Part shown: positions 1 to 64,000 of the stretch, in pieces
Layout of the letters: each line of letters starts with the position of its first letter
How positions within the stretch are numbered: position 1 is the stretch's first letter
NCBI GenBank assembly: GCA_008632985.1
Contig: QPGO01000049.1
Coordinates: 124,001-188,000 of the forward strand
Direction of reading: 5' to 3'
Origin: Psammoneis japonica
Lineage: Eukaryota
DNA length: 64,000 nucleotides
Notes under the pieces: model-generated
Seen by the model: the letters and a program-made list of their open reading frames with translations, nothing else
Database searches by the model: none
What the model was told of the DNA's origin: nothing
Program-made: the position numbers and the translations under genes

Positions 1-2432
1 CGAGGAACGCCCAGCCAGAATAGTGGAGGTCTGTTCTTGTCGTGGTCTGTCGTCATGGCGATTGTGCTATTCATGGTGGCAACCGTGGTGGCATTGCGAG
101 TTTTGTATTTGCAAAAAAGGCACAAGTGGGTGTCACTGGCACAGACTCCACCTCTTTTGCCAACCAATCCAAACAGCCGAGAAGACGAACATGACGACAA
201 GGCACGCTTTACGTTAGGAGATGGTTCTCCGTCGGATATCCATGCACACTCGGACCACCATTCTGATTATCTGGGGACTTTGTTGTCCACCAGTAGTTCC
301 GCCAAGAGACAAAATAAGAAGAAAATGATGAGAAGCATGAGTATGCCAATGCTCCACGACGACCATGATGGTGACGACCTGATGCAGCTGACCGTTTGGG
401 ATCCTTCCTCGGCAAAAGAGCTAGACAAGGTAGATGCTGGGCCACCTCTTAAGGTGGGCAAAAATGCGACAAGGGTCACGTCAGGGACAGCTGCCGTGAC
501 GTCTCAGGCAACAACTCCTGTACCGGCGCCACCACCAAGTGTCGAAACCACGAGTCCTGGTCTCATTGATGGCGTTCCACTCGTACGGTATTCCCGATAT
601 CGATCCGAGTTTCGAGAGGAGTCGGCGCTGGGAAAGGGCGGTTTTGGAACTGTGTTTCAGTGCATCAACGCTCTGGACGGCACCAAATATGCAGTCAAGA
701 AGGTTCGGATAAAATCGCAGACGGACGCCTCTGGAAATCTGGTCAAGGCCTTTTCACGGCGACTGCAGCGTGTGCTGCGTGAGGTAAAGATCCTGGCGCT
801 CTTGGATCACAAAATATTGTACGGTACTACGCTGCGTGGTTGGAAATAGAGGAGGAAGGGATGGGAGGAGATGATGCTTCCATGGTGGAATATGGAACGA
901 CTACGGATAAGAAATTGCATCGTGTCTTTTCCAGTGAATTTCTGGCTGGTACCGCTGGCGCACCCGCGTCAGACACACAGAGCTTGTTGACTTCGGGCTT
1001 TCGATCAAGGCGTGTAAAGTCGAAGAAAAAGTATGCACTGTCGACTAATCCTTTGGGCACAAATATCAATTTGTTTGAGAATGAGGAATCGCTCGAGCTG
1101 AGTCGCCGTAGGAAATCTTTGAACGAATCGGATGATATTGGTTTCACCTTTGAGCGAAGTGGTAGTGATGTGGCGTCAAAAAAGACAGAGTCGAGCAACG
1201 CAACATCGACGGAGAAAATTACGCAGATGGTGCGAGGCGATGATGGGAGCGATTCCTCTACTAGCTCAAGTGATGCAAGTGTCAGTAGCGGCGAGCGAGA
1301 GAGCTCTGCCTGGCCATCAGAAGACCCTACTCCCACAAAGACCAATGCCGTTTCTGACAGCGAGAAGGAAACCGCTTCGAAGATAAAGGCATCAGACGGA
1401 GAGGACAGAGATGCGAGAAATCTTCCTGTGAGCCAAGTCACTCATACTCTGTACATACAAATGCAACTCTGCAGCCAGAAAAGTCTTTCTGATTTCCTTG
1501 TCAACAAAGACGCTCGAAGAAAAGGCACAACGTCATCTTATGGGGTGGATATTCCTTATGCACTTGGTTTGTTCAAGCAGATTGTCGCGGGTGTGAAACA
1601 TGTACACCAGCAGGGTTTGATTCATCGTGATTTGAAACCGAGCAACGCGTTCATCGACGAGGCGGGTGTTGTCAAGGTTGGAGATTTCGGGTTGAGCCGT
1701 GAGTCAGCGGCCGGGATAATGAAAGATGGCATTGAAGACAGTGACACTGCTGCGGATTCATTTCATAGCCCATTGGGAGGCGATGACGACAACACGGCAG
1801 GGGTAGGAACCCGATCATACGCCAGTCCTGAGCAAATGAGTGGTTCTGACTATGATGCTAGCACTGACATTTACTCTCTTGGCATTATGCTGTTTGAGTT
1901 GTGTTACCCCATGTACACTGGCATGGAGCGACACATTATGTTTGACGGTATCCGCAAGGGTATCTTCCCAGATGCTTGGAAAGAATATGTCGCAGTCGCC
2001 TTCCCTTCTCTCCACAGTTTAGTTGTGGCTATGCTCTCGGTCAAACCGGAACAAAGACCATCTGCCGACGATGTTGCGAAACAAATTGACACGCTGTTAG
2101 GTGAATACACGGTCTTATCACTGGATCTCAGTAGGCATTCAATGGACGATTTCATACTTCTTCGTGTGGAGGCGTTGGCAAAAGAGGGAGTGTTAATTCG
2201 CACCCAGCAGCTCATCATGAATGCAGCAACTGGTGTCAAGATTCTAGAGTACGGGCTACGTGGCCAAGAAGCAAAAGCAATAATGGAATTCGCGGTGACA
2301 ATTACAGAAGACCCTGAAGGTGACACTGTTACAAACCAGAGCGAAGATTCGGTAGAGCTGATTATGAGATCCTTGCAAGCATCAGATGAGATAAGTGTTG
2401 CAAGACAAGTATCATACAGGCGAAACATATAA
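1..2432 (+). CDS. eIF2-alpha kinase family protein (PERK/GCN2/HRI-like), 5'-partial, one apparent frameshift at 811-814
   Basis: Frame is open from base 1, with a hydrophobic TM segment (~37-110), SRYRSEF..LGKGGFGTV..YAVKK, a long kinase insert, LYIQMQLC, IHRDLKPSN, VGDFGLS and GTRSYASPEQ. Adding one A to the A4 run at 811-814 restores LDHKNIVRYYAAWLE and joins ORFs 37..849 and 840..2432. Confidence 0.88.
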
Positions 2433-2496
2433 ATAGTAGAGCATCTAAACAAATGATCTTACAACCCATTATATGACTATAGTTTATCCATGAAAT

Positions 2497-4905
2497 TTAA
2501 TCTTCCTCATCAGCGGCAACAAAGCCCTTCTTCAATTCCTCTTCGATATTCGGAGGCACGAACTCGTAGTTGGCGAGCTTCATAGAGTAGTTTGCGCGTC
2601 CCTTACTCATTGATCGAAGGGTGGAAACATATTGGAACATGTTGGCGAGCGGAACCATTGCAGAAATGGTCTTCACATTACCGCGCTCTCCAAGATCACC
2701 AACCATACCACGGCGAGAGTTGACATCACCAAGAATGTCTCCCATGTATTCTTCAGGGGTTGAAACATCGACCTTCATCAAGGGTTCCATAAGACGAGCC
2801 TGGGCCTTCCTGAGACCTTCACGTGCGGCAGCTCGGCCAGCGATTTCGAAAGCCATGACGGAGGAATCAACGTCGTGGTAAGCACCATCAACAAGTGTAG
2901 CTTTGAGACCTAGGACGGGGTATCCAGCAACAACACCAGCTCCGAGAACAGATTCAATTCCCTTCTGAACACCTGGAACATATTCCTTGGGGACGTTACC
3001 TCCCTTGATATCAGAAGTGAATTCAAAGTCCATGGCACCTTCTTCCTCAGAAAATTCCTTGGGCTCAAACTTGATCTTGACGCGTGCGTACTGACCAGAA
3101 CCACCGGATTGCTTCTTGTGTGTGTAGTCAATTTCGGCAGGGGCGGTGATTGCTTCTCTGTAGCTGACCTGGGGAGCACCAACATTGGCCTCAACATTGA
3201 ACTCACGCTTCATTCGGTCGACAATAATCTCAAGGTGGAGTTCGCCCATTCCCTCAATAATGGTCTGACCGGTTTCCTCGTCACGGGAGAATCGGAAGGA
3301 AGGATCTTCAGCAGCAAGGCGGATCAAAGCCTCAGACATCTTCTGTTGATCGGCCTTGGTCTTGGGCTCGACAGCAACCTTGATGACGGGTTCGGGGAAC
3401 TCCATCTTTTCAAGGATGACGGCGTTGTTCTTGTCGCAAAGAGTTTCTCCGGTAGTGGTATCCTTGAGACCGACAAGTGCCACAATGTCACCGGCAACGG
3501 CGGACTTGATCTCCGTTCTGTCGTTGGCGTGCATTTGAAGCATACGGCCGATACGCTCATTCTTGCCCTTGACGGAGTTGTAAACACTGGTACCAGCTTC
3601 AAGGACACCAGAGTAGATACGAGTGAAAGTGAGGGAACCAACAAAAGGATCGTTGGCAATTTTGAAGGCAAGCGCAGAGAAAGGCTCGGCATCAGAGGAG
3701 TTACGGACGATGTCCTCGCTTTCATCCTCAGTGACACCGGCAATAGCTTCGACATCCAATGGGGAAGGCATGTAGTCGACAACAGCATCCAAAAGCGGCT
3801 GCACACCCTTGTTCTTGAAGGCAGTTCCAGTTACGACAGGAACAAAGGCAAGGTTAAGGGTTCCCTTACGGATGAGCTTCTTCATAGTTTCAACATCGGG
3901 TTCCTCTCCTTCAAGGTACATCATGAGAGCATCCTCGTCCTGCTCCACAGCGAGCTCGACGAGCTTCTCGCGCCATTCCTTAGCCTTGGCCTTGAGTGCA
4001 TCGTCCACCAAGTCGATGTCGTTGCATTCGTCGAGAGGGATGCGGTCGAAAGAAGCACCAAGGTCCTCTCCACGCCAGACAACGGCCTCCATGGTGACAA
4101 GGTCGATAACTCCCAAAAAGTCGCTTTCACTTCCAATGGGAAGCTGAAGCACAGCGGGGGTAGCACCAAGCAGATCCACAATAGTATCAACGCAAAAGTA
4201 AAAGTTGGCTCCGGTGCGGTCCATCTTGTTGAGGAAGCACATGCGGGGGACCTTGTATTTGTCAGCCTGACGCCAGACAGTCTCGGTCTGGGGCTCAACG
4301 CCGGCGACTCCATCAAAAACGGCGACAGCACCGTCCAAAACACGGAGAGAACGTTCGACCTCTAGGGTAAAGTCAACGTGACCGGGAGTATCGATAATGT
4401 TGATTCGGTGATCATTCCATGCACAAGTGGTGGCAGCAGAGGTGATGGTAATACCACGCTCCTGTTCTTGTTCCATCCAATCCATCGTGGCAGCACCCTC
4501 GTGGACTTCTCCAATCTTGTAAGACTTTCCAGTGTAGTAAAGAATACGCTCGGTTGTGGTGGTCTTTCCGGCGTCAATGTGTGCCATGATACCAATGTTA
4601 CGGTAAAGATCCAAGTCGACCTCACGTTCCTTGGCAGATGAAGCAGTAGCCTTGTCAACAGTCTGGGCGACCATGTTCAGTGTGGTCTACGATAAAAAGA
4701 GAAACGACATACGTAAGACTCAACCATACGGTGGTACTTTTGAATTCGAATTGACAATGACGTATGAACGTACCTGGCTCTGTTCGACAGCTCCATTGTT
4801 TGTGGCCAACGATGGTTTCACAAAAGTAGCACTGGGAGCAAAGGCTCCCACAGAAGCAAAGCCCAAAAGTAGGGCGGCAGCACCAGCAAGTCCTCTGGCA
4901 ACCAT
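2497..4905 (-). CDS. fusA: Plastid-targeted elongation factor G; exons 4905-4774 and 4686-2497
   Basis: [34 protein letters not shown] and GMGELHLE motifs. GT-AG intron 4687-4773 joins in frame to a signal peptide plus SVG-AFAP (ASAFAP-type) presequence. Confidence 0.96.
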
Positions 4906-5322
4906 TTTTAGAGAAAAATGTGAATCTTTGGTAGAGAGGTGAAGTGTTCTTCTGCTGTTGCGACGATGATGGGTGGACCAAGTGGCACTGACGCATCAAC
5001 GGTTCATGTGGCGTTGCTTTGGTAGCGTTTTAGATAGTGGCATTCTACGTATTGAAACGTACAACACGACTCAACGGATGAACACGTGTACGAGTACGCT
5101 GTCATCGCGCGCGATTTCCCTTTTGCAACGCGTGCGGGACGACTTCAGAGTTTCCGACCAAGCGCGGCACCGCGGCACCGCGACACCTGACGTGGATCGG
5201 AAATGGTGCGAATGTTCTGTGAGAATGATGTCGTGAACAACGCTGGCATAGTGTGTCATTAATCTGTTACGTTTTCACAAGCTTCACATTGATGTAAACC
5301 ACTAGGTTGGGGGACGTTGGAA

Positions 5323-6060
5323 ATGACAGGGTTGATCTTGAAACTTTCGGCGCTCTGTTTGTTGGCAGACACTGGCTTTGCTTTGTTGTCAGTGCACAGC
5401 AACCAACAGAATTCCATAGGAACGTCATTGTCTCCGCGTTCTTCTCGGTTGTACAACATAAAGAAAAGTGAATACTGGGCCAACGATAGTGAAGACGAAG
5501 AAGATGAAGGACTGATTACCAAGGAAATGTTCATGAGAGAAATGCTAAAGGATCCAAAAGTAAAGAGAAAAAAGAAGGGCAAGGACCACTACAAGCCGCT
5601 CGACAACCGCGATGCCTTGCCGTTTGTCGTAAAGGTCGTAACACCTGATCCATATACACCAGTATCGAAAAAGAAAGAAGAAGCTATAAAGAATACAAGA
5701 AGAGATCGAGAGCAGAACAAGAAGACTAAAAAGGGAGGAAAAAAGAATCTTGTGGGAATGGAAAAGAGTGGCATTGCCTCGTCGCTCTACACCAAGGGCA
5801 AGGACGGGGCTCTGGAAAAGATTTTGGGTGAGTTTCAACTGGACAAGAGCACAAATTGTGGTGACGTGATTCTAGTGGGAGATCAGGAATTTGAAGTTCA
5901 AAAAGCACGGTGTCAATACAAGTATGCGGGTGGCAAACGATTTGTCATGGTTCGAAAGATTTTGGAAGTAAAGGACGTAACACGAGTGCAGGACGAAGAA
6001 CACCTCCTGCGGCAATTGCAGAACTCAAGTAATGATTTGTCTCCACCACAATTGGAGTAA
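5323..6060 (+). CDS. Conserved hypothetical protein, probably plastid-targeted; C-terminus reminiscent of cyanobacterial DUF6464-like proteins
   Basis: Intact 245-codon ORF divergent from EF-G, with a signal peptide and Ser/Arg-rich transit-like stretch. C-terminal LGEFQLD..CGDVI..EFEV..ARCQYKY..GKRF. The family resemblance is from memory only. Confidence 0.7.
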   Translation: MTGLILKLSALCLLADTGFALLSVHSNQQNSIGTSLSPRSSRLYNIKKSEYWANDSEDEEDEGLITKEMFMREMLKDPKVKRKKKGKDHYKPLDNRDALPFVVKVVTPDPYTPVSKKKEEAIKNTRRDREQNKKTKKGGKKNLVGMEKSGIASSLYTKGKDGALEKILGEFQLDKSTNCGDVILVGDQEFEVQKARCQYKYAGGKRFVMVRKILEVKDVTRVQDEEHLLRQLQNSSNDLSPPQLE

Positions 6061-6284
6061 TAAAAAAATGTTGATATTCAGGTACCAGTAGTGCTTTTAA
6101 AGGGTACCATAGCTGTTGCAGCCGAACAATCTTCCCCATACCTAAGGGATGAAAGAAGGTATATGACACCCCAAAATTGGTTTCTTCTTTGTCTGTGGTT
6201 TCTACCTCTGCTTCAAGGCGTACGTTATAATAGCAGGAGCTTCCCGTTAGATACCGGTGGAGGTACCCATTGGTGAAACATGAT

Positions 6285-6490
6285 TAGTAGTGCCTACTCT
6301 ACTCTAGAGTAGAGTAGATTACCAGAAAACAGAAAAGCAGGAGGCAGGATACTACCCCAAGCCGGGAGTGGATACCGGTACTACCTAGGGCTCTAGCTAC
6401 TAGTAGTAGAGAGGAGCGAGATTGCTGGGGAGAGGATAGCGGAGAGCGAGCGCGCGACGCGCGACGCGACGCCGCGATCGATCGGTCCGT
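6285..6490. promoter_or_regulatory. TpA-dense (CTA/TAG) island with a perfect 24-bp palindrome, followed by a CpG cluster, upstream of the gene at 6703
   Basis: CTACTCTACTCTAGAGTAGAGTAG (6294-6317) is self-complementary. CTAC/GTAG/CTAG are dense to ~6410, then GCGCGCGACGCGCGACGCGACGCCGCGATCGATCGG. The regulatory role is inferred from position only. Confidence 0.4.
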
Positions 6491-6702
6491 CCACCGGCAC
6501 CTATTTGGTGACGTCATCATGGGCTGACCGAAATTTCGAAAAAATCGATCGTCAACCGTCACCCGCATCACGGGCACACCGCACAAAAACGAGTGCCCAA
6601 TGCCCACACCCCACACCATCCAAACAGCAAAAAAAGTCACGTTGAGCAACGTTAGAAGCAGAACCGCATTTGATTCAACTCTTTCCCTCACATCGATACA
6701 CC

Positions 6703-8172
6703 ATGACAAGTAACGCCGATGAATTTCCTGTGGGTGCTCGCGTTCTCCTTGTAGAACTTAAGGCAGCTCAATACAACAATAAAGCCGGTGTCGTTCAGAC
6801 TCCGCTAGCAAACGGCCGTCAGCAAGTGTTGATAACCGAGCTGTCCAAAACTCTGGCGATCAAAACGTCGAATCTAACTTATGAGCCACGACCAATCGAT
6901 TCGCTTTCAGTAAAGGAACTTAAACTCATTCTCAAGGATAAGAAGTTTGAAGAGAGCACAGCCGGTATGGACATTCAAGAGTTGCGCAAGGTAGTATCGA
7001 GTCAAATATCCGACTCGTCTCCTGAGATAATCGCTGAGATTCTAGCCAAAGCATCTGCTCCAGCACCCAAAGCAAGTGCTGCTCCAACTACTAGCATGAG
7101 TACTGATTCTATCAGGAACCAAATGGACGCCGTTTCCAACATGTCGTCGGAACAATTGCAACAGCAAGCACGGGCTATGCGAGCTATGGAACCAGCCACC
7201 ATTCGTAGAATGAATCCGCAGTTGGCAAACATGACAGACGATCAAGTTCGCATGGCTATTCAACAAATGGAATCTATGGCATCCAATCCAGCCATGTTTC
7301 AAATGGCAAAGGAACAAATGAAAAACATGACACCCGAACAGCTCGCGCAGCAACAAGCCGCACTCAGCGGTAGTAGCAGCGCTGCAACTGGTACTGCCTC
7401 TTCAACAAGAGCGACTACCACCGCTCCCATGAGTAGCAATCCCATTGGACAACAAGTGAATAACTTGACTCCGGAACAAATCAAGCAGCAAGCACAAGCA
7501 ATGCGCAGTATGGACCCGGCCACCATTCGCCGCATGAACCCACAGTTGGCAGGTATGAGCGACGATCAAATCAAGGCGGCTGCGACGCAAATGGAAACCA
7601 TGGCATCCAATCCCGCCATGTTTGATATGATGAAGAAGCAAGTCCAAAACATGTCGCCGGAAGAATTGAATGCCATGCAGCAGGGCGCCGCGTCATTGAA
7701 TCCAGACGCTGCTACTTCGGCAATGGATCCTTCGAAATTGATGGAAAATATGGATTCCAAACAACTCAAGGGAATGGTGGAAATGGTCAAGAACAATCCC
7801 GAACTCATGAAGCAGGCCATGGCATCCAACCCAGCCACAGCCAATATGAGTGAAGAAGAGCTGACCAAGGGATTGGAGATGTTTTCGCAGATGGACGACG
7901 CCACCTTGGAACGCACCATGAATATGGTGAACCGCATCTCCAAAGTAACACAGCCGATTTCATCAACGTACAAGCGTGCGAATGAAAAGGTTGGAGGACA
8001 CTTGCTCAAGATTCTGTTCCTCTTGTTCTTAATTGCGGTAGTGAGTATCATTTGGTATTGTAGAAGCGGGGGAGCGGATGTTGCGGCTAGCATTGAGGAC
8101 CCACTCAAGTCAACACTTGCGTCTCAGACTGTCGACAACGGAGGGGAGGATGAGTTTGAAACGGAGTTTTGA
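6703..8172 (+). CDS. STI1/HOP-DP-repeat, tail-anchored co-chaperone-like protein (OEP61-like, no TPR seen)
   Basis: Met/Gln/Pro-rich repeats (MASNPAMF, MVKNNPELMKQ) and an internal duplication of a ~65-aa unit. C-terminal TM LLKILFLLFLIAVVSIIWYC. N-terminal small beta domain plus a SAP-like LSVKELK segment. Confidence 0.72.
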   Translation: MTSNADEFPVGARVLLVELKAAQYNNKAGVVQTPLANGRQQVLITELSKTLAIKTSNLTYEPRPIDSLSVKELKLILKDKKFEESTAGMDIQELRKVVSSQISDSSPEIIAEILAKASAPAPKASAAPTTSMSTDSIRNQMDAVSNMSSEQLQQQARAMRAMEPATIRRMNPQLANMTDDQVRMAIQQMESMASNPAMFQMAKEQMKNMTPEQLAQQQAALSGSSSAATGTASSTRATTTAPMSSNPIGQQVNNLTPEQIKQQAQAMRSMDPATIRRMNPQLAGMSDDQIKAAATQMETMASNPAMFDMMKKQVQNMSPEELNAMQQGAASLNPDAATSAMDPSKLMENMDSKQLKGMVEMVKNNPELMKQAMASNPATANMSEEELTKGLEMFSQMDDATLERTMNMVNRISKVTQPISSTYKRANEKVGGHLLKILFLLFLIAVVSIIWYCRSGGADVAASIEDPLKSTLASQTVDNGGEDEFETEF

Positions 8173-8295
8173 AGATTTGTAATTCTCTACCAGTAACTGA
8201 GAGTCGAAGAGACTCTAGGCTGTGGTTATCGTTTGCATTTGCCACCTCTACCATTACTGCTGCTAGAGTGGTAGGCTATCAATGAGATTTCCTTG

Positions 8296-10370
8296 TTACA
8301 CTAAGTAAGGAGTTAACATGATGCAGCGCGCAGGGTGTTTTGTAGATTTGATGGAAGAATTGTCTGTACGAGCATGGGTAGAAATGCGGCAAGTCATGTT
8401 GTAGCTCAAGGCTTGAGTCACCCATTTAGGAGGGGGGGGGGGACTGGCACGTGCTGCCAAAGCGATCCTTGGCAAGTTGGCTCCAGACAAAGTCAGCAGA
8501 AGGGAGGAGAGAGCCACAGGAGAAGCAAGGGCATGGAGGAAGGCAGAACAGGAAGCACTGGAGTTGTGAAGGGCAGACAGAGAGGGCAAGGGAGCTGTCA
8601 ACCGTGCAAGCAGAAGGACCAAGGAACTTCAAACTTGTGCTCAAAAGTGGCACACCTCAGCTGGCAAAGGAGGGGGGCAGGCAGACTGGGAAGAGGGCAA
8701 GGAGAAGCTTTGGGTGCGGTGATGTCAACAGCGATGCAGCAATGGTGGAAAGGGGCAGAGAGGGAAGCAAGGGGAGGGAAGGAGACACTGATGTTGGTGG
8801 GATGAAGAAGTGGATGGGGGCAAGAGGTTTGCAGCCTTGCAGCGGGCGTTGTTGGGCAAGCAACACAGCTTGTTGGCAAGGGGCCCTGAAGTTTGGGAGA
8901 TGACAAAAGACAGCACCAGCCACAAAAGCCCTTTTGAGAGTTTGGACTTGTGGTTGCATTGGCAGGAAAATGCATGATCACACCATGGGCATCAAGGGTG
9001 GCATGGCCATGAGGGCTGGGAGAGCTGTTGAGGAAAGAAGAAAGAGTGGGGATGCAGAGCTTGCGCTGGACAGCAATGGCACAGGCATCATCAGAGGCAA
9101 GGCAGGTTGGCAGGAAAGTCAGTGGAAGAGGGAGTGGAGGGCAAGGCTTGCAAGGGGTGAGAGTGGCGAGACAAGGGGGGCAAGACTTGAGCATGGGAGG
9201 GAGCATTGGCAAGGGTGGAGGCACCAGCGCAAGGGTGGCAGAAGGTGGAGAGTTAGAGGCCAGGGCAGAGGCACAGTGGCAGAATGGACCACAAGGTGGA
9301 GATGAGAGCAAGGGTTGTTCCAAGAGGAAAGGGAGAGCTTGGGGCAGCAGGGAAGAGCAGCAGAGTCGCCAGATGGCAGCTGAACTCCACGTGTGGCAAA
9401 GCAGAAGGAGCAGAGGAAGAAGGGCCACAAGGAAGGGAGGGAAGAAGGAAGGGAGTGCTGGGAGGGTCTTGAAGACCAGAGAGCCACCAAGGTGGGCAGG
9501 AAGAGAGGCAGCCACAAGGGGGTGGGGAGGGAGGAGATTGACGTGGCAGGTGACACAGCAAAGAAAGCAATTGGTGATGGAGAGGAGAGCATCTCTGAGC
9601 AGAAGAAGTCCACAGGAGGGGTCAGGGGGGTTGCCAGGGTCAAAGTTGGCTCAGAAATCAGCATCAAGGATGTGAGCAGGGAGGGAGAAGTGGGCAGTGC
9701 TTGAAGAGCTGGGCTTGAGTTTGCTTGTCATGAAGGTGAATGAGGGGTTTCTCCACCTTGGCAGAGAGGCAGAGGACATTTCAGAGAGGAGGGAGCTGGA
9801 GCTGGCACAAAGACCTGAGAGCCCAAAGGCTGGCTGAGAGGAAGTGGGCTGCAGCAGGAGCAGAAGGTTGGGGGCTGTGGGGTGGCAGCGGGTCATTGGC
9901 GGGGTTGAGGTGGCTGGGAGAGGGCATCACAGAGAGGGCCCACCTGCAAAGGAGGGAGAGAATTGAGATGGGCCAGCACCATCAAACACAAGTTGGCACC
10001 AAAACGGACAAAATCCGCGCTCTCTTTCTCTGTCTGTGTCTCAAGCGGGCCAAGCAGCAGGCTTGAGAACTCTGAGTTGCAGCAGCAGCCAAAGCAGCAG
10101 CAACAGAAAATGCAGCAGAGATGACCCACAACACCCTCAGATCTGCAACAAAGAAAAAGCAATGTCCCCTTGCAGGGCTGTGTGGAGCACAGCATGTCGT
10201 TCTTGCCAGCGAGGGCACCACCAAAAGTGGAGCAGGCAGTGCTTCTTCCACCAACTGCTGCTCCTTCTCTCACTGAACATTTCAGCCAGTAGATGCACAT
10301 CCATAAAAGTGCCGAACCAGACTATGTGAACATGGAAAAGCAGTCTTAGGCAGGTGTGGTCGTAGCCCAC
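8296..10370 (-). mobile_element. Degenerate non-LTR retrotransposon (CRE/R2-like, restriction-like endonuclease type), 3' part
   Basis: Across frameshifts the minus strand reads ASLPAHLGG-xGLQDP (post-RT LPxxxGGLG motif, ~9463-9510), IAVQRKLCIP, the Zn knuckle LDAHG-DHAFSCQCNHKSKLS (~8940-9000), and HPLLHPTNISV..IAVDIT (eroded RPAD..DVT endonuclease motif). CpG and TpA are nearly absent. Confidence 0.65.
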
Positions 10371-11232
10371 TGTATACCGGCACTCGCAAACCGCTGGTGG
10401 GATCGAAACGATTTCGCATGGACAGACCGCCCGACAGCCAGATCGAAGGTTGAAGGGTTCGCATTCGGCGCAATAAATGTTTGGGAACTCGTGAAATTAT
10501 CTATTGCCCCGATAAGTGATACGAGTTTTCAGTGCACTGTATTGATTCTCCGTACAAAACACGTACAGTATCGCTTTTTGACCCTTTCTCGATCGTCTCG
10601 CCTCGAACGAATCTCGGAACTCGTCACAAAAAAAGAGAAAAACAAGAACTTTGGAATACAGAACAAATAATAATGTCACAGGTTTGGTAGAGGGCGAAGA
10701 CGTGAGTACCGTCGTCATACGGTAAGCAATGTCCATTCTCTTGCGTCACGTACTGATTACTGATCTTTATCAACCATCGCACAGAGCTGTTGTGGTCATT
10801 GGAGTGTTGTTGTGCGCTTTGTTCTCTGAAATCATGTATTCCGTTACGGTTGGCAATAAATCATGTTTCGTGCCACTGTCATTTCTGTTTTATCTGTAAT
10901 CGATCGCATAGTCTACGGCATGATGTTGTAGTCTATCATGCGAAACTGGTGACACAAGAACGTGAGTTCGCTCTTGGTGTCGCTCACTCTAGCTTTTTCT
11001 ACACCAGTCTCATCATGAACTCGACATTCGACATAAATCGATCGCCCATGAGAGAGTGTAGAATAACTTATGCCATTGTTTGCCAACGCGTGTTCGTTTT
11101 TTACAAATGGTTCTCATGTCGTATGAGACCAAACTTCTAAAATGCAATGGCGTGAGAGTCGCTCTTACACCCTTTTGTGATTTTTGTTGGCACCTTGCAG
11201 AGCGCAAACGAGAATAAAGAGCAAAACTACTT

Positions 11233-13862
11233 ATGAAACAATTACTACCCTCCGGTATTATGGTCAGTACGCTGGTACTGCCTGTGGCTTCGGAGTTCGT
11301 CCCCGGGTGCGGGAAGCCTGATACAGATCCCTGTGAGATATACAGTTACAGAGATCTAAAGAATGTCAACAACAATGGAATTGACTTGCATTACGTGTTG
11401 ATGAACGATATTGCAGCTGATTCAAATGACAACTTCGAGCCTATTGGACAGCCCCATCCTAGGGGATTCAGCGGCTTCTTTGATGGAAATGAACACAGCA
11501 TCCGAGACTTGCACATTGAACGAGGCAATCATAGCAGCTCCGTTGGACTGTTTGCGAGGATTTATGACAGTTATAACAAGATTGCAAGTGTTCGCAATCT
11601 TGTTATTGAGAATGCCACCGTCCTTGGCGGGCGTTCGGTCGGTGCGCTTGCTGGATATGTGAGATGGGAGTTTCCATCCAACAAGAATACCCTTATTATT
11701 CACAACGTAAAGGTCAGAAATTCATTCGTCAAGGGTACTGGCGGCAAGGTGGGTGGCCTGGTTGGATCGCTGTACAACAACAACCGGTACAACAATGCCA
11801 ATTTTGCAAACAGTGTTATATCATGCTGTCATTCCAGCGACTGCGTCGTTAAGGGTCAGGGGCAGGTCGGTGGCCTTATTGGAGAAATGCAAGGAGGACA
11901 TATCTTAAAATCAACTGTGGAAGTCGTCAACGTCAAGTCGATTTCTGTTTGCGGTGGCTTAGTTGGACATTTCGAAGATTTAGCGAGGATTGAAAACAGC
12001 TATTCACGCAGTGGTATCATCAGATGCCGAAGACATTGTGGGGGAATAGTTGGTCTCTCATCTGGCTCGGCTTCCATTACGAATAGCTATGCTGTGGGAA
12101 GGTTCAAGGTAATCGAAGACCTAAACGGAGACGATTCCTCTCTCCTAGGTGGTTTGGTTGGAAGTCTTGGTCAGGGCTGCACAATAGCCAACAGTTTCGC
12201 GGCTGGTACAATGTTGAGCAGAAATTCACGATTCCACGGTGGACTCGTAGGCCTCGCGTCAGGGGGCAAGTGGCATCTCGGGAACAACCACTGTGTACAT
12301 GCACCAGCAATCGGCAACTATGTTGCGAAAAAAACTGAAGCACAAGTGATAAACGACCCACTTACTTTAAAAATCGGGAAAACGAACCAATATCTAGTTG
12401 GGAAGGCAACGTTTGGAAACTCGGGGTGAACACCTATCCGGCAATTCAATGTCGAGCAAGCGACATTTTCACGCGGGGGCCTTACAAAGGCCATGTTGGT
12501 CAGTCTGTACACTTGAACCGAACCATCGTCACAGACAAGGGCACTTACAGGTGGACAGTCAACAACGACAAGTGCACTTTCGACTTTCCGAAAAGGCTGT
12601 TTCCGGTCATCAAGTGTAGTGGCGTTGTCACTGAAAATGGCTCTCACGTTGTGAAAGTCTGTCTGACGGCTACTTTCAACAAAGAATCAGTCTCGGACTG
12701 CACATCTGTTGTTTTCACTTGTGGGGGACCTGGAAACGCACCCTGTGAGATACGAACGCCACAAGATTTGAAGGATATCGACAGGAATGGCCTCGATTTG
12801 CACTACGTGTTGATGAACGATTTGTCGTTGAACGATATCGGGGCTAGTCGTCTCGAACCCTTTGAACCACTTGGTCCATTTTCTGGCATTTTTGAGGGGA
12901 ATGGACACGTTATCCGAGGACTGTACATTGACAAGGGGGGTGATCATTCGGTGGGACTGTTCTCGAAAATCATTGGGGATCCTCGCTCAACTACCATTGT
13001 TCGTAACCTCGTTCTCGAGAACCCCTTGGTGTATGGCTCCAGCTACACTGGTGTCCTTGCTGGATATCTAGAAGGCAATGATCTTGCTTGTCCATAACAT
13101 TACCATCACAGATCCAATTGTGGAACTGCGCAGCTCTCGAGGAGAGTATTTGGGGGACTCGCGGGATTCGGTTCGGGTGTCAACATATCATGCTGCAATG
13201 TAGCTCGAGGGGTCCTTGAAGGATATGGTGGGCATGGATTCGGGGGTCTTGTTGGGAGGCTAGAACGCAGTAACGTTGAGAAATGCAGTGCGGATGAAGT
13301 CAACGTCCGATGTGAAGAAGGCTGCGGTGGCCTCATTGGTGATATGGCTGAATCACAGGTTTCAAATAGCTTGGCACGCGGTGGTCGCACCGAGGGGGCC
13401 GTTGAAGTTGCTGGTGGCCTTGTCGGATACTCTCGTGAATCCGCGATCCTGAACAGCTATGCCCAGGGCGACGTCCTTGGAAACTCACGAGTCTTTCGGG
13501 GTCTTATTGTTAGTTATGGTGGACTTGTTGGGTGGGCCAACGAAGATTCTGTGCGTAATAGTTTTGCGTCTGTGAGTTTTACAGCACCGAATCCAGATTC
13601 CGCTGTATTCGGTGGTCTCATTGGCAGGTTCGGGAGCTCTACCCTCGACAACAACTACTGTTTGGCGTCCCCGGCACTGCCTGACTACAATGCAGGAGAC
13701 AATGAAGTTGTGGTGGTCCAAGATGCGGGTTACTTTCAAAATCATATGAATGAGCCCATGAAGACTTGGCACAAGGACACTTGGATATTCAGCGAGCTCA
13801 GCTTTCCAAGGATAATTGCGGAACCAAAGTCAAGAATGACGCAAACGTGCCCGACATTGTGA
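11233..13862 (+). CDS. Secreted GLUG-motif (beta-helix repeat) protein with two tandem domains; interrupted by frameshifts at ~12358, ~13083 and ~13142
   Basis: Signal peptide. Two copies of CG.P...PCEI....DL......G.DLHYVLMND..FEP.G..FSG.F.GN.H.IR.L.I..G..SVGLF, and many VGGLVG repeats. Alternative frames restore YFKNRENEPISSW and LLVHNITIT, matching the other domain copy. No introns seen. Confidence 0.75.
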
Positions 13863-14746
13863 ACTCGATCAAACGCGGTCTGAACAAAATCAAATCCCAC
13901 CTTCGATCTATAGCCACCATTAAGAAACCCTGGAAAATGATCAAAAGACTCAAATCAGCCAGATTTAGCATCTTACAAAGACCACTGCGGTCCAACACAT
14001 TGATCAATCCAGGGCATCCATGGATGCGTTGTTACGACAGATTGATGACAAGGTTCGCAGCGGGCAAATACCAGTAGGCGAGCAGGCTTCTCTTCGCACA
14101 AAAGTCAACAAGGTTCGGGTGGATCTCCTGAACCAGCTGCAGAACAGCTGCAGCTGTTAGCTGTAGAAGCGTTTGTAGCTTTACGGTACACTTTATAGAT
14201 TTAACTACATGGGAGGCGTCGGGCACAACACAACATCACGTTGCTTTATCGAGATTTTTCTTTGCAAGGTGCTTCACCTCCATCCTTGCCAAGACGACTC
14301 AACAAGACTCCCCAAACCCCTTGGCGGCCGTAGAGACGTTACTGTACTGAACTATCCATAGTCGATTGAGGCGAAATGAATCAATCTAGAGTGACAACGA
14401 ATGGTGTTCTGTGTTTTGCTGTGAGACGGGAAAGGTTCGTTCAAAAAAGTGAGCCGAGATAGAACTGGCACGTTGGCACGTTGGGTTATGAGCGCCATTG
14501 ATGGCGGTTCAGTCGTGTCTGCGACGCGTCCACGCGGTCCACAATTTTCTGCAAAATGGCCGACGGTTAGTTAGGCCCTACGGTTGCAAAAGAAAACCGA
14601 GTTCGACAAGAGTTCGACATTCTGAATTCTGCATCGTCCTTCACCTTCACCTCTTTTACCATGACGGCGACGGGAGAAACAAACATATACCTGGCTTTGA
14701 AGACACTCAAAATGACTTGTTCTCTTTGAAAGAAGCATCTGAACTC

Positions 14747-16429
14747 ATGAAAGATCTGTCTTGCCGCAAATGGTTCTGGGAAGGATTTGCTAATAAACGA
14801 CGAGTCCAACGATACAAGGCGAGTGACGACGACATGCCAATTCTCCTTCAATCAATGATTCAACGACTTCCCAAAGCACCAAACCAGGTAATTGTCGAAG
14901 AACACGTGGAACCAAAGCAAGCTGCACCTGCAGACGCTTCTCCCGAAGAGGTATTGACACTTTTTGAATCCAACGTGAAATGCCACCACGGCGAGACAGT
15001 AGCAGCGTGTGATTGTTTTGTCGGTCAATGTGTACTACTACCCATGCCGCAGGTAAAGGTGGATCAGACATTTCATCTTCCAGCAGAGCGCTTTCCAGAT
15101 TGCTGGAGACTACAGCAGCACACTAGTGTAAGCATGGAACCGCGGCGATTATATCTGAAGACGTCTGATTGTCTCTGGGAATGGCGGAGTTGCTTGGATA
15201 TAACAAGTCAAGGCAAAAGTAATTTGGGCAAGGCTATTCTCATCAAGTTTGTTCGATTATCTCTACCGGATCAAAATATGATAGTTAGATCTGCACTCGA
15301 TAAGCTATCCATACAACAAAACGACACAACGCCAACGTCAATCGACGACATGCCACCTCTTCCAGACTTGTTGACGATTGTCATTACGACATCGCCCATC
15401 AAGTCCCATCCATCGACGGAATTGTTGGAACGCACCATGGAAACCTTTGCATTTGCAGGCAATGATTTTTATCGCAACTGCTCAAAACTAATCGTGTGTG
15501 ATGGGTGTCGTATTGCCGGAGACGCCACGACACGCAAACACTCCAATGTCAAGCAAGCCTTGCGGAACGGCATTGCCACATCGCAGCACGCGGAGAATTA
15601 TGAGCTCTTTAAAGAGCGTCTCAAACAAAAGTGCAAAGACAATGTAGAACCCTTTTTCAACACGACCGTTCTGGAGCTACAAGAACGGTACGGTTATGGC
15701 TTTGCCTTGAAACAAGCACTGCAAGACGTCGAAACCAAGTATGTTTGTGTCATTCAACACGATCGTACCTTTATGCGTCCCACGCCCATTCAAGAAACGG
15801 TCCATGCCATGTACAACCATCCGAACGAGTTTAAATATGTTGGAATGAGCATGAGAAGCAATTTGAATTATAGCGACCTTTTTCTCAGCAAGTACGGCAA
15901 GGCTGCACATGACGAGTTCAAAACAATGGTTCAGCGACCGCAAGAGCTGGCCTTGGATAAGACCAAGTGGGGACCCAACTCGGAATCGATTCGGGAAATG
16001 ATGAATGCAACAAATGAAAACATGCGTTCCAATCTCTTGGCAGTTGCCGAAATGTATCAAAAGAGCAAGCAATACGACCTGTATCAATCGCACGACAATA
16101 CCAACAAGTACCACCAACTGTCGCTCGTTCCCACCATTTTTTGGTATGATAATACACACATGGTGGAAACGGCACACTATCGTGATTTTATCTTTTATCC
16201 AATTTACAAAATGGCAACCCGGGGTGGATTCATTGAGGAACGGACGAGTCCCGTCATTGCCAAGAGTTGTGAACGGCTGGGACTGACGGCGGGGCACGCA
16301 AAATTTGGTTGCTACCTGTTGGATGATCATTCTGGGTTTTTCTTCACGGGGCATTTGGACGGGGGAAGCTATCTAACTCAAGAACAACAACGACAAGAGT
16401 TTGGTTCGAGAAGGAAGAGTTCAAAATAA
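14747..16429 (+). CDS. Hypothetical protein with C-terminal glycosyltransferase family 2-like domain; start uncertain (ORF open from 14498)
   Basis: Long ORF. LTIVITTSPIKSHPSTELL, LIVCDG, YGYGFALK and YVCVIQHD resemble a GT-A fold. Confidence 0.62.
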   Translation: MKDLSCRKWFWEGFANKRRVQRYKASDDDMPILLQSMIQRLPKAPNQVIVEEHVEPKQAAPADASPEEVLTLFESNVKCHHGETVAACDCFVGQCVLLPMPQVKVDQTFHLPAERFPDCWRLQQHTSVSMEPRRLYLKTSDCLWEWRSCLDITSQGKSNLGKAILIKFVRLSLPDQNMIVRSALDKLSIQQNDTTPTSIDDMPPLPDLLTIVITTSPIKSHPSTELLERTMETFAFAGNDFYRNCSKLIVCDGCRIAGDATTRKHSNVKQALRNGIATSQHAENYELFKERLKQKCKDNVEPFFNTTVLELQERYGYGFALKQALQDVETKYVCVIQHDRTFMRPTPIQETVHAMYNHPNEFKYVGMSMRSNLNYSDLFLSKYGKAAHDEFKTMVQRPQELALDKTKWGPNSESIREMMNATNENMRSNLLAVAEMYQKSKQYDLYQSHDNTNKYHQLSLVPTIFWYDNTHMVETAHYRDFIFYPIYKMATRGGFIEERTSPVIAKSCERLGLTAGHAKFGCYLLDDHSGFFFTGHLDGGSYLTQEQQRQEFGSRRKSSK

Positions 16430-16621
16430 AATGGGCTAGAACAAAACGTTTCCTCTTAGGCTCCTATGCTGTAATCGCTTTTTCTAAAACCGGTCAAAAA
16501 AAGAAAACGTCTTTTTTGCAGTATTTTCAGTCAACTTTATCTGACTTTTATCGTTTCTGCAACATTTCTGCACAAAATCCAAGCCATCAAAGCTTGTGAC
16601 AGGCAAAAAAAGCACTCCACC

Positions 16622-18039
16622 ATGGCGGAAAGCAAGTCATCACCCCGCAGCAACAGCCGAGGGGTTCGCCAACACTACTTGTACTGGATCCTTCCACTTG
16701 TCTTATCCGTGTGGCTTGGCTTCCAAGAGGTGCAAGGCGCATCCTCCAAAAACAAAAAGAAGAACACTTCCAAGTACAGTCGAATCTGCGTCTCGGATGG
16801 CAAACCACCCATTGCCGCCACAGATCGCAAACGTCACGCGGCACTGGAAAAGCTATTGGGTGTGACGACCGCTCGAACACTTGAACTCAAAGACACCCCT
16901 CAGCACAAGGCAGCATGTTGGATGCTCTTTGACGATCCCAAATCGACACGGCCCTCCGCGAGTAACTTTATTCAACGGTATGCGCTCGTGGTGCTTTGGT
17001 TTGCCACGGGTGGTAGTAAGGGATGGGAAGTCAAAGACGGTTGGTTGACCAAAGCAAACGAGTGTACATGGTATGGTGTCACGTGTGGTCGTAGCATGAT
17101 GGGTACCAAGCGAGTGACGGGGTTGGATTTGGGTTTCAACAATATCGTTGGACAGCTTCCACGTGAGCTGGGTCTCTTGACGTACGTGCAAGAAGTGGAT
17201 CTGCATGGAAACGAAGTACAAGGTGTCCTTCCCAATGGTATATTTGCGTCTTGGAAGTATCTCAAGATACTGAGATTGCACATGAATGGGCTCTTTGGGA
17301 AACTGCCGACCGAAGTTGGCATGCTAACGAGTTTGGGTAGGTTTCTGAGTTTGCATCGAGCTACTGCGTGTAGATCTCGGTCATACGAGCTCGTTTCTGA
17401 CTACTGTTGTACATTTGATTGTCTTGTCTTGCTACTTTGTGTTTGATAGAGGAGCTATATCTTTTCGGTAACTACCTTCAAGGATCAATTCCAACGGAAC
17501 TGGAGAAGCTAACGAATCTCAGTGAGTGTATTGAGTGACGTTTTGTTGTTTCCGTTGCTTGAACTACTCTTTGATGCTCACGCATTGTTTCAAATCATGT
17601 ACAGAGGCGCTCGATCTTTATGCCAACAACTTTGCTGGAACTATACCCAGAAGTCTTGGGAATCTCAAGAATCTTCGTAAGTAGTTGGATTCTACCGATG
17701 TGCTTGCTCGTCTCTGTATGTTGCTCTCGCTGAACAAACCATTGATTTCGCGTTTTTGCTTTTGTTTTTTGCTTTGTTTCAGAGGAACTTGATGTCCACG
17801 ACAATGATTTGGAGGGTCGCATGCCTCAATCGATTTGCGATCTCAAGGTAAAATCGCTCACGTCGGATTGTTTGGGACGATCGCCAGAAGTCCGGTGTGA
17901 CTGCTGCACTATTTGTTGTCAGGGACTGCCCGATTTGAAATGTGTCGATGTCGAGACACGAAAAGAGATTCGTTATGACTTTTCGTCCTATGCCACCGAA
18001 ATCCATGACCGCAGCCATGTACGAGCCAAAATGAAATAA
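16622..18039 (+). CDS. Membrane-anchored leucine-rich repeat protein; exons 16622-17336, 17450-17521, 17605-17676, 17783-18039
   Basis: N-terminal TM, QRYALVVLWFATGG..W..WL..ECTWYGVTC cap, plant-type LxLxxNxxxGxLPxELGxL repeats, and C-terminal DC..V.CDCCT.C cap. Three phase-1 GT-AG introns keep the frame. Confidence 0.88.
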
Positions 18040-18116
18040 AAGAGTAAACAGAGATGAATGTGCTAACTAAATATTCACAAAGATATGCTACCAACACAAG
18101 CTGCTCTTTAAACAAA

Positions 18117-19306
18117 TTACTGAATTTGCGTATCACTGTCCTTGGAGTATTCCAACACACGATCAACAAGTCCGTACTCTACGGCTTCTTGAGCACTCAT
18201 AAAGTTGTCCCTGTCCAAATCCCTCACAATTTGATCCTGCGTCTGTCCCGTCATCATGGAGTACAGCTTGACCAAGTTGTCACGGATACGCATAATTTGT
18301 GCCGCTTCCACCTTGATATCTTCGGCTTGTCCCTGTGCTCCACCCATGGGTTGATGAATCATGATGCGTGACGAGGGCAATGCCAAACGCTTGCCCTTGC
18401 TACCGGCAGCCATGATAAAACTCGCCATGGAGGCTGCCAAACCCAAGTTGATGGTAATGACTTCGGACTTGATGTGCTGCATGCAATCATAAATGGCAAG
18501 ACCGGAAATGACGGAACCACCGGGACAGTTGATGTAGAGATAAATGGGTTTGGTCGAGTCCTCGCTGTCCAAGTACAGCATGACACCAATGATTTGATTG
18601 GCAAGCTCATCGTCAATCTCGGATCCGAGGAAAATGATGCGTTCCCGATACAAGCGATTGTAAATGTCGACCCTAATTGGAAATGGAAGAGCAAGCAACA
18701 ATGTTTTTGAGATATCCGTTCAGGCCCCGCAAACTGAGATTTGTAAAATCAGATTTAAATGAACCCCAACACAAAACTTCTACTAATATATTTCTCTTAC
18801 CAATCGGCACTTTGTGATCCCGGTACGCGGTAAGCAACCTTGGGAACACCAATAGGCATCATTTTAATATCATTGCTACGAGACGAACTCCTACTGTTTG
18901 ATACAAGTCCCGTCACCGCCTTGGGCATGGGCGTCGTCAGGCCCTTGCGTGCCACAAAGGGAGGTGCTAATATATGAGAAACGAGAGGAAACGAAAAAGC
19001 GGTGCATGAGAAACATTGAAAAATCAAAGCGACCACGACAGCGGGAAACAGAACTCGCGTCTATTCCAAGACCAATTACGACATGGATCCATCCTCTACT
19101 CGCTCAAACTCTGCTCTCTCCCTCTTTTGATCTTTGCATCTAACCTGCAGCGCTGAGCAGCGTGCCCTCGTTTTTTTCTTTTTTTCAAACAAAAGTCCCG
19201 CTTCCTCCTCTCGCTTTCACAAATCAAAAGAGCTTTGCTTACCATACGCAGCTGTATATGCCACAGAGCATAGTGCCAACAAGGATGATACAACACGCTT
19301 CATCAT
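18117..19306 (-). CDS. clpP: Plastid-targeted Clp protease proteolytic subunit; exons 19306-19243, 18966-18801, 18672-18117
   Basis: [31 protein letters not shown]. Catalytic Ser (AASMAS), His (MIHQP) and Asp (DRDNF) are present. Spliced presequence [24 protein letters not shown]. Confidence 0.93.
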
Positions 19307-19558
19307 GGTGATGTCGTCGGCTGGTGCTGTTCTCACAAGCCAGAAGCAACAGCCAGCAGAGATAGAAAAGAAAAGATGAGGGGCGCGTCTGCGTCATCCC
19401 ACGTGGATCTTTTCCTGCGCGTTTTTCCAAAAACTGGCGCGAAAATTGAGTCGAATTTATCGATTTAGCGTGCGCCACACGCCACACGCCAATGAATTTT
19501 GCCCTCACAAATTTTCAATTTTTCTGCAACTCAAGTTTTCTAATTTCTGCAGCAAACC

Positions 19559-21039
19559 ATGAGCAACAACAACAACGACAATCATGTTGTCGTTCCCGTG
19601 GGCATGGACATTGGTTCTCTGAATGCACGAGTGGCCGTATCATCTAATGATGCAGGAGAAAGAATAATCAGCAATACTCTGGGACACCGATCGACACCCA
19701 CATATGTGACTCGGGAAGAGGACCATGTTGTTTTGGGAGAGGCGGCTCTCCGATTATTACAAAAACACAAACAGGATGTGGACAAGCACACGTTTTATTC
19801 TCTCTTAAAAAACGAAAACAATGATTTGTGTGAATCCTTTCTTAGTCATTTGGGTTCCTTGGCGTGTGATGCCACGTCGGTACAAGCAAATCAATTACGA
19901 ATTGTGCTGTCGGCACCACCGGACCATGCCGAAACCATCATGGACGACGACTCGTTGGTGGAATGCACACGGTTGGCCATGCGATCCTTGATCAAACAGG
20001 CACATCCCAAAAATAAAAAATTACAAAAACAAAATGTTCTCGTGGGTATTTTACACCATGCCGCAGCCGTGTGTGTAGCACACGGATTGACCGATAAACA
20101 AAATGCGAATCAGTCTGGAAGAATTTTGGTGGTGGACTGGGGTAGTGCGTCCGGTATGACTTTGACGTATTTGGAAATGTTGGGAAGTAGCAAAATCTTG
20201 TCCATTGTTCATACACAAACCGACCCATCCCTGTCGGGTTTTGTAGACATGATGGCCAAGCACGTGGCAACACAATTTGAACGAAAACACAAATTGCCCA
20301 CGGGCGATGTGTTGCAAAATTACAAGGCTCGCGCCAAGCTCATGACAGCGTGTGAGGTTGCAATCAAAAGCATGGCCAATAGTAGTAGTAGTTCTACTGT
20401 TCATGTCACGGTGGATGGATTGTATGAAGGATTGGATTGTCATGTTGGTATTAGTCAACCACGATGGGACATGTTGACATCGTCACTGTTTAAAAAGGCA
20501 AAATCCTTCTTGACGGAGTTTTACAATGCCAACGATCAGCCTCAAACTGTGCTATTGGCAGGAAGTGTCTGTCTCTTACCAAAGGTTCAAGGACTAATCA
20601 ATGATATTGTTGGAAACGATAGTTACCGAGGAAACTGCAATATTCCACCCGATGAAGCGGTCGCTCTGGGTTGTGTTCGTCATGCGGCGCAAGCCACAGC
20701 CATTATGAATACCATGGACAACTCGTCGTCGTCTGCATGGATAGTCCCAACACTGCAACGCATACCAACAAGTCCCGTTGAATTGGGCTTGAGAAAGCTA
20801 CAAGACAAGGATACAGACGTACTTGTGGGGTTGAAAACGCCCCTGCCTGCACACGTGACGCATACCTTTACATGTCGTGCCGATGAAACCTATTCCCTGT
20901 GGCAATTGACACCGACCGAACAACTACTTGCCGAGCTTGAGAATTTACCGGTAGGCGATGAGGTTGAATTGTTGGTCGAGTTGGATACAAACGGGTCTCT
21001 GGCGTTTCAGTGCAGGGTGGAGAAGTGCATCGGTTGTGA
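19559..21039 (+). CDS. Atypical Hsp70 (HSPA14/Ssz1-like); probable 1-nt deletion near 21003
   Basis: VGMDIGS, NTLGHRSTP, LVVDWG, KARAKLMTACE, LYEGLD and IPPDEAVALG motifs with a short substrate-binding domain. Adding one G gives LAVSVQGGEVHRL-stop at 21039; the uncorrected ORF ends at 21127. Confidence 0.75.
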
Positions 21040-21178
21040 TCGTTCGAGTTCTTTGACATACCGGTTTTCGCTGTGTGGTATGGTACGGTGTTGTAAGAAA
21101 GAGTGCAGAGCAACATATTGTCAATAAGATAAACTACCATTAGTTGTTCCCGCCCCTTCAATGCAATTGCAAATAGAA

Positions 21179-24100
21179 TCATTTCCGCGTTTTGATTCGC
21201 TTTGATTTTGGCTCCTTCCGTGCTCGACCCCTCGCTCTTTTTGATACTGTCAGCTTGTGCTCTTTGGGCACATTTTCCTTGCCCTCGTCTTCGAGTGGAC
21301 ACTCTTGTAGAACGTCAGTGTGTTCCGTGGACTCGTCCATGATATCGCTCTCTTCACGATGGTCGTGGGTGTCGGTCTCGGAAGACTCCTCGCCCTCGGA
21401 ATGGTCCTTGCCGTTGCTAATACTTTGAAGAAGCACTTCTTCGGATGGAGTTGATGAGAGCTGCTCGCTAAACTCTGGTGCTTGTCTCTCGGGCACGGCC
21501 TCTACTTCATCCTCGGCGTGGATAACGTTCGCGGTGAAATCACTCGTCTGGTCTTTTGCCAACATTGCGTGGGTTCCGGACTCGGTCAACTTCGCCACCA
21601 GCTGCTGCTTCTGCTTTTCCGCTGATCTGATGACAGACTCTTTCGTAGAGTCAATATGGGTTCGGTGGCTATTCGCGACCTCAATATGCGTCTTTTCTTG
21701 CTGAGACGTTCGGTTGCTTAGAGTATCGGAAAGCTGCTGCTGCTTCTCTGTGAGACTGTCGACTTCTTTTTTCTGGCTCTCTACACTTGCTCTGATTTGG
21801 TCGCATTCGCCGTTAACCATCGATACAACGTCCTTCTGGGCTGCTTCGATACTCTTGATATTGGAAATCGAGTTTGGAATGATAGATTCTGCAGAGAAAG
21901 AGAAAGACTCTTTGCCCATTCGTGAAAGACCTTCAATGCCTTCCTTGTTTTCTTTTAGAACCACGTCGACCATGTGACTACCGCACGATTCGCCGCCTTC
22001 TTGCAAAGCTGCAGCAATTTCTTGAGTTTTGGCATCCACCGAATTGAGATCTTCCATACCTTTTACGCTTTGAGTGAACATCTCCTCGGCCGAACGTTGC
22101 TGCTGGCGGCAATCCTCTGAGACCTTTAGCAAAGTAGAACTTGTCTCGCCAAGGAATTTCGACACCTGGGTTTCGTTTTCTTTCACCGCGTCGACGTTAT
22201 CTTGGAGCGTCACTCTCGAAGCATGGATGTTCTCAAATATACTCTTCGCTGACTCGTGAGCTGTGTCGTTCGTTTTTGCGAGACGATTGTTGTCAGCAAC
22301 AAATGTGGAATAGCTGGTTTCTTGATCTTTGGTAACGATAGCCATCTGCTGGCTGACGAGCTGTTGAACCCCGGTCATGACATTTGCAACAAAGTTTTCG
22401 CAAAGTTGCTGTTGTCGATGATACGATGTCGTGAAAGACTCGTTCTGTTTGCGAAGCATCTCTTTTTGGTCGTTCAAGCCGATAAGATGGGACTTGCCAT
22501 TCTCGTCAATATACAATTGCTGCTTGGACAACTGACTATTTATCTCGTCGTGTCTCTTCATGTCTGACGATAGAGTATGATTTGCTGCCCTCACAGCCTC
22601 TCGTTGGTTGGCCGCCGACTGGCCCATTTTGGTCGCAAAATCTTCTGACGTATTCTTCCATTGCTCCAGTATCGCAGTGACGTTGGTCTTGGCCCGCACA
22701 CTTTCAACCTGAGCTTGCGCCAAAGCATTCACCGCGGACGTGACAACTTGCATCAACTGCTCTTTCGATCCCAAGATGCGTTTATCCAGCGATTTCAACA
22801 GATCGGCAGAGGAAAGAGCAAAGGTGGCTTCGAGAGTTTTTAAGTGAGAAGCAAAATCGCCGAGCTGCTTCTGCATTGATATGCACTTGTTCGAAATCTC
22901 TTTCTCGCCTGAAGAGGCGGCATTCTTGGTCGCGTCTAAACCTTCAAGGATGCTGCACGATGACGACGCGTAAGAGGAGAGTAATCCATTCTCTCCCTGA
23001 AGATTTGAATTCAGCGCAGAGCAGGTACTTCTCACAGTCTCCGACATGCTTTGGATTGCGTCTAGTGACTGCTTGAGGAAGTCGGACTGTTTCCTGTGAT
23101 TGTCGATAGCGTTGTCACTGACACTTGAGAAGTAGTTTTCCTCGTGAGCCACAATTTCTGAGAGAGAAGTGACAATCTGTTCCAGTACTTCCGCAACACC
23201 AGTGTTAAAAACCTTTGCAGCTCTTTTTCGCTCGACTTCAGCGTCTCTATTTTCGAGGATTTTCTTGTGCATAAGTTCTCCGTCAGAAATGGATTGGCGA
23301 AGAGCACCGAGCAATGCGGTCGCCTCTGAAGTAAGGCTTGATTCCGTTTTCTGAGTAGCTTCCAGAATGACGGTCGTCTTCTTTAAAGTAGATTCCGTCT
23401 GATGAAGTTGTTCCGTGATGGTGTTATTTCTTGCCGTAAGCTGTGCGATTTCTTCCTTCAATGATGATATTTCAACGGTGGCGTCTGCATAGCGTTGTTC
23501 GGCCTCGAGGCGAGAAGCTTCCGCCTGTTCAGCTTTCTCTACTAGTTCCTGCTGCTGTAGATGCTTTCTCGCTAACGCAGCTTGAGCCTCGCTTACTTGA
23601 GACTGCATATAGGATAGACGACACTCCATATCTTGCCATCGCTCCACTTCACTTTCAGCACCTGCTTCTGTTCCGTTCAGCTTATCGACAGCCACGGAAG
23701 ACGAGATTGTTCCATGCGTCATGTAAGAAGACGTAATAGGCTTGTTACAATTCCATTTGCCGCTTGAGCATAGTTAAGAGTAGATATGGATTCTTCGATA
23801 GCCGTAACAGAAGGTGACAGAGTTGCAATAATGCACGTCTTACAGCGCCCCCCAAGAGATTCCTGAAGAATACGTGTCAACTTTGAGTCCCTACGCAGAT
23901 GATGAGAAGCATTGTAATGGATGAGAAGTTTCAAAAGGAGCGGATTATTTTTTAATCAAGACATGAAACATCATCACTCACCTATAGGGAATCCTAACGT
24001 TGGACTTCTTTTTGCTGGTACTCTTCTCCTTGAGCATCGAAACGACGCGTCCGAGTGTGAGCAACGAACGGTTAATGTTTAGCCGTTCTCGCTCTCGAGC

Positions 24101-25279
24101 GGCTTGATCCTATGTAGGTAGAGAATTCATGACAAGGGACGTCAGCCTGCGACCACATCATCCTCTTCTCATACTACATAATACATCATTATCAATTGAA
24201 ACTTACAGGGCAGTCTTTTCCGAGGTTCGCCGACTTGGCGCACTCACTTCCTGCAAGATCCACCAAATGCAGCCTTCCTTTGCATTCCAAGACCGATCCG
24301 TCAGCGACTCTTTGATTCGCTTCAACCTTGATGGTAAAAATGCAGTGGGAACGCGATGAACTCTTGTTCATATTGGTTTCCCCAATTTTCCGATGCTGTT
24401 GCGCATTCCTCATTAGACCCAACACGTTCTCGGCGGATTGCACTTCTTTCTCCGAAAGTCCTCTAAGGACAAATTTGAAAAGACAAGGAAAACAATAGAC
24501 AATGTAGAGGTTAGGACAATAAAGATCAGCAAAGAGTGGATGCTTTAGGTGATTCCTTACCTGCAGAATGGACCATTTTTGCCTTCCATGATCTCAAGCT
24601 TCGCTTTCCGTTTTGCAGAATGATCGATCAATAGATCGCAGAGCTCTTCGTTGTAGATCTCAAGATAAGAGCATGTGACGGTGTACGATTGATACGCAGG
24701 ATTCTTTAAGGCTTTAAAGATTGCCTGTCACGAGAGTTTCAAGAGACTTTGTAGTTAGGGCGTGACAGAGAAAACCGGTGTGGAATGAGAAATTTGCGTT
24801 TCAGTACGTCCTTACCTGAGCCGATCTAGGGATGACCCCGTGAGATTCAGGATGTGACAGATCCCCTTCCATTGTATGGGTTTTGCCTGTTCCAGTTTGA
24901 CCATAGGCAAAGACAGTGCTTTCATATCCAAGGAGAACATCTCTGATTGAATCAGCAAGCAACAAGGCCACAATGAGGTGAGAATTGAGTAGATGCATAC
25001 ACGTAGGACGATGACACAGTGGTTGTTGGATATCCACCACATTTCTTCTTACTTAATCACAGGCTTTAGAGTGGTCTCAAATACTTCCTCTTGAGTCGAG
25101 AATGCCGTAAAAACATTGTCAAAGCTGTAGGATGATCGAGCTTGCCGTGAACCTTGTCCCTTGATAACGGTGACAGTCTTGTCGTTGGTAGATGCTGAAA
25201 TAACCGGCAGCGTCCCGTGCTTCTTCTCCTTGTCGTTTAAGGGTCTCAGCCTCACGACGACCTCCACAGAGGACGCCAT
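21179..25279 (-). CDS. Kinesin-5 (BimC/Eg5-like), multi-exon; probable 1-nt deletion at 23745
   Basis: [83 protein letters not shown] motifs. Adding one base restores GIVNKP and links to the 847-aa coiled-coil tail. Confidence 0.9.
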
Positions 25280-25865
25280 TGTTGCTCTTCGTCTCCGTCG
25301 TTTTTTTGGCAGTTGATGTCTTCACACTTTCACGTGATGACTGATGATGAAGTAACGGACAAAAAAATTTGAATTCGAAAGGTCGGTTCCACGTGCGAGC
25401 TACGTAAACAAACCACTGTGTGTAGGAAACAACGATCTAATTGTACTGTCGTAGAAGCAGTATGAAACTCGAGGAGACGTCTCTCCGTCGCACGGAGAAA
25501 GAATGAAATGAAGGACGGACGGTGTACGGTCTGGGCTCGTACGTCGAGATGATTGATGATGGATGCGATTTTCGAGATCGCGGACGATGAACGATGATGA
25601 CGATGTTGTGGTTATTTTGGTTTTTGAAACTTTCAACTTAACTTCTGCGTTCTCCGTTTAACATATCCGTTCAACGCTAAGTGATTCAGTTACTACTATC
25701 GGAAGTGATTGGTGACAGGTGGCAGTAGTGATCTTTCTAGTTGGAAAGGCGGTCAAAAATGGGGGACAATTCGGAAGATGTTTTTCATCTTGCAAAGGTA
25801 ATTGACTGACGACCCAAAAAGGGAATACCGGTATTAGCTCTGCACACCGTGATTCAGCGCTGACA

Positions 25866-26267
25866 ATGGACTCCAATCCATCTCTTCTCTTTCTGCAGGC
25901 TGACTTGTGGCGACCATGCGTCGAAAGCGGGAAACCGTATCTGCCCCCTACTTATGATCAAGATGGAGGATTCATCCACGCGACAAAAGAACCCGAAATG
26001 CTGATTGGAGTCGCAAACCACTTTTACAAAACCGACCCAAGCGAGTATTTGTTACTTCAGATATCGCCTGAGAAATTGGAGGGAGCAAAAGTGAAATATG
26101 AACCGGCTGCACCTGTTGGTGAAACCAAAGCACACGACACGAAGGAAGCAACATTGTTTCCGCATATATACGGACCATTGAACACGTCAAGTGTAATCAA
26201 AGAGTTCAAGGTGGCTCGTGCTTCAGACGGTACCTTTATCTCTGTGCCGGGTCTAACTGATTCATAA
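25866..26267 (+). CDS. DUF952 family protein
   Basis: YDQDGGFIHAT, VANHFY, LLLQI..KL..VKYE and LFPHIYGPLN match the family pattern. Confidence 0.82.
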   Translation: MDSNPSLLFLQADLWRPCVESGKPYLPPTYDQDGGFIHATKEPEMLIGVANHFYKTDPSEYLLLQISPEKLEGAKVKYEPAAPVGETKAHDTKEATLFPHIYGPLNTSSVIKEFKVARASDGTFISVPGLTDS

Positions 26268-26427
26268 TCATTAACGAAAACAACAGGACCTTTGTCGCAG
26301 CCAGTATCCTATTAACAAATCAATGATAAAAATCACGGGGAGTGCCCTGTGTCGCACATTACTGCATCGAAGGTTAAACCAAGCATTCGTTCGAATCACC
26401 ATTTTTGTTACAGTAACTGCCATTATA

Positions 26428-29400
26428 CTACCTAGAGGCCATCCTTGATCCCCGACGGACTTGGGAGGTCGTTTTTGAAGACAGCCTTTTGGTACTGCCG
26501 TCGCGGCTGGACCTCTTCTTCCTACTAGAACTGCCTGACTTCTTCTTGGAAAGACTCTTCCTTCTAGAATCTTCGCGACTCAACTTTCGTCGGCAATCCT
26601 TCAGGACACCAGCCTTAATTCCTGGTCCAGTCTTTTTGACGAATTGTCTTGGAATAAAATCTGCGGGCTTTCCACCGCGAAACAGCTCATTCCCACTGTC
26701 ATCGGATGACACCCCAACGCGAGCTACGTCCGTGTGGGCATTGTTTGCGGGCTGCCCTTGATCAGAACTGTGCGCTCCATTGGGGGTCGTGGCTTCAGGT
26801 GCGCGGTCAAAGCCACCGGAGAAACTATCAGCAGCGTTGCGAATTTCCTCCAATTCCTCCGGGTCCATTGATTCAACATCACTGCTTGAGTCCGAAGCGC
26901 TTGGTCCTACTTCTTCCTCCCTGTCCGAATCGTCGTCGTCGTCTTCAGAAGCGCTTCCGCTTTCTCCTCGCTCCAAACGGCGGTGCGCACCTGCCAGTTC
27001 TGGCAACGATTCAGTTTGAATTGCAATTTCAGATGTCTCTGGAGTCACTTGCGACTCTTTAGTTTGCGTTTCCGCGTCGACGAGCTCTGCAGATTGCTCT
27101 CGCGCGCTGCTCCTTCCTTTCTGCGGGGTGATTTGTTCTGGTGCTTCTGAGTCAAAACTCGCTTCAGACCCACCCTCTGAAACGCGCCTGACTGGCGGAT
27201 CCATCGACAGCTGCAGCTTGGCTGCTTCACTGACAAAAGGAACAATGATCCTACTGGATGCAGGATGAGAAGTCGTGGATCGTTCGCCAAACTGCCAAAG
27301 CGGAACAGTAGCACCGTCGACCAGCAACTTGAGGTTATCAAGCTCTTCTCGAAGCTTCAATTCAGCTTCGTGCCTTTCCTTCATTAATCGTCTGTTTGTG
27401 TTCTGTAAATCTGCCAAATTCTCCTCGAGGTACGTAACATGCTGTTCTCGATTTGCCATCTTGTCATTGTACGTCTTGTTAATCAAGTGCAGCTCGTTCA
27501 TCTTCCAGATAATCGCCTGAAGGTCGTGTGTCTTCTTATCGAGTTGCTGGCGAAGCGTAATGGACTCCTGGGTCTCGCGCTTCTTGTTGTATCGACTCAA
27601 CGCTGCCTCCAGCTCTGCCTTCTTTGTCTCTAGCTCCTGCTGCAATTCAATGCATTTTTCACTCATTTGGAGAAAGTCACGCTCCAACTCCTTCTCCTTT
27701 GCTGCAAGAAGCCGTCCTCCAGGGGTATGAAGCTGCCTCTGGCGCTCTGCCGTGGATGCACCAGATAGGCTTCGCATTGAAGTCCGAATAGATTCGGTCG
27801 CATTTGCGTGATCTGAATGTTCCGGCGAGGAACCAGCTCCCGCATCGGCGCCACCGCCCACAGGTTCGTTCTCCCTTTCAGCCGACCCAGTCTCACTGAT
27901 GTTTTCTAGGTGGCTGTGTCCGTCTGAGGCGCTCGTTTCGCTGTGGACACTGCTGTTGAATGTCCTCACACTTCCATCTCTCTCTAGAGCGGAGGCATTT
28001 TTTGCAGCTTTCTTGGCCCCGGCCGTGCTTCGCAGCAACGCTGCTCCGCTTGGTCGATATGTACCAGCAGCGGTATCATCATGCATCTCCTCTTCTTCGA
28101 TAAGGCCACTCTCAACCAACAGAGTATCTACATCAATCAAGTCGTTCAAATCTGGTACACCGGGAGTCTTGGCTGTGATCTCCTGCGTACCTCCAGTTCC
28201 TTGAGCAGCCTTGTTTTTCAACAATCTACGATAGAACCTACGGAACTGTCGAAGGAATACAGTGGCCTCGTTCTCGCGAAATTGACTGGTACGAAGATTG
28301 TGTTCCACCTCAATCTTTCGCTGGGAAATGGTCTGAATCTCGTTCTTTGCGTCAATCAAATCTTGCACCACCTTTTTACTCTCTGCACTCAAGTTCTCAT
28401 TTTGAGTTCGCAGTACGGCGACTTCTGACTTGAGCTCCGAGATGGCATTTTCCTTGTCCGCGAACGGAGTTGAGTCGGTTCCAGCAGTATGCAAATCGCC
28501 GCTTTCGTAATCCGTCATCTCCTCTGTCCTGACCGTCTCGTTCGTACTTCCTTTCCGTACAATCACTACATAGTCTGACTCTTCCTCGTCATCGCTAAGA
28601 ATCTCGTGAATGCTCTCCCATAACGGACCGTCGTGGAGAGATTCATCGTAAGTGCCATTGGAAGCTTCTCTTTTCAAGTCACGGCATTCACTGGCGAGGG
28701 CCTTTACCAGCAAAATCAGATCCGCCTCTCTCTTTTCGGACCTCGAAAGTCGCTTCTTGTAGTAATCCGGTGTGAGTTGCGCATTTACAACCGCTGGATT
28801 CTTGATCTGCCTACAGCACTGGCCAAAACGAATCGCCGATATGGTTTCGCCAATGTTGTAGCTCGATGGCGACGCTGTCAAAATGACAGTGGTCATGCAG
28901 TTACCGCCAAAGCACTGTGCAAGCAATCGAGTCAACTTGTGTTTATCAACTGAAGAAGGCAATGCCATTTGCGATCCTTTCTGTCGCTTCATTTGCGCAC
29001 GAACAAAATTTGTCAGGGATGAGAGAGCCTTGTTAATCATCTTTGCCTCTTCCTGGACTGCGCTTGTCCCAAGAAAGTTTTGATTTTCCGTCTTGCCAGC
29101 CATTTCGCTGCCCGCGAGATCCACCAAATGTAAAACGCTCTTTTTGATTTCTCCCGTCACTGTGTTCTTTTGCTCCAGCCGAATAATGAAAATCGCATGC
29201 GATCGGCTCGAATCGGTGTTCATTTTGGTGCTGCTTACCGTTCGGCTCGCATTACCGCGATCCAAAAGAGCAAACACGTCATCCTTGTCTATACAACACA
29301 ATTCCGACGCCCCAACAATTCTGGCGTCCTCCCCCCGTTTCGGGGCTCCAGCCGCCTCATCCGAGGGGTCATTCGCAACGATACCTAGCACAGAACCACC

Positions 29401-30285
29401 ACCGCCTTCGCTCGCAGGATTTAAAAGGTCGAGAATCTTTTCCAGATAGATCTCTACATAAGAACAGCGGACTGTGTATTCCATTGACGGCGGCGAGTTC
29501 TCCAACAAGGCAAAAATAGCACTAATCGTTCTTGGGATCATTCCGAGATCTTGATCAGCCATTTTTCCACCTGTTCCAGAAGCTGGCCCATTTTCTGGAA
29601 GAGCACCTCTTGGAGGTACTTCTGGTGTGACCCTTTCATCACTATCTTCTTCATCCGTTCGAAGCCGTGACTTTTCCAGTGATCCAATGGTGCCTCCACC
29701 GGGGCCCATCATTGTGTGAGTCTTGCCAGAACCTGTTTGGCCGTACGCCATGACTGCACAATTGTATCCGTCAAAGAGCTGTCGCGCCACGGGAGCAGCA
29801 GTGTGCTCAAATACATCTGCCTGAGAAGCATCCTCATCAAATACCTTAATGAAGAACAAAGAAAGAGAGGTAGAAAGACAAAGGTTGAGAAGGATCAAGC
29901 TACGATGCTCACGAATTTTTCAAAAAAGGAGAGGGAGGAAAAATATCAATTTCAAAATTATGACGTCATGATGAGCAAACATTGTCCAATCAAAACTGTT
30001 CATCAGTCGACAAGCGAAGCGCCAAATGTCCATCACATAAGTATTAATTCGCATCGTACGAACACCTACCCGATCGAACCCAAAATCGTACTCCCCCTCT
30101 AGCGGTGAGTCCACGGTCACAATGTGCGGATCGTCATGAAACTCGACACAGTTCTTGCTTCGCCTGGAGGCTTCCAGCTTGTTCATGGGCCGAAGACGAA
30201 TACATACTCGAACGTTAGCGCTGTTGGAGTGATCCCAATCCTGTACGTCCAAGTCATCGCCGTAGCTCTCGTCATCAGACGCCAT
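26428..30285 (-). CDS. Kinesin heavy chain-like (kinesin-1-related) motor, paralog A; exons 30285-30070, 29844-26428
   Basis: VCIRLRP, FDR|VFDEDA, AYGQTGSGKTHTM, SYVEIYLE, SSRSHAIF and LVDLAGSE motifs, followed by a coiled-coil stalk. Confidence 0.9.
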
Positions 30286-30565
30286 TGCTCCTCTCTGGAA
30301 AATGAGTGTTGCTGTGAAACCCGCCGCGACCTCGAAAATGTATTTTTGTATTCAGACTTTAGACATTTAATATCTCTTCATGCCATATATGGTCATGATG
30401 TCCAATTATGTTAGTAAGAATGACTTTCTGAATGACTGGTCATTTTCATAATATTCAAGGATGTATACGATCATTTACTTTCCCTCCACCTTGCGTATGT
30501 GCTTCGTCCGTTCGATCAAAATTCCAAAACCACCTCACAAATCGCAAACATTCGAGGTGGTGACG

Positions 30566-32102
30566 ATGAGGACGAGCGGTTCACCGCTGCACGCCACCAA
30601 AGTCATCTTCACAGCAGTAGCCGCATCCACGTATCGCGTAGTTGTGAATGGATTTGTTCCTCAACTATCGACCCAAAACTTCCTGTCGACGAGAACGAAA
30701 ATCTCTGCTTCATCGAGACCGCGTTTTCTTCACGACACACCACTTGCAATGCAAAAGGGCGAGTCCATGGCGGAACAAAATCCCCCATTTCCGATATCTG
30801 GACATGTCCTTGAGACTCTAGATCCATGTGTTGTTCTCATGAAGTCACTCATTTCAAAGTATTCTCACTTGTGGGACGAGCGCGGTGGCATCTATAGTCT
30901 GGCACAAGGCGTCGTATACTGGGAACCGCCTCCATCAACTTACGAGGCCATTTCAGAATCCATCAAAGACACTAAAAAATATGCTCTACACACCTATTGT
31001 CCTGATGAAGGCTTGGATGAGTTTCGAGAAGCTTTACAGAAAAAGTTAGCATCCGAAAATGCCTTGTCCAATCACAACGTGATGATTACTGCTGGGGCGA
31101 ACCAAGCCTTTGTCAATTGTGCCGTTTCATTTCTGTCTCAAGGCGACAAATGCGTCGTATTCAAACCGTACTACTTTAATCACGTTATGGCGATTCAAAT
31201 GACAAAGGGCAACGAAGCACTCGTGGTTGGCTCGTGTACCAGCCAGGGGATTCCAGACGTTGAATGGCTCGAATCGGAGCTTCAATCCGATCCTTCCATT
31301 CGTGTTGTAACAGTGGTAAATCCTGGCAATCCCACGGGTGTCAGTCTGGAAAGGAGTGTGTTACAGAAAATTGTGGATATATGTGGAAAACATGGGGCGT
31401 GGCTGGTTTTGGACTGTACCTACGAACATTTTGATCACACAAGAGCCAACAATCTTGATCAAGTGCCATTTGCAGGCTTTTGTGAGGAGCACGTGATTCA
31501 CATCTTCAGCTTTAGTAAAGGACATGCACTGGCTGGATTTCGCTGTGGATATGTCGCCATATCAAAGGAGGAGCTGGGAGAGAAAGCCTATGAACAAATG
31601 CTCAAAGTAAGTACGGAGTATGTATCTTCTGTAGCGCATGCGGCATTCGCCGGTTCAAAAGTGATAGACGACGATAACTTTCGACTGTTTCTCCCTCTTC
31701 GTGTTATAGGTCCAAGACACGATACCTATATGCCCCTCTCGTATTGGACAGGTTGCTGCAATGGGAGCAATGGAGGCGGGGCGTTCCTGGGTGCAAGAAA
31801 AGGTCTCGACACTTGACATAGGGAGAAAGGCGATTCTCGATGCATTGAGCCCTCTTGAAACAATAATGGGAGGAACCGGCGCAATGTATGTCATGGCAAA
31901 GCTACCTGAAGGCCTGGATGATCAAGAGGTTGCCGAGCACTTGGTCGAACGATATGGAATTGCTGTAATTCCCGGTTCCTTTTGCGGTTTGCCCGGATAT
32001 CTCCGAGTCTGCTACTCCAACCTACCTCCAGAGGAGTGCAAAGTTGCCGCCAAGAGATTAGCATCAGGTATCAAAGAGTTGCGCTGCACTCCAGCTAGAT
32101 AG
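30566..32102 (+). CDS. PLP-dependent class I/II aminotransferase (ISS1/VAS1 aromatic aminotransferase-like); intron 31607-31709
   Basis: SLAQGVVYWEPP, TAGANQAF, NPGNPTG, DCTYE, FSFSKGHALAGFRCGY (PLP Lys), K|VQDTIPIC and YLRVCY. N-terminal presequence-like extension; start uncertain. Confidence 0.88.
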
Positions 32103-32187
32103 CATGGCGTAGCGGTACAGTTTCCCATAAATGACAAATTTTTGAACTATTTTGGCTACTGACTGAACCTCTCGAAAATGCAACTCA

Positions 32188-34818
32188 CTATTCGTCGAGC
32201 TTACCGATCAGGCGGTCCAAGAAAAAACTCCCGTCCAGATTATCCGCAACAGGACCTTCCTGATTCCCTCCCCCAATGACGGGTAGTACAATTCGACTAG
32301 CTAGCGTCCGATCGTTGATTCTATTTTCGCCGAACTGCCATAAAGGGACAGTCATGCCGTCGACCAATGATCTCAAATTATCGAGTTCCTTCCGAAGTTT
32401 CTTCTCTGACTCCTGACTCGAAAGAAGAATAAGCCCGTTTACTTTCTGCAGATCTACCAACTTCTTCTCAAGAATAATGACTCGCTGTTCTCTGCTTGCC
32501 ATCTTGTTATTGAATGTCTCATTGATTACATGGAGCTCGTTCATCTTCCATACAACAGCCTGTAGGTCGTGATTCTTCCTTTCGAGTTGTTGCTGGAGCA
32601 TCATTGCTTCTTGTGCTAGGTCAACCTGGTCACTGCCACTCATCAATTTCTTCATTGACCCCCAGCCTTGTGATATCATTGTTGCAGACTCTTGTTGTTC
32701 CTTCAGGGCCATTTGCAACTCAAAACATTGCTCCGTAACCCTCAACAGCTCTTTCTGAAGCATTTTCACTTCCATGGCTTCAGAATCCATTTCATCATCA
32801 TCATTCGCGGCATCGTCAGCTTCGATATCTTCCATACTCTCCATATCTTCTTCGTCAATGACACCTTTTTCCAGAAGTAGCATATCAATGTCAATCATCC
32901 CTTTCATTTCCGGTACCCCAGGAACCATGGCAATGAGTTCTTCAATCTTGCCGCTCCCATGAACTCCTCTATGCTTCATTAACCGATTGAAGAACCTCCG
33001 AAACTGCCGCAAGAATATTCCTAGCTCCTTCTCACGAAAGTGATTCATACGAAGATCGTGCTCCAGCTCAGTTTTGCGTTGTGACACCACCTGGATTTCG
33101 TACTCGGCATCAATCAACTCTTGCATCGCTTTCTTGCTTTCCGCGCTGTAAAACTCATTTTTGCTTCGAAGGACAGCCACCTCAGATTGAAGTTCAGTTA
33201 CTGCATTTTCCGCTCTATCCCTGGCCTCATTGGCTTCCTCCACTTCCCTTTCCAGCCGGAGGATCTCCTTTCTGTCAGATTCCATCCTGTCATAAATATC
33301 TCCTTCTTCAACAAGATTTGGTTCCTTGGGGGGTTTGACGGAGTCTTCCTCCTCCTTGTCTGAATCCTCGTCATTTTCTCGTAGAGCTTCGTCAATGGCA
33401 AGCTTGACATGACTGTCTTCAAGAGGATCGGTCTCCGATTCACCCTTACATTCCGCGAGAAGAATCTTTACCAGTGCTTTTAGCTTTCGTTCCTTCTCTG
33501 CCCATTTTCTTTTCGACATTTTGTGCTTTTGCTGATATTTCTCGAGCTTTCTCTCGCATTCATCTGGATTGAACTCTTCATTAACGACAGGCAAATTCCT
33601 GATGCCCCTGCAGACCTTCCCAAAGCGCAACGTATCAACAGTGTCTCCAACATTGTAGCTCGATGGCGACGCTGTCAAAAGCACGGTCGTCAGACAATTT
33701 CCACCAAATGATGGATGGACCAGTCGAGTAAGCTTTGACTGATTCAGCGCTGCTTCCAGAACCTCTGTATCACCTGTCTTTTTTGCCTTGGCTCGTACCA
33801 TACTCGTCATGGCTGCGATGGATTTGTTATTCATCATTCCCTCCACAGACACGGACTGCTGGATTTGTTGCCCATCCGTGCTGGAGGAAGTCATGGATGC
33901 CGCCTCACTGCCCGCAAGATCCAGCATGTGCATTACGCTCTTCTTTCGTTCCCCGGTAATCCTGTTTCTCTGTTCAATCTTCATGATGAAAACAACGTGA
34001 GATCGACTCGAATCCGTGCTCATTTTGATACCGCTCGCGGTCCGAAAGGCATTGCCACGATTCAAGAGAGAAATGACATCGGCCTTGTCAATACAGCACA
34101 ATTCCGAAACACCAACAATCTGTGCTCCTTCTTCCGGCTTGGTCTTGTTTTCCACAATCCGTAGCGCCACGCCACCGACACCGCCGGGAGTCAAGAGATC
34201 CAACACTTTTTCTAGAAAAATCTCCACGTACGAACACCGAACCGTGTATTCGATATTGGGAGAGGACTCGTCCATCAAGTCAAACACTTCTCCCGCCACT
34301 CTTGGAATTACCCCTTCTGCGTCTTGAGGGTCCGGTGGTTCCATCTTATTATTATTGCCAGACTTTGGCGATTCAGCTGCAGCGCTGTCGTCAAAGCCCA
34401 GCATGGTATGAGACTTGCCGCTACCACTTTGACCATAGGCCATTATGGTGCAGTTGATGCCCTGGAGCAAGGAATCTACCATGGGTGCAATAGTTTTTTC
34501 AAACACCTCGACTTGTGTCGCGTCCTCATCAAAGACCTATAGACATTGCAACCCGCATGTATAAGCATGCGCGAACGCAATAATTACACATAATTTATCG
34601 ACTTGTGAACTTACTCGATCAAAACTGAAATCATATTCTCCTTCCAGAGGTGAATTGACTGTCAACGTGCGGGGGTCATCCTCGTGAAGCTCGATGCAGT
34701 TCTTGCTTCTCCTGGACGTTTCAAACTTGTTCATGGGACGGATACGAAGACAGACTTGAATACGCTTCCCTTCTTGTCCTTCTTGCTGTAGCTCGATGCT
34801 GTTTTCGTCCGACGACAT
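32188..34818 (-). CDS. Kinesin heavy chain-like motor, paralog B; exons 34818-34615, 34536-32188
   Basis: Same intron position (FDR|VFDEDA) as paralog A. AYGQSGSGKS, SSRSHVVF and DLAGSE motifs. Shares FLRQFRRF, HDLQAxxWKMNELH and VPLWQFGE with paralog A. Confidence 0.9.
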
Positions 34819-35162
34819 GGTGAAAAATGAACTAGCTCTATTCTCAAAGGTTCAGTAATGTTTGCGACTGGAGTGTTGGAGTATATAGTGACCTTGACAC
34901 CTTTATTGCTGTTGATGCAAGATTTGCGATGTCGTTGCTTCTTCTTGTTTTTTTTATTTCAGCGTGTTTGTTTTGGCGGGAGGTCATTATGACATTTTTT
35001 GCAGATGACCGACTTTGCATTCCATTATTCGTAATCTCATATTGAAAATAAAACCGCAGACAAAACTGACAACCAGCCTCCCGACAAACGCACACAACAG
35101 ACATCGCGTTTGAGATCAAAAGAAAAAGCTGAGGAGAACCACTCGATCACGACACTTTCACC

Positions 35163-35960
35163 ATGGGAAAAAAGTCGGGCGGTCGCGTCCGCGTCAAGCA
35201 GGTCGGACCGAAGAGTGCACCTGTTAATCCGTTGGATGCACTTGCAATTCCACCAGAAGAAATGATCAACCTGCCGCCAAAGCGAGACTCCAACATTACT
35301 CACGTGTGGCCACTCAGTGAGTGCGATTGAATACGAAAATGAATGAATTTCATATTCAATAGTTTGAAAGCTTCGTCAAGTTTCTGCTCACATTTTCCTG
35401 ACAACAATGTTGATGCGTTTGTTTTTATTTTAGCCGAGACGTTCACTATGGAGTTTAAGCAGTTTGCGCAAATATATCCCAATTATATTGATTCCACAAA
35501 AACAATAAAACGCGGTCGTCGTATTTCAGCCGAGGAAGCCGTTCCAACACCCACTGTGATGGATATTACCATGGCGCTGCAATCCATGGGCATTCGGCAC
35601 GCGGTTCAACCCTACAAAGGATACTCACGGGATATTGAATCGCGGTGGGACAATCCCGGAAGGGTCTATGTCAATCTCGAAAAGACAGACGGAGGAGGAG
35701 TCCCCGAAGGCGGCTTTGATGTGGACAACTTGCCCGACATTCAGGATGATTCGGCGTCTTGGAACAAAAAGGCGCTCATGCGAGAAATTGCCAAAAGGAT
35801 ACCCACGTTGCCCAGTCGTATCGAAAGACTTGAAAAGGAAAAGAAAGAAAAAGAGGAAGCTGATCGTAAAGCAAAAGAAGAAGCGGCTGCGGCGCACAAG
35901 GCTGCGTCACAAAAGGCAAGCACCGTGTCCAAGAAGAAAAAGGGCAAGAAGAAACGCTAG
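35163..35960 (+). CDS. SRP19: Signal recognition particle 19 kDa protein; intron 35317-35433
   Basis: IYPNYIDSTKTIKRGRRI..AVPTPT, KGYSRD..NPGRV and NKKALM motifs with a Lys-rich tail. The GT-AG intron keeps the frame. Confidence 0.92.
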
Positions 35961-36100
35961 CTCGAACGTAGGTCCAACTGACCATTCGTCAATAAAACTG
36001 TAACGCTGCACGGTGACTTTTAAAGCGTGTTCTATAGCTCTGTACCTTGTATGTATGGCAGGAATCAGCAAGCCTACAGTTATTCCAATGATATTTGCAG

Positions 36101-37323
36101 TCACTCGTACTCATCATCATATTCACCCTCGTCGTATATCTCCTCATCATATTCATCCTCTTCCTCATAACCCTCATCATCATACTCCTCTTGCTCTCGA
36201 CGACTCCGCGATGATTCGCCTCTTCTTGGTTGTTCTTGAAGACGAACTCCACCAGGAGGCGCGGACATTCGTCGTCTCGCCACAAAGGTTCCCACTTGCA
36301 CTCGCCTGGCACCCCGTCCAAACCGTTGTTTCCGCATTTCATAAATTTTCCCAACAATCTTGATGACATGACGATCCGCAATCTTTCTTCGAAAGTAGCC
36401 CTTGTACAGCATGAGAACGGGCTTTTCGTCCCTTGGTCCCTGAAAGGCTCGAGCTTGGAATTCAAGCGAGCAAGACTTGGGCCAAGACTTTTCTTTGAAC
36501 ATGTAGGGTGTGCGATAGACTTCATCTTCATACTTTGTAATGCAATCTCCGCGTGGCGTCAACTCAACATTGGCGGCACACGATGCAAAGGGACCGTCGG
36601 GTAACTTGCCGACTGGTTGGAGATGAGTGAAAGCAAAAATGTGAGCAAGACTCATGGTAATGACAATCGTTTTTGTTTTCTCAAAAAGACATTATTACCT
36701 TGCTGGTCCAATCGCCATACACCATAAACCTCATCCCGTTTCACATGTTTTGGAGAAACGAGATAGAATGCAGCTTTTCCGGATGTCTTTAGCGAAGTGA
36801 CGGCTGCCGATGTGGTGACATCGACCGTTTTCTTGGCGAGGCCAGCCGCAGTACCAAGTGCACCACCACTTCTTCTTTTAGAAGATGACGAGCGATACTG
36901 ACTGTTTCGCGGTGGTGGTCGTCTTCTTCTTTGGTAATCATCAGGACGACGATTTAGTGGCGGTGGCCGTCTTGCGCGAGACTCTTCTTCTTGTTCCTCT
37001 GAATAGTCTTCTTCGTAATCATCATACGAGTATTCATCATCATAGCCGCCGTCTAGAGGATTAAACTGCACAGCACCACCACGAACACCATCTATTCCAG
37101 TCTTTGTTGCTGTTGGATCGTACTCACACACTCCATTCACACATTCTAATGGTTGAGACTTCTTCTTTGTCGTTGATGGCTTTGTTGTTGTCACGGTACG
37201 ATTGTGGTTGGCAAAGACCGCAGCAAGGAAACATGAGTGGTGATGAAAATGTGAGGATCTAGCGGCAGTCACCTTTGTGATACAGGAAAGAATCACAGGC
37301 AGAACAACAAGAGGTTTTAACAT
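36101..37323 (-). CDS. Hypothetical signal-peptide protein; intron 36613-36698
   Basis: ORFs 36652..37323 and 36101..36655 join in frame through a GT-AG intron (LDQQ|VGK). Signal peptide and acidic Tyr-rich tracts. Confidence 0.7.
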
Positions 37324-37537
37324 TGTCTCTGTTGCTTTTTGATATGCGTTGCTGTGTTACTGATTTTACTGTACTGTAGTCTACTTTCCACTTTCCACTT
37401 TGTACTTGACACGTACCATGATGATGGGCGCGGCGGGGGACCCGGGCATGATTAAAACCCATAACCTTTTTAATTCCACGTGGCAAGAACAATTTAAAAG
37501 AGGGTTCATCATCACAAAAGAGAAACTCTTATAACGA

Positions 37538-37611
37538 GCTCGCTTAGCTCAGTTGGTTAGAGCACGTCATTAGTAATGACGAGGTCGCTGGTTCGAATCC
37601 GGCAGTGAGCT
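37538..37611 (+). tRNA. tRNA-Thr (anticodon AGT)
   Basis: Cloverleaf: GCTCGCT/AGTGAGC acceptor, GCTC/GAGC D-stem, CGTCA-TTAGTAA-TGACG anticodon arm, GCTGG-TTCGAAT-CCGGC T-arm. TTTT follows. Confidence 0.96.
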
Positions 37612-37692
37612 GTTTTGCTCGAATAGCAGCATGGCATGTGACTTTTGCTTTTTGGGCAGGACAGGTGATCAACAATGTGGCAACTGCTGGTG

Positions 37693-37993
37693 CGGATTGT
37701 GCATGGCCAGCTTCATCCCAGCACAAGAAAATTGTCATTTGTGCACATTGTGCACATGTCTGTCAACCTGGTGCTCAAACAATTGAGCTGTGAGGGCAAC
37801 ACTGCCACACCAGCTGAAACTCGTCCGCAGCTCTGCTCTTGGCACGGATTGTGTGTGGCCAGCTCCATCCCAGCACAAGAAAATTGTTGTTTGTGCACAT
37901 TTTGCACATGTCCATCAACCTGGTGCTCAAACAAGTGGACTGTGAGGGCAACACTGCCACACCAGCTGAAACTCATCCGCAGCTCTGCTCTTG
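37693..37993. repeat. Tandem direct repeat, 2 copies, period 152 bp
   Basis: 37693-37841 aligns with 37845-37993; several mismatches are CA versus TG or CG versus CA. Confidence 0.9.
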
Positions 37994-39699
37994 AGCGTGC
38001 GTGTGTGCTGGGACGGGGGCACACGCTTCATCTGCCAAGCTGGGGTTGCCTCTGTGTGCTGGTGCACTCCAAAGCATGTGTTTCCTTGCAGAATGGCATG
38101 TGGTTCTCTGATTCCCCACCTGACCTCACCATGGAGGTTGCACCCAGCAGCGCGTGTGATCAACCCCCAGCCAGTGCTGGGGTGTTTGCACACCCAATCC
38201 ATTGATTGTGGCATGGCAAGAGCCATTGTGGTTGGCAAACAACAGAGATGACATGCAAGCAGCATCACAACATCTCAGTCAGTGAAAACAAGTGGTGCCA
38301 CATCTGGGGCACCAGCAATCTGGGTCTGATCACCTGCCACACTTTGGGCATTCCTTGGCTGCAATCCCAGATTGTTGTGAACTCACAAGTTGATTCTTCC
38401 TTGCAATGTCAGATCAGAACCAACCAAATTTGCAAGAGCTCCTTGATTGCAAATTGCACCCCACTTTGAAGGACAAGTGTTCTTGCCCACAATTTTGACC
38501 TTTCAACCCTTTTCAATGTTTGCTGTTTCTCGATCCAGCATCTTTGCCTGCAGCAACATTGTTTTAAAAGCAAATGTTGCAACTGCCACTTGCTCTTGTC
38601 TGACAATCACCCTGCAGCTTGCCTCTTTGTTTTTGTGGCCATGTTTTCTGGATTTTGTTGTTTGCAGCAATTTGCATTCACACACCAGCTTGCTTTGTCA
38701 CCTTGGCTGCAACTGCTTTTGTGCCATTGCTGGCAGCCGCTGGCTGCAAGGGCAGCCCATTGGTGTGGCCTGCCCGTCCTCTCTCTGCTTCTTTTTCTCC
38801 TCTCTCTTGCATTTCTTCTTGGCCTCCTTGGACAAGTTCACCTTCTCTCTCCTTTGTTCCTTGAGCCATGCACCAAAAGAACCTTCACTCTTCTCTTGGT
38901 CTTTCTTTGCTCATTTGCACAGTTTGTTGTGCTTTGTGATCCCCTTCTTGCTCTTCTGCTGTCAGCTTTCTGTGCCTCGCAATGTCATCATCCAACCACC
39001 TTGTCACAGCAGTTGTGGTGTGCCAGCACCTCTGATGATGTGGCAAGTCACTCTTGGAGCAAATTGGTCATGCTTCTGCCAAACTGCCCTTGGGCTGCCA
39101 CAGTTGGTGCCACCATTTCCAAGAACCATGTGCATGTGTGGTCTTTGGTCATCAGCCCTGCCCTTGATCAAATCTTTGCAATCAGCCAGTGACCCCTCCA
39201 AAGCAGCAGCTGCACGGACAAAAGCAATGGAGTTCACACCCCATCCTGTTGGACAGTCCAAACCATGGCTGTCAAACACCTGTGTTGTGTTGCTTGCCTG
39301 TCATCCTCCTCCTTGCATTGTCCTGCATGTTGCTCCTTTTGCAGTTCAGTTTTTTCCTGAACACCTCTTTGTGTGCATTCCAGAATGCTTCCATCACCAA
39401 TGCCGTGCTCTTTGGCTCCTGCAGAACCATTTCATGCACTCTCCTTCCACTGCGAGTTCTTTGATGAAGGCCATGAACTTGCAACACAGCCACACACTTT
39501 CGTTGACAACCTCAGTCAACATGGACCTTGTCAAATTCTCATTGACCACTGGAGCTTGATCCGTTGCACCATGATGTCCCTCCACAGGGAGTCACAACAC
39601 AACTTGAGTCCCTCCTCACAAACTGGAGCTGGCTCAATTCCCTGTGCTCATTCATTTGCACATTGTGTTGAACAATCCCACTTTCACAGGGCTCATTGG

Positions 39700-40600
39700 G
39701 GCTGCAAAGCAAAGCAAATCAAAGTGGCTCAGCCCAACTTGCCAGTGCAACTGTTGATCTTTGTCCTGCCCTCTTCAACCCCTGACTTGCCACTTGACGT
39801 GGCACTCTCACCAACCTGCACTGTCACTCCTGTGACAACCATCTCCTCCATCTTCTTTCCTGCTCCAACAGGTGGCACTTGTGTTGCACTGTTTGCTGCA
39901 TCTCACCCAGTTTGTGACACAAGAAGTCACAAAATGAGTGCACTTTGCAAAACAGTGACTGCTGCTGGCTTGATGGATGCAGAATTCCATGCTGCTGGCA
40001 CCACTGTAAAGTTGGTTCCATGTGTCTCCATTCCATTCTTTGGGAGCTTGGGTTCTCTCAAGACTTGCCAGCCCTGTTGCATGTTGACAATGAATTGGCT
40101 GTCAAGATCATCAACAATTGCATCCTGACTCAACGCTCTTGCCACATTGACATCCAGTGGTTTGCTCCCCAGGACTGGAAGGATGCCAGCCACATTGTCA
40201 CATGACACATCCCTGGCATTGTCAACCCAAGCAATGACATCACCAAGGCTCTTGGGCAGGCTGATGCTCTGCGCCCACCACGCCCATCAGATGATGGGAC
40301 ACCTCCATTGATTTGTTGTTGCTGGCATCTGTTGAATTGCCCCACATCATTTTGTGATGTCTGGCTCCTTTCCAGAGTCATCCAGTTTGTTCTGTCCCTT
40401 TTGCATGAGACTGTCTTCCCTTTCTTCATGTTTTGTGATCTGCGTGGTCTTGTTTCTTGACATGTTAGATCAGGGGAGGGTGTCAGCCTGCTCTGCACAG
40501 GGCACATGGTCAGACTGTGCACAGATGATGGTCAGACTCTTTCAGATGGACAAGATGATCTCCTTGGCTTGTCACTCTTGCCCTCAAGTGCTTCAAATGT
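39700..40600 (+). mobile_element. Ty1/Copia LTR-retrotransposon relic: RNase H, polypurine tract, start of 3' LTR
   Basis: AEFHAA..KLV..LHSILWELGFSQ..LHVDN..QRSCHIDIQWFAPQDWKD..HIPGIVNPSNDITKALG (eroded Copia RNase H). AGGGGAGGG at 40472-40480 is directly followed by TGTCAG. Outer limits are approximate. Confidence 0.85.
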
Positions 40601-42249
40601 TTCATGAGTGCAGATTTGTCAAACCAGCCCCATCTTGGATTTGAAAATGAGAAGTTGCCCAACTGCAATTCAAAAGATCTTGATGGTGATGATGACACCC
40701 AGATTGTTGGTGCCCCAGATGCATTTTTTCATGGCACTGCAGCAGCCAGGTTGGCCTGCACAAAAAGCTGGCGCAAGTGTGCCCAGTCATTTCAGCCAGT
40801 TTGGCAAAAAAAAAACTGGTGCCAGCACCAGCATTCTGCACTCACAGCCAACCCCACCCCTGTGCAAGGGCTGCCATGGGATGCAGGTGGCTGTGGTGTG
40901 TGATGACATCATCACATGCATTGAGTTGCACACATTCACATCTGCACTTGTGAACACATGCCATCAAGCAAATGACTCCCATCCCACAGCACCCCAATTT
41001 TCTGAATGCCAAACACAGAGGGGGCAGGAGTTGACCATTTTTAAGCCATTCTCACACCACCCAAACAACACGCGTCACATCAGCTCCACCACCATGATGA
41101 CATCACCTCCATCATCCCCAACACCCACTGACAATGCCACAAATGTTGTTGTTGCCTCTGCCAAGCCCGTTGTGGAAGACAATTCTGTCACTCAATTTGT
41201 CGTGACCCAACCACAGATGCACTGCAATCTGGAAGGTGTCAATTTTTTCTCCTGCTGATCCAGCACCTGTCACACAATCTCAAGGCCGCAATTGGTCCAT
41301 CTGGTCATTGCATTGCCTGAACAAATTTCTTCCAAGTGTTTGCATGGGGAGGTCATGTTTGGTGATGATGGGCAGGGGCTTGAGTGTAGAAGCTTGCAAC
41401 TTTGCACTGCACAAAAGAAACAAAAGACAAAGTGTGAGGTCAAGGTTAAACTCACACCCTGCACCATGCTCTCTTTTCTCTGTGACCCCATTGTCAATGA
41501 GTCCATTTCTTTGGAGTCTTTCTTGCCCACTGACACACTCCCTCCCTTGTCAAGCAGGCCACACATCATTTTGATGTGAAGCAACAACCTTGACAGAAAC
41601 CAATTGATGAAAATGAAAAGAAGTCATGACAGGTGCGTTGCACAAAGACAAGCTAAAAAATGTGAAGAAGAAGTTGGCAAGGAAGGTGTGGCAGATGCAG
41701 AAAGCAGAGTGACAGAAGTGGAGGTTGTCATTGCAGTTGGCAAATGTCGAGTTGGCAAGATGTGCAAGGCAGCAGCAAATCCACTTGGATTCAACAATGT
41801 GTTTGAGGTGGGAAAGGAGAAAATGAGAAAGAAGAACCTGCCACTGACAAGATTGTGGGCTGGGGAACAAGAGGAATGGCCAAGACAATGTTTGAAGCTG
41901 CCATTGTTTCACAGCACGGAAGGACAAGAGGACAATGCACACCTTGTGATTGCATTTGATGTGTCAGATGCAACTCTAAACTGGCAGAATGCTCAACTCT
42001 AAACCATTCCACAAGGTGCTTTGTTGCTCAGTTTGCACAGGTTCCCAAAAAGCACTGTGATTTGTGGCAAAGTCTGTTGCACCTGGTGCAGCAAGAGCAA
42101 GGGACAACACAGCCACAGGTGCATCTGAGTTGCCCTTGGAAATCTTGCAAACAAGAACATCCGTGGCAATGAGAGCCACAGCCATTTGCTTTGCTGCCTT
42201 TGGTTTGACCTTTGCCACATTGCTGCTAAAAAGCAAAGCAGGAGCTCTC

Positions 42250-43330
42250 AGAAAGGATTTGATGGCATCAACAACCATGTCAACTAAGTGAGCATTCTGG
42301 ATGAGGCAATCACCATGCATGAAAAGGTCAAACAAAATGGAAGCAACACCATTGCAATTCAAAGCTGGGTGCAGCAGGAGGTGGTTGCAGTGGCAATGGG
42401 TGCAAGCATTGCATGGCAGCAGGCTGGAAGGGTCGATGCTTTCAGCAAAGGCAGGGCTGGAAAGCAGAACCTTGAAGGATGCTTGGTGACAGCAAGTCAG
42501 GAATGAGAGAAGGCATGGAACTTGCATCAAATCTGTCATTTCAAATTCCCTCACTTCAGGAGAAATGTTGGTCGCTGCAGTGCACCGGACATGCAAATGA
42601 ACAAATGCACATGTGTTTCCAGCAAAACACACATTTGCCAGAAGCAGCTTGGAAAGGGAACTCCCTGGCCCATGCCAATCAAGCCAGGTGGACCGGTTTC
42701 CCTGAAATGTCTCAATTTTTGTCTCCTCCTGTTGGAGTGAACAATGCATTTGAAAGAAGAACCATTGGCCATTGGCAATGCCAACAGCTGGTTTGAAACC
42801 ATTGTAAAAGGAAGGTTGCTGCAGGTGACATGGAATGACACATGCCTGTGCCTCTTGTCAAATGGCAATGGCCAACATTGTGGGGGAATCTTGAACCCAA
42901 TCAAAGCCATTCATTGATGAAACAATCTGGGCAGTGCAAGTTGTGGTCATGAGCAGGAAGGGCAGCAAAACAATGAATTTTGTCAAGAGCAACAAGCCGC
43001 AGCAAACCCTGGTGTGCAAAAGAGAGAAGAAATTGCAGTGGCTCATCAATTGGAAACAGCCAACTGAGGGGAAGAAAACATGTGCCGCACCCTGTCAAAA
43101 AAAACATTCCATGTGAGGATTGTGATGTTTTGATGTCTCATCCAAATGAAATGAGGTGACTGGGCCATGTTGTTGTTGTCATGTGGCTTGTTGTGACACA
43201 TTGTTTTGCGGCACTGATTGGAACCCAGGGACAAAAGTGGGATGACCGCAAGGATTGTGCCATGGTGGCAGACACTGACAATGTCTTGGACAAGGGATTT
43301 GCCACCTTCTGTGGGTCTGACTGGTGACTG
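42250..43330 (-). pseudogene. Degenerate RecQ-like SF2 helicase
   Basis: Motif I VRPTEGGKSL, Ia AVIPLLSLGSNQ, II LRLVALDKIH (DExH), III LLMTTTCT, and a downstream Cys cluster CCHQ..PCNACTHC, in correct order with frameshifts and deletions. Confidence 0.7.
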
Positions 43331-45610
43331 TGGCTGGGCTTGTTGGTTTTTCATTCATGAAAACAGTTTGGAGCCAACCTCAACCTTCCAACTGCAAGGT
43401 TGCTTGCCAAAGACACTGACAGAGATGTCAATGAATGTTTGGGAGAATGGTGTGGGCAGCTTTGTGCAGGTTGGGTGTGTGGAAGCATCTGTGTCAGGTG
43501 CTGCAGCTGATGAAAAAAGTGCAAGTTGTTGCCGTGCAGCAGCACTGCCAACAATGCACACTCAACAGTGGCAAAACTCACATTGGGGCAACAGGCATTG
43601 CATCATGGGAAGGCGTTGATGATGCATTGCTCAACATCATCATGGTGGACTGTTGTTGACACATGTTTTTTGTGTGTCATGTGGCAGGTGAAAAACGGTC
43701 AACTCCCACCCTCTGTGTTTGCCATCCAGGGAATTGGAGGAGAGCATGGATCAGGATTTCCCTTGGTGCCATGAGCACTTGTGTGCAAATGCCAAATTTC
43801 GTTAAATGACAGCATGTAAAAAATGCATCACATCTCAATTGCATCACCATGCCATCACATCCACACTCTTCCCTTGCACAGGGGTGAGCCAGCCTCTTTG
43901 CACAAACAAATGTGGTTTTTGTGCTGCACCGTCTGGGCTCCACAAAGTGCCGCACATCTTTCAATCCACCATGTGGCACTTTGTGCCAGTGACACCTGCA
44001 GTTGTCACCATCATTCTCAAAAAGAAAATGCAAGGGGCCAAACCTTTTGCAAAGGTGGCAACATGAAGCAATGACAGGGATGAGCTGCAAGGCTTGCCCA
44101 AGCAAGCCAGATTTGTCAGCTGAGGAACTGCTGCTTGCAAAGAAGTTGAGGAAAATCAACAACATTGTTGGCAGTTGGCCCAGCTGGCACTGTCAAAAAT
44201 GACAACAGAGAGAGGGAGGACAAGGCTGTGGTCAGAGATCTGGGAAATGCAGAGGGTCGTCTCTCAAAGCATGTGATTTGTTTGCAAAAGCAAGTTGGTG
44301 GTGCGGAGGGCAAATGACCCAGGTGTTTCCTTTTTCTTCTTCTTCTTCTTCAAATCACCCCAACCACAGTGTGGCCACTGCTTTTCACCAAGGTGTTTTA
44401 CAGAACAGGAGTGTTTTGCAGATTCTGCCCATCTGGATTGAAAGCAGGTTCAAGGGCCCTGCCCAATGCACAAGATTGGTTCAGCATGGCTGCTGGAGCT
44501 CTGCTGCTTGTGCTCAAACCTTTTGCTCTTGGCATCTGCACCTTTTGTGATTGCAGCTGTCTACCCCCATTGGGTTGGTCATCCAACCAGGAATTTGCCC
44601 TCCTGTCTTGATGCCCACATCCAAAAGAACTGAGTTGGGGCTGGTTTGCCTTGAGCATTGGCTTGGCTGGCACAAAAGACACAACTCAAAGCTTCAGCAT
44701 CTCCTGCCTTTGGCTTCTCACTCAAGTTGATCAATGCAAGGTTTTGAGCAATGACTTGGAATGTGGACAGAGTGTGTGTTGAGTGGCAAAAGAGATGACA
44801 CCCAGCCACTGTTTTGAGTGCATTCTGAGGCAATCCAGTTGCTCCCATCAGCAGCACTGTTGCAAAAGAAAGTGCCCACACCTCCTTCTTTGTTTCTGTG
44901 CTTGAGACTGCAATTCCTGGAGTCTTGAGAAAGGGTTAGATTAAGACTCCACATTTTGTGCCCTCCTCTGAGAATGTCCAATTGTTCTCCATGTCACACC
45001 CATCAGGCATGTGACTCAGGAGAGAGCGCAAACTGACCAAATGGCAACTCAGGTGCCAGTGTGTCAACCAGTTGTCAGGAACCTTGTGGTGCATTCTTCT
45101 GAAATGCTGGACTTGAGCCATGTCTTCAGCCAATGTTGAGCAGATGATGCCACAAGGCTTGCAATGGAGCACAACATAAAAACAAAGCTGGTGCTGCAAT
45201 TTTGCACTGGACAAACAAAAAGAACACAGGGACACCAGCACCCAGGATGGCAACATTGCACAGATCATTGGCCAGATCATCCTTGTGTGAACCATTGCAA
45301 CCACAACTGCCACATCCCACATGAAGTCAGGGAGTGCAGCAAATGACTCACACCTGATGAGGTGGAGGTGGGTGGACAGTGTGACAAGCTGCTGGTGCTT
45401 GGTCATGTGAATCTCCCACCAAGATGTGGCATGAGGCGAATCTGTGTGAGACCCATGTGCAGTGCTGGGAGTTTTCCTCATGCATGAGACCAGCACCAGT
45501 TGTCTGCTGCATGCACAGTCAGTTGTTGAGCACTGGGGTGGTGCTCCACCAAATTAAATGTTGACCTGGCCTCTGGCCTTGTTTGACATGTGTGATGTCA
45601 GGTTGCTGAC

Positions 45611-45783
45611 ACCGCCCCTTGACCTCTGTCTCTTTCTCAGCTGCTCTGCAGATCTTTGATGCCATCTGAGATTCTGGACACATTGTGCTGCACTCTCTGG
45701 GCACATTTCCTCAGCTGCTCTGCAGGTCTTTGTTGCCCATCTGAGATTCCAAGCACATTGTGCTGCCCTCTCTGGGCACATTT
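45611..45783 (-). repeat. ~74-bp tandem repeat (45636-45783) next to a possible second PPT/LTR junction
   Basis: Two copies of CTCAGCTGCTCTGCAG..CTCTGGGCACATTT. The minus strand reads AAGGGGCGG-TGTCAG at 45620-45606, like the junction at 40472. The LTR interpretation is tentative. Confidence 0.55.
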
Positions 45784-48700
45784 CCAGAGTGTGAGCCTTC
45801 TGAATGTCCCATTGGAGTTTTTGGGTGGTGCCACCAAGTGCAAGAATGTCCCACTTTCTTGGACTGGAAATGGAGGATTCAAGAAGAGTCAATCAAGAAG
45901 AGTGCACTTTGTCCTCATTGAGCTCAGCGTCCAAGCCAAACACAGAGTGGCAACACTGATGCCTCTTTGTGGGTGGGTGGTTGGAGGAGTTGGAGCGGCA
46001 CCAACTGGAAAATGTGCAAAGAGAGTCATTCACACAGGCTCTCTGCTCTGAGACATCAGACAGACATTTGGCTCTGCATGACCTCTGTGCATGGCTGGTT
46101 TTTGGTGGTTGAATCTGATGCTTTCTCTTTGGTGCTGGAGTTTCAAAGAGTTTTGTTTGATGGAGCCCACCCTGTCTCACTGCAGATTGTTTGGCCCTCT
46201 TGGTGGGGGGTTGGGCAGCAGGTGACAGGAGCCACCTGCATTGTTTGGCACAGTGCCCTCCCCCCATTTCTTTCAAAAAGCAAGTGATGTGATGGCAAAG
46301 GCTCTTTCATGTTTCTTTTCCTCGGTGGCATTCCATCCATTGGCAGGTGGAGACAACCAGTCAATCAACTGGAGGATCAAGACACTGTCTCTCACAGAAA
46401 AACAGAAAAATTGAGTGTGCCAGTTGACAGGCACTGCATCTCTCTCATCTTCTTCCATGTTCTTGTGAAGGACCAGCAGGATTTGTGCAGAACTTCTGTT
46501 TCTCTTTTCTCACCACTGCACTGTGATGCAGCAGGGCATGGCACAGATCTCTCCCTCTTTACCCCAAAGTCTTTCATGCTTGTTGTGGACAATGCTCTTT
46601 TCAGTGGCTGCCACCTGCAACATTTGTGACTGACTCCTGGGTGGATTGCAGCAAAATGTCCAACAAGGGTCAGTGGTGCATGCCCCAGCAGAGCCACACT
46701 GTGGTGTGAAATGGATGCACTCCCCTTTGCTTGTTTGGAGCTGAGTTTGCAGAAATCTCTGGGCTGTGATGATGGGGAGCTTCCAGCACTTGCAAAATTT
46801 TGGCATTCAGGTTGCTGCTGATGTTGTCTCACTTCACTTTTGGGTGGTGCTGGGTGGTGCCCATCACCCCACCACTGCCACCAAGATGTGGGCACAGGTG
46901 TGGCTCATGCCAACTCTTCTGGCATCCTCTCCAGGGTGCACTCCACCAACCCTGCTGTGTGGGACAATGCCCTTGAGGTTTGGCAGACCTTTGCATCCAT
47001 GCCAGTGAAGGGCTTGACTGCAAACTTGTTTCTCAGACCAAATGGACAAAGGCAAAGCTTGCTCTCAACTGGGCCACAGAGTGTTCTTCATGACAAATGA
47101 CAAACATTTGTCTCTTGTTGAGTTCAGGTCCTGCACTGGCTTCATTTGCTGTGCAGCTCTCTGACTCATGATCACTTGCCACTGCAACATGTGACAAGAG
47201 GCTTTTGTGCAAAGCAGGCAACTGATGGGCCATCAAGTGGCAAAGTGATGCCCAAAAACCAGCGGCATGCTCTGCACTGCTGCTGCTTGACCAGCTGCAG
47301 TTGTGGTGGTTGGACACAGATTTTTGCATGGCTTCTCCAGCATGTTGTTGGGCTCCAGGGGGGGGGGGGGGCAACACATGTGATGCTCCTTTGTGATGAC
47401 CCAAAACTTCTGTTCAAGGTGTCTCACCTGCATTGGCTGCACATGCACTGGAAGAGATGGCTGCAGCATGGCTGCTGAAGTGGCACACTGACATCCTTCA
47501 AGGTGTTCTCTCCTTGATCCCAAGGCTGTTGACACCCTTGTGGTTTTGACATTTTGTTCAGTTGGCCAACATTTGTTTTTGCATTGCCCAATTTTGTGCA
47601 GGTGTGTGCTTCTGAGTTGGTGTGCATTTCCCTCTGTTGCACCACAAGCCCTGGGAGTGGAGACAAGCTCCACTTCAGTGGTGCTGTTTTTGCACAAATG
47701 TGTCAAAGTGCACAAAGCCTGGCTGGTGCACATTGGGGGTGAGAACTTTTGTGACAAATGCAGCAGTTTCCTGAGGAAGAAAGTCCAAATGATGGGAGAG
47801 ACATGGCGTGTGGGGTGGCATGGAAAACTTGACACATCACATTGCTGTGAACAAGCAAGCAGCAGTTTGGAGCACTGTTTTGTTGTTTGTGTGGGAGCAA
47901 CTTTGCATGGATGGCTTGCACATTGTGCAAAGAATGTGCAAGTCTCCTTGCTTTGTGCAATTGCAGGATCCACTCACAGCAGCAGTTTGGACCCATTGCT
48001 TTAAATTCAAAGATCACTTTCAGCACACCAAAGAAAGCTCCTCCAGCTCAATCTGTTTTTGCAGGCACAACAGCTCAGTGTGAGTGCAACAAATTTCAAT
48101 GAATTTTTTTTTGCAGGCACCTGCATGAAATTCAGCAAGCCATTGGATTGGTTGTGCGCTGTTCTGGGAGACTTGTGGATGCTCTTTGGCATTGTGTGGC
48201 TCAGCCAGGTTTTCTTTCTGAGGTGCTGCTGCATGGCTGCAGGGTGCTGAGGTCCTGGAGTGGGCTGTCAGCTGGGTCAATCACATTGGGGCACAGGTGG
48301 CATGGAACTTGTGGTTCTTGTGGGTCCCATGAGCAGTGTCTGCTCCAAATGCTTGCAAATGCTGTGTGTGTGTTCTTGAGGTTGTTGTCTGCACTGCAAT
48401 TGTGGGCAGGGTCCTGCTTGGGCAATTTGGGCTTGCAGCTGGTGTTGAGCAGGAAGAGTGGGGTGCACACCACTGGAATTGGGGTTGCTGCCAGCTTGGT
48501 TGGATGTCAGCAGATCTGATCCATTGGGGAAAAAAGCAGGTGCTGTGATTGATGTCAGTGTAGACTTTGCAAGGGCACCGTGACCTGGGGCTGGAGCATT
48601 GACCCCCCCCCCCCTTGATTGTGCCCAGGTGTGTCCAGTGCAAGTTTTTTTGCCATTGTGTTGGCATGAGTGGTGGAGGCTTGTGATCTGAAGTCATTGT

Positions 48701-50769
48701 GTGGCATGCATCTGGCCTCCACTTCAATCACAGATGTGCTTCTGATCATTTTAATGCGCCAGTGCAGTGGAGCCCAAAAGGGGCCCTGGCCACCCCTTTG
48801 CAAGTGGAAAACATGGTTTTGATGTCATGCTGATGCAATGTTCATGTCATGATTTTTTGTGTGTTGTCACATCTCTTAATTTTGCATTTGCACACAAATG
48901 CCAATGAGGATGGGAGTTTTACTTAACAACATGCTGTGCACACACATTTGCAAGAATGTGAATGTGTCCGACTCAATGGATGTGATGATGTCATCACCCA
49001 CACCCACCCACATCCCACAGGACCACTTGCAAAGGGGTGGGCCCTGGCATTCTTGCTGGCAACCAAGAAGTTTCCAGCTTGGGTTGAAGTGTCAGTGTGC
49101 ACACTCAAATGTTTGGTGCTGGGGCCCCAGGTTTGCAGAACAAACAACAAGGCAAAGAGCCATTGTTTGCACCTCAAGGATTGCCAGGAACTGAGTTGAA
49201 TGTCTTGGCAATGTGTCGTTGCTCAGCAATCATCACCAAGGGCTCATGACTTGGCTGCAAATCAACTTGTTTTCTTTGACTGGAGATGTTTTTGCTCCTT
49301 TTTTTGCCAAATGCTAGCCAAGCACACACTCTTGCCTCTCTTGCACTTTGCAGCACTTTGTTTTGAGAGATCAAGAGGGGGTCATTTGGAAACTGCAATT
49401 TCAGGGTTTGAGCTGTTGCTGAGATTTCCTCAACAACATTTGCAACATTTGTTGGGGGGAGGGGTGACAGGGGGTTGAACCAAAAGTTGTGGTTTTTGCA
49501 ATTGCCATGACTTTTGTTCGTGTGAAACATTTGCATGCAGCACTTCTCTTGATTTTGCTGTGATGCGCCATCTCATCAAAAATTGAATCTTCAAAGCTCC
49601 ACAAAGACCCTCTGCAAATTCAAAAGCCTTTGTTTGCAGCTGACTTCTTTTCTGCTGACACCCGCCCACCCTGTTGAAGAAACAAGGGCATCACAACACC
49701 CAGTTGCTTGCAGCACTTTGACCCCTTCCTGCTGACAGCTCCCAAAAGTTTGCCCAACAATGCAGAAGCCCTGTGGACTTGCACTGGTTCCTGCTCTCAA
49801 AGTCTGTCTGTTTGGAGCACAGGTTTTTTGTGCCATTCTTGTCCCAGCACATCTCACAAACTGCAGGCTTTTGCACGTGATTTCATGTGTGGAACTCATG
49901 CCATGGAAACAAGGTCAAATCTTGCACAACAAGCCAGCGGCATTTTTGGATTTGTTGCGTGCACAATGTGCCAGATTCTTGCATGCAGACACAGCAATGT
50001 GGAAGGCTGGTGGACAAACAAACACACTGGGAACCACCATGAAATTCCACACAATTGGGCAGCCTTTTGAGAGCCACAAGCTTTGGCTCACACCTCTTGG
50101 CACACTGGGCAACTCCTCTGCTCTTTTTGTTGCTGCTGCTGTGTGGGCAGGACCAACAGGAACTTGTGACCACAGGTTGCTTGCCAAGCAGGCCTGGCTT
50201 CCAGCTGCTCAAAGTGCAAAATCCTGACTTTGATGCACCAACACAACTGAGTCAAAAAGAGGCTCCAGCACACCAGCACTGGTGGTGGCCAAATTTCTGG
50301 TCTGGATTTGTTGTCTGACACAGGGGAGGCACTGCACCCACTGCCACATGTTGCAGAGAGTTGTTGCCAGCATGTGCTCAAAATGTTCAGAAACTCCTGA
50401 GATTCAGAAGTGAGGTAAAAAGCCAGAGGTGCACACAGGTGGATGGTGCTCAAATTGGACACAACTGTTGCACATTTGCAGGCCATTGACACTCCAGCTG
50501 CTCAAAAAAACATCTGGGCTCAACAAGTTGTTCAAAGTCAACTCTGCATCATTCACCAACAAAGTGCAAAGTGCAGCTTGTCTTCAGATGAAATCATCAC
50601 ATGTTTGATGTGTTCTTGAATGTGCTCAATGTGACAATTGCAGCACCATGGTGCTGCACTCTTGGCTCAGTCAAACTCAGCACCAGGCTGCTCATCATGA
50701 GTGTTGGCAAAAGGTCATTGTGACAAGAGATGCTGACCTTGATGAGACAATGCAGTCAAATCCAAGAAA

Positions 50770-51335
50770 ATGGCCCAGCATTGTTGGTGGCAGAGTTTCT
50801 GGCTTGGGTTCATTGGCTGGTGACAGGAGTCCATGCTGCCACATTCAGTGGAAAAAGTGTCAGCAGTGTGTGCTTTTGCATGTTCAGCAGTCTCCAAGAT
50901 TTGTGAAAGTGAGACAAGCAAAGACAGTGTCAGACAGTCTCTGAGATTTGTGAAAGTGAGATGAAGACAGCACCAGACACATGTGCACACAGACAGAAGG
51001 TGTGATGGTGCTCAAATTGGCTGCAATGGCCATTGCACCTTTGCCATGTTTGACATTCATGACTGACAAAATCTGCATTCAGTGGATTGTTCAAAATCAC
51101 TTTCAAGTCATGTGCCAACTCAGCACAACACATGTTGCAGAAGCTGTCTCCGGGCACAAAATCACTGACACAGCAAAGTTGAGAGAGATCCCAGCTTTGT
51201 GATGCAACAACATGGTCAAGTCTAAAAGGGGCCCCATCATCATTGGTGGCAAAGAATCTGGCTTGGGTTTGTTGGCTGGCTGGAGGCCACACCACCACAT
51301 TCAGCGGGGAAATGTCAGTGTGTGTTTTTGTGCTC
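50770..51335. repeat. Diverged direct repeat of ~110 bp (~50770-50880 and ~51228-51335)
   Basis: Shared TTGGTGGCA..TCTGGCTTGGGTT..TTGGCTGG..CCACATTCAG..TGTCAG, with reciprocal CA/TG differences. Confidence 0.65.
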
Positions 51336-51933
51336 TTGGCACTCAGTTTCTGAGATTTGCTTGTGTGGGCATCACACATGATCCACAACCATCATCAGTG
51401 TGCTTCATGATGTCTCACTTGCAGACACAGTTAGATGTTTTGCACAACTCATCTGGGTTTTTATAAAAATGGGTGAGCTCACACCAAAATGAACCTCTGC
51501 TCATTAGAGCGCATCCTCGAAACATTGCAAGGAAGGGGCCATTTGCGCGCCACTCCTTGACAAGAAGGTGACTCATTGAAGGCAATTTTTTGAAATCAAA
51601 TGTCACACTTTTGTGGAGCCAATGCACTTGTTGTGGGCCCCGCACTTTGATCTGGGGGCTCCGGAAAATCTTGGAAAATTTTGTTGTGCGCACGACACAG
51701 TGGCTGAAAAATTGTTGGGACAGAGCTGCAAAGTGTGTGAGAGAGATGGCGCTGCACATGAGACATGCTCTTTGGTTGGCTTCATGAGTTGGCCATTGTT
51801 TGGCATTGGGCACTGAAGTGGATTTGCTGTTTCTCCTCTTTTGCTGTCTGTCTGGCTCTCAGCCAGCAGCACTGTGCTTCTCTTTTGCACCAGAAGATCT
51901 TCAACCCTGTTTTTGCCAGGCTTTTGATTCTCC

Positions 51934-51935
<2 letters not shown>

Positions 51936-51966
<31 letters not shown>

Positions 51967-52130
51967 NNNNNNNNNNNNNNNNNNNNNNNNNNNNNNNNNN
52001 NNNNNNNNNNNNNNNNNNNNNNNNNNNNNNNNNNNNNNNNNNNNNNNNNNNNNNNNNNNNNNNNNNNNNNNNNNNNNNNNNNNNNNNNNNNNNNNNNNNN
52101 NNNNNNNNNNNNNNNNNNNNNNGGGGGGGG
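51936..52130. other. (GT)n microsatellite, 156-N assembly gap and poly-G
   Basis: GT repeat 51936-51966, N 51967-52122, G run from 52123. Confidence 0.95.
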
Positions 52131-52553
52131 TTCAGCAGAGAGGGTCATTCCTGCATGGATGGCAGATCACTCTCACAGTGTGAGTGCTTTTCAAAAGTTA
52201 GACCTGCCAGAATTGTTTCAGCAATCTTGGATTTGTGGGAGTGAGCGAAATGAAGAGCAGCCAGACGTGCACACAGACATCTGTTTATGTCCCTGGTTGA
52301 AATCGGAAACTACAACCGTTACACGTTTGTTGATTGTTGACACAGCATGACCGCAGAAATCTGCATTCAACGCATTTATTCAAAATCAATTTGAAATTGT
52401 ACCAGTATATATATATATATATACGTCGTATGACGATGAAACCGTTACACGTTTGTCGTGTTGTTGAAGCTCATCTCAGCAAATTCAACTCCAATCGTCG
52501 CATCGGTTCTAGATAGTCATTTATACATTATAAATCAATTAATATGAATATTG

Positions 52554-52832
52554 GAATGGAAGGCGCGCCCGCTCACGAAAAGTCCATCAACTTCACTTCA
52601 GATGATACACTTTTAGACAGTATATAGTACTGTAGAATTGAACGGTGTGTGCAGTATTCAACAATCCAATTTGGTAGGAGGCTTGGCGCATTGGTTCTCG
52701 AAAATCATTTATTCATTATTCATTAATATTTAAGAAGTATAGAATGGAAGGCGCGCCCGCTCACGAAAAGTCCATCAACTTCACTTTAGATACACACGTA
52801 CCTGGCACCGTAGAATTGAACGATGTGTGCAG
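52554..52832. repeat. ~95-bp direct duplication upstream of the Cys-rich gene
   Basis: GAATGGAAGGCGCGCCCGCTCACGAAAAGTCCATCAACTTCACTT occurs at 52554 and 52742, each followed by TAGAATTGAACGrTGTGTGCAG. Confidence 0.85.
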
Positions 52833-52959
52833 AAAAACGATTGTGTATCTTTATTTCAATCAGCGAGTTTGTCCCACAATCCTCCGTCTTATCTTCTCAC
52901 TTTTGCAATTTGTGTGCAAAGGTGGTAAGTCGTTCAACAAAGCTGCAACAAGAAACGAG

Positions 52960-54969
52960 ATGAAGTTCTTTTCTCTCTTTACGCTCGCCACTGTCGCGAT
53001 GAAAGCAATCTCCGTTGAAGCCTCGGGGTTTGTCGTGTGTAGCCGCAACAACAGAGAATGCGCGTGCTTGGGAGGTAAGCGTCTTTGTGGATCCTTTTGT
53101 TTCAAGCCGTTGCGTACAGTAGCACTCATGAGATTTCGTTGCTGCAGGTAACTGTGACATGTCAAAATGTAGGGAGGGATGCTCTTGCGCTGGCCGCGGT
53201 GGGTGTGATATGAGTCGTTGTACTAGCCGCTGTAGCTGCCCAGGTGGTAATTGCCACATGCCAAGGGCTCGGACCCTTTCGACCTGCTCGAGGGGCTGTA
53301 CTTTAGGTTGCTCGGCGACGGAATGCCCGTGCTGGCTAGGTGGGTGTACCCACGGTGCCTCGGGGTCTACTCCTGCTCCACCACCCCCAAGCCCTCCTGC
53401 TGGTTCCACACGTTTCCCCAACGTCATGCTCTGTGAACCTTTTGGGTCCAGAACACAAGGATGCTCTTGTCCTTTGGGTAAGTTTTCGGATCGTACATTG
53501 TTGAACGACACATCGCATTTATATAACATTTGTTTTCACTCGATAACTTTCTTATCATTGTTCGATATACCAGGTGGCTGCGACATGACCCAATGCACTC
53601 GCCGCTGCAGCTGCCCTGCAGGTGAATACATTGTTTACTATCCAATATTTGCTTTTTGTACATTCTCAATTCGCTGAACCTCAATTACAATTTTGTTGTT
53701 TGGCTCTTGCTCGTTGCCTTTCAGGTAACTGTCGCATGAGCTCCGACTGCAGATTATGCGCTTGTGGTCCTGGATGTACTACCGCCAGAATGTCTAGGGG
53801 CCTAGCTTTGATGCAACCGATGCAGTTGGTTGCCGACGGTGATGCTCGGGAATTGTCAAACGAAGAGGGAGAAAATGGCTTTGTCGGCTTTACTGGCTTT
53901 TCTCCCGATGATCCAGATGGCACTGATTCCATCCTTCTCCGAATCAGAGATAGTGTCAACACTACGTGCGACGATGATGAAGATTGTTTCCTGGCCGTGT
54001 ATAATGTAAGCTCGTGCGCGCAAATTCCTTATGGGGATGATGGTACCCAAGCTCAAATTCCTTATGCTATTGGCGTGAATGAATCTTCTCCCGAAGAATC
54101 TGCCAGGCGCCTCTGGATGGCCCAGGCTATCTACGAAACCACAGAGAATGGTACTGTTGAGGAGGCGTTTGCCATTGACGTCGACCTGTTTGTTCCTGAT
54201 TTGGAGGGTAAAGCTGTCGTTCTCCATGATAGCGAAGGTCGATATCTTAGGTGTGGCATTGTCCAAACGGCTGCCAACCATGAAATGAAGTGCAGAAGGC
54301 CTGGAAGCGGAACGGAAGATTGCTTTTGCCCCCTGGGTAGCTGCGACATGAGCGAATGCACCTCCCGTTGCTCCTGTTCTGGAGGTAAGTACATCAACGA
54401 GAAGAATCGGCCATAAGATACAGCCGCCTTGTGATTCTAATGTCATGTTTTGTCCTTTCTCCGTGGTCTTCGTTCAGGTAACTGTGTGCTGAGCGCTGGC
54501 TGCAGCGTATGCACCTGCACCGGTGGCGGATGTACTACTGCGGGCAGCCCAGCCAGCTCTCCTCCCCCTCCAGCCAACAACGCTATGCTTTGTAACCCAA
54601 ACCTAGACGGAACGCAAGAGTGCTCTTGCGTCGGAGGTGGCTGCGATATGAGGGCATGCACCTTTCGCTGCGCTTGCACTGGTGGTACGTGTGCTTTAAA
54701 AGAAGAGCATTTGTAGACTGCCAATGCGTTTCTGGCGTGTCTTTCTCTGACAGCGTGTTGTTTGTTGTTTCTTCGCCTTTGTTGGCACTTTTTTTAGGTA
54801 ACTGTGTGCAGAGCTCTAACTGCAACGAGTGCTCCTGCACCGGGGCGGATGTACTACCGGCAGCCCGTCCGACGTTACCGGCAGCCCGTCCAACGCTTTT
54901 CAGCAGCACTCTGTTTTTGCATCGTTCATGGTTGCAGGAATCATCTCCGTCTTGATGCTCAGTTTTTAA
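52960..54969 (+). CDS. Secreted, probably GPI-anchored Cys-rich repeat protein; exons 52960-53074, 53148-53477, 53574-53621, 53725-54384, 54478-54684, 54798-54969
   Basis: Signal peptide and repeated CxCxxGxCDMxxCxxxCxCxxGNC. Five phase-1 GT-AG introns, all within Gly codons. Adding one G at 54842-54845 restores TGGGCTT and a hydrophobic C-terminus VFASFMVAGIISVLMLSF. Confidence 0.82.
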
Positions 54970-55984
54970 ATTGCATTCCAGATTGGTAGAAGGCATCGTC
55001 ATTTAGGAAGCTTGTGTTGTATCCAAGAAGTGTTTTAGCAAAGATATAGTCAGTGTAGAACCAACTTTGAAACTGATAGCTAGCAGGCATGTATATTATA
55101 TTGTTTTCATACCGATCAAGTCTAGCAGAGAGACTAGCTCTTTTAATGCCTTTTGGTGCTGTAGAGCAAGAGCCAAAAAATGATGTGTCTCTTTTTCGTC
55201 CCTTGCTTGCATTCTTTTGCCAACTTCCTTTCAGTTCTTCAGCCACTTCACTCGTCATACTTGTACTGTCAAACCCTTGTTGGTTGGCGCTACCCGGACG
55301 TAATCCCAAAAGGGCCAGCAGGTAGTCCCCATGTCAGGCCTGTCTTGCATTTATATTGGTGCAAGTTGTCGAAAATGATAATTCATTGCCATGTACTGTA
55401 ATGGCAAAGGAAACTTGCGGAGGATGAAGGTATGCAGAAAAGAACCACTTCTGCTTTTTTCCAGGGGGATTTGACACTTCGGTATCGCCCCGCGACCCTC
55501 GGACGTGTATTGATCGGTGAGCGTTGGCTGTTGGATATTCCATCCAACTTGGAATTAACTCGTTCATTACTTACTAATAAAGTACCAGTATGGTAAGGAG
55601 ACCGTAGATGGATTTTTTTTTGGATACTGACGTGAAATTGGCAGCACACGAGGTGATGCCCTCTCCGAATGGGTAAATCGGGCACTGGAGAGGACCAAGT
55701 GGTTGGGGCTAGCTAGAGGGGAAAGAAGCATGCGCAGCTTTTCCTGCAAAGCTGCGTAATCAGTGTGCCATGGCAATGCACAGCCACTAAGCTATTGTTG
55801 TCGATGATTCATCTACGTCAGCCGTTTGAACGCCCTGAAGCTGGGGAAAAAAAAAAGAAATGCATGCTCATCGGAGACAACGAGTTGAATGGAAAAGTGA
55901 AAAGTAATTAAAAGAGAGAACTCATAAATTATTTAACTTTTTTCAAATGAGTGCCCGGAGCTTGGCAGCGGTATGGTCTGGAAA

Positions 55985-57089
55985 CTACCTCGTAGCATGC
56001 ACATTTCTTTTGAATTCACGACTCCACAATCGTCCATCTTTGGTTTTAAAGGATCCCTTCATTTTCTGCTCCTCATAATCGACAAAGCACGGTCGTCCCA
56101 TAACACAAAGACCAAACGGCTTTGACGCTTTTTGAACCGCAGCCTCGGCGCCTTCCGGATTCTTGTATTCGACATAGGCAAATCCTTTGGATTGTTTTGT
56201 TTGATAATTCCGAGCCACACGGATCCCGCCCTCGACAATTTTGCCACAAACCGAAAACACTTGGTGCAAATCCTCCTCACTAGCGTCGTAGGGCAAGTTT
56301 TTGCAAAACACAGTGGTGCATCCCGCCGGTTGACTCCGTGCTTGACGAACCGACGCGGCTCCCATTGTCGTGTCGGGTTTTGGATTCTTGGCCTCCTTGA
56401 TGGTAATGTAACGCGTCCTTAAATTCTGGCCATTCAAGTCCTCGAGTGCCTTGGTGCGCGACGCTTCTGATCCAAACACAACATGACCGTATCCACGTAA
56501 TCTACCAGAGTCTTGCCATCTGAGCGAGTTTGGAAGAGTTTCTTGTTTTAGAGAACAGTGTTGCTGCAAAAGAAAGCGCAAGACCACTTGAACGTTATCT
56601 CTGTTTCACTCACCTTGGTAATCGGAGTTGCAAAATATCATCCACTCCATGCGAGGCAAAAAACTCTGTCACTTCCTCTTCTGTACACTCAAAAGGAATG
56701 CCTTCGATATAAACGGTATGATCGAGCGAGGCGAGCTTTTTTGCGGTTTCTTGTGGATCGCTCTCTTGATTCTGAGCTTCGGTAGATGCAGCTTTTGACT
56801 TGCGTTTTCGCTTACGCTTGCGTTTCGACTTTGTTGTTGTCTCTTCCTTGTCGCCCTCGAGGTTTTCTTGTTCTTTTTCATCCGGAATTCCAGTCTCAGC
56901 GTCACGAGGACTTTCTTTGGGATTGTTCGTAACAGCGTGTTGAGTTTTGGCGTCATCGTTTTCGGAAGCGTCCTCTTGCGCTATTTCTGCCTTGTCGTGT
57001 TCTCGTTGTTGCTCTTGTCTAGATTTTTTCGAAGATCGATGTTTTCGCCTCCGTTTATTCTTTTCACGAGTTGCTTCTATCTCTGCCAT
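55985..57089 (-). CDS. Two-RRM RNA-binding protein (nucleolin/Nsr1-like); intron 56520-56613
   Basis: Lys/Glu-rich N-terminus; RNP motifs TVYIEGIP/RGYGHVVF and TVFCKNLP/KGFAYVEY. Confidence 0.88.
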
Positions 57090-57295
57090 TGTTCCCAAAC
57101 AATTTTTCAGTTGTAACTGCAATGGCAAATTGAGGAAAGAAAAAAAAGTCAAAAAATGAGCGGTGGTTGGCGTTGGCGGAGGTTCAGGTTGTGAGAGGCA
57201 AGTGAGAGATGATTCCAGATTCCATGTCAAAACAAAAAGTTGCGAGCGAGTCTGTCCGCTGTTTCGGTTTCGTTTAGCCAAGCACGACAATGGCC

Positions 57296-57466
57296 CTCTA
57301 TTCTACGGTAGCTCTAGTAGTAGAGAGGGCCCTATCTACTAGAGAGTAGAGGTAGCCGCATACTGTAGTCCTATTGTAGATAGAGAGTAGGGCCCCCTAA
57401 TAGCTTGAAGTACTTCTACTAGAGCTACTACGAGTAGCATCTCTTGCTACTAGCATAGCTAGCTAG
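57296..57466. promoter_or_regulatory. TpA-dense (CTA/TAG) island upstream of the RRM gene
   Basis: About 170 bp of CTAC/GTAG/CTAG/CTAT/ATAG words. Function is inferred from position only. Confidence 0.4.
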
Positions 57467-57746
57467 GTTGGAGTTGGAGGGTGAAGCGTCGGACACGTAG
57501 ACTTAGACTGTGGCTCATCATCCACCAGCATTCTCCATTGGCGATTTTGCAACGTGCTATGGAATCACTCAAGCCCTCAAAATTGTTGTTGGAGTTGGGA
57601 ACTCTAGAGAGACTGCAAGTTGGGTATGAAACACGCATTTTTATATGATGATTAGAGCAAAAACGATTCCATCTTAACCCATGAATCGTTATTTCAGAAC
57701 AGCGGAGCAAGCGCAGAGCCGCACGTCCAACATCAGTTCGTGCCGG

Positions 57747-60700
57747 TTACGGATTACGGCCGCAAAGTCGAGCGGTGTATCCGTCTTTGCATGCAAACGG
57801 ATCATCTTTTGCGGACGGAGGCCTGCAGCTACAACCCCCTTCACACAGAGAGCTGCAAAAATTCCCCTGACAGCAGACTTCAACCGACCCTCCGGCTTCT
57901 GCAAAGGCCCCAGCTAAACAGACCTGAACTCCATTCGAGCACTCCACCCGGCTCCCATCTTCAGGCCCCGACTTACCACTGCCATATCCAATCTTTTCAC
58001 AGGTCTGATCACCGCCAGTGCAGCAGAGATCAACTGGTCCAGCACCTTGGAAATCTCCATTGTGACAGGCTTTTTTCCCCTCGCAACGTACACCGATATT
58101 CGGCTTTGCCGGATTCCCCCGAGCCCGCGACAATCTTGAGAAGTAGCATGATTGCTCACCGGAGCAAGCCATTCCCGTCGTGGGTAGTACAAACGATGAT
58201 TCGGAACACGCCTTTTCGCCTTGACAACAGAGGTAGTCATACGCGCTCGCATCAAGGCTGCGCTGCTTCGTGCAAGCCTCCTTGCCCTTGCAGCATAAGA
58301 ATCGGTCTCCATTGGGCGCTTGCTTGGTGTACGGCCTTGATCCGGAGTTTGTAGAACACACTGAATCGCAGATATCAGAGAGGTCATTATCACATACCGA
58401 AGGCACGGTTGGTTTTAATGTTGGTCGGACAGTAGGTCGAGGAGTTGGTTTAACAGTGGGAGGCGGTGTGGGTTGCCCGGTTGGCCCCGGCGTTGGATTC
58501 GGTGTAGGAAAAGGCGTCGGATTAGGTGTGGGAGCTGGAGTGGGCGTTTCTGTCGGAGGGACTGTTGGAGAAGGTGACGGAGGCGTCGGATTAGGTGTAG
58601 GAGAAGGAGGTGTCGTGGCGGTGTTCGTAGGTGATTGAGTTGGTGCAACCGTGGGGGTCTCACTGGGTTTCAATGAAGGTCCACCTGTCGGTGGCTGCGT
58701 TGGACCTGTCGTCGGCGTACGAGTCAGGATTGTCGTGGCTGCCAGAGTAGGCACCAAAGTTAACTCCGTAGGAACATCGGTAAGAGAAGGCGACGTAGGG
58801 ACTTTTATTGAGGATGATGGTAAGGGCGTTGCGTTCAACGTAGGGGTGTCGTTCACAAGTTCATTTGAACACAAACTGCAAGAAACGGGGCAAGCAGTGT
58901 AGCCAGGTACGGCGTCTCCGTCGCCATTGGTTCCCACGATTTTGCATCGTACTGATGGCTTCTCCTTCAGATACTTACATTTCTTCTGTCGTCCTGCGGC
59001 GTTTGTGTGGCTCCAATTATCATCATCTTTGCAGTCGGCTCCAGGTGCAAAGGTTGGAAAGGAATACGGAGCACGCGGCGCTGTAGGTAGCGAGGTGATA
59101 TGGTGACCAAAGGTAAACCTTTCCTGATCCTTAAAGGACCCGCCAGAATGAATCAGAACGTTTTCATAGTAAACAGAATACTCGCCTCTTCCAAAGAAGC
59201 AACAGATCCCGTCTTTCTCTGAATCTCTAATCGTGAATGTGTAAACATCGGAGACTAGACATAAACGTTCGACGTAGGATGCAGAACCACGGTAGTTGCT
59301 CCCTTTACCAACTTTGACACCCCTCGAGTCCCGGATATCCCACGACGTCTCAGCTCCCAATTGGTCAGTAGTTAGCTCTAGTCGAAATTCACTGTCGCTA
59401 CAGGAAAATTTTTCTGCAGTGTGAGCTTCGACTGGTGGGACATAGTTTGGATCTTGTCTGCATCCTCCTTGAGCGCCAGTGGACAAAGGGTTTGGAGAGA
59501 CATCTCCCGCAATGCATCCATCACTGTTAAGCAAATCATAGGCAGCTTTTGCTTGCACAAGACCATACCCCGTATCATCGTTGCATCCACCATCATCATC
59601 ATTTCGTGCCGTTCGAATGAGAACAGCTCGGATTTGATGATTTGTGCACTCCGGAAAGTGGCTCCATATGAGAGCAGCAACTCCCGTAACGAAAGGAGCT
59701 GCCATTGATGTACCACTCCAGACGTCATATCCAAAGGTTCTTCCGGCGTCGAACGAGACAGTGGAGAGAATATCAACCCCAGGAGCCGCGATTTCGACTT
59801 GGTCGTTGAATTGAGAGAATGAGGCTACCTTCATTTCTCTATCGATTGCCGCGACTGACATAGCGTAAGGATACGATGCAGGATACAAGTAGTCTGGTAC
59901 TCCACCATTTCCCGCAGCTGCGACAATTAAAGCGCCATCATCGTAAGCGTCCCGCATAGCCGTCAATAGGCTCTCGCTCTGGTTTGTGAGTCCCACGCTC
60001 ATACTAATAACTTTTGCACCCGCTTCAACGCAACCTTCGAATGCTACCATAAGGTCTGCTTCGCTGCCTTCTCCATTGCTATCTAAACACTTTGAAATAT
60101 GAAATTTGAATCTGCTGGCGTTGTTCATGACACCCACGACGCCAACGCTGTTGTTACCAAAGGCCCCAATGATACCCGCTGCAAACAACAGGAATTAACG
60201 AGGAGAAATTGTCAGAAAAAGAAAACACTGAGAAAGGTTTCAGAAATTCTTGATGGCTAACCTATATGAGTTCCATGGCCATACTCATCCAATGACCAAG
60301 GTTTATCTCCAGTTGACGTGCCAGTGACGTTTTGGGGTAGGTCAGGGTGTCCTAGTCCATATCCGCTATCGACGACACAAACTGTAATCTTTTCTGCAGG
60401 CGGTGGAATGTTCCACAATTCAGGGGCTCCAACCATATTGACACCGTAGCCAACTTCTGCCTGTGAAAGATGACGTCGTCCTCCTCTCCCTACAGACGAG
60501 ACTAGATTGCGTTGGAAAGGAAGCGCTTGCACTTTGTGGACGGGCTCTACATATTCAATGTCTCCATTCTTCGTCAGCCTCTTTAGGGCCTTCTTGTTAC
60601 GCGGATGAAGAGCCAAGATCTTTTGCTTTTTCATGTGCTTGTCGAATGTTTTATCTCTGGCCTGTCGCTTAGCAAATCTTTTCCCCTCAGTGTTCTTGTA

Positions 60701-60880
60701 TTTGACAAATAGGAAGTCCAGCATCTCAGGGATCTCCAGTCTGTCGTCGTGAATCACCTGATCGAGCATCGCTTTGTCCGTTTTGCTCATTGCCGATGAC
60801 CAACCGGCATGAGCGCACGACGAGAGGGCTAGAAGCGACGTTGCACCCCTGAAACAGGCACTAAACATAGTAGAATGCAT
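57747..60880 (-). CDS. Secreted subtilisin-like S8 serine protease with modular C-terminal extension; intron 60179-60261
   Basis: Signal and prodomain. Catalytic VVDSG, HGTHI|AG, AAAGNGG and SGTSMAAP. Then an ETSW..DGICC domain, a short Cys module, a Pro/Thr linker and a Cys-rich tail. Start at 60880 or 60868. Confidence 0.93.
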
Positions 60881-61349
60881 TGCAGAACGTCCTATCGAGG
60901 AAGCCAGAACAATGACTTGAATCAAAACGCTATGGAAGAGGATAGCAGGTACAGTACTTTGTCACTCTCTTTTATGAAGTCGAATTTGTAGGAGGAAGAC
61001 AGAACAATGACTCGAATCAAACCGAAATGGAAGATGATAGCAGGTGCTTTGCCACTCTAGTACTGTACACTTGTTGTTGTCTGCAGTGAGTGACATGCAC
61101 GTCGGTCATTGTGCAGAGTGGCAAGAAACACTTCACTGTACCATACATTATTGCCCTCTCCTTCGTTATTCGTCTTGCTTTTATTAATACTGTAGGGCCT
61201 ATGTACTACTTCTCCAGTGTTTCCAAAAGTCATGGTCATCATCCTTTCACCGCGTTTAGGGTAGACACGACGCTCCGTTGTACCAGTGCATGCCAACGAG
61301 GCAGTGAAAATCAAGGTCATACTTATTGTTAATGGTCAACATTTTTTTA

Positions 61350-64000
61350 CTTGGGGCCTATGTCAAGAGGCACCGCGGAACAACTCCCTACCCTGTCCTC
61401 AACTTTTCTGAGAACTAGGACATTAAATATGCCCTTCGACATTCGGTTTGGGTCATCTCCCGAAATAATTGGTGCTTATGTCGCGAGGCGCCCACTGTGC
61501 AAAATGATGTTGTTGCCATCTGGTCGGAAGGCAACGCGCATTGTCACGGACGCATTTTGAACGCGCCATTGATTCCAATGTGTGAATGGTTGATTGTTGT
61601 TTAGCTCACAGCTTTTCATTTCATTCTCAGTTCTGGCTGATGACTCCAACTTGAAAGAGAACAGTGGTTGCCATGGTCGTCATGGCATCATCATGAAAAA
61701 TGCTGCAAGGAGCCCGACTTCCACCTTGTCTTGTCATGACAGCGGCGCTGCATCAGCGCCACTGCATCATTCAAGCACAGAGATGCAGCATGGCACTTGC
61801 CACTTCTGCTTGTGCCTTGCCCCTTCTCCTGCCACAAGATGCACAAAAGACACAACTGACCCCAACAAGCAACATTGTGGTCAATCTTTTGGGCTGATGA
61901 GAGAGCTTTCTTTGCGCAAGGCAAGCTCCTCATCAAGGAGTGCCAGCCCCAATGGCGAGTTGAGGACACCAAGCTAGTTCAAGATCCCCCCTGCCATCAA
62001 AATTGTTTGCCAACACAACCTGGCTCAACCTTGCCATTTTGCCTCTCTTTTCTTGCAAATCTCTCAATGTGAAGACATGGAAGAGTGCACCCCTCTGCTG
62101 CACTGGCACAGCACCATGTGCTGCTGCCTGGCATTAGCAGCAGTTTCTCCAAGGCCCATGCCAGCTGCATGACAACCTCAACAATGCCATGCCAGTGCTC
62201 CAAGATCTGCTTCCAGCAATGAGATTGATGGTTTCACAAAAACAGAGACTGCTCCACCCAAGCAAGCATTGTCACACCCCATGTTGCACAACAAGCTGGC
62301 TGCAAACTCTAAAAAGATGCCAAGCAGTGCTGCCATCTTTCTGCCACTGGTTGGGCAGTGTGCAAATGCCATCTCTTGTCAAATCAGGGTTGCAAAGCCA
62401 GCTAAGAAGCCATGTGACTCTCTGGGGCACCTTTGTTGTTGGTCACATTTTTGGCAGAGGGGGGGGGGGGGGGGGGGGGCACCACAGGGCTCAGGGCAAG
62501 CACAGAGCCAAAATGATTAAACACATGTGAGACCACAAGTCCAGACACTTTGTGAGCCACACCATGATGCAAAAAAATGAGCAGAAGTCCAAGCAATTTG
62601 CAACAGACAAGCCATGGTCACCTCACATTAGGCCAAGTGCATTTGCTGGATTCAGCAAAATGGCTCTGGGTCTGCCACCAGTGGAGCCAGTGAAAAAGCT
62701 GCTCACCAGAAAAAGGCAAGAGTGGCATGGATGAACCAAAAATGAAATTGTGCAGTGTTGAGCTTCTTTCAGAGCAAGGCAAGACCATCAAAAAGAGTCT
62801 CATGAGTGTGGTGTGTGCATTGCACATCACATCAGAGAGCCTCTTCTTGGCAGCCTTGCTGCAACAAAAAGCCTTTTCAGTGTGAGCTGCATTTTGACAC
62901 ACAGAAGCTTGCCACAAGGAGAGTGCACCCTGTTGGCTGAGCAAATGGAATGATGTCATCACAACACCAGTGCAATGCCAGACAATGTGTGAGAGGACCA
63001 TCAAGAAGATGTGGCCTGTCTCATCTCTGCTGGGAAAGAAGGAGACCAGCAGTTTGTCACATGAACATTCCCACCTGTCACAGCAAAAAGCCCTGATGCT
63101 GAGACTGGTGCAACAAAAACAAAGATGAATCTTGTTTTTCATTGTGAAATCTTCACAACAGGAGTGGCATGACATCTTTTGACAACAACGACATCTCAAC
63201 AGCAAGATTGGTGCACCCAAGGAAGACCCTGCCATGTGTGCCAGTGCACTTTGAAGAGCTCTGTTTGCAACAAAGAAGCAGAGGACAAGGAGTGGGAACC
63301 ACACAAAACCTTGTGATGCTTTGAGGCTTTCCTCTGAGCAAAGCACAAAAGTGGTGCACAGATGTGGAGGAGATTCTCAACTTCATCTTTTGAGTCCCAC
63401 ATGCGCAACACATTTGCAGAGGTGTTTCAAACATCATGTGCTGGCATGGCACACTTCTGCCCACTGACAATGTTCAGAACATCTTGAAGAATCTGGGAAG
63501 CAGCATGGCATTTTGTTGGCCAGGCGGCAGCTGTGGTCAGGAAGCAGGAGGCAGAGAGCACAACTGCTGAGGAACAGCTTGCAACAACTGCCATGAGACC
63601 TGAGTGCAGAAGATGTTGAGAAAGTGCATGATGGCTGCTGAAAAAGAAAAAAAATGATCAGCAGCAAAAGTTTGCCAAGCTCTCAAAGAGATTTGTTGAG
63701 CTCTTAAAAAGACAAAAAAGGAAGAAACAACAGAAAAGGCAACATGGGAAAAAGAGCAACAAGCTGGATGCCACATCAACCAACTGTTGGAGCAAGTTAG
63801 ATGAGGGTGTTAGAGAACCCGGAAATAGTTGAAGTCCATGGATGTTTTGGCTCCTGACGTGGCCGGTCTGATGACCATGCATTCTTTGTCATCGCACTGT
63901 CATCCCTGAAATGAAGTGTTCTCACTCTTTAGAGTGAATCATCTGGTGTGTCAACTGTTGTCATCGGTGATGGGAAGCATCTGTTAAAAAAACCAAATCC
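61350..64000. mobile_element. Unclassified degenerate repeat/transposon block, CpG- and TpA-depleted from ~61600; runs off the window
   Basis: Same dinucleotide signature as the other blocks, G tract at ~62459-62479, no intact ORF. No family motif recognised. Confidence 0.55.

Follow-up and report, generated by a model that had tools for sequence, protein, structure and literature searches.

TpA hypermutation of integrated viral DNA was reported in 2026 for the chlorarachniophyte Bigelowiella natans (Mettrop et al., bioRxiv 10.64898/2026.01.13.699255). As set out in the main text of that preprint, the signature was measured directly in mutation-accumulation lines, where the de novo rate was ~1000-fold above that of the rest of the genome and was active in some lines only, and the changes were almost exclusively A:T to G:C, without an excess of C:G to T:A (10.64898/2026.01.13.699255). 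Fungal RIP also saturates repeats with transitions in place, mostly C to T at CpA, which makes TpA and lowers GC, while 5-methylcytosine decay in methylated transposons converts CpG to TpG/CpA. Animal ADAR and APOBEC editing leaves clusters of deaminase-type transitions in retroelements, with neighbour-base preferences and marks on one strand, through action on RNA or single-stranded cDNA. Here we analysed a 64,000-nucleotide stretch of contig QPGO01000049.1 from Psammoneis japonica (the window), in which three blocks of DNA appear to match the hypermutation described in the B. natans preprint.

The EF-G of the window matches named diatoms at 88–92%, placing the host among the diatoms. Kinesin, Hsp70, EF-G and subtilase genes flank the three blocks, which are nearly free of TpA (positions are those of the window, with no strand assigned unless given). 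The main TpA-purged zone (37625–51966) holds 34 TpA in 14.3 kb, against ~540 expected. Its left edge is abrupt, with 32 TpA in 37000–37624 and none in 37625–38153, and its right border is concealed by an assembly gap of 156 N (51967–52122) that is preceded by a (TG)n run. CpG is purged from a core (38154–51509) that is ~0.5 kb narrower on each side than the TpA-free zone, such that the margins without TpA still hold 10 CpG (37625–38153) and 9 CpG (51510–51966). The left margin, TpA-free and CpG-keeping, includes a tandem repeat of two copies of a 152-bp unit that are 91% alike (37688–37991). In the second block (8428–10289), which is purine-rich on the + strand, a single TpA (TTAG at 9254) and 21 CpG remain, so that TpA loss was near-total and CpG loss only partial. 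The third (61976–63797) retains 6 TpA, all TTA or TAA, and 3 CpG; beyond it, the DNA is TA-poor up to the end of the window. Contigs from a sequencing run contained the main block as a single copy at ~60x word depth, with 0–4 differences from the window, though this run is possibly the source of the assembly itself. Parts of the purged DNA were multi-copy in the run.

Within the blocks, and confined to them, observed/expected ratios (O/E) were 0.01–0.05 for TA, 0.02–0.13 for CG and 1.7–2.1 for TG and CA. TpA loss there came to 95–99%, with a twofold gain of TG/CA, and the balance of dinucleotides was nearly even: TA (3.52%) and CG (5.01%) together lost 8.53%, and TG plus CA gained 8.86%. Base composition was unaltered (A 0.258 versus 0.261; GC unchanged), and the products were similar on both strands (TG 1773, CA 1621). 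Because the loss was TpA-specific and, as described below, context-dependent, it is not general GC drift, in agreement with the preliminary description of this DNA. That description had also set ApT aside as a target, and we found ApT at 5.41% versus 6.31%, with no depletion beyond that due to the loss of ATA and TAT. Symmetric eukaryotic 6mA at ApT shares with this footprint a self-complementary AT two-base step, but its step is not the depleted one. Genome-wide, TA O/E was 0.5 and the background usage of NTAN ran opposite to the rule found in the blocks, with RTAY commonest, and so this value is no evidence of the TpA process acting in genes.

The locus has much in common with B. natans as presented in the preprint: TpA is converted to TpG or CpA depending on the strand, only foreign or repeat DNA is affected, beside normal genes, and the change runs counter to the usual GC-to-AT bias. 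Sharp borders and spared neighbouring genes are as in that system, where reverse-transcriptase and transposase domains lie in clusters poor in TpA and rich in TG/CA. The two differ in host, a stramenopile here and a chlorarachniophyte there, and in extent, with near saturation here and a TA O/E of 0.45 in the B. natans NCLDV region. CpG loss accompanies TpA loss in the diatom, and the changes are thus not confined to A:T to G:C; the rate was measured de novo in B. natans, while here the process is known from sequence composition and relatives. Fungal RIP resembles the blocks in its saturating in-place transitions of repeats, sharp borders, ruined frames and dinucleotide-specific footprint, but its products are the reverse. 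Rather than a rise in TpA and AT through C to T at CpA, we found TpA destroyed and nearly absent, with GC and overall composition unchanged.

We found one recognizable element, a decayed Ty1/copia polyprotein of which the C-terminal tail remains (39918–40310, + strand), read through one TGA with X. A protein search with this tail returned 472 matches (best E 1.7e-21), and RVT_2, gag_pre-integrs and SH3_retrovirus domains were present in 5/6 of the matches scanned, all five long ones among them. Within the copia remnant region (38.2–40.3 kb), the tail alone was recognizable, and Pfam found no match in the block itself. Reading frames were broken throughout the blocks: among 133 stop-to-stop ORFs, Pfam gave just two sub-threshold chance matches, and six read-through frames gave none. 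Neither a repeat search nor self-blastn of the window identified an LTR pair, returning just short, diverged pairs; decay or truncation of the copies has gone too far. A recurring GTTAGAT was considered as homologous LTR ends and ruled out, since the flanks of its copies do not align.

To describe what survives, every TpA was listed. Between 38500 and 52200 we counted 35, in line with the earlier estimate of roughly 30–35, of which 34 fall between 38565 and 51505; the 35th, at 52199, is in normal DNA on the far side of the N gap. Of the 35, 31 have T on the 5′ or A on the 3′ side, including the sites quoted earlier as examples (38565, 40466, 41654, 42805 and 45177), and the four exceptions are those previously named: GTAG (41387–41388), CTAC (44562), GTAG (48561) and CTAG (49315). 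The pattern extends to the other two blocks, as had been claimed, through the one TTAG and the six TTA/TAA sites noted above. Pooled, 38/42 TpA in the three blocks are T/A-flanked, compared with 639/1700 in flanking genes (Fisher p 2.4e-12) and with a copia baseline of 38.1%, taken from 3406 TpA in 30 little-mutated copia loci (binomial p 5e-12). Among the 41 survivors in the retention counts given below, 37 have such a flank. Many survivors adjoin A/T runs of at least five, exemplified by a TpA heading an A run at 41654–41661, with others at 41042, 42227, 43817, 45177, 50416, 51462, 51464, 62310 and 63705 (some are T runs on the + strand). Across the three blocks these sites occur at background density, with 10 observed and 10.0 expected. 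A second retained word is TTAGA, at 40465–40469 and also at 9253, 44936, 51431, 51504, 63797, 63810 and 63929, and as its complement TCTAA at 41975, 41998, 51221 and 62308; counted per strand, TTAGA was observed 9 times against 14.2 expected, and the DNA around its copies shows no homology.

Retention depended strongly on flanking bases. It was 1% for VTAB, 12% for sites with one T/A flank (26 observed, 212 expected) and 41% for TTAA; of the single flanks, 5′ T and 3′ A protected most. Purines and pyrimidines mattered as well, with none of 214 expected RTAY kept, 13/361 of mixed sites and 28/105 of YTAR, and 4/211 of VTAB sites other than RTAY. Among sites with one T/A flank, CTAA/TTAG were kept at ~35% and ATAA/TTAT at ~3.5%. 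The 16 NTAN tetramers were thus unequally depleted (Monte Carlo p < 5e-5); equal depletion would have spoken against any flank-dependent target. The expected counts derive from flanking, mostly coding DNA, and the copia baseline gives equal flank proportions. Retention also climbed with the length of the flanking A/T run (0.9, 7, 15, 30 and ~100%, the last for runs of at least 5), and A runs preceded by T were back at their background share at length 5 (0.148 versus 0.158). CpG in the core was kept at ~8% of expected, with survival mostly at G/C flanks (GCGC 0.195, TCGA 0.04).

The direction of change in the window is inferred from its composition together with environmental relatives. Across 80 related copia loci, TA O/E ranged from 0.12 to 0.91, and TG/CA O/E peaked at 1.65 in the locus poorest in TA and was ~1.0–1.2 in the TA-richest ones. 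One environmental copy, L070, had lost 38/49 ancestral TpA (22 to TG, 14 to CA and 2 to CG) and had kept 48/53 CpG; none of ~145 ancestral TG/CA had become a new TpA, and its changes included 42 A>G and 27 T>C. This loss of TpA to TG/CA with CpG intact means that the TpA process is separate from CpG decay. Decay of 5-methylcytosine explains the CpG half of the footprint, through CpG to TpG/CpA conversion, and Arg-to-Cys type changes in the alignment of the copia tail fit it. Such decay cannot remove TpA, and CpG is depleted over a shorter stretch than TpA. As the two losses are separable both in space and in relatives, we take CpG loss to be a second process of the ordinary kind. In diatoms, transposons are methylated at CpG.

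In nine polarised environmental copia copies, a 3′ purine about halved the per-strand hit (77/369 versus 172/483 with a 3′ pyrimidine). In these copies, 3′ A was no more protective than 3′ G (hit 0.23 versus 0.19), and the A-run effect was absent, with 0.42, 0.44, 0.46 and 0.40 kept at runs of 1, 2, 3 and at least 4, where runs of at least 3 comprise just 36 sites. CTAC was oddly resistant in the environmental relatives. The family-wide copia alignment was not used for rates, as its cells are non-independent and some contexts rest on 1–2 columns.

The preliminary description had proposed that the target is a palindrome, [ACG]TA[CGT], read on the duplex by an enzyme or a symmetric modification and exempted by a 5′ T on either strand. 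The preponderance of T/A-flanked survivors speaks for such a site, as does a two-class VTAB model that fits far better than uniform loss (AIC −54.9 versus −6.7), and the protection of both strands by long A/T tracts is a duplex-level effect. The T/A flank is the strongest, yet TTA/TAA sites are themselves 88% lost, the classes are heterogeneous inside (CTAA/TTAG against ATAA/TTAT, and RTAY against other VTAB), and G and C flanks count too. A per-strand model in which the 3′ neighbour of each A sets the rate reached an AIC of −83.3, ahead of the palindrome by 28 units and of a three-class model at −64.2, with fitted hit rates by 3′ base of 1.0 for T, ~0.7 for C, ~0.33 for G and ~0.09 for A. As this model predicts, the products are strand-skewed, with TTAC-type contexts gaining TTG rather than TCA. 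It fits CTAG poorly (1 observed, 3.0 fitted), and GTAAAAA- and ATAAAAA-type survivors go beyond its 3′-neighbour term, so that a duplex-level A-tract effect is needed in addition. In the nine polarised relatives, moreover, protection by a T/A flank was not seen, as VTAB (113/271) and T/A-flanked sites (60/142) were both kept at 0.42. We therefore consider a symmetric VTAB target unlikely. We are similarly sceptical that survivors are mostly new TpA that arose after the purge, through C-to-T mutation at CpA/TpG sites such as methylated CAA or through changes in A/T runs. TG and CA substrates are very abundant, enough time has passed since the purge for back-mutation, and at 43817 and 41042 a paralogue has CA in place of the TA of the window; as this comparison is unpolarised, both may be new sites. 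But uniform creation from the NCAN/NTGN of the block predicts ~45% T/A-flanked sites, not 90%, and ~1% at A runs of at least 5, compared with the 10/41 found. New TpA in relatives show no TTA/TAA bias (24/59 flanked), and the two most heavily purged copies have 21 old TpA and 0 new ones. The slippage that had been raised as a source of TTA/TAA is not supported, since it cannot place a T ahead of an A run, and A runs are as dense as in the background, so that runs have not expanded. Even at steady state, the rate of destruction must drop with tract length.

Other readings concern the chemistry or the reality of the changes. In silenced DNA, the T of TpA could undergo modification or damage, for example oxidation to a 5-hydroxymethyluracil-like base, and be mis-repaired or mis-copied to C, in which case the flank rule would read R[T]A. 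This would give the same duplex outcome, as survival cannot separate the base 3′ of A from the base 5′ of T; thymine, like 5mC, is a 5-methylpyrimidine, and both self-complementary YpR steps are lost. In dinoflagellates, 5hmU is found preferentially at TpA and TpC, but no high-yield route is known to us by which a 5hmU:A pair would become C:G. Adenine deamination is the explanation favoured in the main text of the B. natans preprint (10.64898/2026.01.13.699255), and we regard a thymine-side origin as improbable. A-to-I editing of retrotransposon RNA by an ADAR-like activity, made permanent on reverse transcription so that elements arrive pre-edited, would fit the part of the block that is a retrotransposon. 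The preprint describes ADAR as favouring a 5′ U (10.64898/2026.01.13.699255). Against such editing, the sense strand of the copia remnant is converted both ways (TG 246, CA 248) rather than by A to G only, the changes in L070 likewise go in both directions, and the purge, equal on both strands, spans elements, the tandem repeat and non-coding margins and stops at one sharp border. ADAR also prefers a 3′ G, which is disfavoured in the window, and RNA editing is accordingly a very improbable source. Equally hard to credit is that no mutation occurred, and that the blocks are either foreign DNA that innately avoids TA and CG or the product of errors in assembly or in base calling at modified bases. 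Some viruses do show extreme dinucleotide avoidance, and modified bases can produce systematic long-read errors. Yet frames are broken without a Pfam match, the copia tail shows Arg-to-Cys type decay, lost TA plus CG balances gained TG plus CA, and relatives form a graded, polarised series; the ~60x run contigs agree with the window as well, with the caveat on their origin given above.

The reading we prefer, and hold to be probable, is that the three blocks consist of dead repeats under silencing, at least one piece being Ty1/copia, and that two separate transition processes, both ending in TpG/CpA, rewrote them in place. One would be ordinary CpG to TpG/CpA decay, presumably via cytosine methylation of repeats. 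The other, faster and slightly wider-reaching, would convert TpA to TpG/CpA (A:T to G:C), and the surviving TpA would mostly be old sites in slow contexts. How fast the A of each strand in 5′-T[A]N-3′ is converted would depend mainly on its 3′ neighbour (T≥C>G>>A), and survival of a site would require both strands to be slow, leading to survival of YTAR and elimination of RTAY; long A/T tracts, from four to five bases upwards, would protect both strands. We infer an enzyme that acts on one DNA strand at a time, with, as the leading candidate, an adenine deaminase that converts A to inosine, read as G, and that may be targeted via chromatin or small RNA onto foreign or repeated DNA. More tentatively, diatoms might run a dedicated TpA-editing DNA defence, likely by strand-wise adenine deamination on silenced chromatin and shared with Bigelowiella. 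Such a defence, about which we remain doubtful as a whole, would prefer T[A]Y, act poorly on T[A]A, spare A-tracts, extend ~0.5 kb beyond the methylated core and be independent of CpG methylation.

TpA loss in diatom repeats did not come up in our literature searches, and the hypermutation footprint is new for diatoms. The flank rule is also new: the main text of the B. natans preprint does not mention CpG, flank, trinucleotide or context, and the flank rule and A-tract immunity are therefore absent from it. A TpA-erasing genome defence has been reported once so far, in that 2026 chlorarachniophyte preprint, and the saturated footprint in a diatom together with graded environmental copia versions suggests spread among major marine algae. 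Blocks free of TA and CG lose TAA and TAG stops and so present long spurious ORFs, and they escape Pfam and repeat annotation, which distorts gene and repeat calls in algal genomes. The flank rule, with its 3′ order of T≥C>G>>A and A-tract immunity, provides an enzyme signature for testing candidate deaminases, and the separation from CpG decay points to two independent silencing-linked mutators on one DNA. If the dedicated defence considered above is real, A-to-I DNA editing of invaders would be an old, widespread counterpart, in the SAR clade, of fungal RIP.

Three blocks stand out sharply from the background of the window (GC 47%, TA observed/expected (O/E) of ~0.5, CG O/E of ~1.0), with TA O/E of 0.01–0.08, CG O/E of 0.02–0.13 and TG and CA O/E of 1.7–2.1. 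Their TpA-free zones span 8428–10289 (block 1; 1 TpA and 21 CpG), 37625–51966 (the main block; 34 TpA) and 61976–63797 (the third block; 6 TpA); flanking DNA never runs for more than 192 bases without a TpA. The left TpA edge of the main block is abrupt, with 32 TpA at 37000–37624 and zero at 37625–38153. At its right end, a (TG)n microsatellite (51940–51966) adjoins a 156-N assembly gap, and the right border is thus unassembled. A run of ~12 G (8432–8443) lies exactly at the left border of block 1, which shows a strong purine excess on its + strand (GC skew reaching 0.45), and a main-block margin that lacks TpA and retains CpG holds a tandem duplicate of a 152-bp unit (37688–37991; 91% alike). 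Contigs from a public run, which may be the assembly's own source, cover the main block with 0–4 differences per piece at a word depth of ~60, equal to the flanks, indicating that the sequence is real; parts of the block attract extra depth from paralogues. The window is, judging from its sequence, nuclear diatom DNA. Its long ORFs encode kinesins, Hsp70, a protein kinase, a subtilase and EF-G, the last 88–92% identical to named Thalassiosira, Cyclotella, Pseudo-nitzschia, Nitzschia and Phaeodactylum proteins. Two kinesin-motor genes on the − strand, ~5 kb apart (26431–29919 and 32191–34536), are still alignable as DNA at 72–81% (repeat families D1 and D4), which points to a tandem duplication of the gene together with the region downstream of it.

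The dinucleotide state of the blocks is very probably a product of mutation, not inborn composition. Base composition is the same inside and outside the blocks, the dinucleotide balance within them consists of losses of TA (−3.52% of all dinucleotides) and CG (−5.01%) and a gain of TG plus CA (+8.86%), and all block reading frames are broken. A Pfam search of the blocks' 133 ORFs and six read-through frames gave no credible match. The stretch 39918–40310 (+) can still be identified as a Ty1/copia remnant, the C-terminal tail of the polyprotein (472 matches, best E 1.7e-21). Its long relatives contain RVT_2, gag_pre-integrs and SH3_retrovirus domains; compared with these relatives it shows changes of the Arg-to-Cys type, as expected under CpG decay. 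The TpA-free zone extends ~0.5 kb beyond either end of the CpG-poor core (38154–51509), and the main-block margins hold zero TpA and 10 and 9 CpG. Within 38154–51509 and 61957–63819, surviving CpG favour G/C flanks (retention 0.195 for GCGC and 0.17 for CCGC/GCGG) and are poorly retained in TCGA (0.04) and CCGA/TCGG (0.02), a preference that mirrors that of surviving TpA for A/T flanks.

A complete TpA listing reproduced the survivor count of the preliminary description, along with the four exceptions it had named (GTAG at 41387, CTAC at 44562, GTAG at 48561 and CTAG at 49315): of the 35 TpA between 38500 and 52200, 31 are preceded by T or followed by A (hereafter T/A-flanked). The pattern also extends, as had been claimed, to all three blocks, where 38/42 survivors are T/A-flanked compared with 639/1700 in flanking DNA (Fisher p 2.4e-12). 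Thirty little-mutated copia loci provide a similar alternative baseline (38.1% of 3406 TpA; binomial p 5e-12), so the flanking baseline is no artefact of coding flanks. From this pattern a palindromic target, VTAB ([ACG]TA[CGT]), had been proposed. We found that a T/A flank does slow loss, but flanked sites are still lost and so are not excluded from the target: relative to flanking DNA, VTAB retention is 1% (4 observed, 400 expected), that of sites with one T/A flank 12% (26 versus 212) and that of TTAA 41% (12 versus 29). G and C flanks also affect retention, which is ~35% for CTAA/TTAG (15 versus 45), 7% for GTAA/TTAC and 3.5% for ATAA/TTAT. Grouped by purine (R) and pyrimidine (Y) flanks, kept over expected sites number 0/214 for RTAY, 28/105 for YTAR and 13/361 for mixed contexts. 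In the flanking genes RTAY is the commonest NTAN class and YTAR the rarest, the reverse of the purge rule, and the genome-wide TpA deficit therefore has another cause.

These retentions were best fitted by a four-parameter model in which the 3′ neighbour of each strand's adenine determines how fast that adenine is converted, and the rates of the two strands add up to that of the site (AIC −83.3, compared with −64.2 for a three-class model, −54.9 for the two-class model of the preliminary description and −6.7 for uniform loss). Fitted cumulative adenine conversions by 3′ base were 3.48 (T), 2.44 (C), 1.15 (G) and 0.32 (A). The skewed products agree with this per-strand model: in T-YR-C type contexts TTG gained 5.3 per kb, far above TCA at 1.6, and in G-YR-A contexts the gain was in GCA, not GTG, all figures that include a contribution from CpG decay. 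Retention also rose with the flanking A/T run, measured as the longest stretch of A following the T of the TpA or of T preceding its A, from 0.9% at length 1 through 7%, 15% and 30% at lengths 2, 3 and 4 to 100% at 5 or more (10 observed versus 10.0 expected). Survivors such as GTAAAAA need both strands protected, so the effect of long tracts is a duplex-level one. TTAGA/TCTAA is a second retained word (9 observed versus 14.2 expected, counted per strand), with survivors at 9253, 40465, 44936, 51431, 51504, 63797, 63810 and 63929; comparison of the copies revealed no homology, and the word looks like neither an A tract nor the end of an element.

Using the copia tail as query, we scanned metagenomes and obtained 80 related environmental loci, in which TA O/E spans 0.12–0.91 and TG/CA O/E falls from 1.65 in the most TA-poor to ~1.0–1.2 in the TA-richest. 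We compared one of these, L070, with the majority of 52 relatives over 1.14 kb and found 118 substitutions, including 42 A>G and 27 T>C. Its 49 ancestral TpA comprise 9 kept, 22 now TG, 14 CA, 2 CG and 2 other, 48/53 ancestral CpG are kept, and ancestral TG/CA became TA in 0 of ~145 cases. TpA and CpG loss vary independently across loci (0.80 and 0.04 in L070; 0.59 and 0.43 in a second locus, L075). In L070 (1–1134) and a third locus, L044, 64–80% of ancestral TpA became TG/CA and 96–98% of CpG are intact; the two exemplify TpA purging in pure form, free of CpG decay. For a pooled analysis we selected nine of the 80 loci by a TpA loss of 0.42 or more, leaving out L079 (a near-duplicate of L075), L062 and L046 (few sites); these copies share ancestry and are partly coding, making the counts descriptive. 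The pool kept 181/426 ancestral TpA, with per-strand conversion by 3′ base of 97/267 for T, 75/216 for C, 38/168 for A and 39/201 for G. Most resistant were CTAG, CTAA/TTAG, CTAC/GTAG and TTAA (0.62–0.67 kept), and most sensitive ATAT, GTAC and ATAC/GTAT (0.22–0.29). The pooled copies confirm which way the change runs, that it is independent of CpG decay and that a 3′ pyrimidine is preferred to a purine. The proposed difference between VTAB and T/A-flanked sites is absent from them (both 0.42 kept), no tract effect was seen, just 36 sites having runs of 3 or more, and the special strength of a 3′ A or of A tracts is unconfirmed by these nine.

It is unlikely that surviving TpA are mostly new sites, made after the purge from CA/TG or in A/T runs. 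At tract sites, two paralogous pairs within the window differ, one member having TA and its partner CA; the pairs are unpolarised, so those two sites could be new. However, if new sites arose uniformly from the CA/TG of the block itself, ~45% of them would, by arithmetic from the product table, be T/A-flanked and ~1% would lie at A runs at least five long; neither figure matches the survivors. New TpA in the environmental copies lack flank bias (24/59 flanked), and the two most purged copies hold 21 old and 0 new. Slippage, raised earlier as a possible maker of TTA/TAA survivors, fails since it cannot place a T before a run and runs are no commoner than background: A-run densities in block and background are equal. 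The fraction of A runs with a T before them is 0.007 versus 0.233 in the background at length 1, and 0.148 versus 0.158 at length 5.

The reading with the best support is a process acting on DNA, guided by chromatin or RNA, in which the adenine of T[A]N on either strand is changed to G, and beside which ordinary CpG decay would run. Were retrotransposon RNA edited instead and the changes fixed by retrotransposition, the strands should not look alike as they do in the copia remnant, where sense-strand TG (246) and CA (248) are nearly equal; the T>C changes of L070 also speak against this highly improbable route. A thymine-side lesion in place of adenine conversion seems to us quite unlikely. 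The tRNA substrate of TadA has U-A-C, fitting the T[A]Y preference, and ADAR prefers a 3′ G, a mismatch with the flank rule here.

Among known cases the nearest is Bigelowiella natans, whose integrated viruses undergo TpA hypermutation. As described in the preprint (bioRxiv 10.64898/2026.01.13.699255), this was measured in mutation-accumulation lines, which yielded 231 de novo TpA mutations, and the authors propose an ADAT2-like adenine deaminase. The preprint's main text uses none of the terms CpG, flank, trinucleotide or context, and its supplements may hold flank data. Our full-text literature search found no report of such TpA loss in diatoms. New here are the lineage of the host, the saturation of the purge, its separation from CpG decay and, as a refinement of the VTAB proposal, the flank rule.

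Follow-up and report, generated by a model that had tools for sequence, protein, structure and literature searches.

The end of a dead Copia pol gene lies in a diatom-like genomic island stripped of both TpA and CpG by two-strand transitions

The window analysed here, a stretch of DNA of 64,000 nucleotides, contains the 3' end of a dead Copia pol gene embedded in an island of debris in which the dinucleotides TpA and CpG have nearly disappeared and TpG and CpA have multiplied. We consider it probable (about 0.68) that this island was swept by two context-specific transition processes, one directed at CpG and one at TpA, each working on both strands and each yielding TpG or CpA. The comparisons reported below establish the direction of the changes, their restriction to transitions, their symmetry between the two strands, their sharp regional targeting, and the fact that the losses of TA and of CG can be separated in related elements.

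Results

Per-kilobase dinucleotide ratios set apart three blocks of the window in which TA and CG nearly vanish and CA and TG double. Block B (37640..52300; unstranded, as are the other two), which is about 14.6 kb long and includes a gap of N at 51967-52122, holds 34 TA, 81 CG, 1618 CA and 1766 TG in the 14,311 bp of 37650-51960. Block A (8480..10290), purine-skewed and with a G+C content of 56.5%, has 1 TA and 19 CG in 1,781 bp, and block C (61500..64000), which reaches the end of the window, has 13 TA and 22 CG in 2,481 bp; neither of the two contains a recognisable protein domain. The rest of the window (44,502 bp) counts 1707 TA, 2410 CG, 3231 CA and 3304 TG. In the interior of the blocks O/E per kilobase amounts to 0.00-0.10 for TA, 0.00-0.21 for CG and 1.7-2.2 for CA and TG, the edge windows being higher, and in the flanks it is about 0.5 for TA and about 0.95 for CG. 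The borders of the blocks are sharp to about 100 bp. How sharp they are is illustrated by a tRNA-Thr(AGT) gene on the forward strand (37537..37612), which ends some 30 bp before the start of block B. The fraction of pyrimidine-purine dinucleotides is 0.245 in block B versus 0.239 in the flanks, and the G+C content is 0.487 versus 0.476; that both remain unchanged is as expected from pure transitions inside TA and CG.

The preliminary description of this DNA had confined itself to about 300 bases, a scope that proved too narrow. The 301 bases of 39960-40260 contain 1 TA and 1 CG next to 37 CA and 37 TG, a skew that is far from chance and that belongs to a much larger pattern, covering 14.6 kb and two other blocks. 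Apart from the Copia tail, block B contains several diverged repeat pieces in both orientations. Pfam searches of 111 ORFs of block B (on the minus strand those of at least 75 aa) and of 51 ORFs of blocks A and C returned no transposon domain and chance-level matches only, and three read-through frames of 35.5-40.3 kb were likewise free of transposon domains. The label 'transposon debris' is owed solely to the repeat pieces and to extra read depth, because the rest of the blocks is without recognisable origin; among the block sequences, a foreign origin is demonstrated for the Copia tail alone. The flanking genes are ordinary intron-poor eukaryotic ones (kinases, EF-G, kinesins, subtilase, SRP19), and the best named relatives of the EF-G gene are all diatoms, at 88-92% identity. 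To judge from gene sequences of this kind, the Copia relic sits in a diatom-like nuclear genome. Run X2 has an 86-base CT..AC skip in a neighbouring gene; none of its contigs falls on the block, and the run says nothing about expression.

According to both profile and phmmer matches, the sequence at 39949-40311 on the forward strand represents the RNase H tail at the C-terminus of a Ty1/copia polyprotein, which bears out the Copia RNase H identity first proposed for it. Positions 40053-40262 were translated (70 aa, with TGA read as X) and compared by phmmer with 1.84 billion representative proteins, which gave 342 matches at E<=1e-3 and 43 at E<=1e-10, the top match having an E value of 5.7e-17 and 59% identity. 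A protein search by word index gave no match to the RNase H tail, and index-free phmmer alone found the relatives. Among 11 long phmmer relatives, Pfam recognised RVT_2 and the retroviral integrase SH3 domain in ten, eight of which possess gag_pre-integrs in addition; the eleventh, P0003, is an unrelated repeat protein. The domains of the matched polyproteins are arranged in the order gag_pre-integrase, integrase SH3, RVT_2 and then C-terminal RNase H, and in 10/10 of the Pfam-confirmed Copia polyproteins the match to the tail sits at the extreme C-terminus. A named diatom member of the same Copia lineage is P0027 from Nitzschia inconspicua, with 49% identity over 77 aa.

A profile made from the C-terminal ~355 residues of 15 long relatives traces the gene through three in-frame pieces, all on the forward strand. 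The first part of the RNase H, KTVTAAGLMDAEFHAAGTT, lies in frame 1 at 39949..40005 and corresponds to profile positions 231-249 (..SSTEAEF.AAV..), within a weak collinear match of 39949-40020 to profile positions 231-254. The RNase H tail, KVGSMCLHSILWELGF...HVDN...RSCHIDIQWF...NPSNDITKALGQ, follows in frame 0 at 40008..40259, where the profile matches with 93 bits (E 2.7e-30) and where phmmer and tblastn of the long relatives match as well. The end of pol, MLCAHHAHQMMGHLH plus TGA, is found in frame 1 at 40264..40311 as a weak collinear match to profile positions 334-349; it is collinear with the ..VLHeRHARRLMGHYg end of the relatives, its TGA stands where these end, and three of its Arg columns read His, His and Gln. 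The copy is damaged by frameshifts at ~40006 and ~40260 and by an in-frame TGA at 40203-40205.

Profile positions 1-230 gave no match in the window, and RT, integrase and gag were not found upstream of the tail. The matches of a tblastn search with 16 long relatives are confined to 39796-40274, plus one unrelated region. Searches for an LTR pair by exact seeds, by purine/pyrimidine 36-mers and by blastn self-comparison returned only short diverged repeat pieces. As far as these searches can recognise it, the Copia copy is apparently a fragment or decayed past recognition, that is, either 5'-truncated or unrecognisably decayed. A purine tract followed by TG is present at ~40470-40485, 3' of the Copia tail.

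The direction of mutation was assessed at the protein level by an alignment of the three pieces of the gene with the 15 long relatives, a column being regarded as conserved where at least 12 of the 15 agree. The window differs from its relatives at 18 of 50 conserved columns, and 15 of these 18 changes are reachable by transitions alone. A single CG>TG/CA step (10 columns) or TA>TG/CA step (3 columns) accounts for 13/18, versus 4-5/18 under three control rules with GC/AT, CA/TG or homodinucleotides as the source. A looser cut-off (at least 8 of 15) yields 79 columns, 31 of them changed, and explains 18 changes (12 by CG, 6 by TA), with the controls at 5-6. Conserved Arg and Tyr columns were changed in 6/7 cases, versus 12/43 for the others (Fisher p 0.006). 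Among the conserved columns the strands are split between CG>TG (4) and CG>CA (6). The five of the 18 that are left unexplained are E>D, V>G, T>A, L>I and H>C, the last of which is a CA>TG swap. The codon sample behind these counts is small, with ~120 codons and 3-6 TA events.

The preliminary description had already claimed, from codon strings on the forward strand between 39960 and 40260, that TA and CG had changed to CA and TG in both ways. All the strings that it quoted are present in the sequence, and the claimed direction holds at the protein and the DNA level, even though the seven individual readings fared differently. Four of them are right: Arg>His in L-CAT-SIL (Arg in 15/15 relatives), Arg>Cys in RS-TGC-HIDI (Arg in 14/15), Asp>Asn behind AGC in NPS-AAT-D (Asp in 14/15), and Tyr>His in L-CAT-VDN, a column in which the 15 long relatives have Tyr 8, Phe 4 and His 1, and in which the 123 of 149 aligned relatives that possess a residue there have Tyr 76, Phe 13, Cys 12 and His 11. 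Two others are ambiguous in view of the 15 relatives: IVT-TGA-HIPG is possible as CGA>TGA, with a column of His 5, Arg 3, Lys 2 and Glu 2, and AEF-CAT may or may not represent Tyr>His, with a column of Ile 4, Leu 4, Tyr 3 and Val 3. The remaining reading, KLV-CCA-TGT from an ancestral CTA-TAT, was made in the wrong frame, as frame 1 was read past the frameshift at ~40006. The relatives have Lys or Arg where this reading placed a Leu before the Tyr, while the Tyr>Cys change itself is real in the true frame S-M-TGT-L, where the Tyr of 12/15 relatives is replaced by Cys (TGT, 40023). The description also mixed frames, since AEF-CAT-AA belongs to frame 1, whereas L-CAT-SIL and all later strings belong to frame 0. 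The closest intact relatives do not already have His, Cys or Pro at these positions, and the relatives that do have Cys or His in these columns look like mutated copies themselves.

For the comparison at the DNA level, metagenomes were scanned with aligned short relatives that are themselves unmutated. The scan provided 80 loci, and the tail is open in frame in 58 of them. These 58 were placed against the window in a codon alignment, and a dinucleotide was taken as ancestral where at least 60% agree at both positions. Because the relatives are 41-60% identical in protein and ~62% in DNA to the window tail, such 'ancestral' states are family majorities and not the true parent. At the 14 sites with ancestral CG the window has TG five times and CA five times, with two kept and two other; at the 6 sites with ancestral TA it has TG twice and CA twice, with none kept and two other. 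The 12 non-pyrimidine-purine classes read CA or TG at 21 of 196 sites. Compared with the other dinucleotides, the Fisher p is 1.3e-8 for TA and CG combined, 0.002 for TA alone and 8e-7 for CG alone. Both outcomes are seen for both TA and CG, hence there is no strand bias. The counts support the view that TA and CG were both formerly present and that each was resolved to CA or TG, either way.

The 80 metagenome loci have a median O/E of 0.68 for TA and 0.76 for CG. TA-poor loci among them (L077 with a TA O/E of 0.12, L018 with 0.24 and L005 with 0.40) have sister copies at 85-92% DNA identity, and each locus was polarised against the agreement of its sister copies. L077 has changed 30/37 of its ancestral TA (11 to CA, 19 to TG) versus 2/44 of its ancestral CG (p 3e-13); its five sisters have each changed 0-2 of 25-27 TA and 4-7 of 42-43 CG. 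In L059 the changes amount to 12/33 TA and 10/48 CG, in L018 to 14/29 and 6/42, and in L005 to 9/27 and 6/37. Among 149 relatives compared at the protein level, 7 have lost at least 3 conserved Arg with Tyr kept, 3 have lost Tyr with Arg kept, and 2 have lost Tyr with Arg mixed. The counts of L077 together with this split between Arg and Tyr imply that TpA>CpA/TpG hypermutation and CpG decay each occur alone in the Copia family. The window blocks carry both losses, near completion. A simple rule that spares every TA within TTA or TAA was also considered and rejected, as the metagenome copies supported it only marginally (p 0.054).

The repeats of block B bear on whether the changes arose in place. 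A search with purine/pyrimidine 36-mers for long repeats or LTRs that would survive transitions returned a tandem duplication only, which has a unit of ~153 bp and lies on the forward strand at 37688..37993. Its copies differ at 14 sites, 12 of which are transitions, and 8 of these constitute four adjacent CA<>TG swaps, as expected from ancestral TA or CG resolved independently in each copy. Other diverged repeat pairs in block B have 1, 2, 2, 1 and 6 such swaps. A paralogous contig of run X1 has CA at 39833-4, where the window has TG, and 8/8 of its listed differences are transitions. Logan contigs of the public run X1, with a k-mer depth of ~60-68, show 0-1 differences per contig over 36.5-43.8 kb; the run possibly derives from the very sample behind the assembly, so that the agreement is not independent of the window. 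The same run has 75 contigs at 90-95% likeness, which would be further copies of this Copia family.

Discussion

Under the explanation that we favour, two transition processes would act on both strands of the island DNA, one turning CpG and the other TpA into TpG or CpA, with each site resolved at random to CA or TG. Such a combination would keep the purine/pyrimidine pattern and the G+C content, and would at the same time replace Tyr by His or Cys, and Arg by Cys, His, Gln or a stop. The loss of CpG would be due to deamination of methylated cytosine in silenced transposons. The loss of TpA may be the work of a targeted A>G hypermutation such as the one demonstrated in Bigelowiella natans (see below), probably by an adenine deaminase whose product, inosine, is read as G, and it could have served as a defence that inactivates invading DNA.

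The coincidence of the two losses can have other explanations. A single repeat- or heterochromatin-directed activity, e.g. a deaminase whose targets in DNA are the C of CpG and the A of TpA, would fit the observation that TA and CG have gone together in each of the three blocks, to a similar depth and within the same sharp borders, and the Results of a recent preprint cite ADAT2-type enzymes of amphioxus and Trypanosoma as acting on A and C (bioRxiv 10.64898/2026.01.13.699255). However, the two losses separate in relatives, as in L077 (30/37 TA vs 2/44 CG), and seven relatives have lost Arg codons yet kept Tyr, with three showing the reverse; Bigelowiella shows an effect on TpA only in the available text of the same preprint. 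One activity for both dinucleotides is an alternative that we take seriously and judge unlikely. It is also conceivable that the editing preceded integration, the RNA or cDNA having undergone hyper-editing (ADAR-like A>I, APOBEC-like C>U) before it was inserted. Retroelements do pass via RNA and single-stranded cDNA, and ADAR favours U before the edited A (Discussion in bioRxiv 10.64898/2026.01.13.699255), but the outcomes are strand-symmetric and the entire 14.6-kb island is alike, including its repeats in both orientations and its non-coding parts. Moreover, two further blocks without retroelement signal share the pattern, and the tandem copies have diverged by CA<>TG swaps. Taken together, these features favour an action on double-stranded genomic DNA over RNA or cDNA editing, and we regard an origin before integration as very improbable.

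That nothing was mutated in place, and that the family natively avoids TA and CG, e.g. to evade a host nuclease or silencing, is scarcely credible. The metagenome relatives are indeed somewhat low in both dinucleotides (see the medians of the 80 loci above), yet the long relatives have normal contents of Tyr (3.0-3.8%) and Arg (5.7-7.3%). A TA-free protein could retain no Tyr codon at all, and the copy in the window is broken by two frameshifts and a stop, with invariant residues replaced. We give just as little weight to an artefact in which modified bases (5mC in CpG, and a modified T or A in TpA) would have been systematically miscalled in the assembly. Strand-specific miscalls would produce a random resolution to CA or TG, and neither the assembly nor run X1 has a recorded sequencing technology. 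Nevertheless, the Logan contigs of run X1, possibly from the same sample, agree with the window base for base at a depth of ~60-68, the same signature is present in metagenome contigs from unrelated projects, and the protein-level changes fit a genuine pseudogene decay with frameshifts. Two processes acting on the DNA of the island remain the explanation that we prefer.

Each of the two components has counterparts among known systems. Deamination of 5mC causes CpG decay in the silenced transposons of vertebrates and plants, and a TCG-targeted, RIP-like decay is known from basidiomycetes. The CpG loss described here resembles the 5mC-driven decay in that CG is turned into TG or CA on both strands and that the change is limited to transposon DNA. 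In contrast, 5mC-driven decay leaves TpA untouched, and the CpG depletion found here (O/E ~0.1) exceeds what is usual in vertebrates. The RIP of ascomycetes likewise riddles repeated or foreign DNA with context-specific transitions and leaves sharp compositional islands. However, RIP converts CpA to TpA, which raises TpA and lowers G+C; this signature of excess TpA and lower G+C is absent from the blocks, in which TpA is destroyed and G+C is unchanged.

Within the diatom Ty1/copia elements (CoDi groups), the pol tail falls in a Copia lineage with the diatom member P0027, and the window copy is without recognisable gag, integrase, RT and LTRs. CpG methylation is stated for a Copia element of the diatom Phaeodactylum in the available text of PMC2806351, in which a term search found no mention of dinucleotide decay. 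We found no report of a joint TA and CG erasure or of TpA hypermutation in diatoms in the literature, where the available text of PMC2806351 and PMC4504042 was covered by term search.

A counterpart to the TpA component has been described from mutation-accumulation lines of Bigelowiella natans, in which two integrated viral regions mutate ~1000-fold faster; nearly all changes are A>G/T>C, all of them fall on TpA, and they give TpG or CpA (bioRxiv 10.64898/2026.01.13.699255). The authors propose an adenine deaminase, with an ADAT2-like candidate, as a defence, and they also describe clusters poor in TpA and rich in CpA+TpG, as well as TpA-poor coding sequences in which reverse transcriptase and DDE domains are over-represented (bioRxiv 10.64898/2026.01.13.699255). 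As far as the available text of the preprint goes, both systems share TpA>TpG/CpA transitions on either strand, and in both a depletion of TpA with an enrichment of CpA and TpG marks discrete foreign or silent regions. The two differ in several respects. Bigelowiella is a chlorarachniophyte (Rhizaria) with inserts of giant viruses and virophages, whereas our blocks hold a Copia relic and debris in a diatom-like genome. TpA is approximately halved there (3.3% vs 6.0%), while TA O/E is ~0.03 here. The available text of the preprint reports no effect on CpG, whereas here CG O/E is ~0.1 and 10/14 ancestral CG read TG or CA. Finally, de novo events were seen in the Bigelowiella lines, whereas here the process is known from its sequence footprint alone.

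The diatom host, the retrotransposon target, the added loss of CpG and the near-complete outcome are new relative to Bigelowiella. A mutational defence that attacks TpA was previously known, as far as the available literature text goes, only from the 2026 preprint, which deals with one alga of the Rhizaria. The end-state footprint in a diatom-like genome, the retrotransposon as its target and the half-finished state of related Copia copies in environmental metagenomes suggest a wider process, in which TpA is attacked in more than one species and outside viral inserts too. A composition with TA and CG near zero, CA and TG doubled and the purine/pyrimidine pattern intact provides a marker for silenced invaders in algal genomes, and it also comes with a warning, as such relics escape domain searches. 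Partly mutated copies and their unmutated sisters, together with the spared contexts TTAA and CTAA/TTAG, are material for the hunt for the enzyme.

In a broader reading, diatoms may have an active, region-targeted, two-strand TpA to TpG/CpA hypermutation of the kind found in the chlorarachniophyte, which would be aimed at retrotransposons and carried to completion beside an erasure of CpG, would shuffle CA and TG via short-lived TA and CG intermediates, and would spare TTAA and CTAA/TTAG. We offer this reading tentatively, its chances being in our view slightly below even. If it is true, TpA editing would be an old and widespread genome defence of the SAR (stramenopile-alveolate-rhizarian) lineages.

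Borders and neighbourhood of the CA/TG-rich blocks

The left border of block B (37640-52300), one of three TA/CG-poor and CA/TG-rich islands in the window, is sharp with respect to host sequence: an intact-looking tRNA-Thr(AGT) gene (37537-37612) lies about 30 bp outside it, and the TA/CG-free state ends before this gene is reached. Further left, a contig from a second public sequencing run (X2) omits 86 bases at 36612-36699. The skipped stretch has the ends CT..AC and, read on the minus strand, is a GT..AG intron of the gene left of the block. The two minus-strand kinesin-motor genes at 26428-29751 and 32188-34482 are diverged tandem paralogues, with 62-67% DNA identity in several segments; an aminotransferase gene sits between them. 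Close to the right end of block B, within 51940-52122, a (TG)n microsatellite leads into a 156-N assembly gap (51967-52122).

Within block B, diverged repeat pieces (40853-41099, 43635-43886 and 48791-49041) occur in direct and inverted orientation with 73-83% identity, and overlap raised contig depth in run X1, possibly from the assembly's own sample (up to ~530 vs ~67). These pieces probably derive from the LTRs or solo LTRs of a multi-copy family. About 160 bp past the TGA stop of the Copia RNase H relic, the purine tract AGGGGAGGG is followed by TGTCAG (40468-40490), an arrangement that, from its sequence, resembles a polypurine tract with a 3' LTR beginning next to it; exact-seed, purine/pyrimidine 36-mer and blastn self-comparisons found no 5' LTR matching this putative start. 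Block A (8480-10290) is unlike the other blocks: its G+C content is 56.5%, its plus strand is strongly purine-rich (GC skew 0.39, AT skew 0.24), and both strands carry long open frames.

Survival and loss of TA and CG

The TA dinucleotides that survive in the blocks (counted within 8500-10280, 37650-51960 and 61520-64000) are not random with respect to their neighbouring bases: 42 of 48 have T on the 5' side or A on the 3' side, whereas in the flanks the figure is 638 of 1706 (p 2e-12). The commonest contexts are TTAA (13), TTAG (11) and CTAA (8), a predominance that the bases flanking CA/TG do not explain. Among surviving block CG, GCGC is likewise over-represented (21/122 vs 4.5% in the flanks).

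In the window's Copia tail, adjacent double changes (those at 40257, 40270 and 40200 among them) have converted CA to TG at 5 of 27 ancestral CA and TG to CA at 2 of 18 ancestral TG, as judged against the relatives; Trp TGG became Gln CAG, for instance, and His CAC became Cys TGC. Such frequent double changes fit a prolonged action of the process, in which ordinary transitions would re-form TA or CG and the re-formed sites would then be resolved to CA or TG.

Partly mutated Copia copies were found in microbial-mat and other metagenomes, with 30/37 (L077), 14/29 (L018), 12/33 (L059) and 9/27 (L005) ancestral TA changed. Their sister copies are untouched, and the four represent intermediate stages of TpA loss. 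Together they kept TA at 20 of 26 TTAA/TTAG/CTAA sites vs 50 of 130 others, although the copies have sites in common and these counts are hence non-independent. Such half-mutated copies can be used to date the loss of TpA and to work out its context rules.
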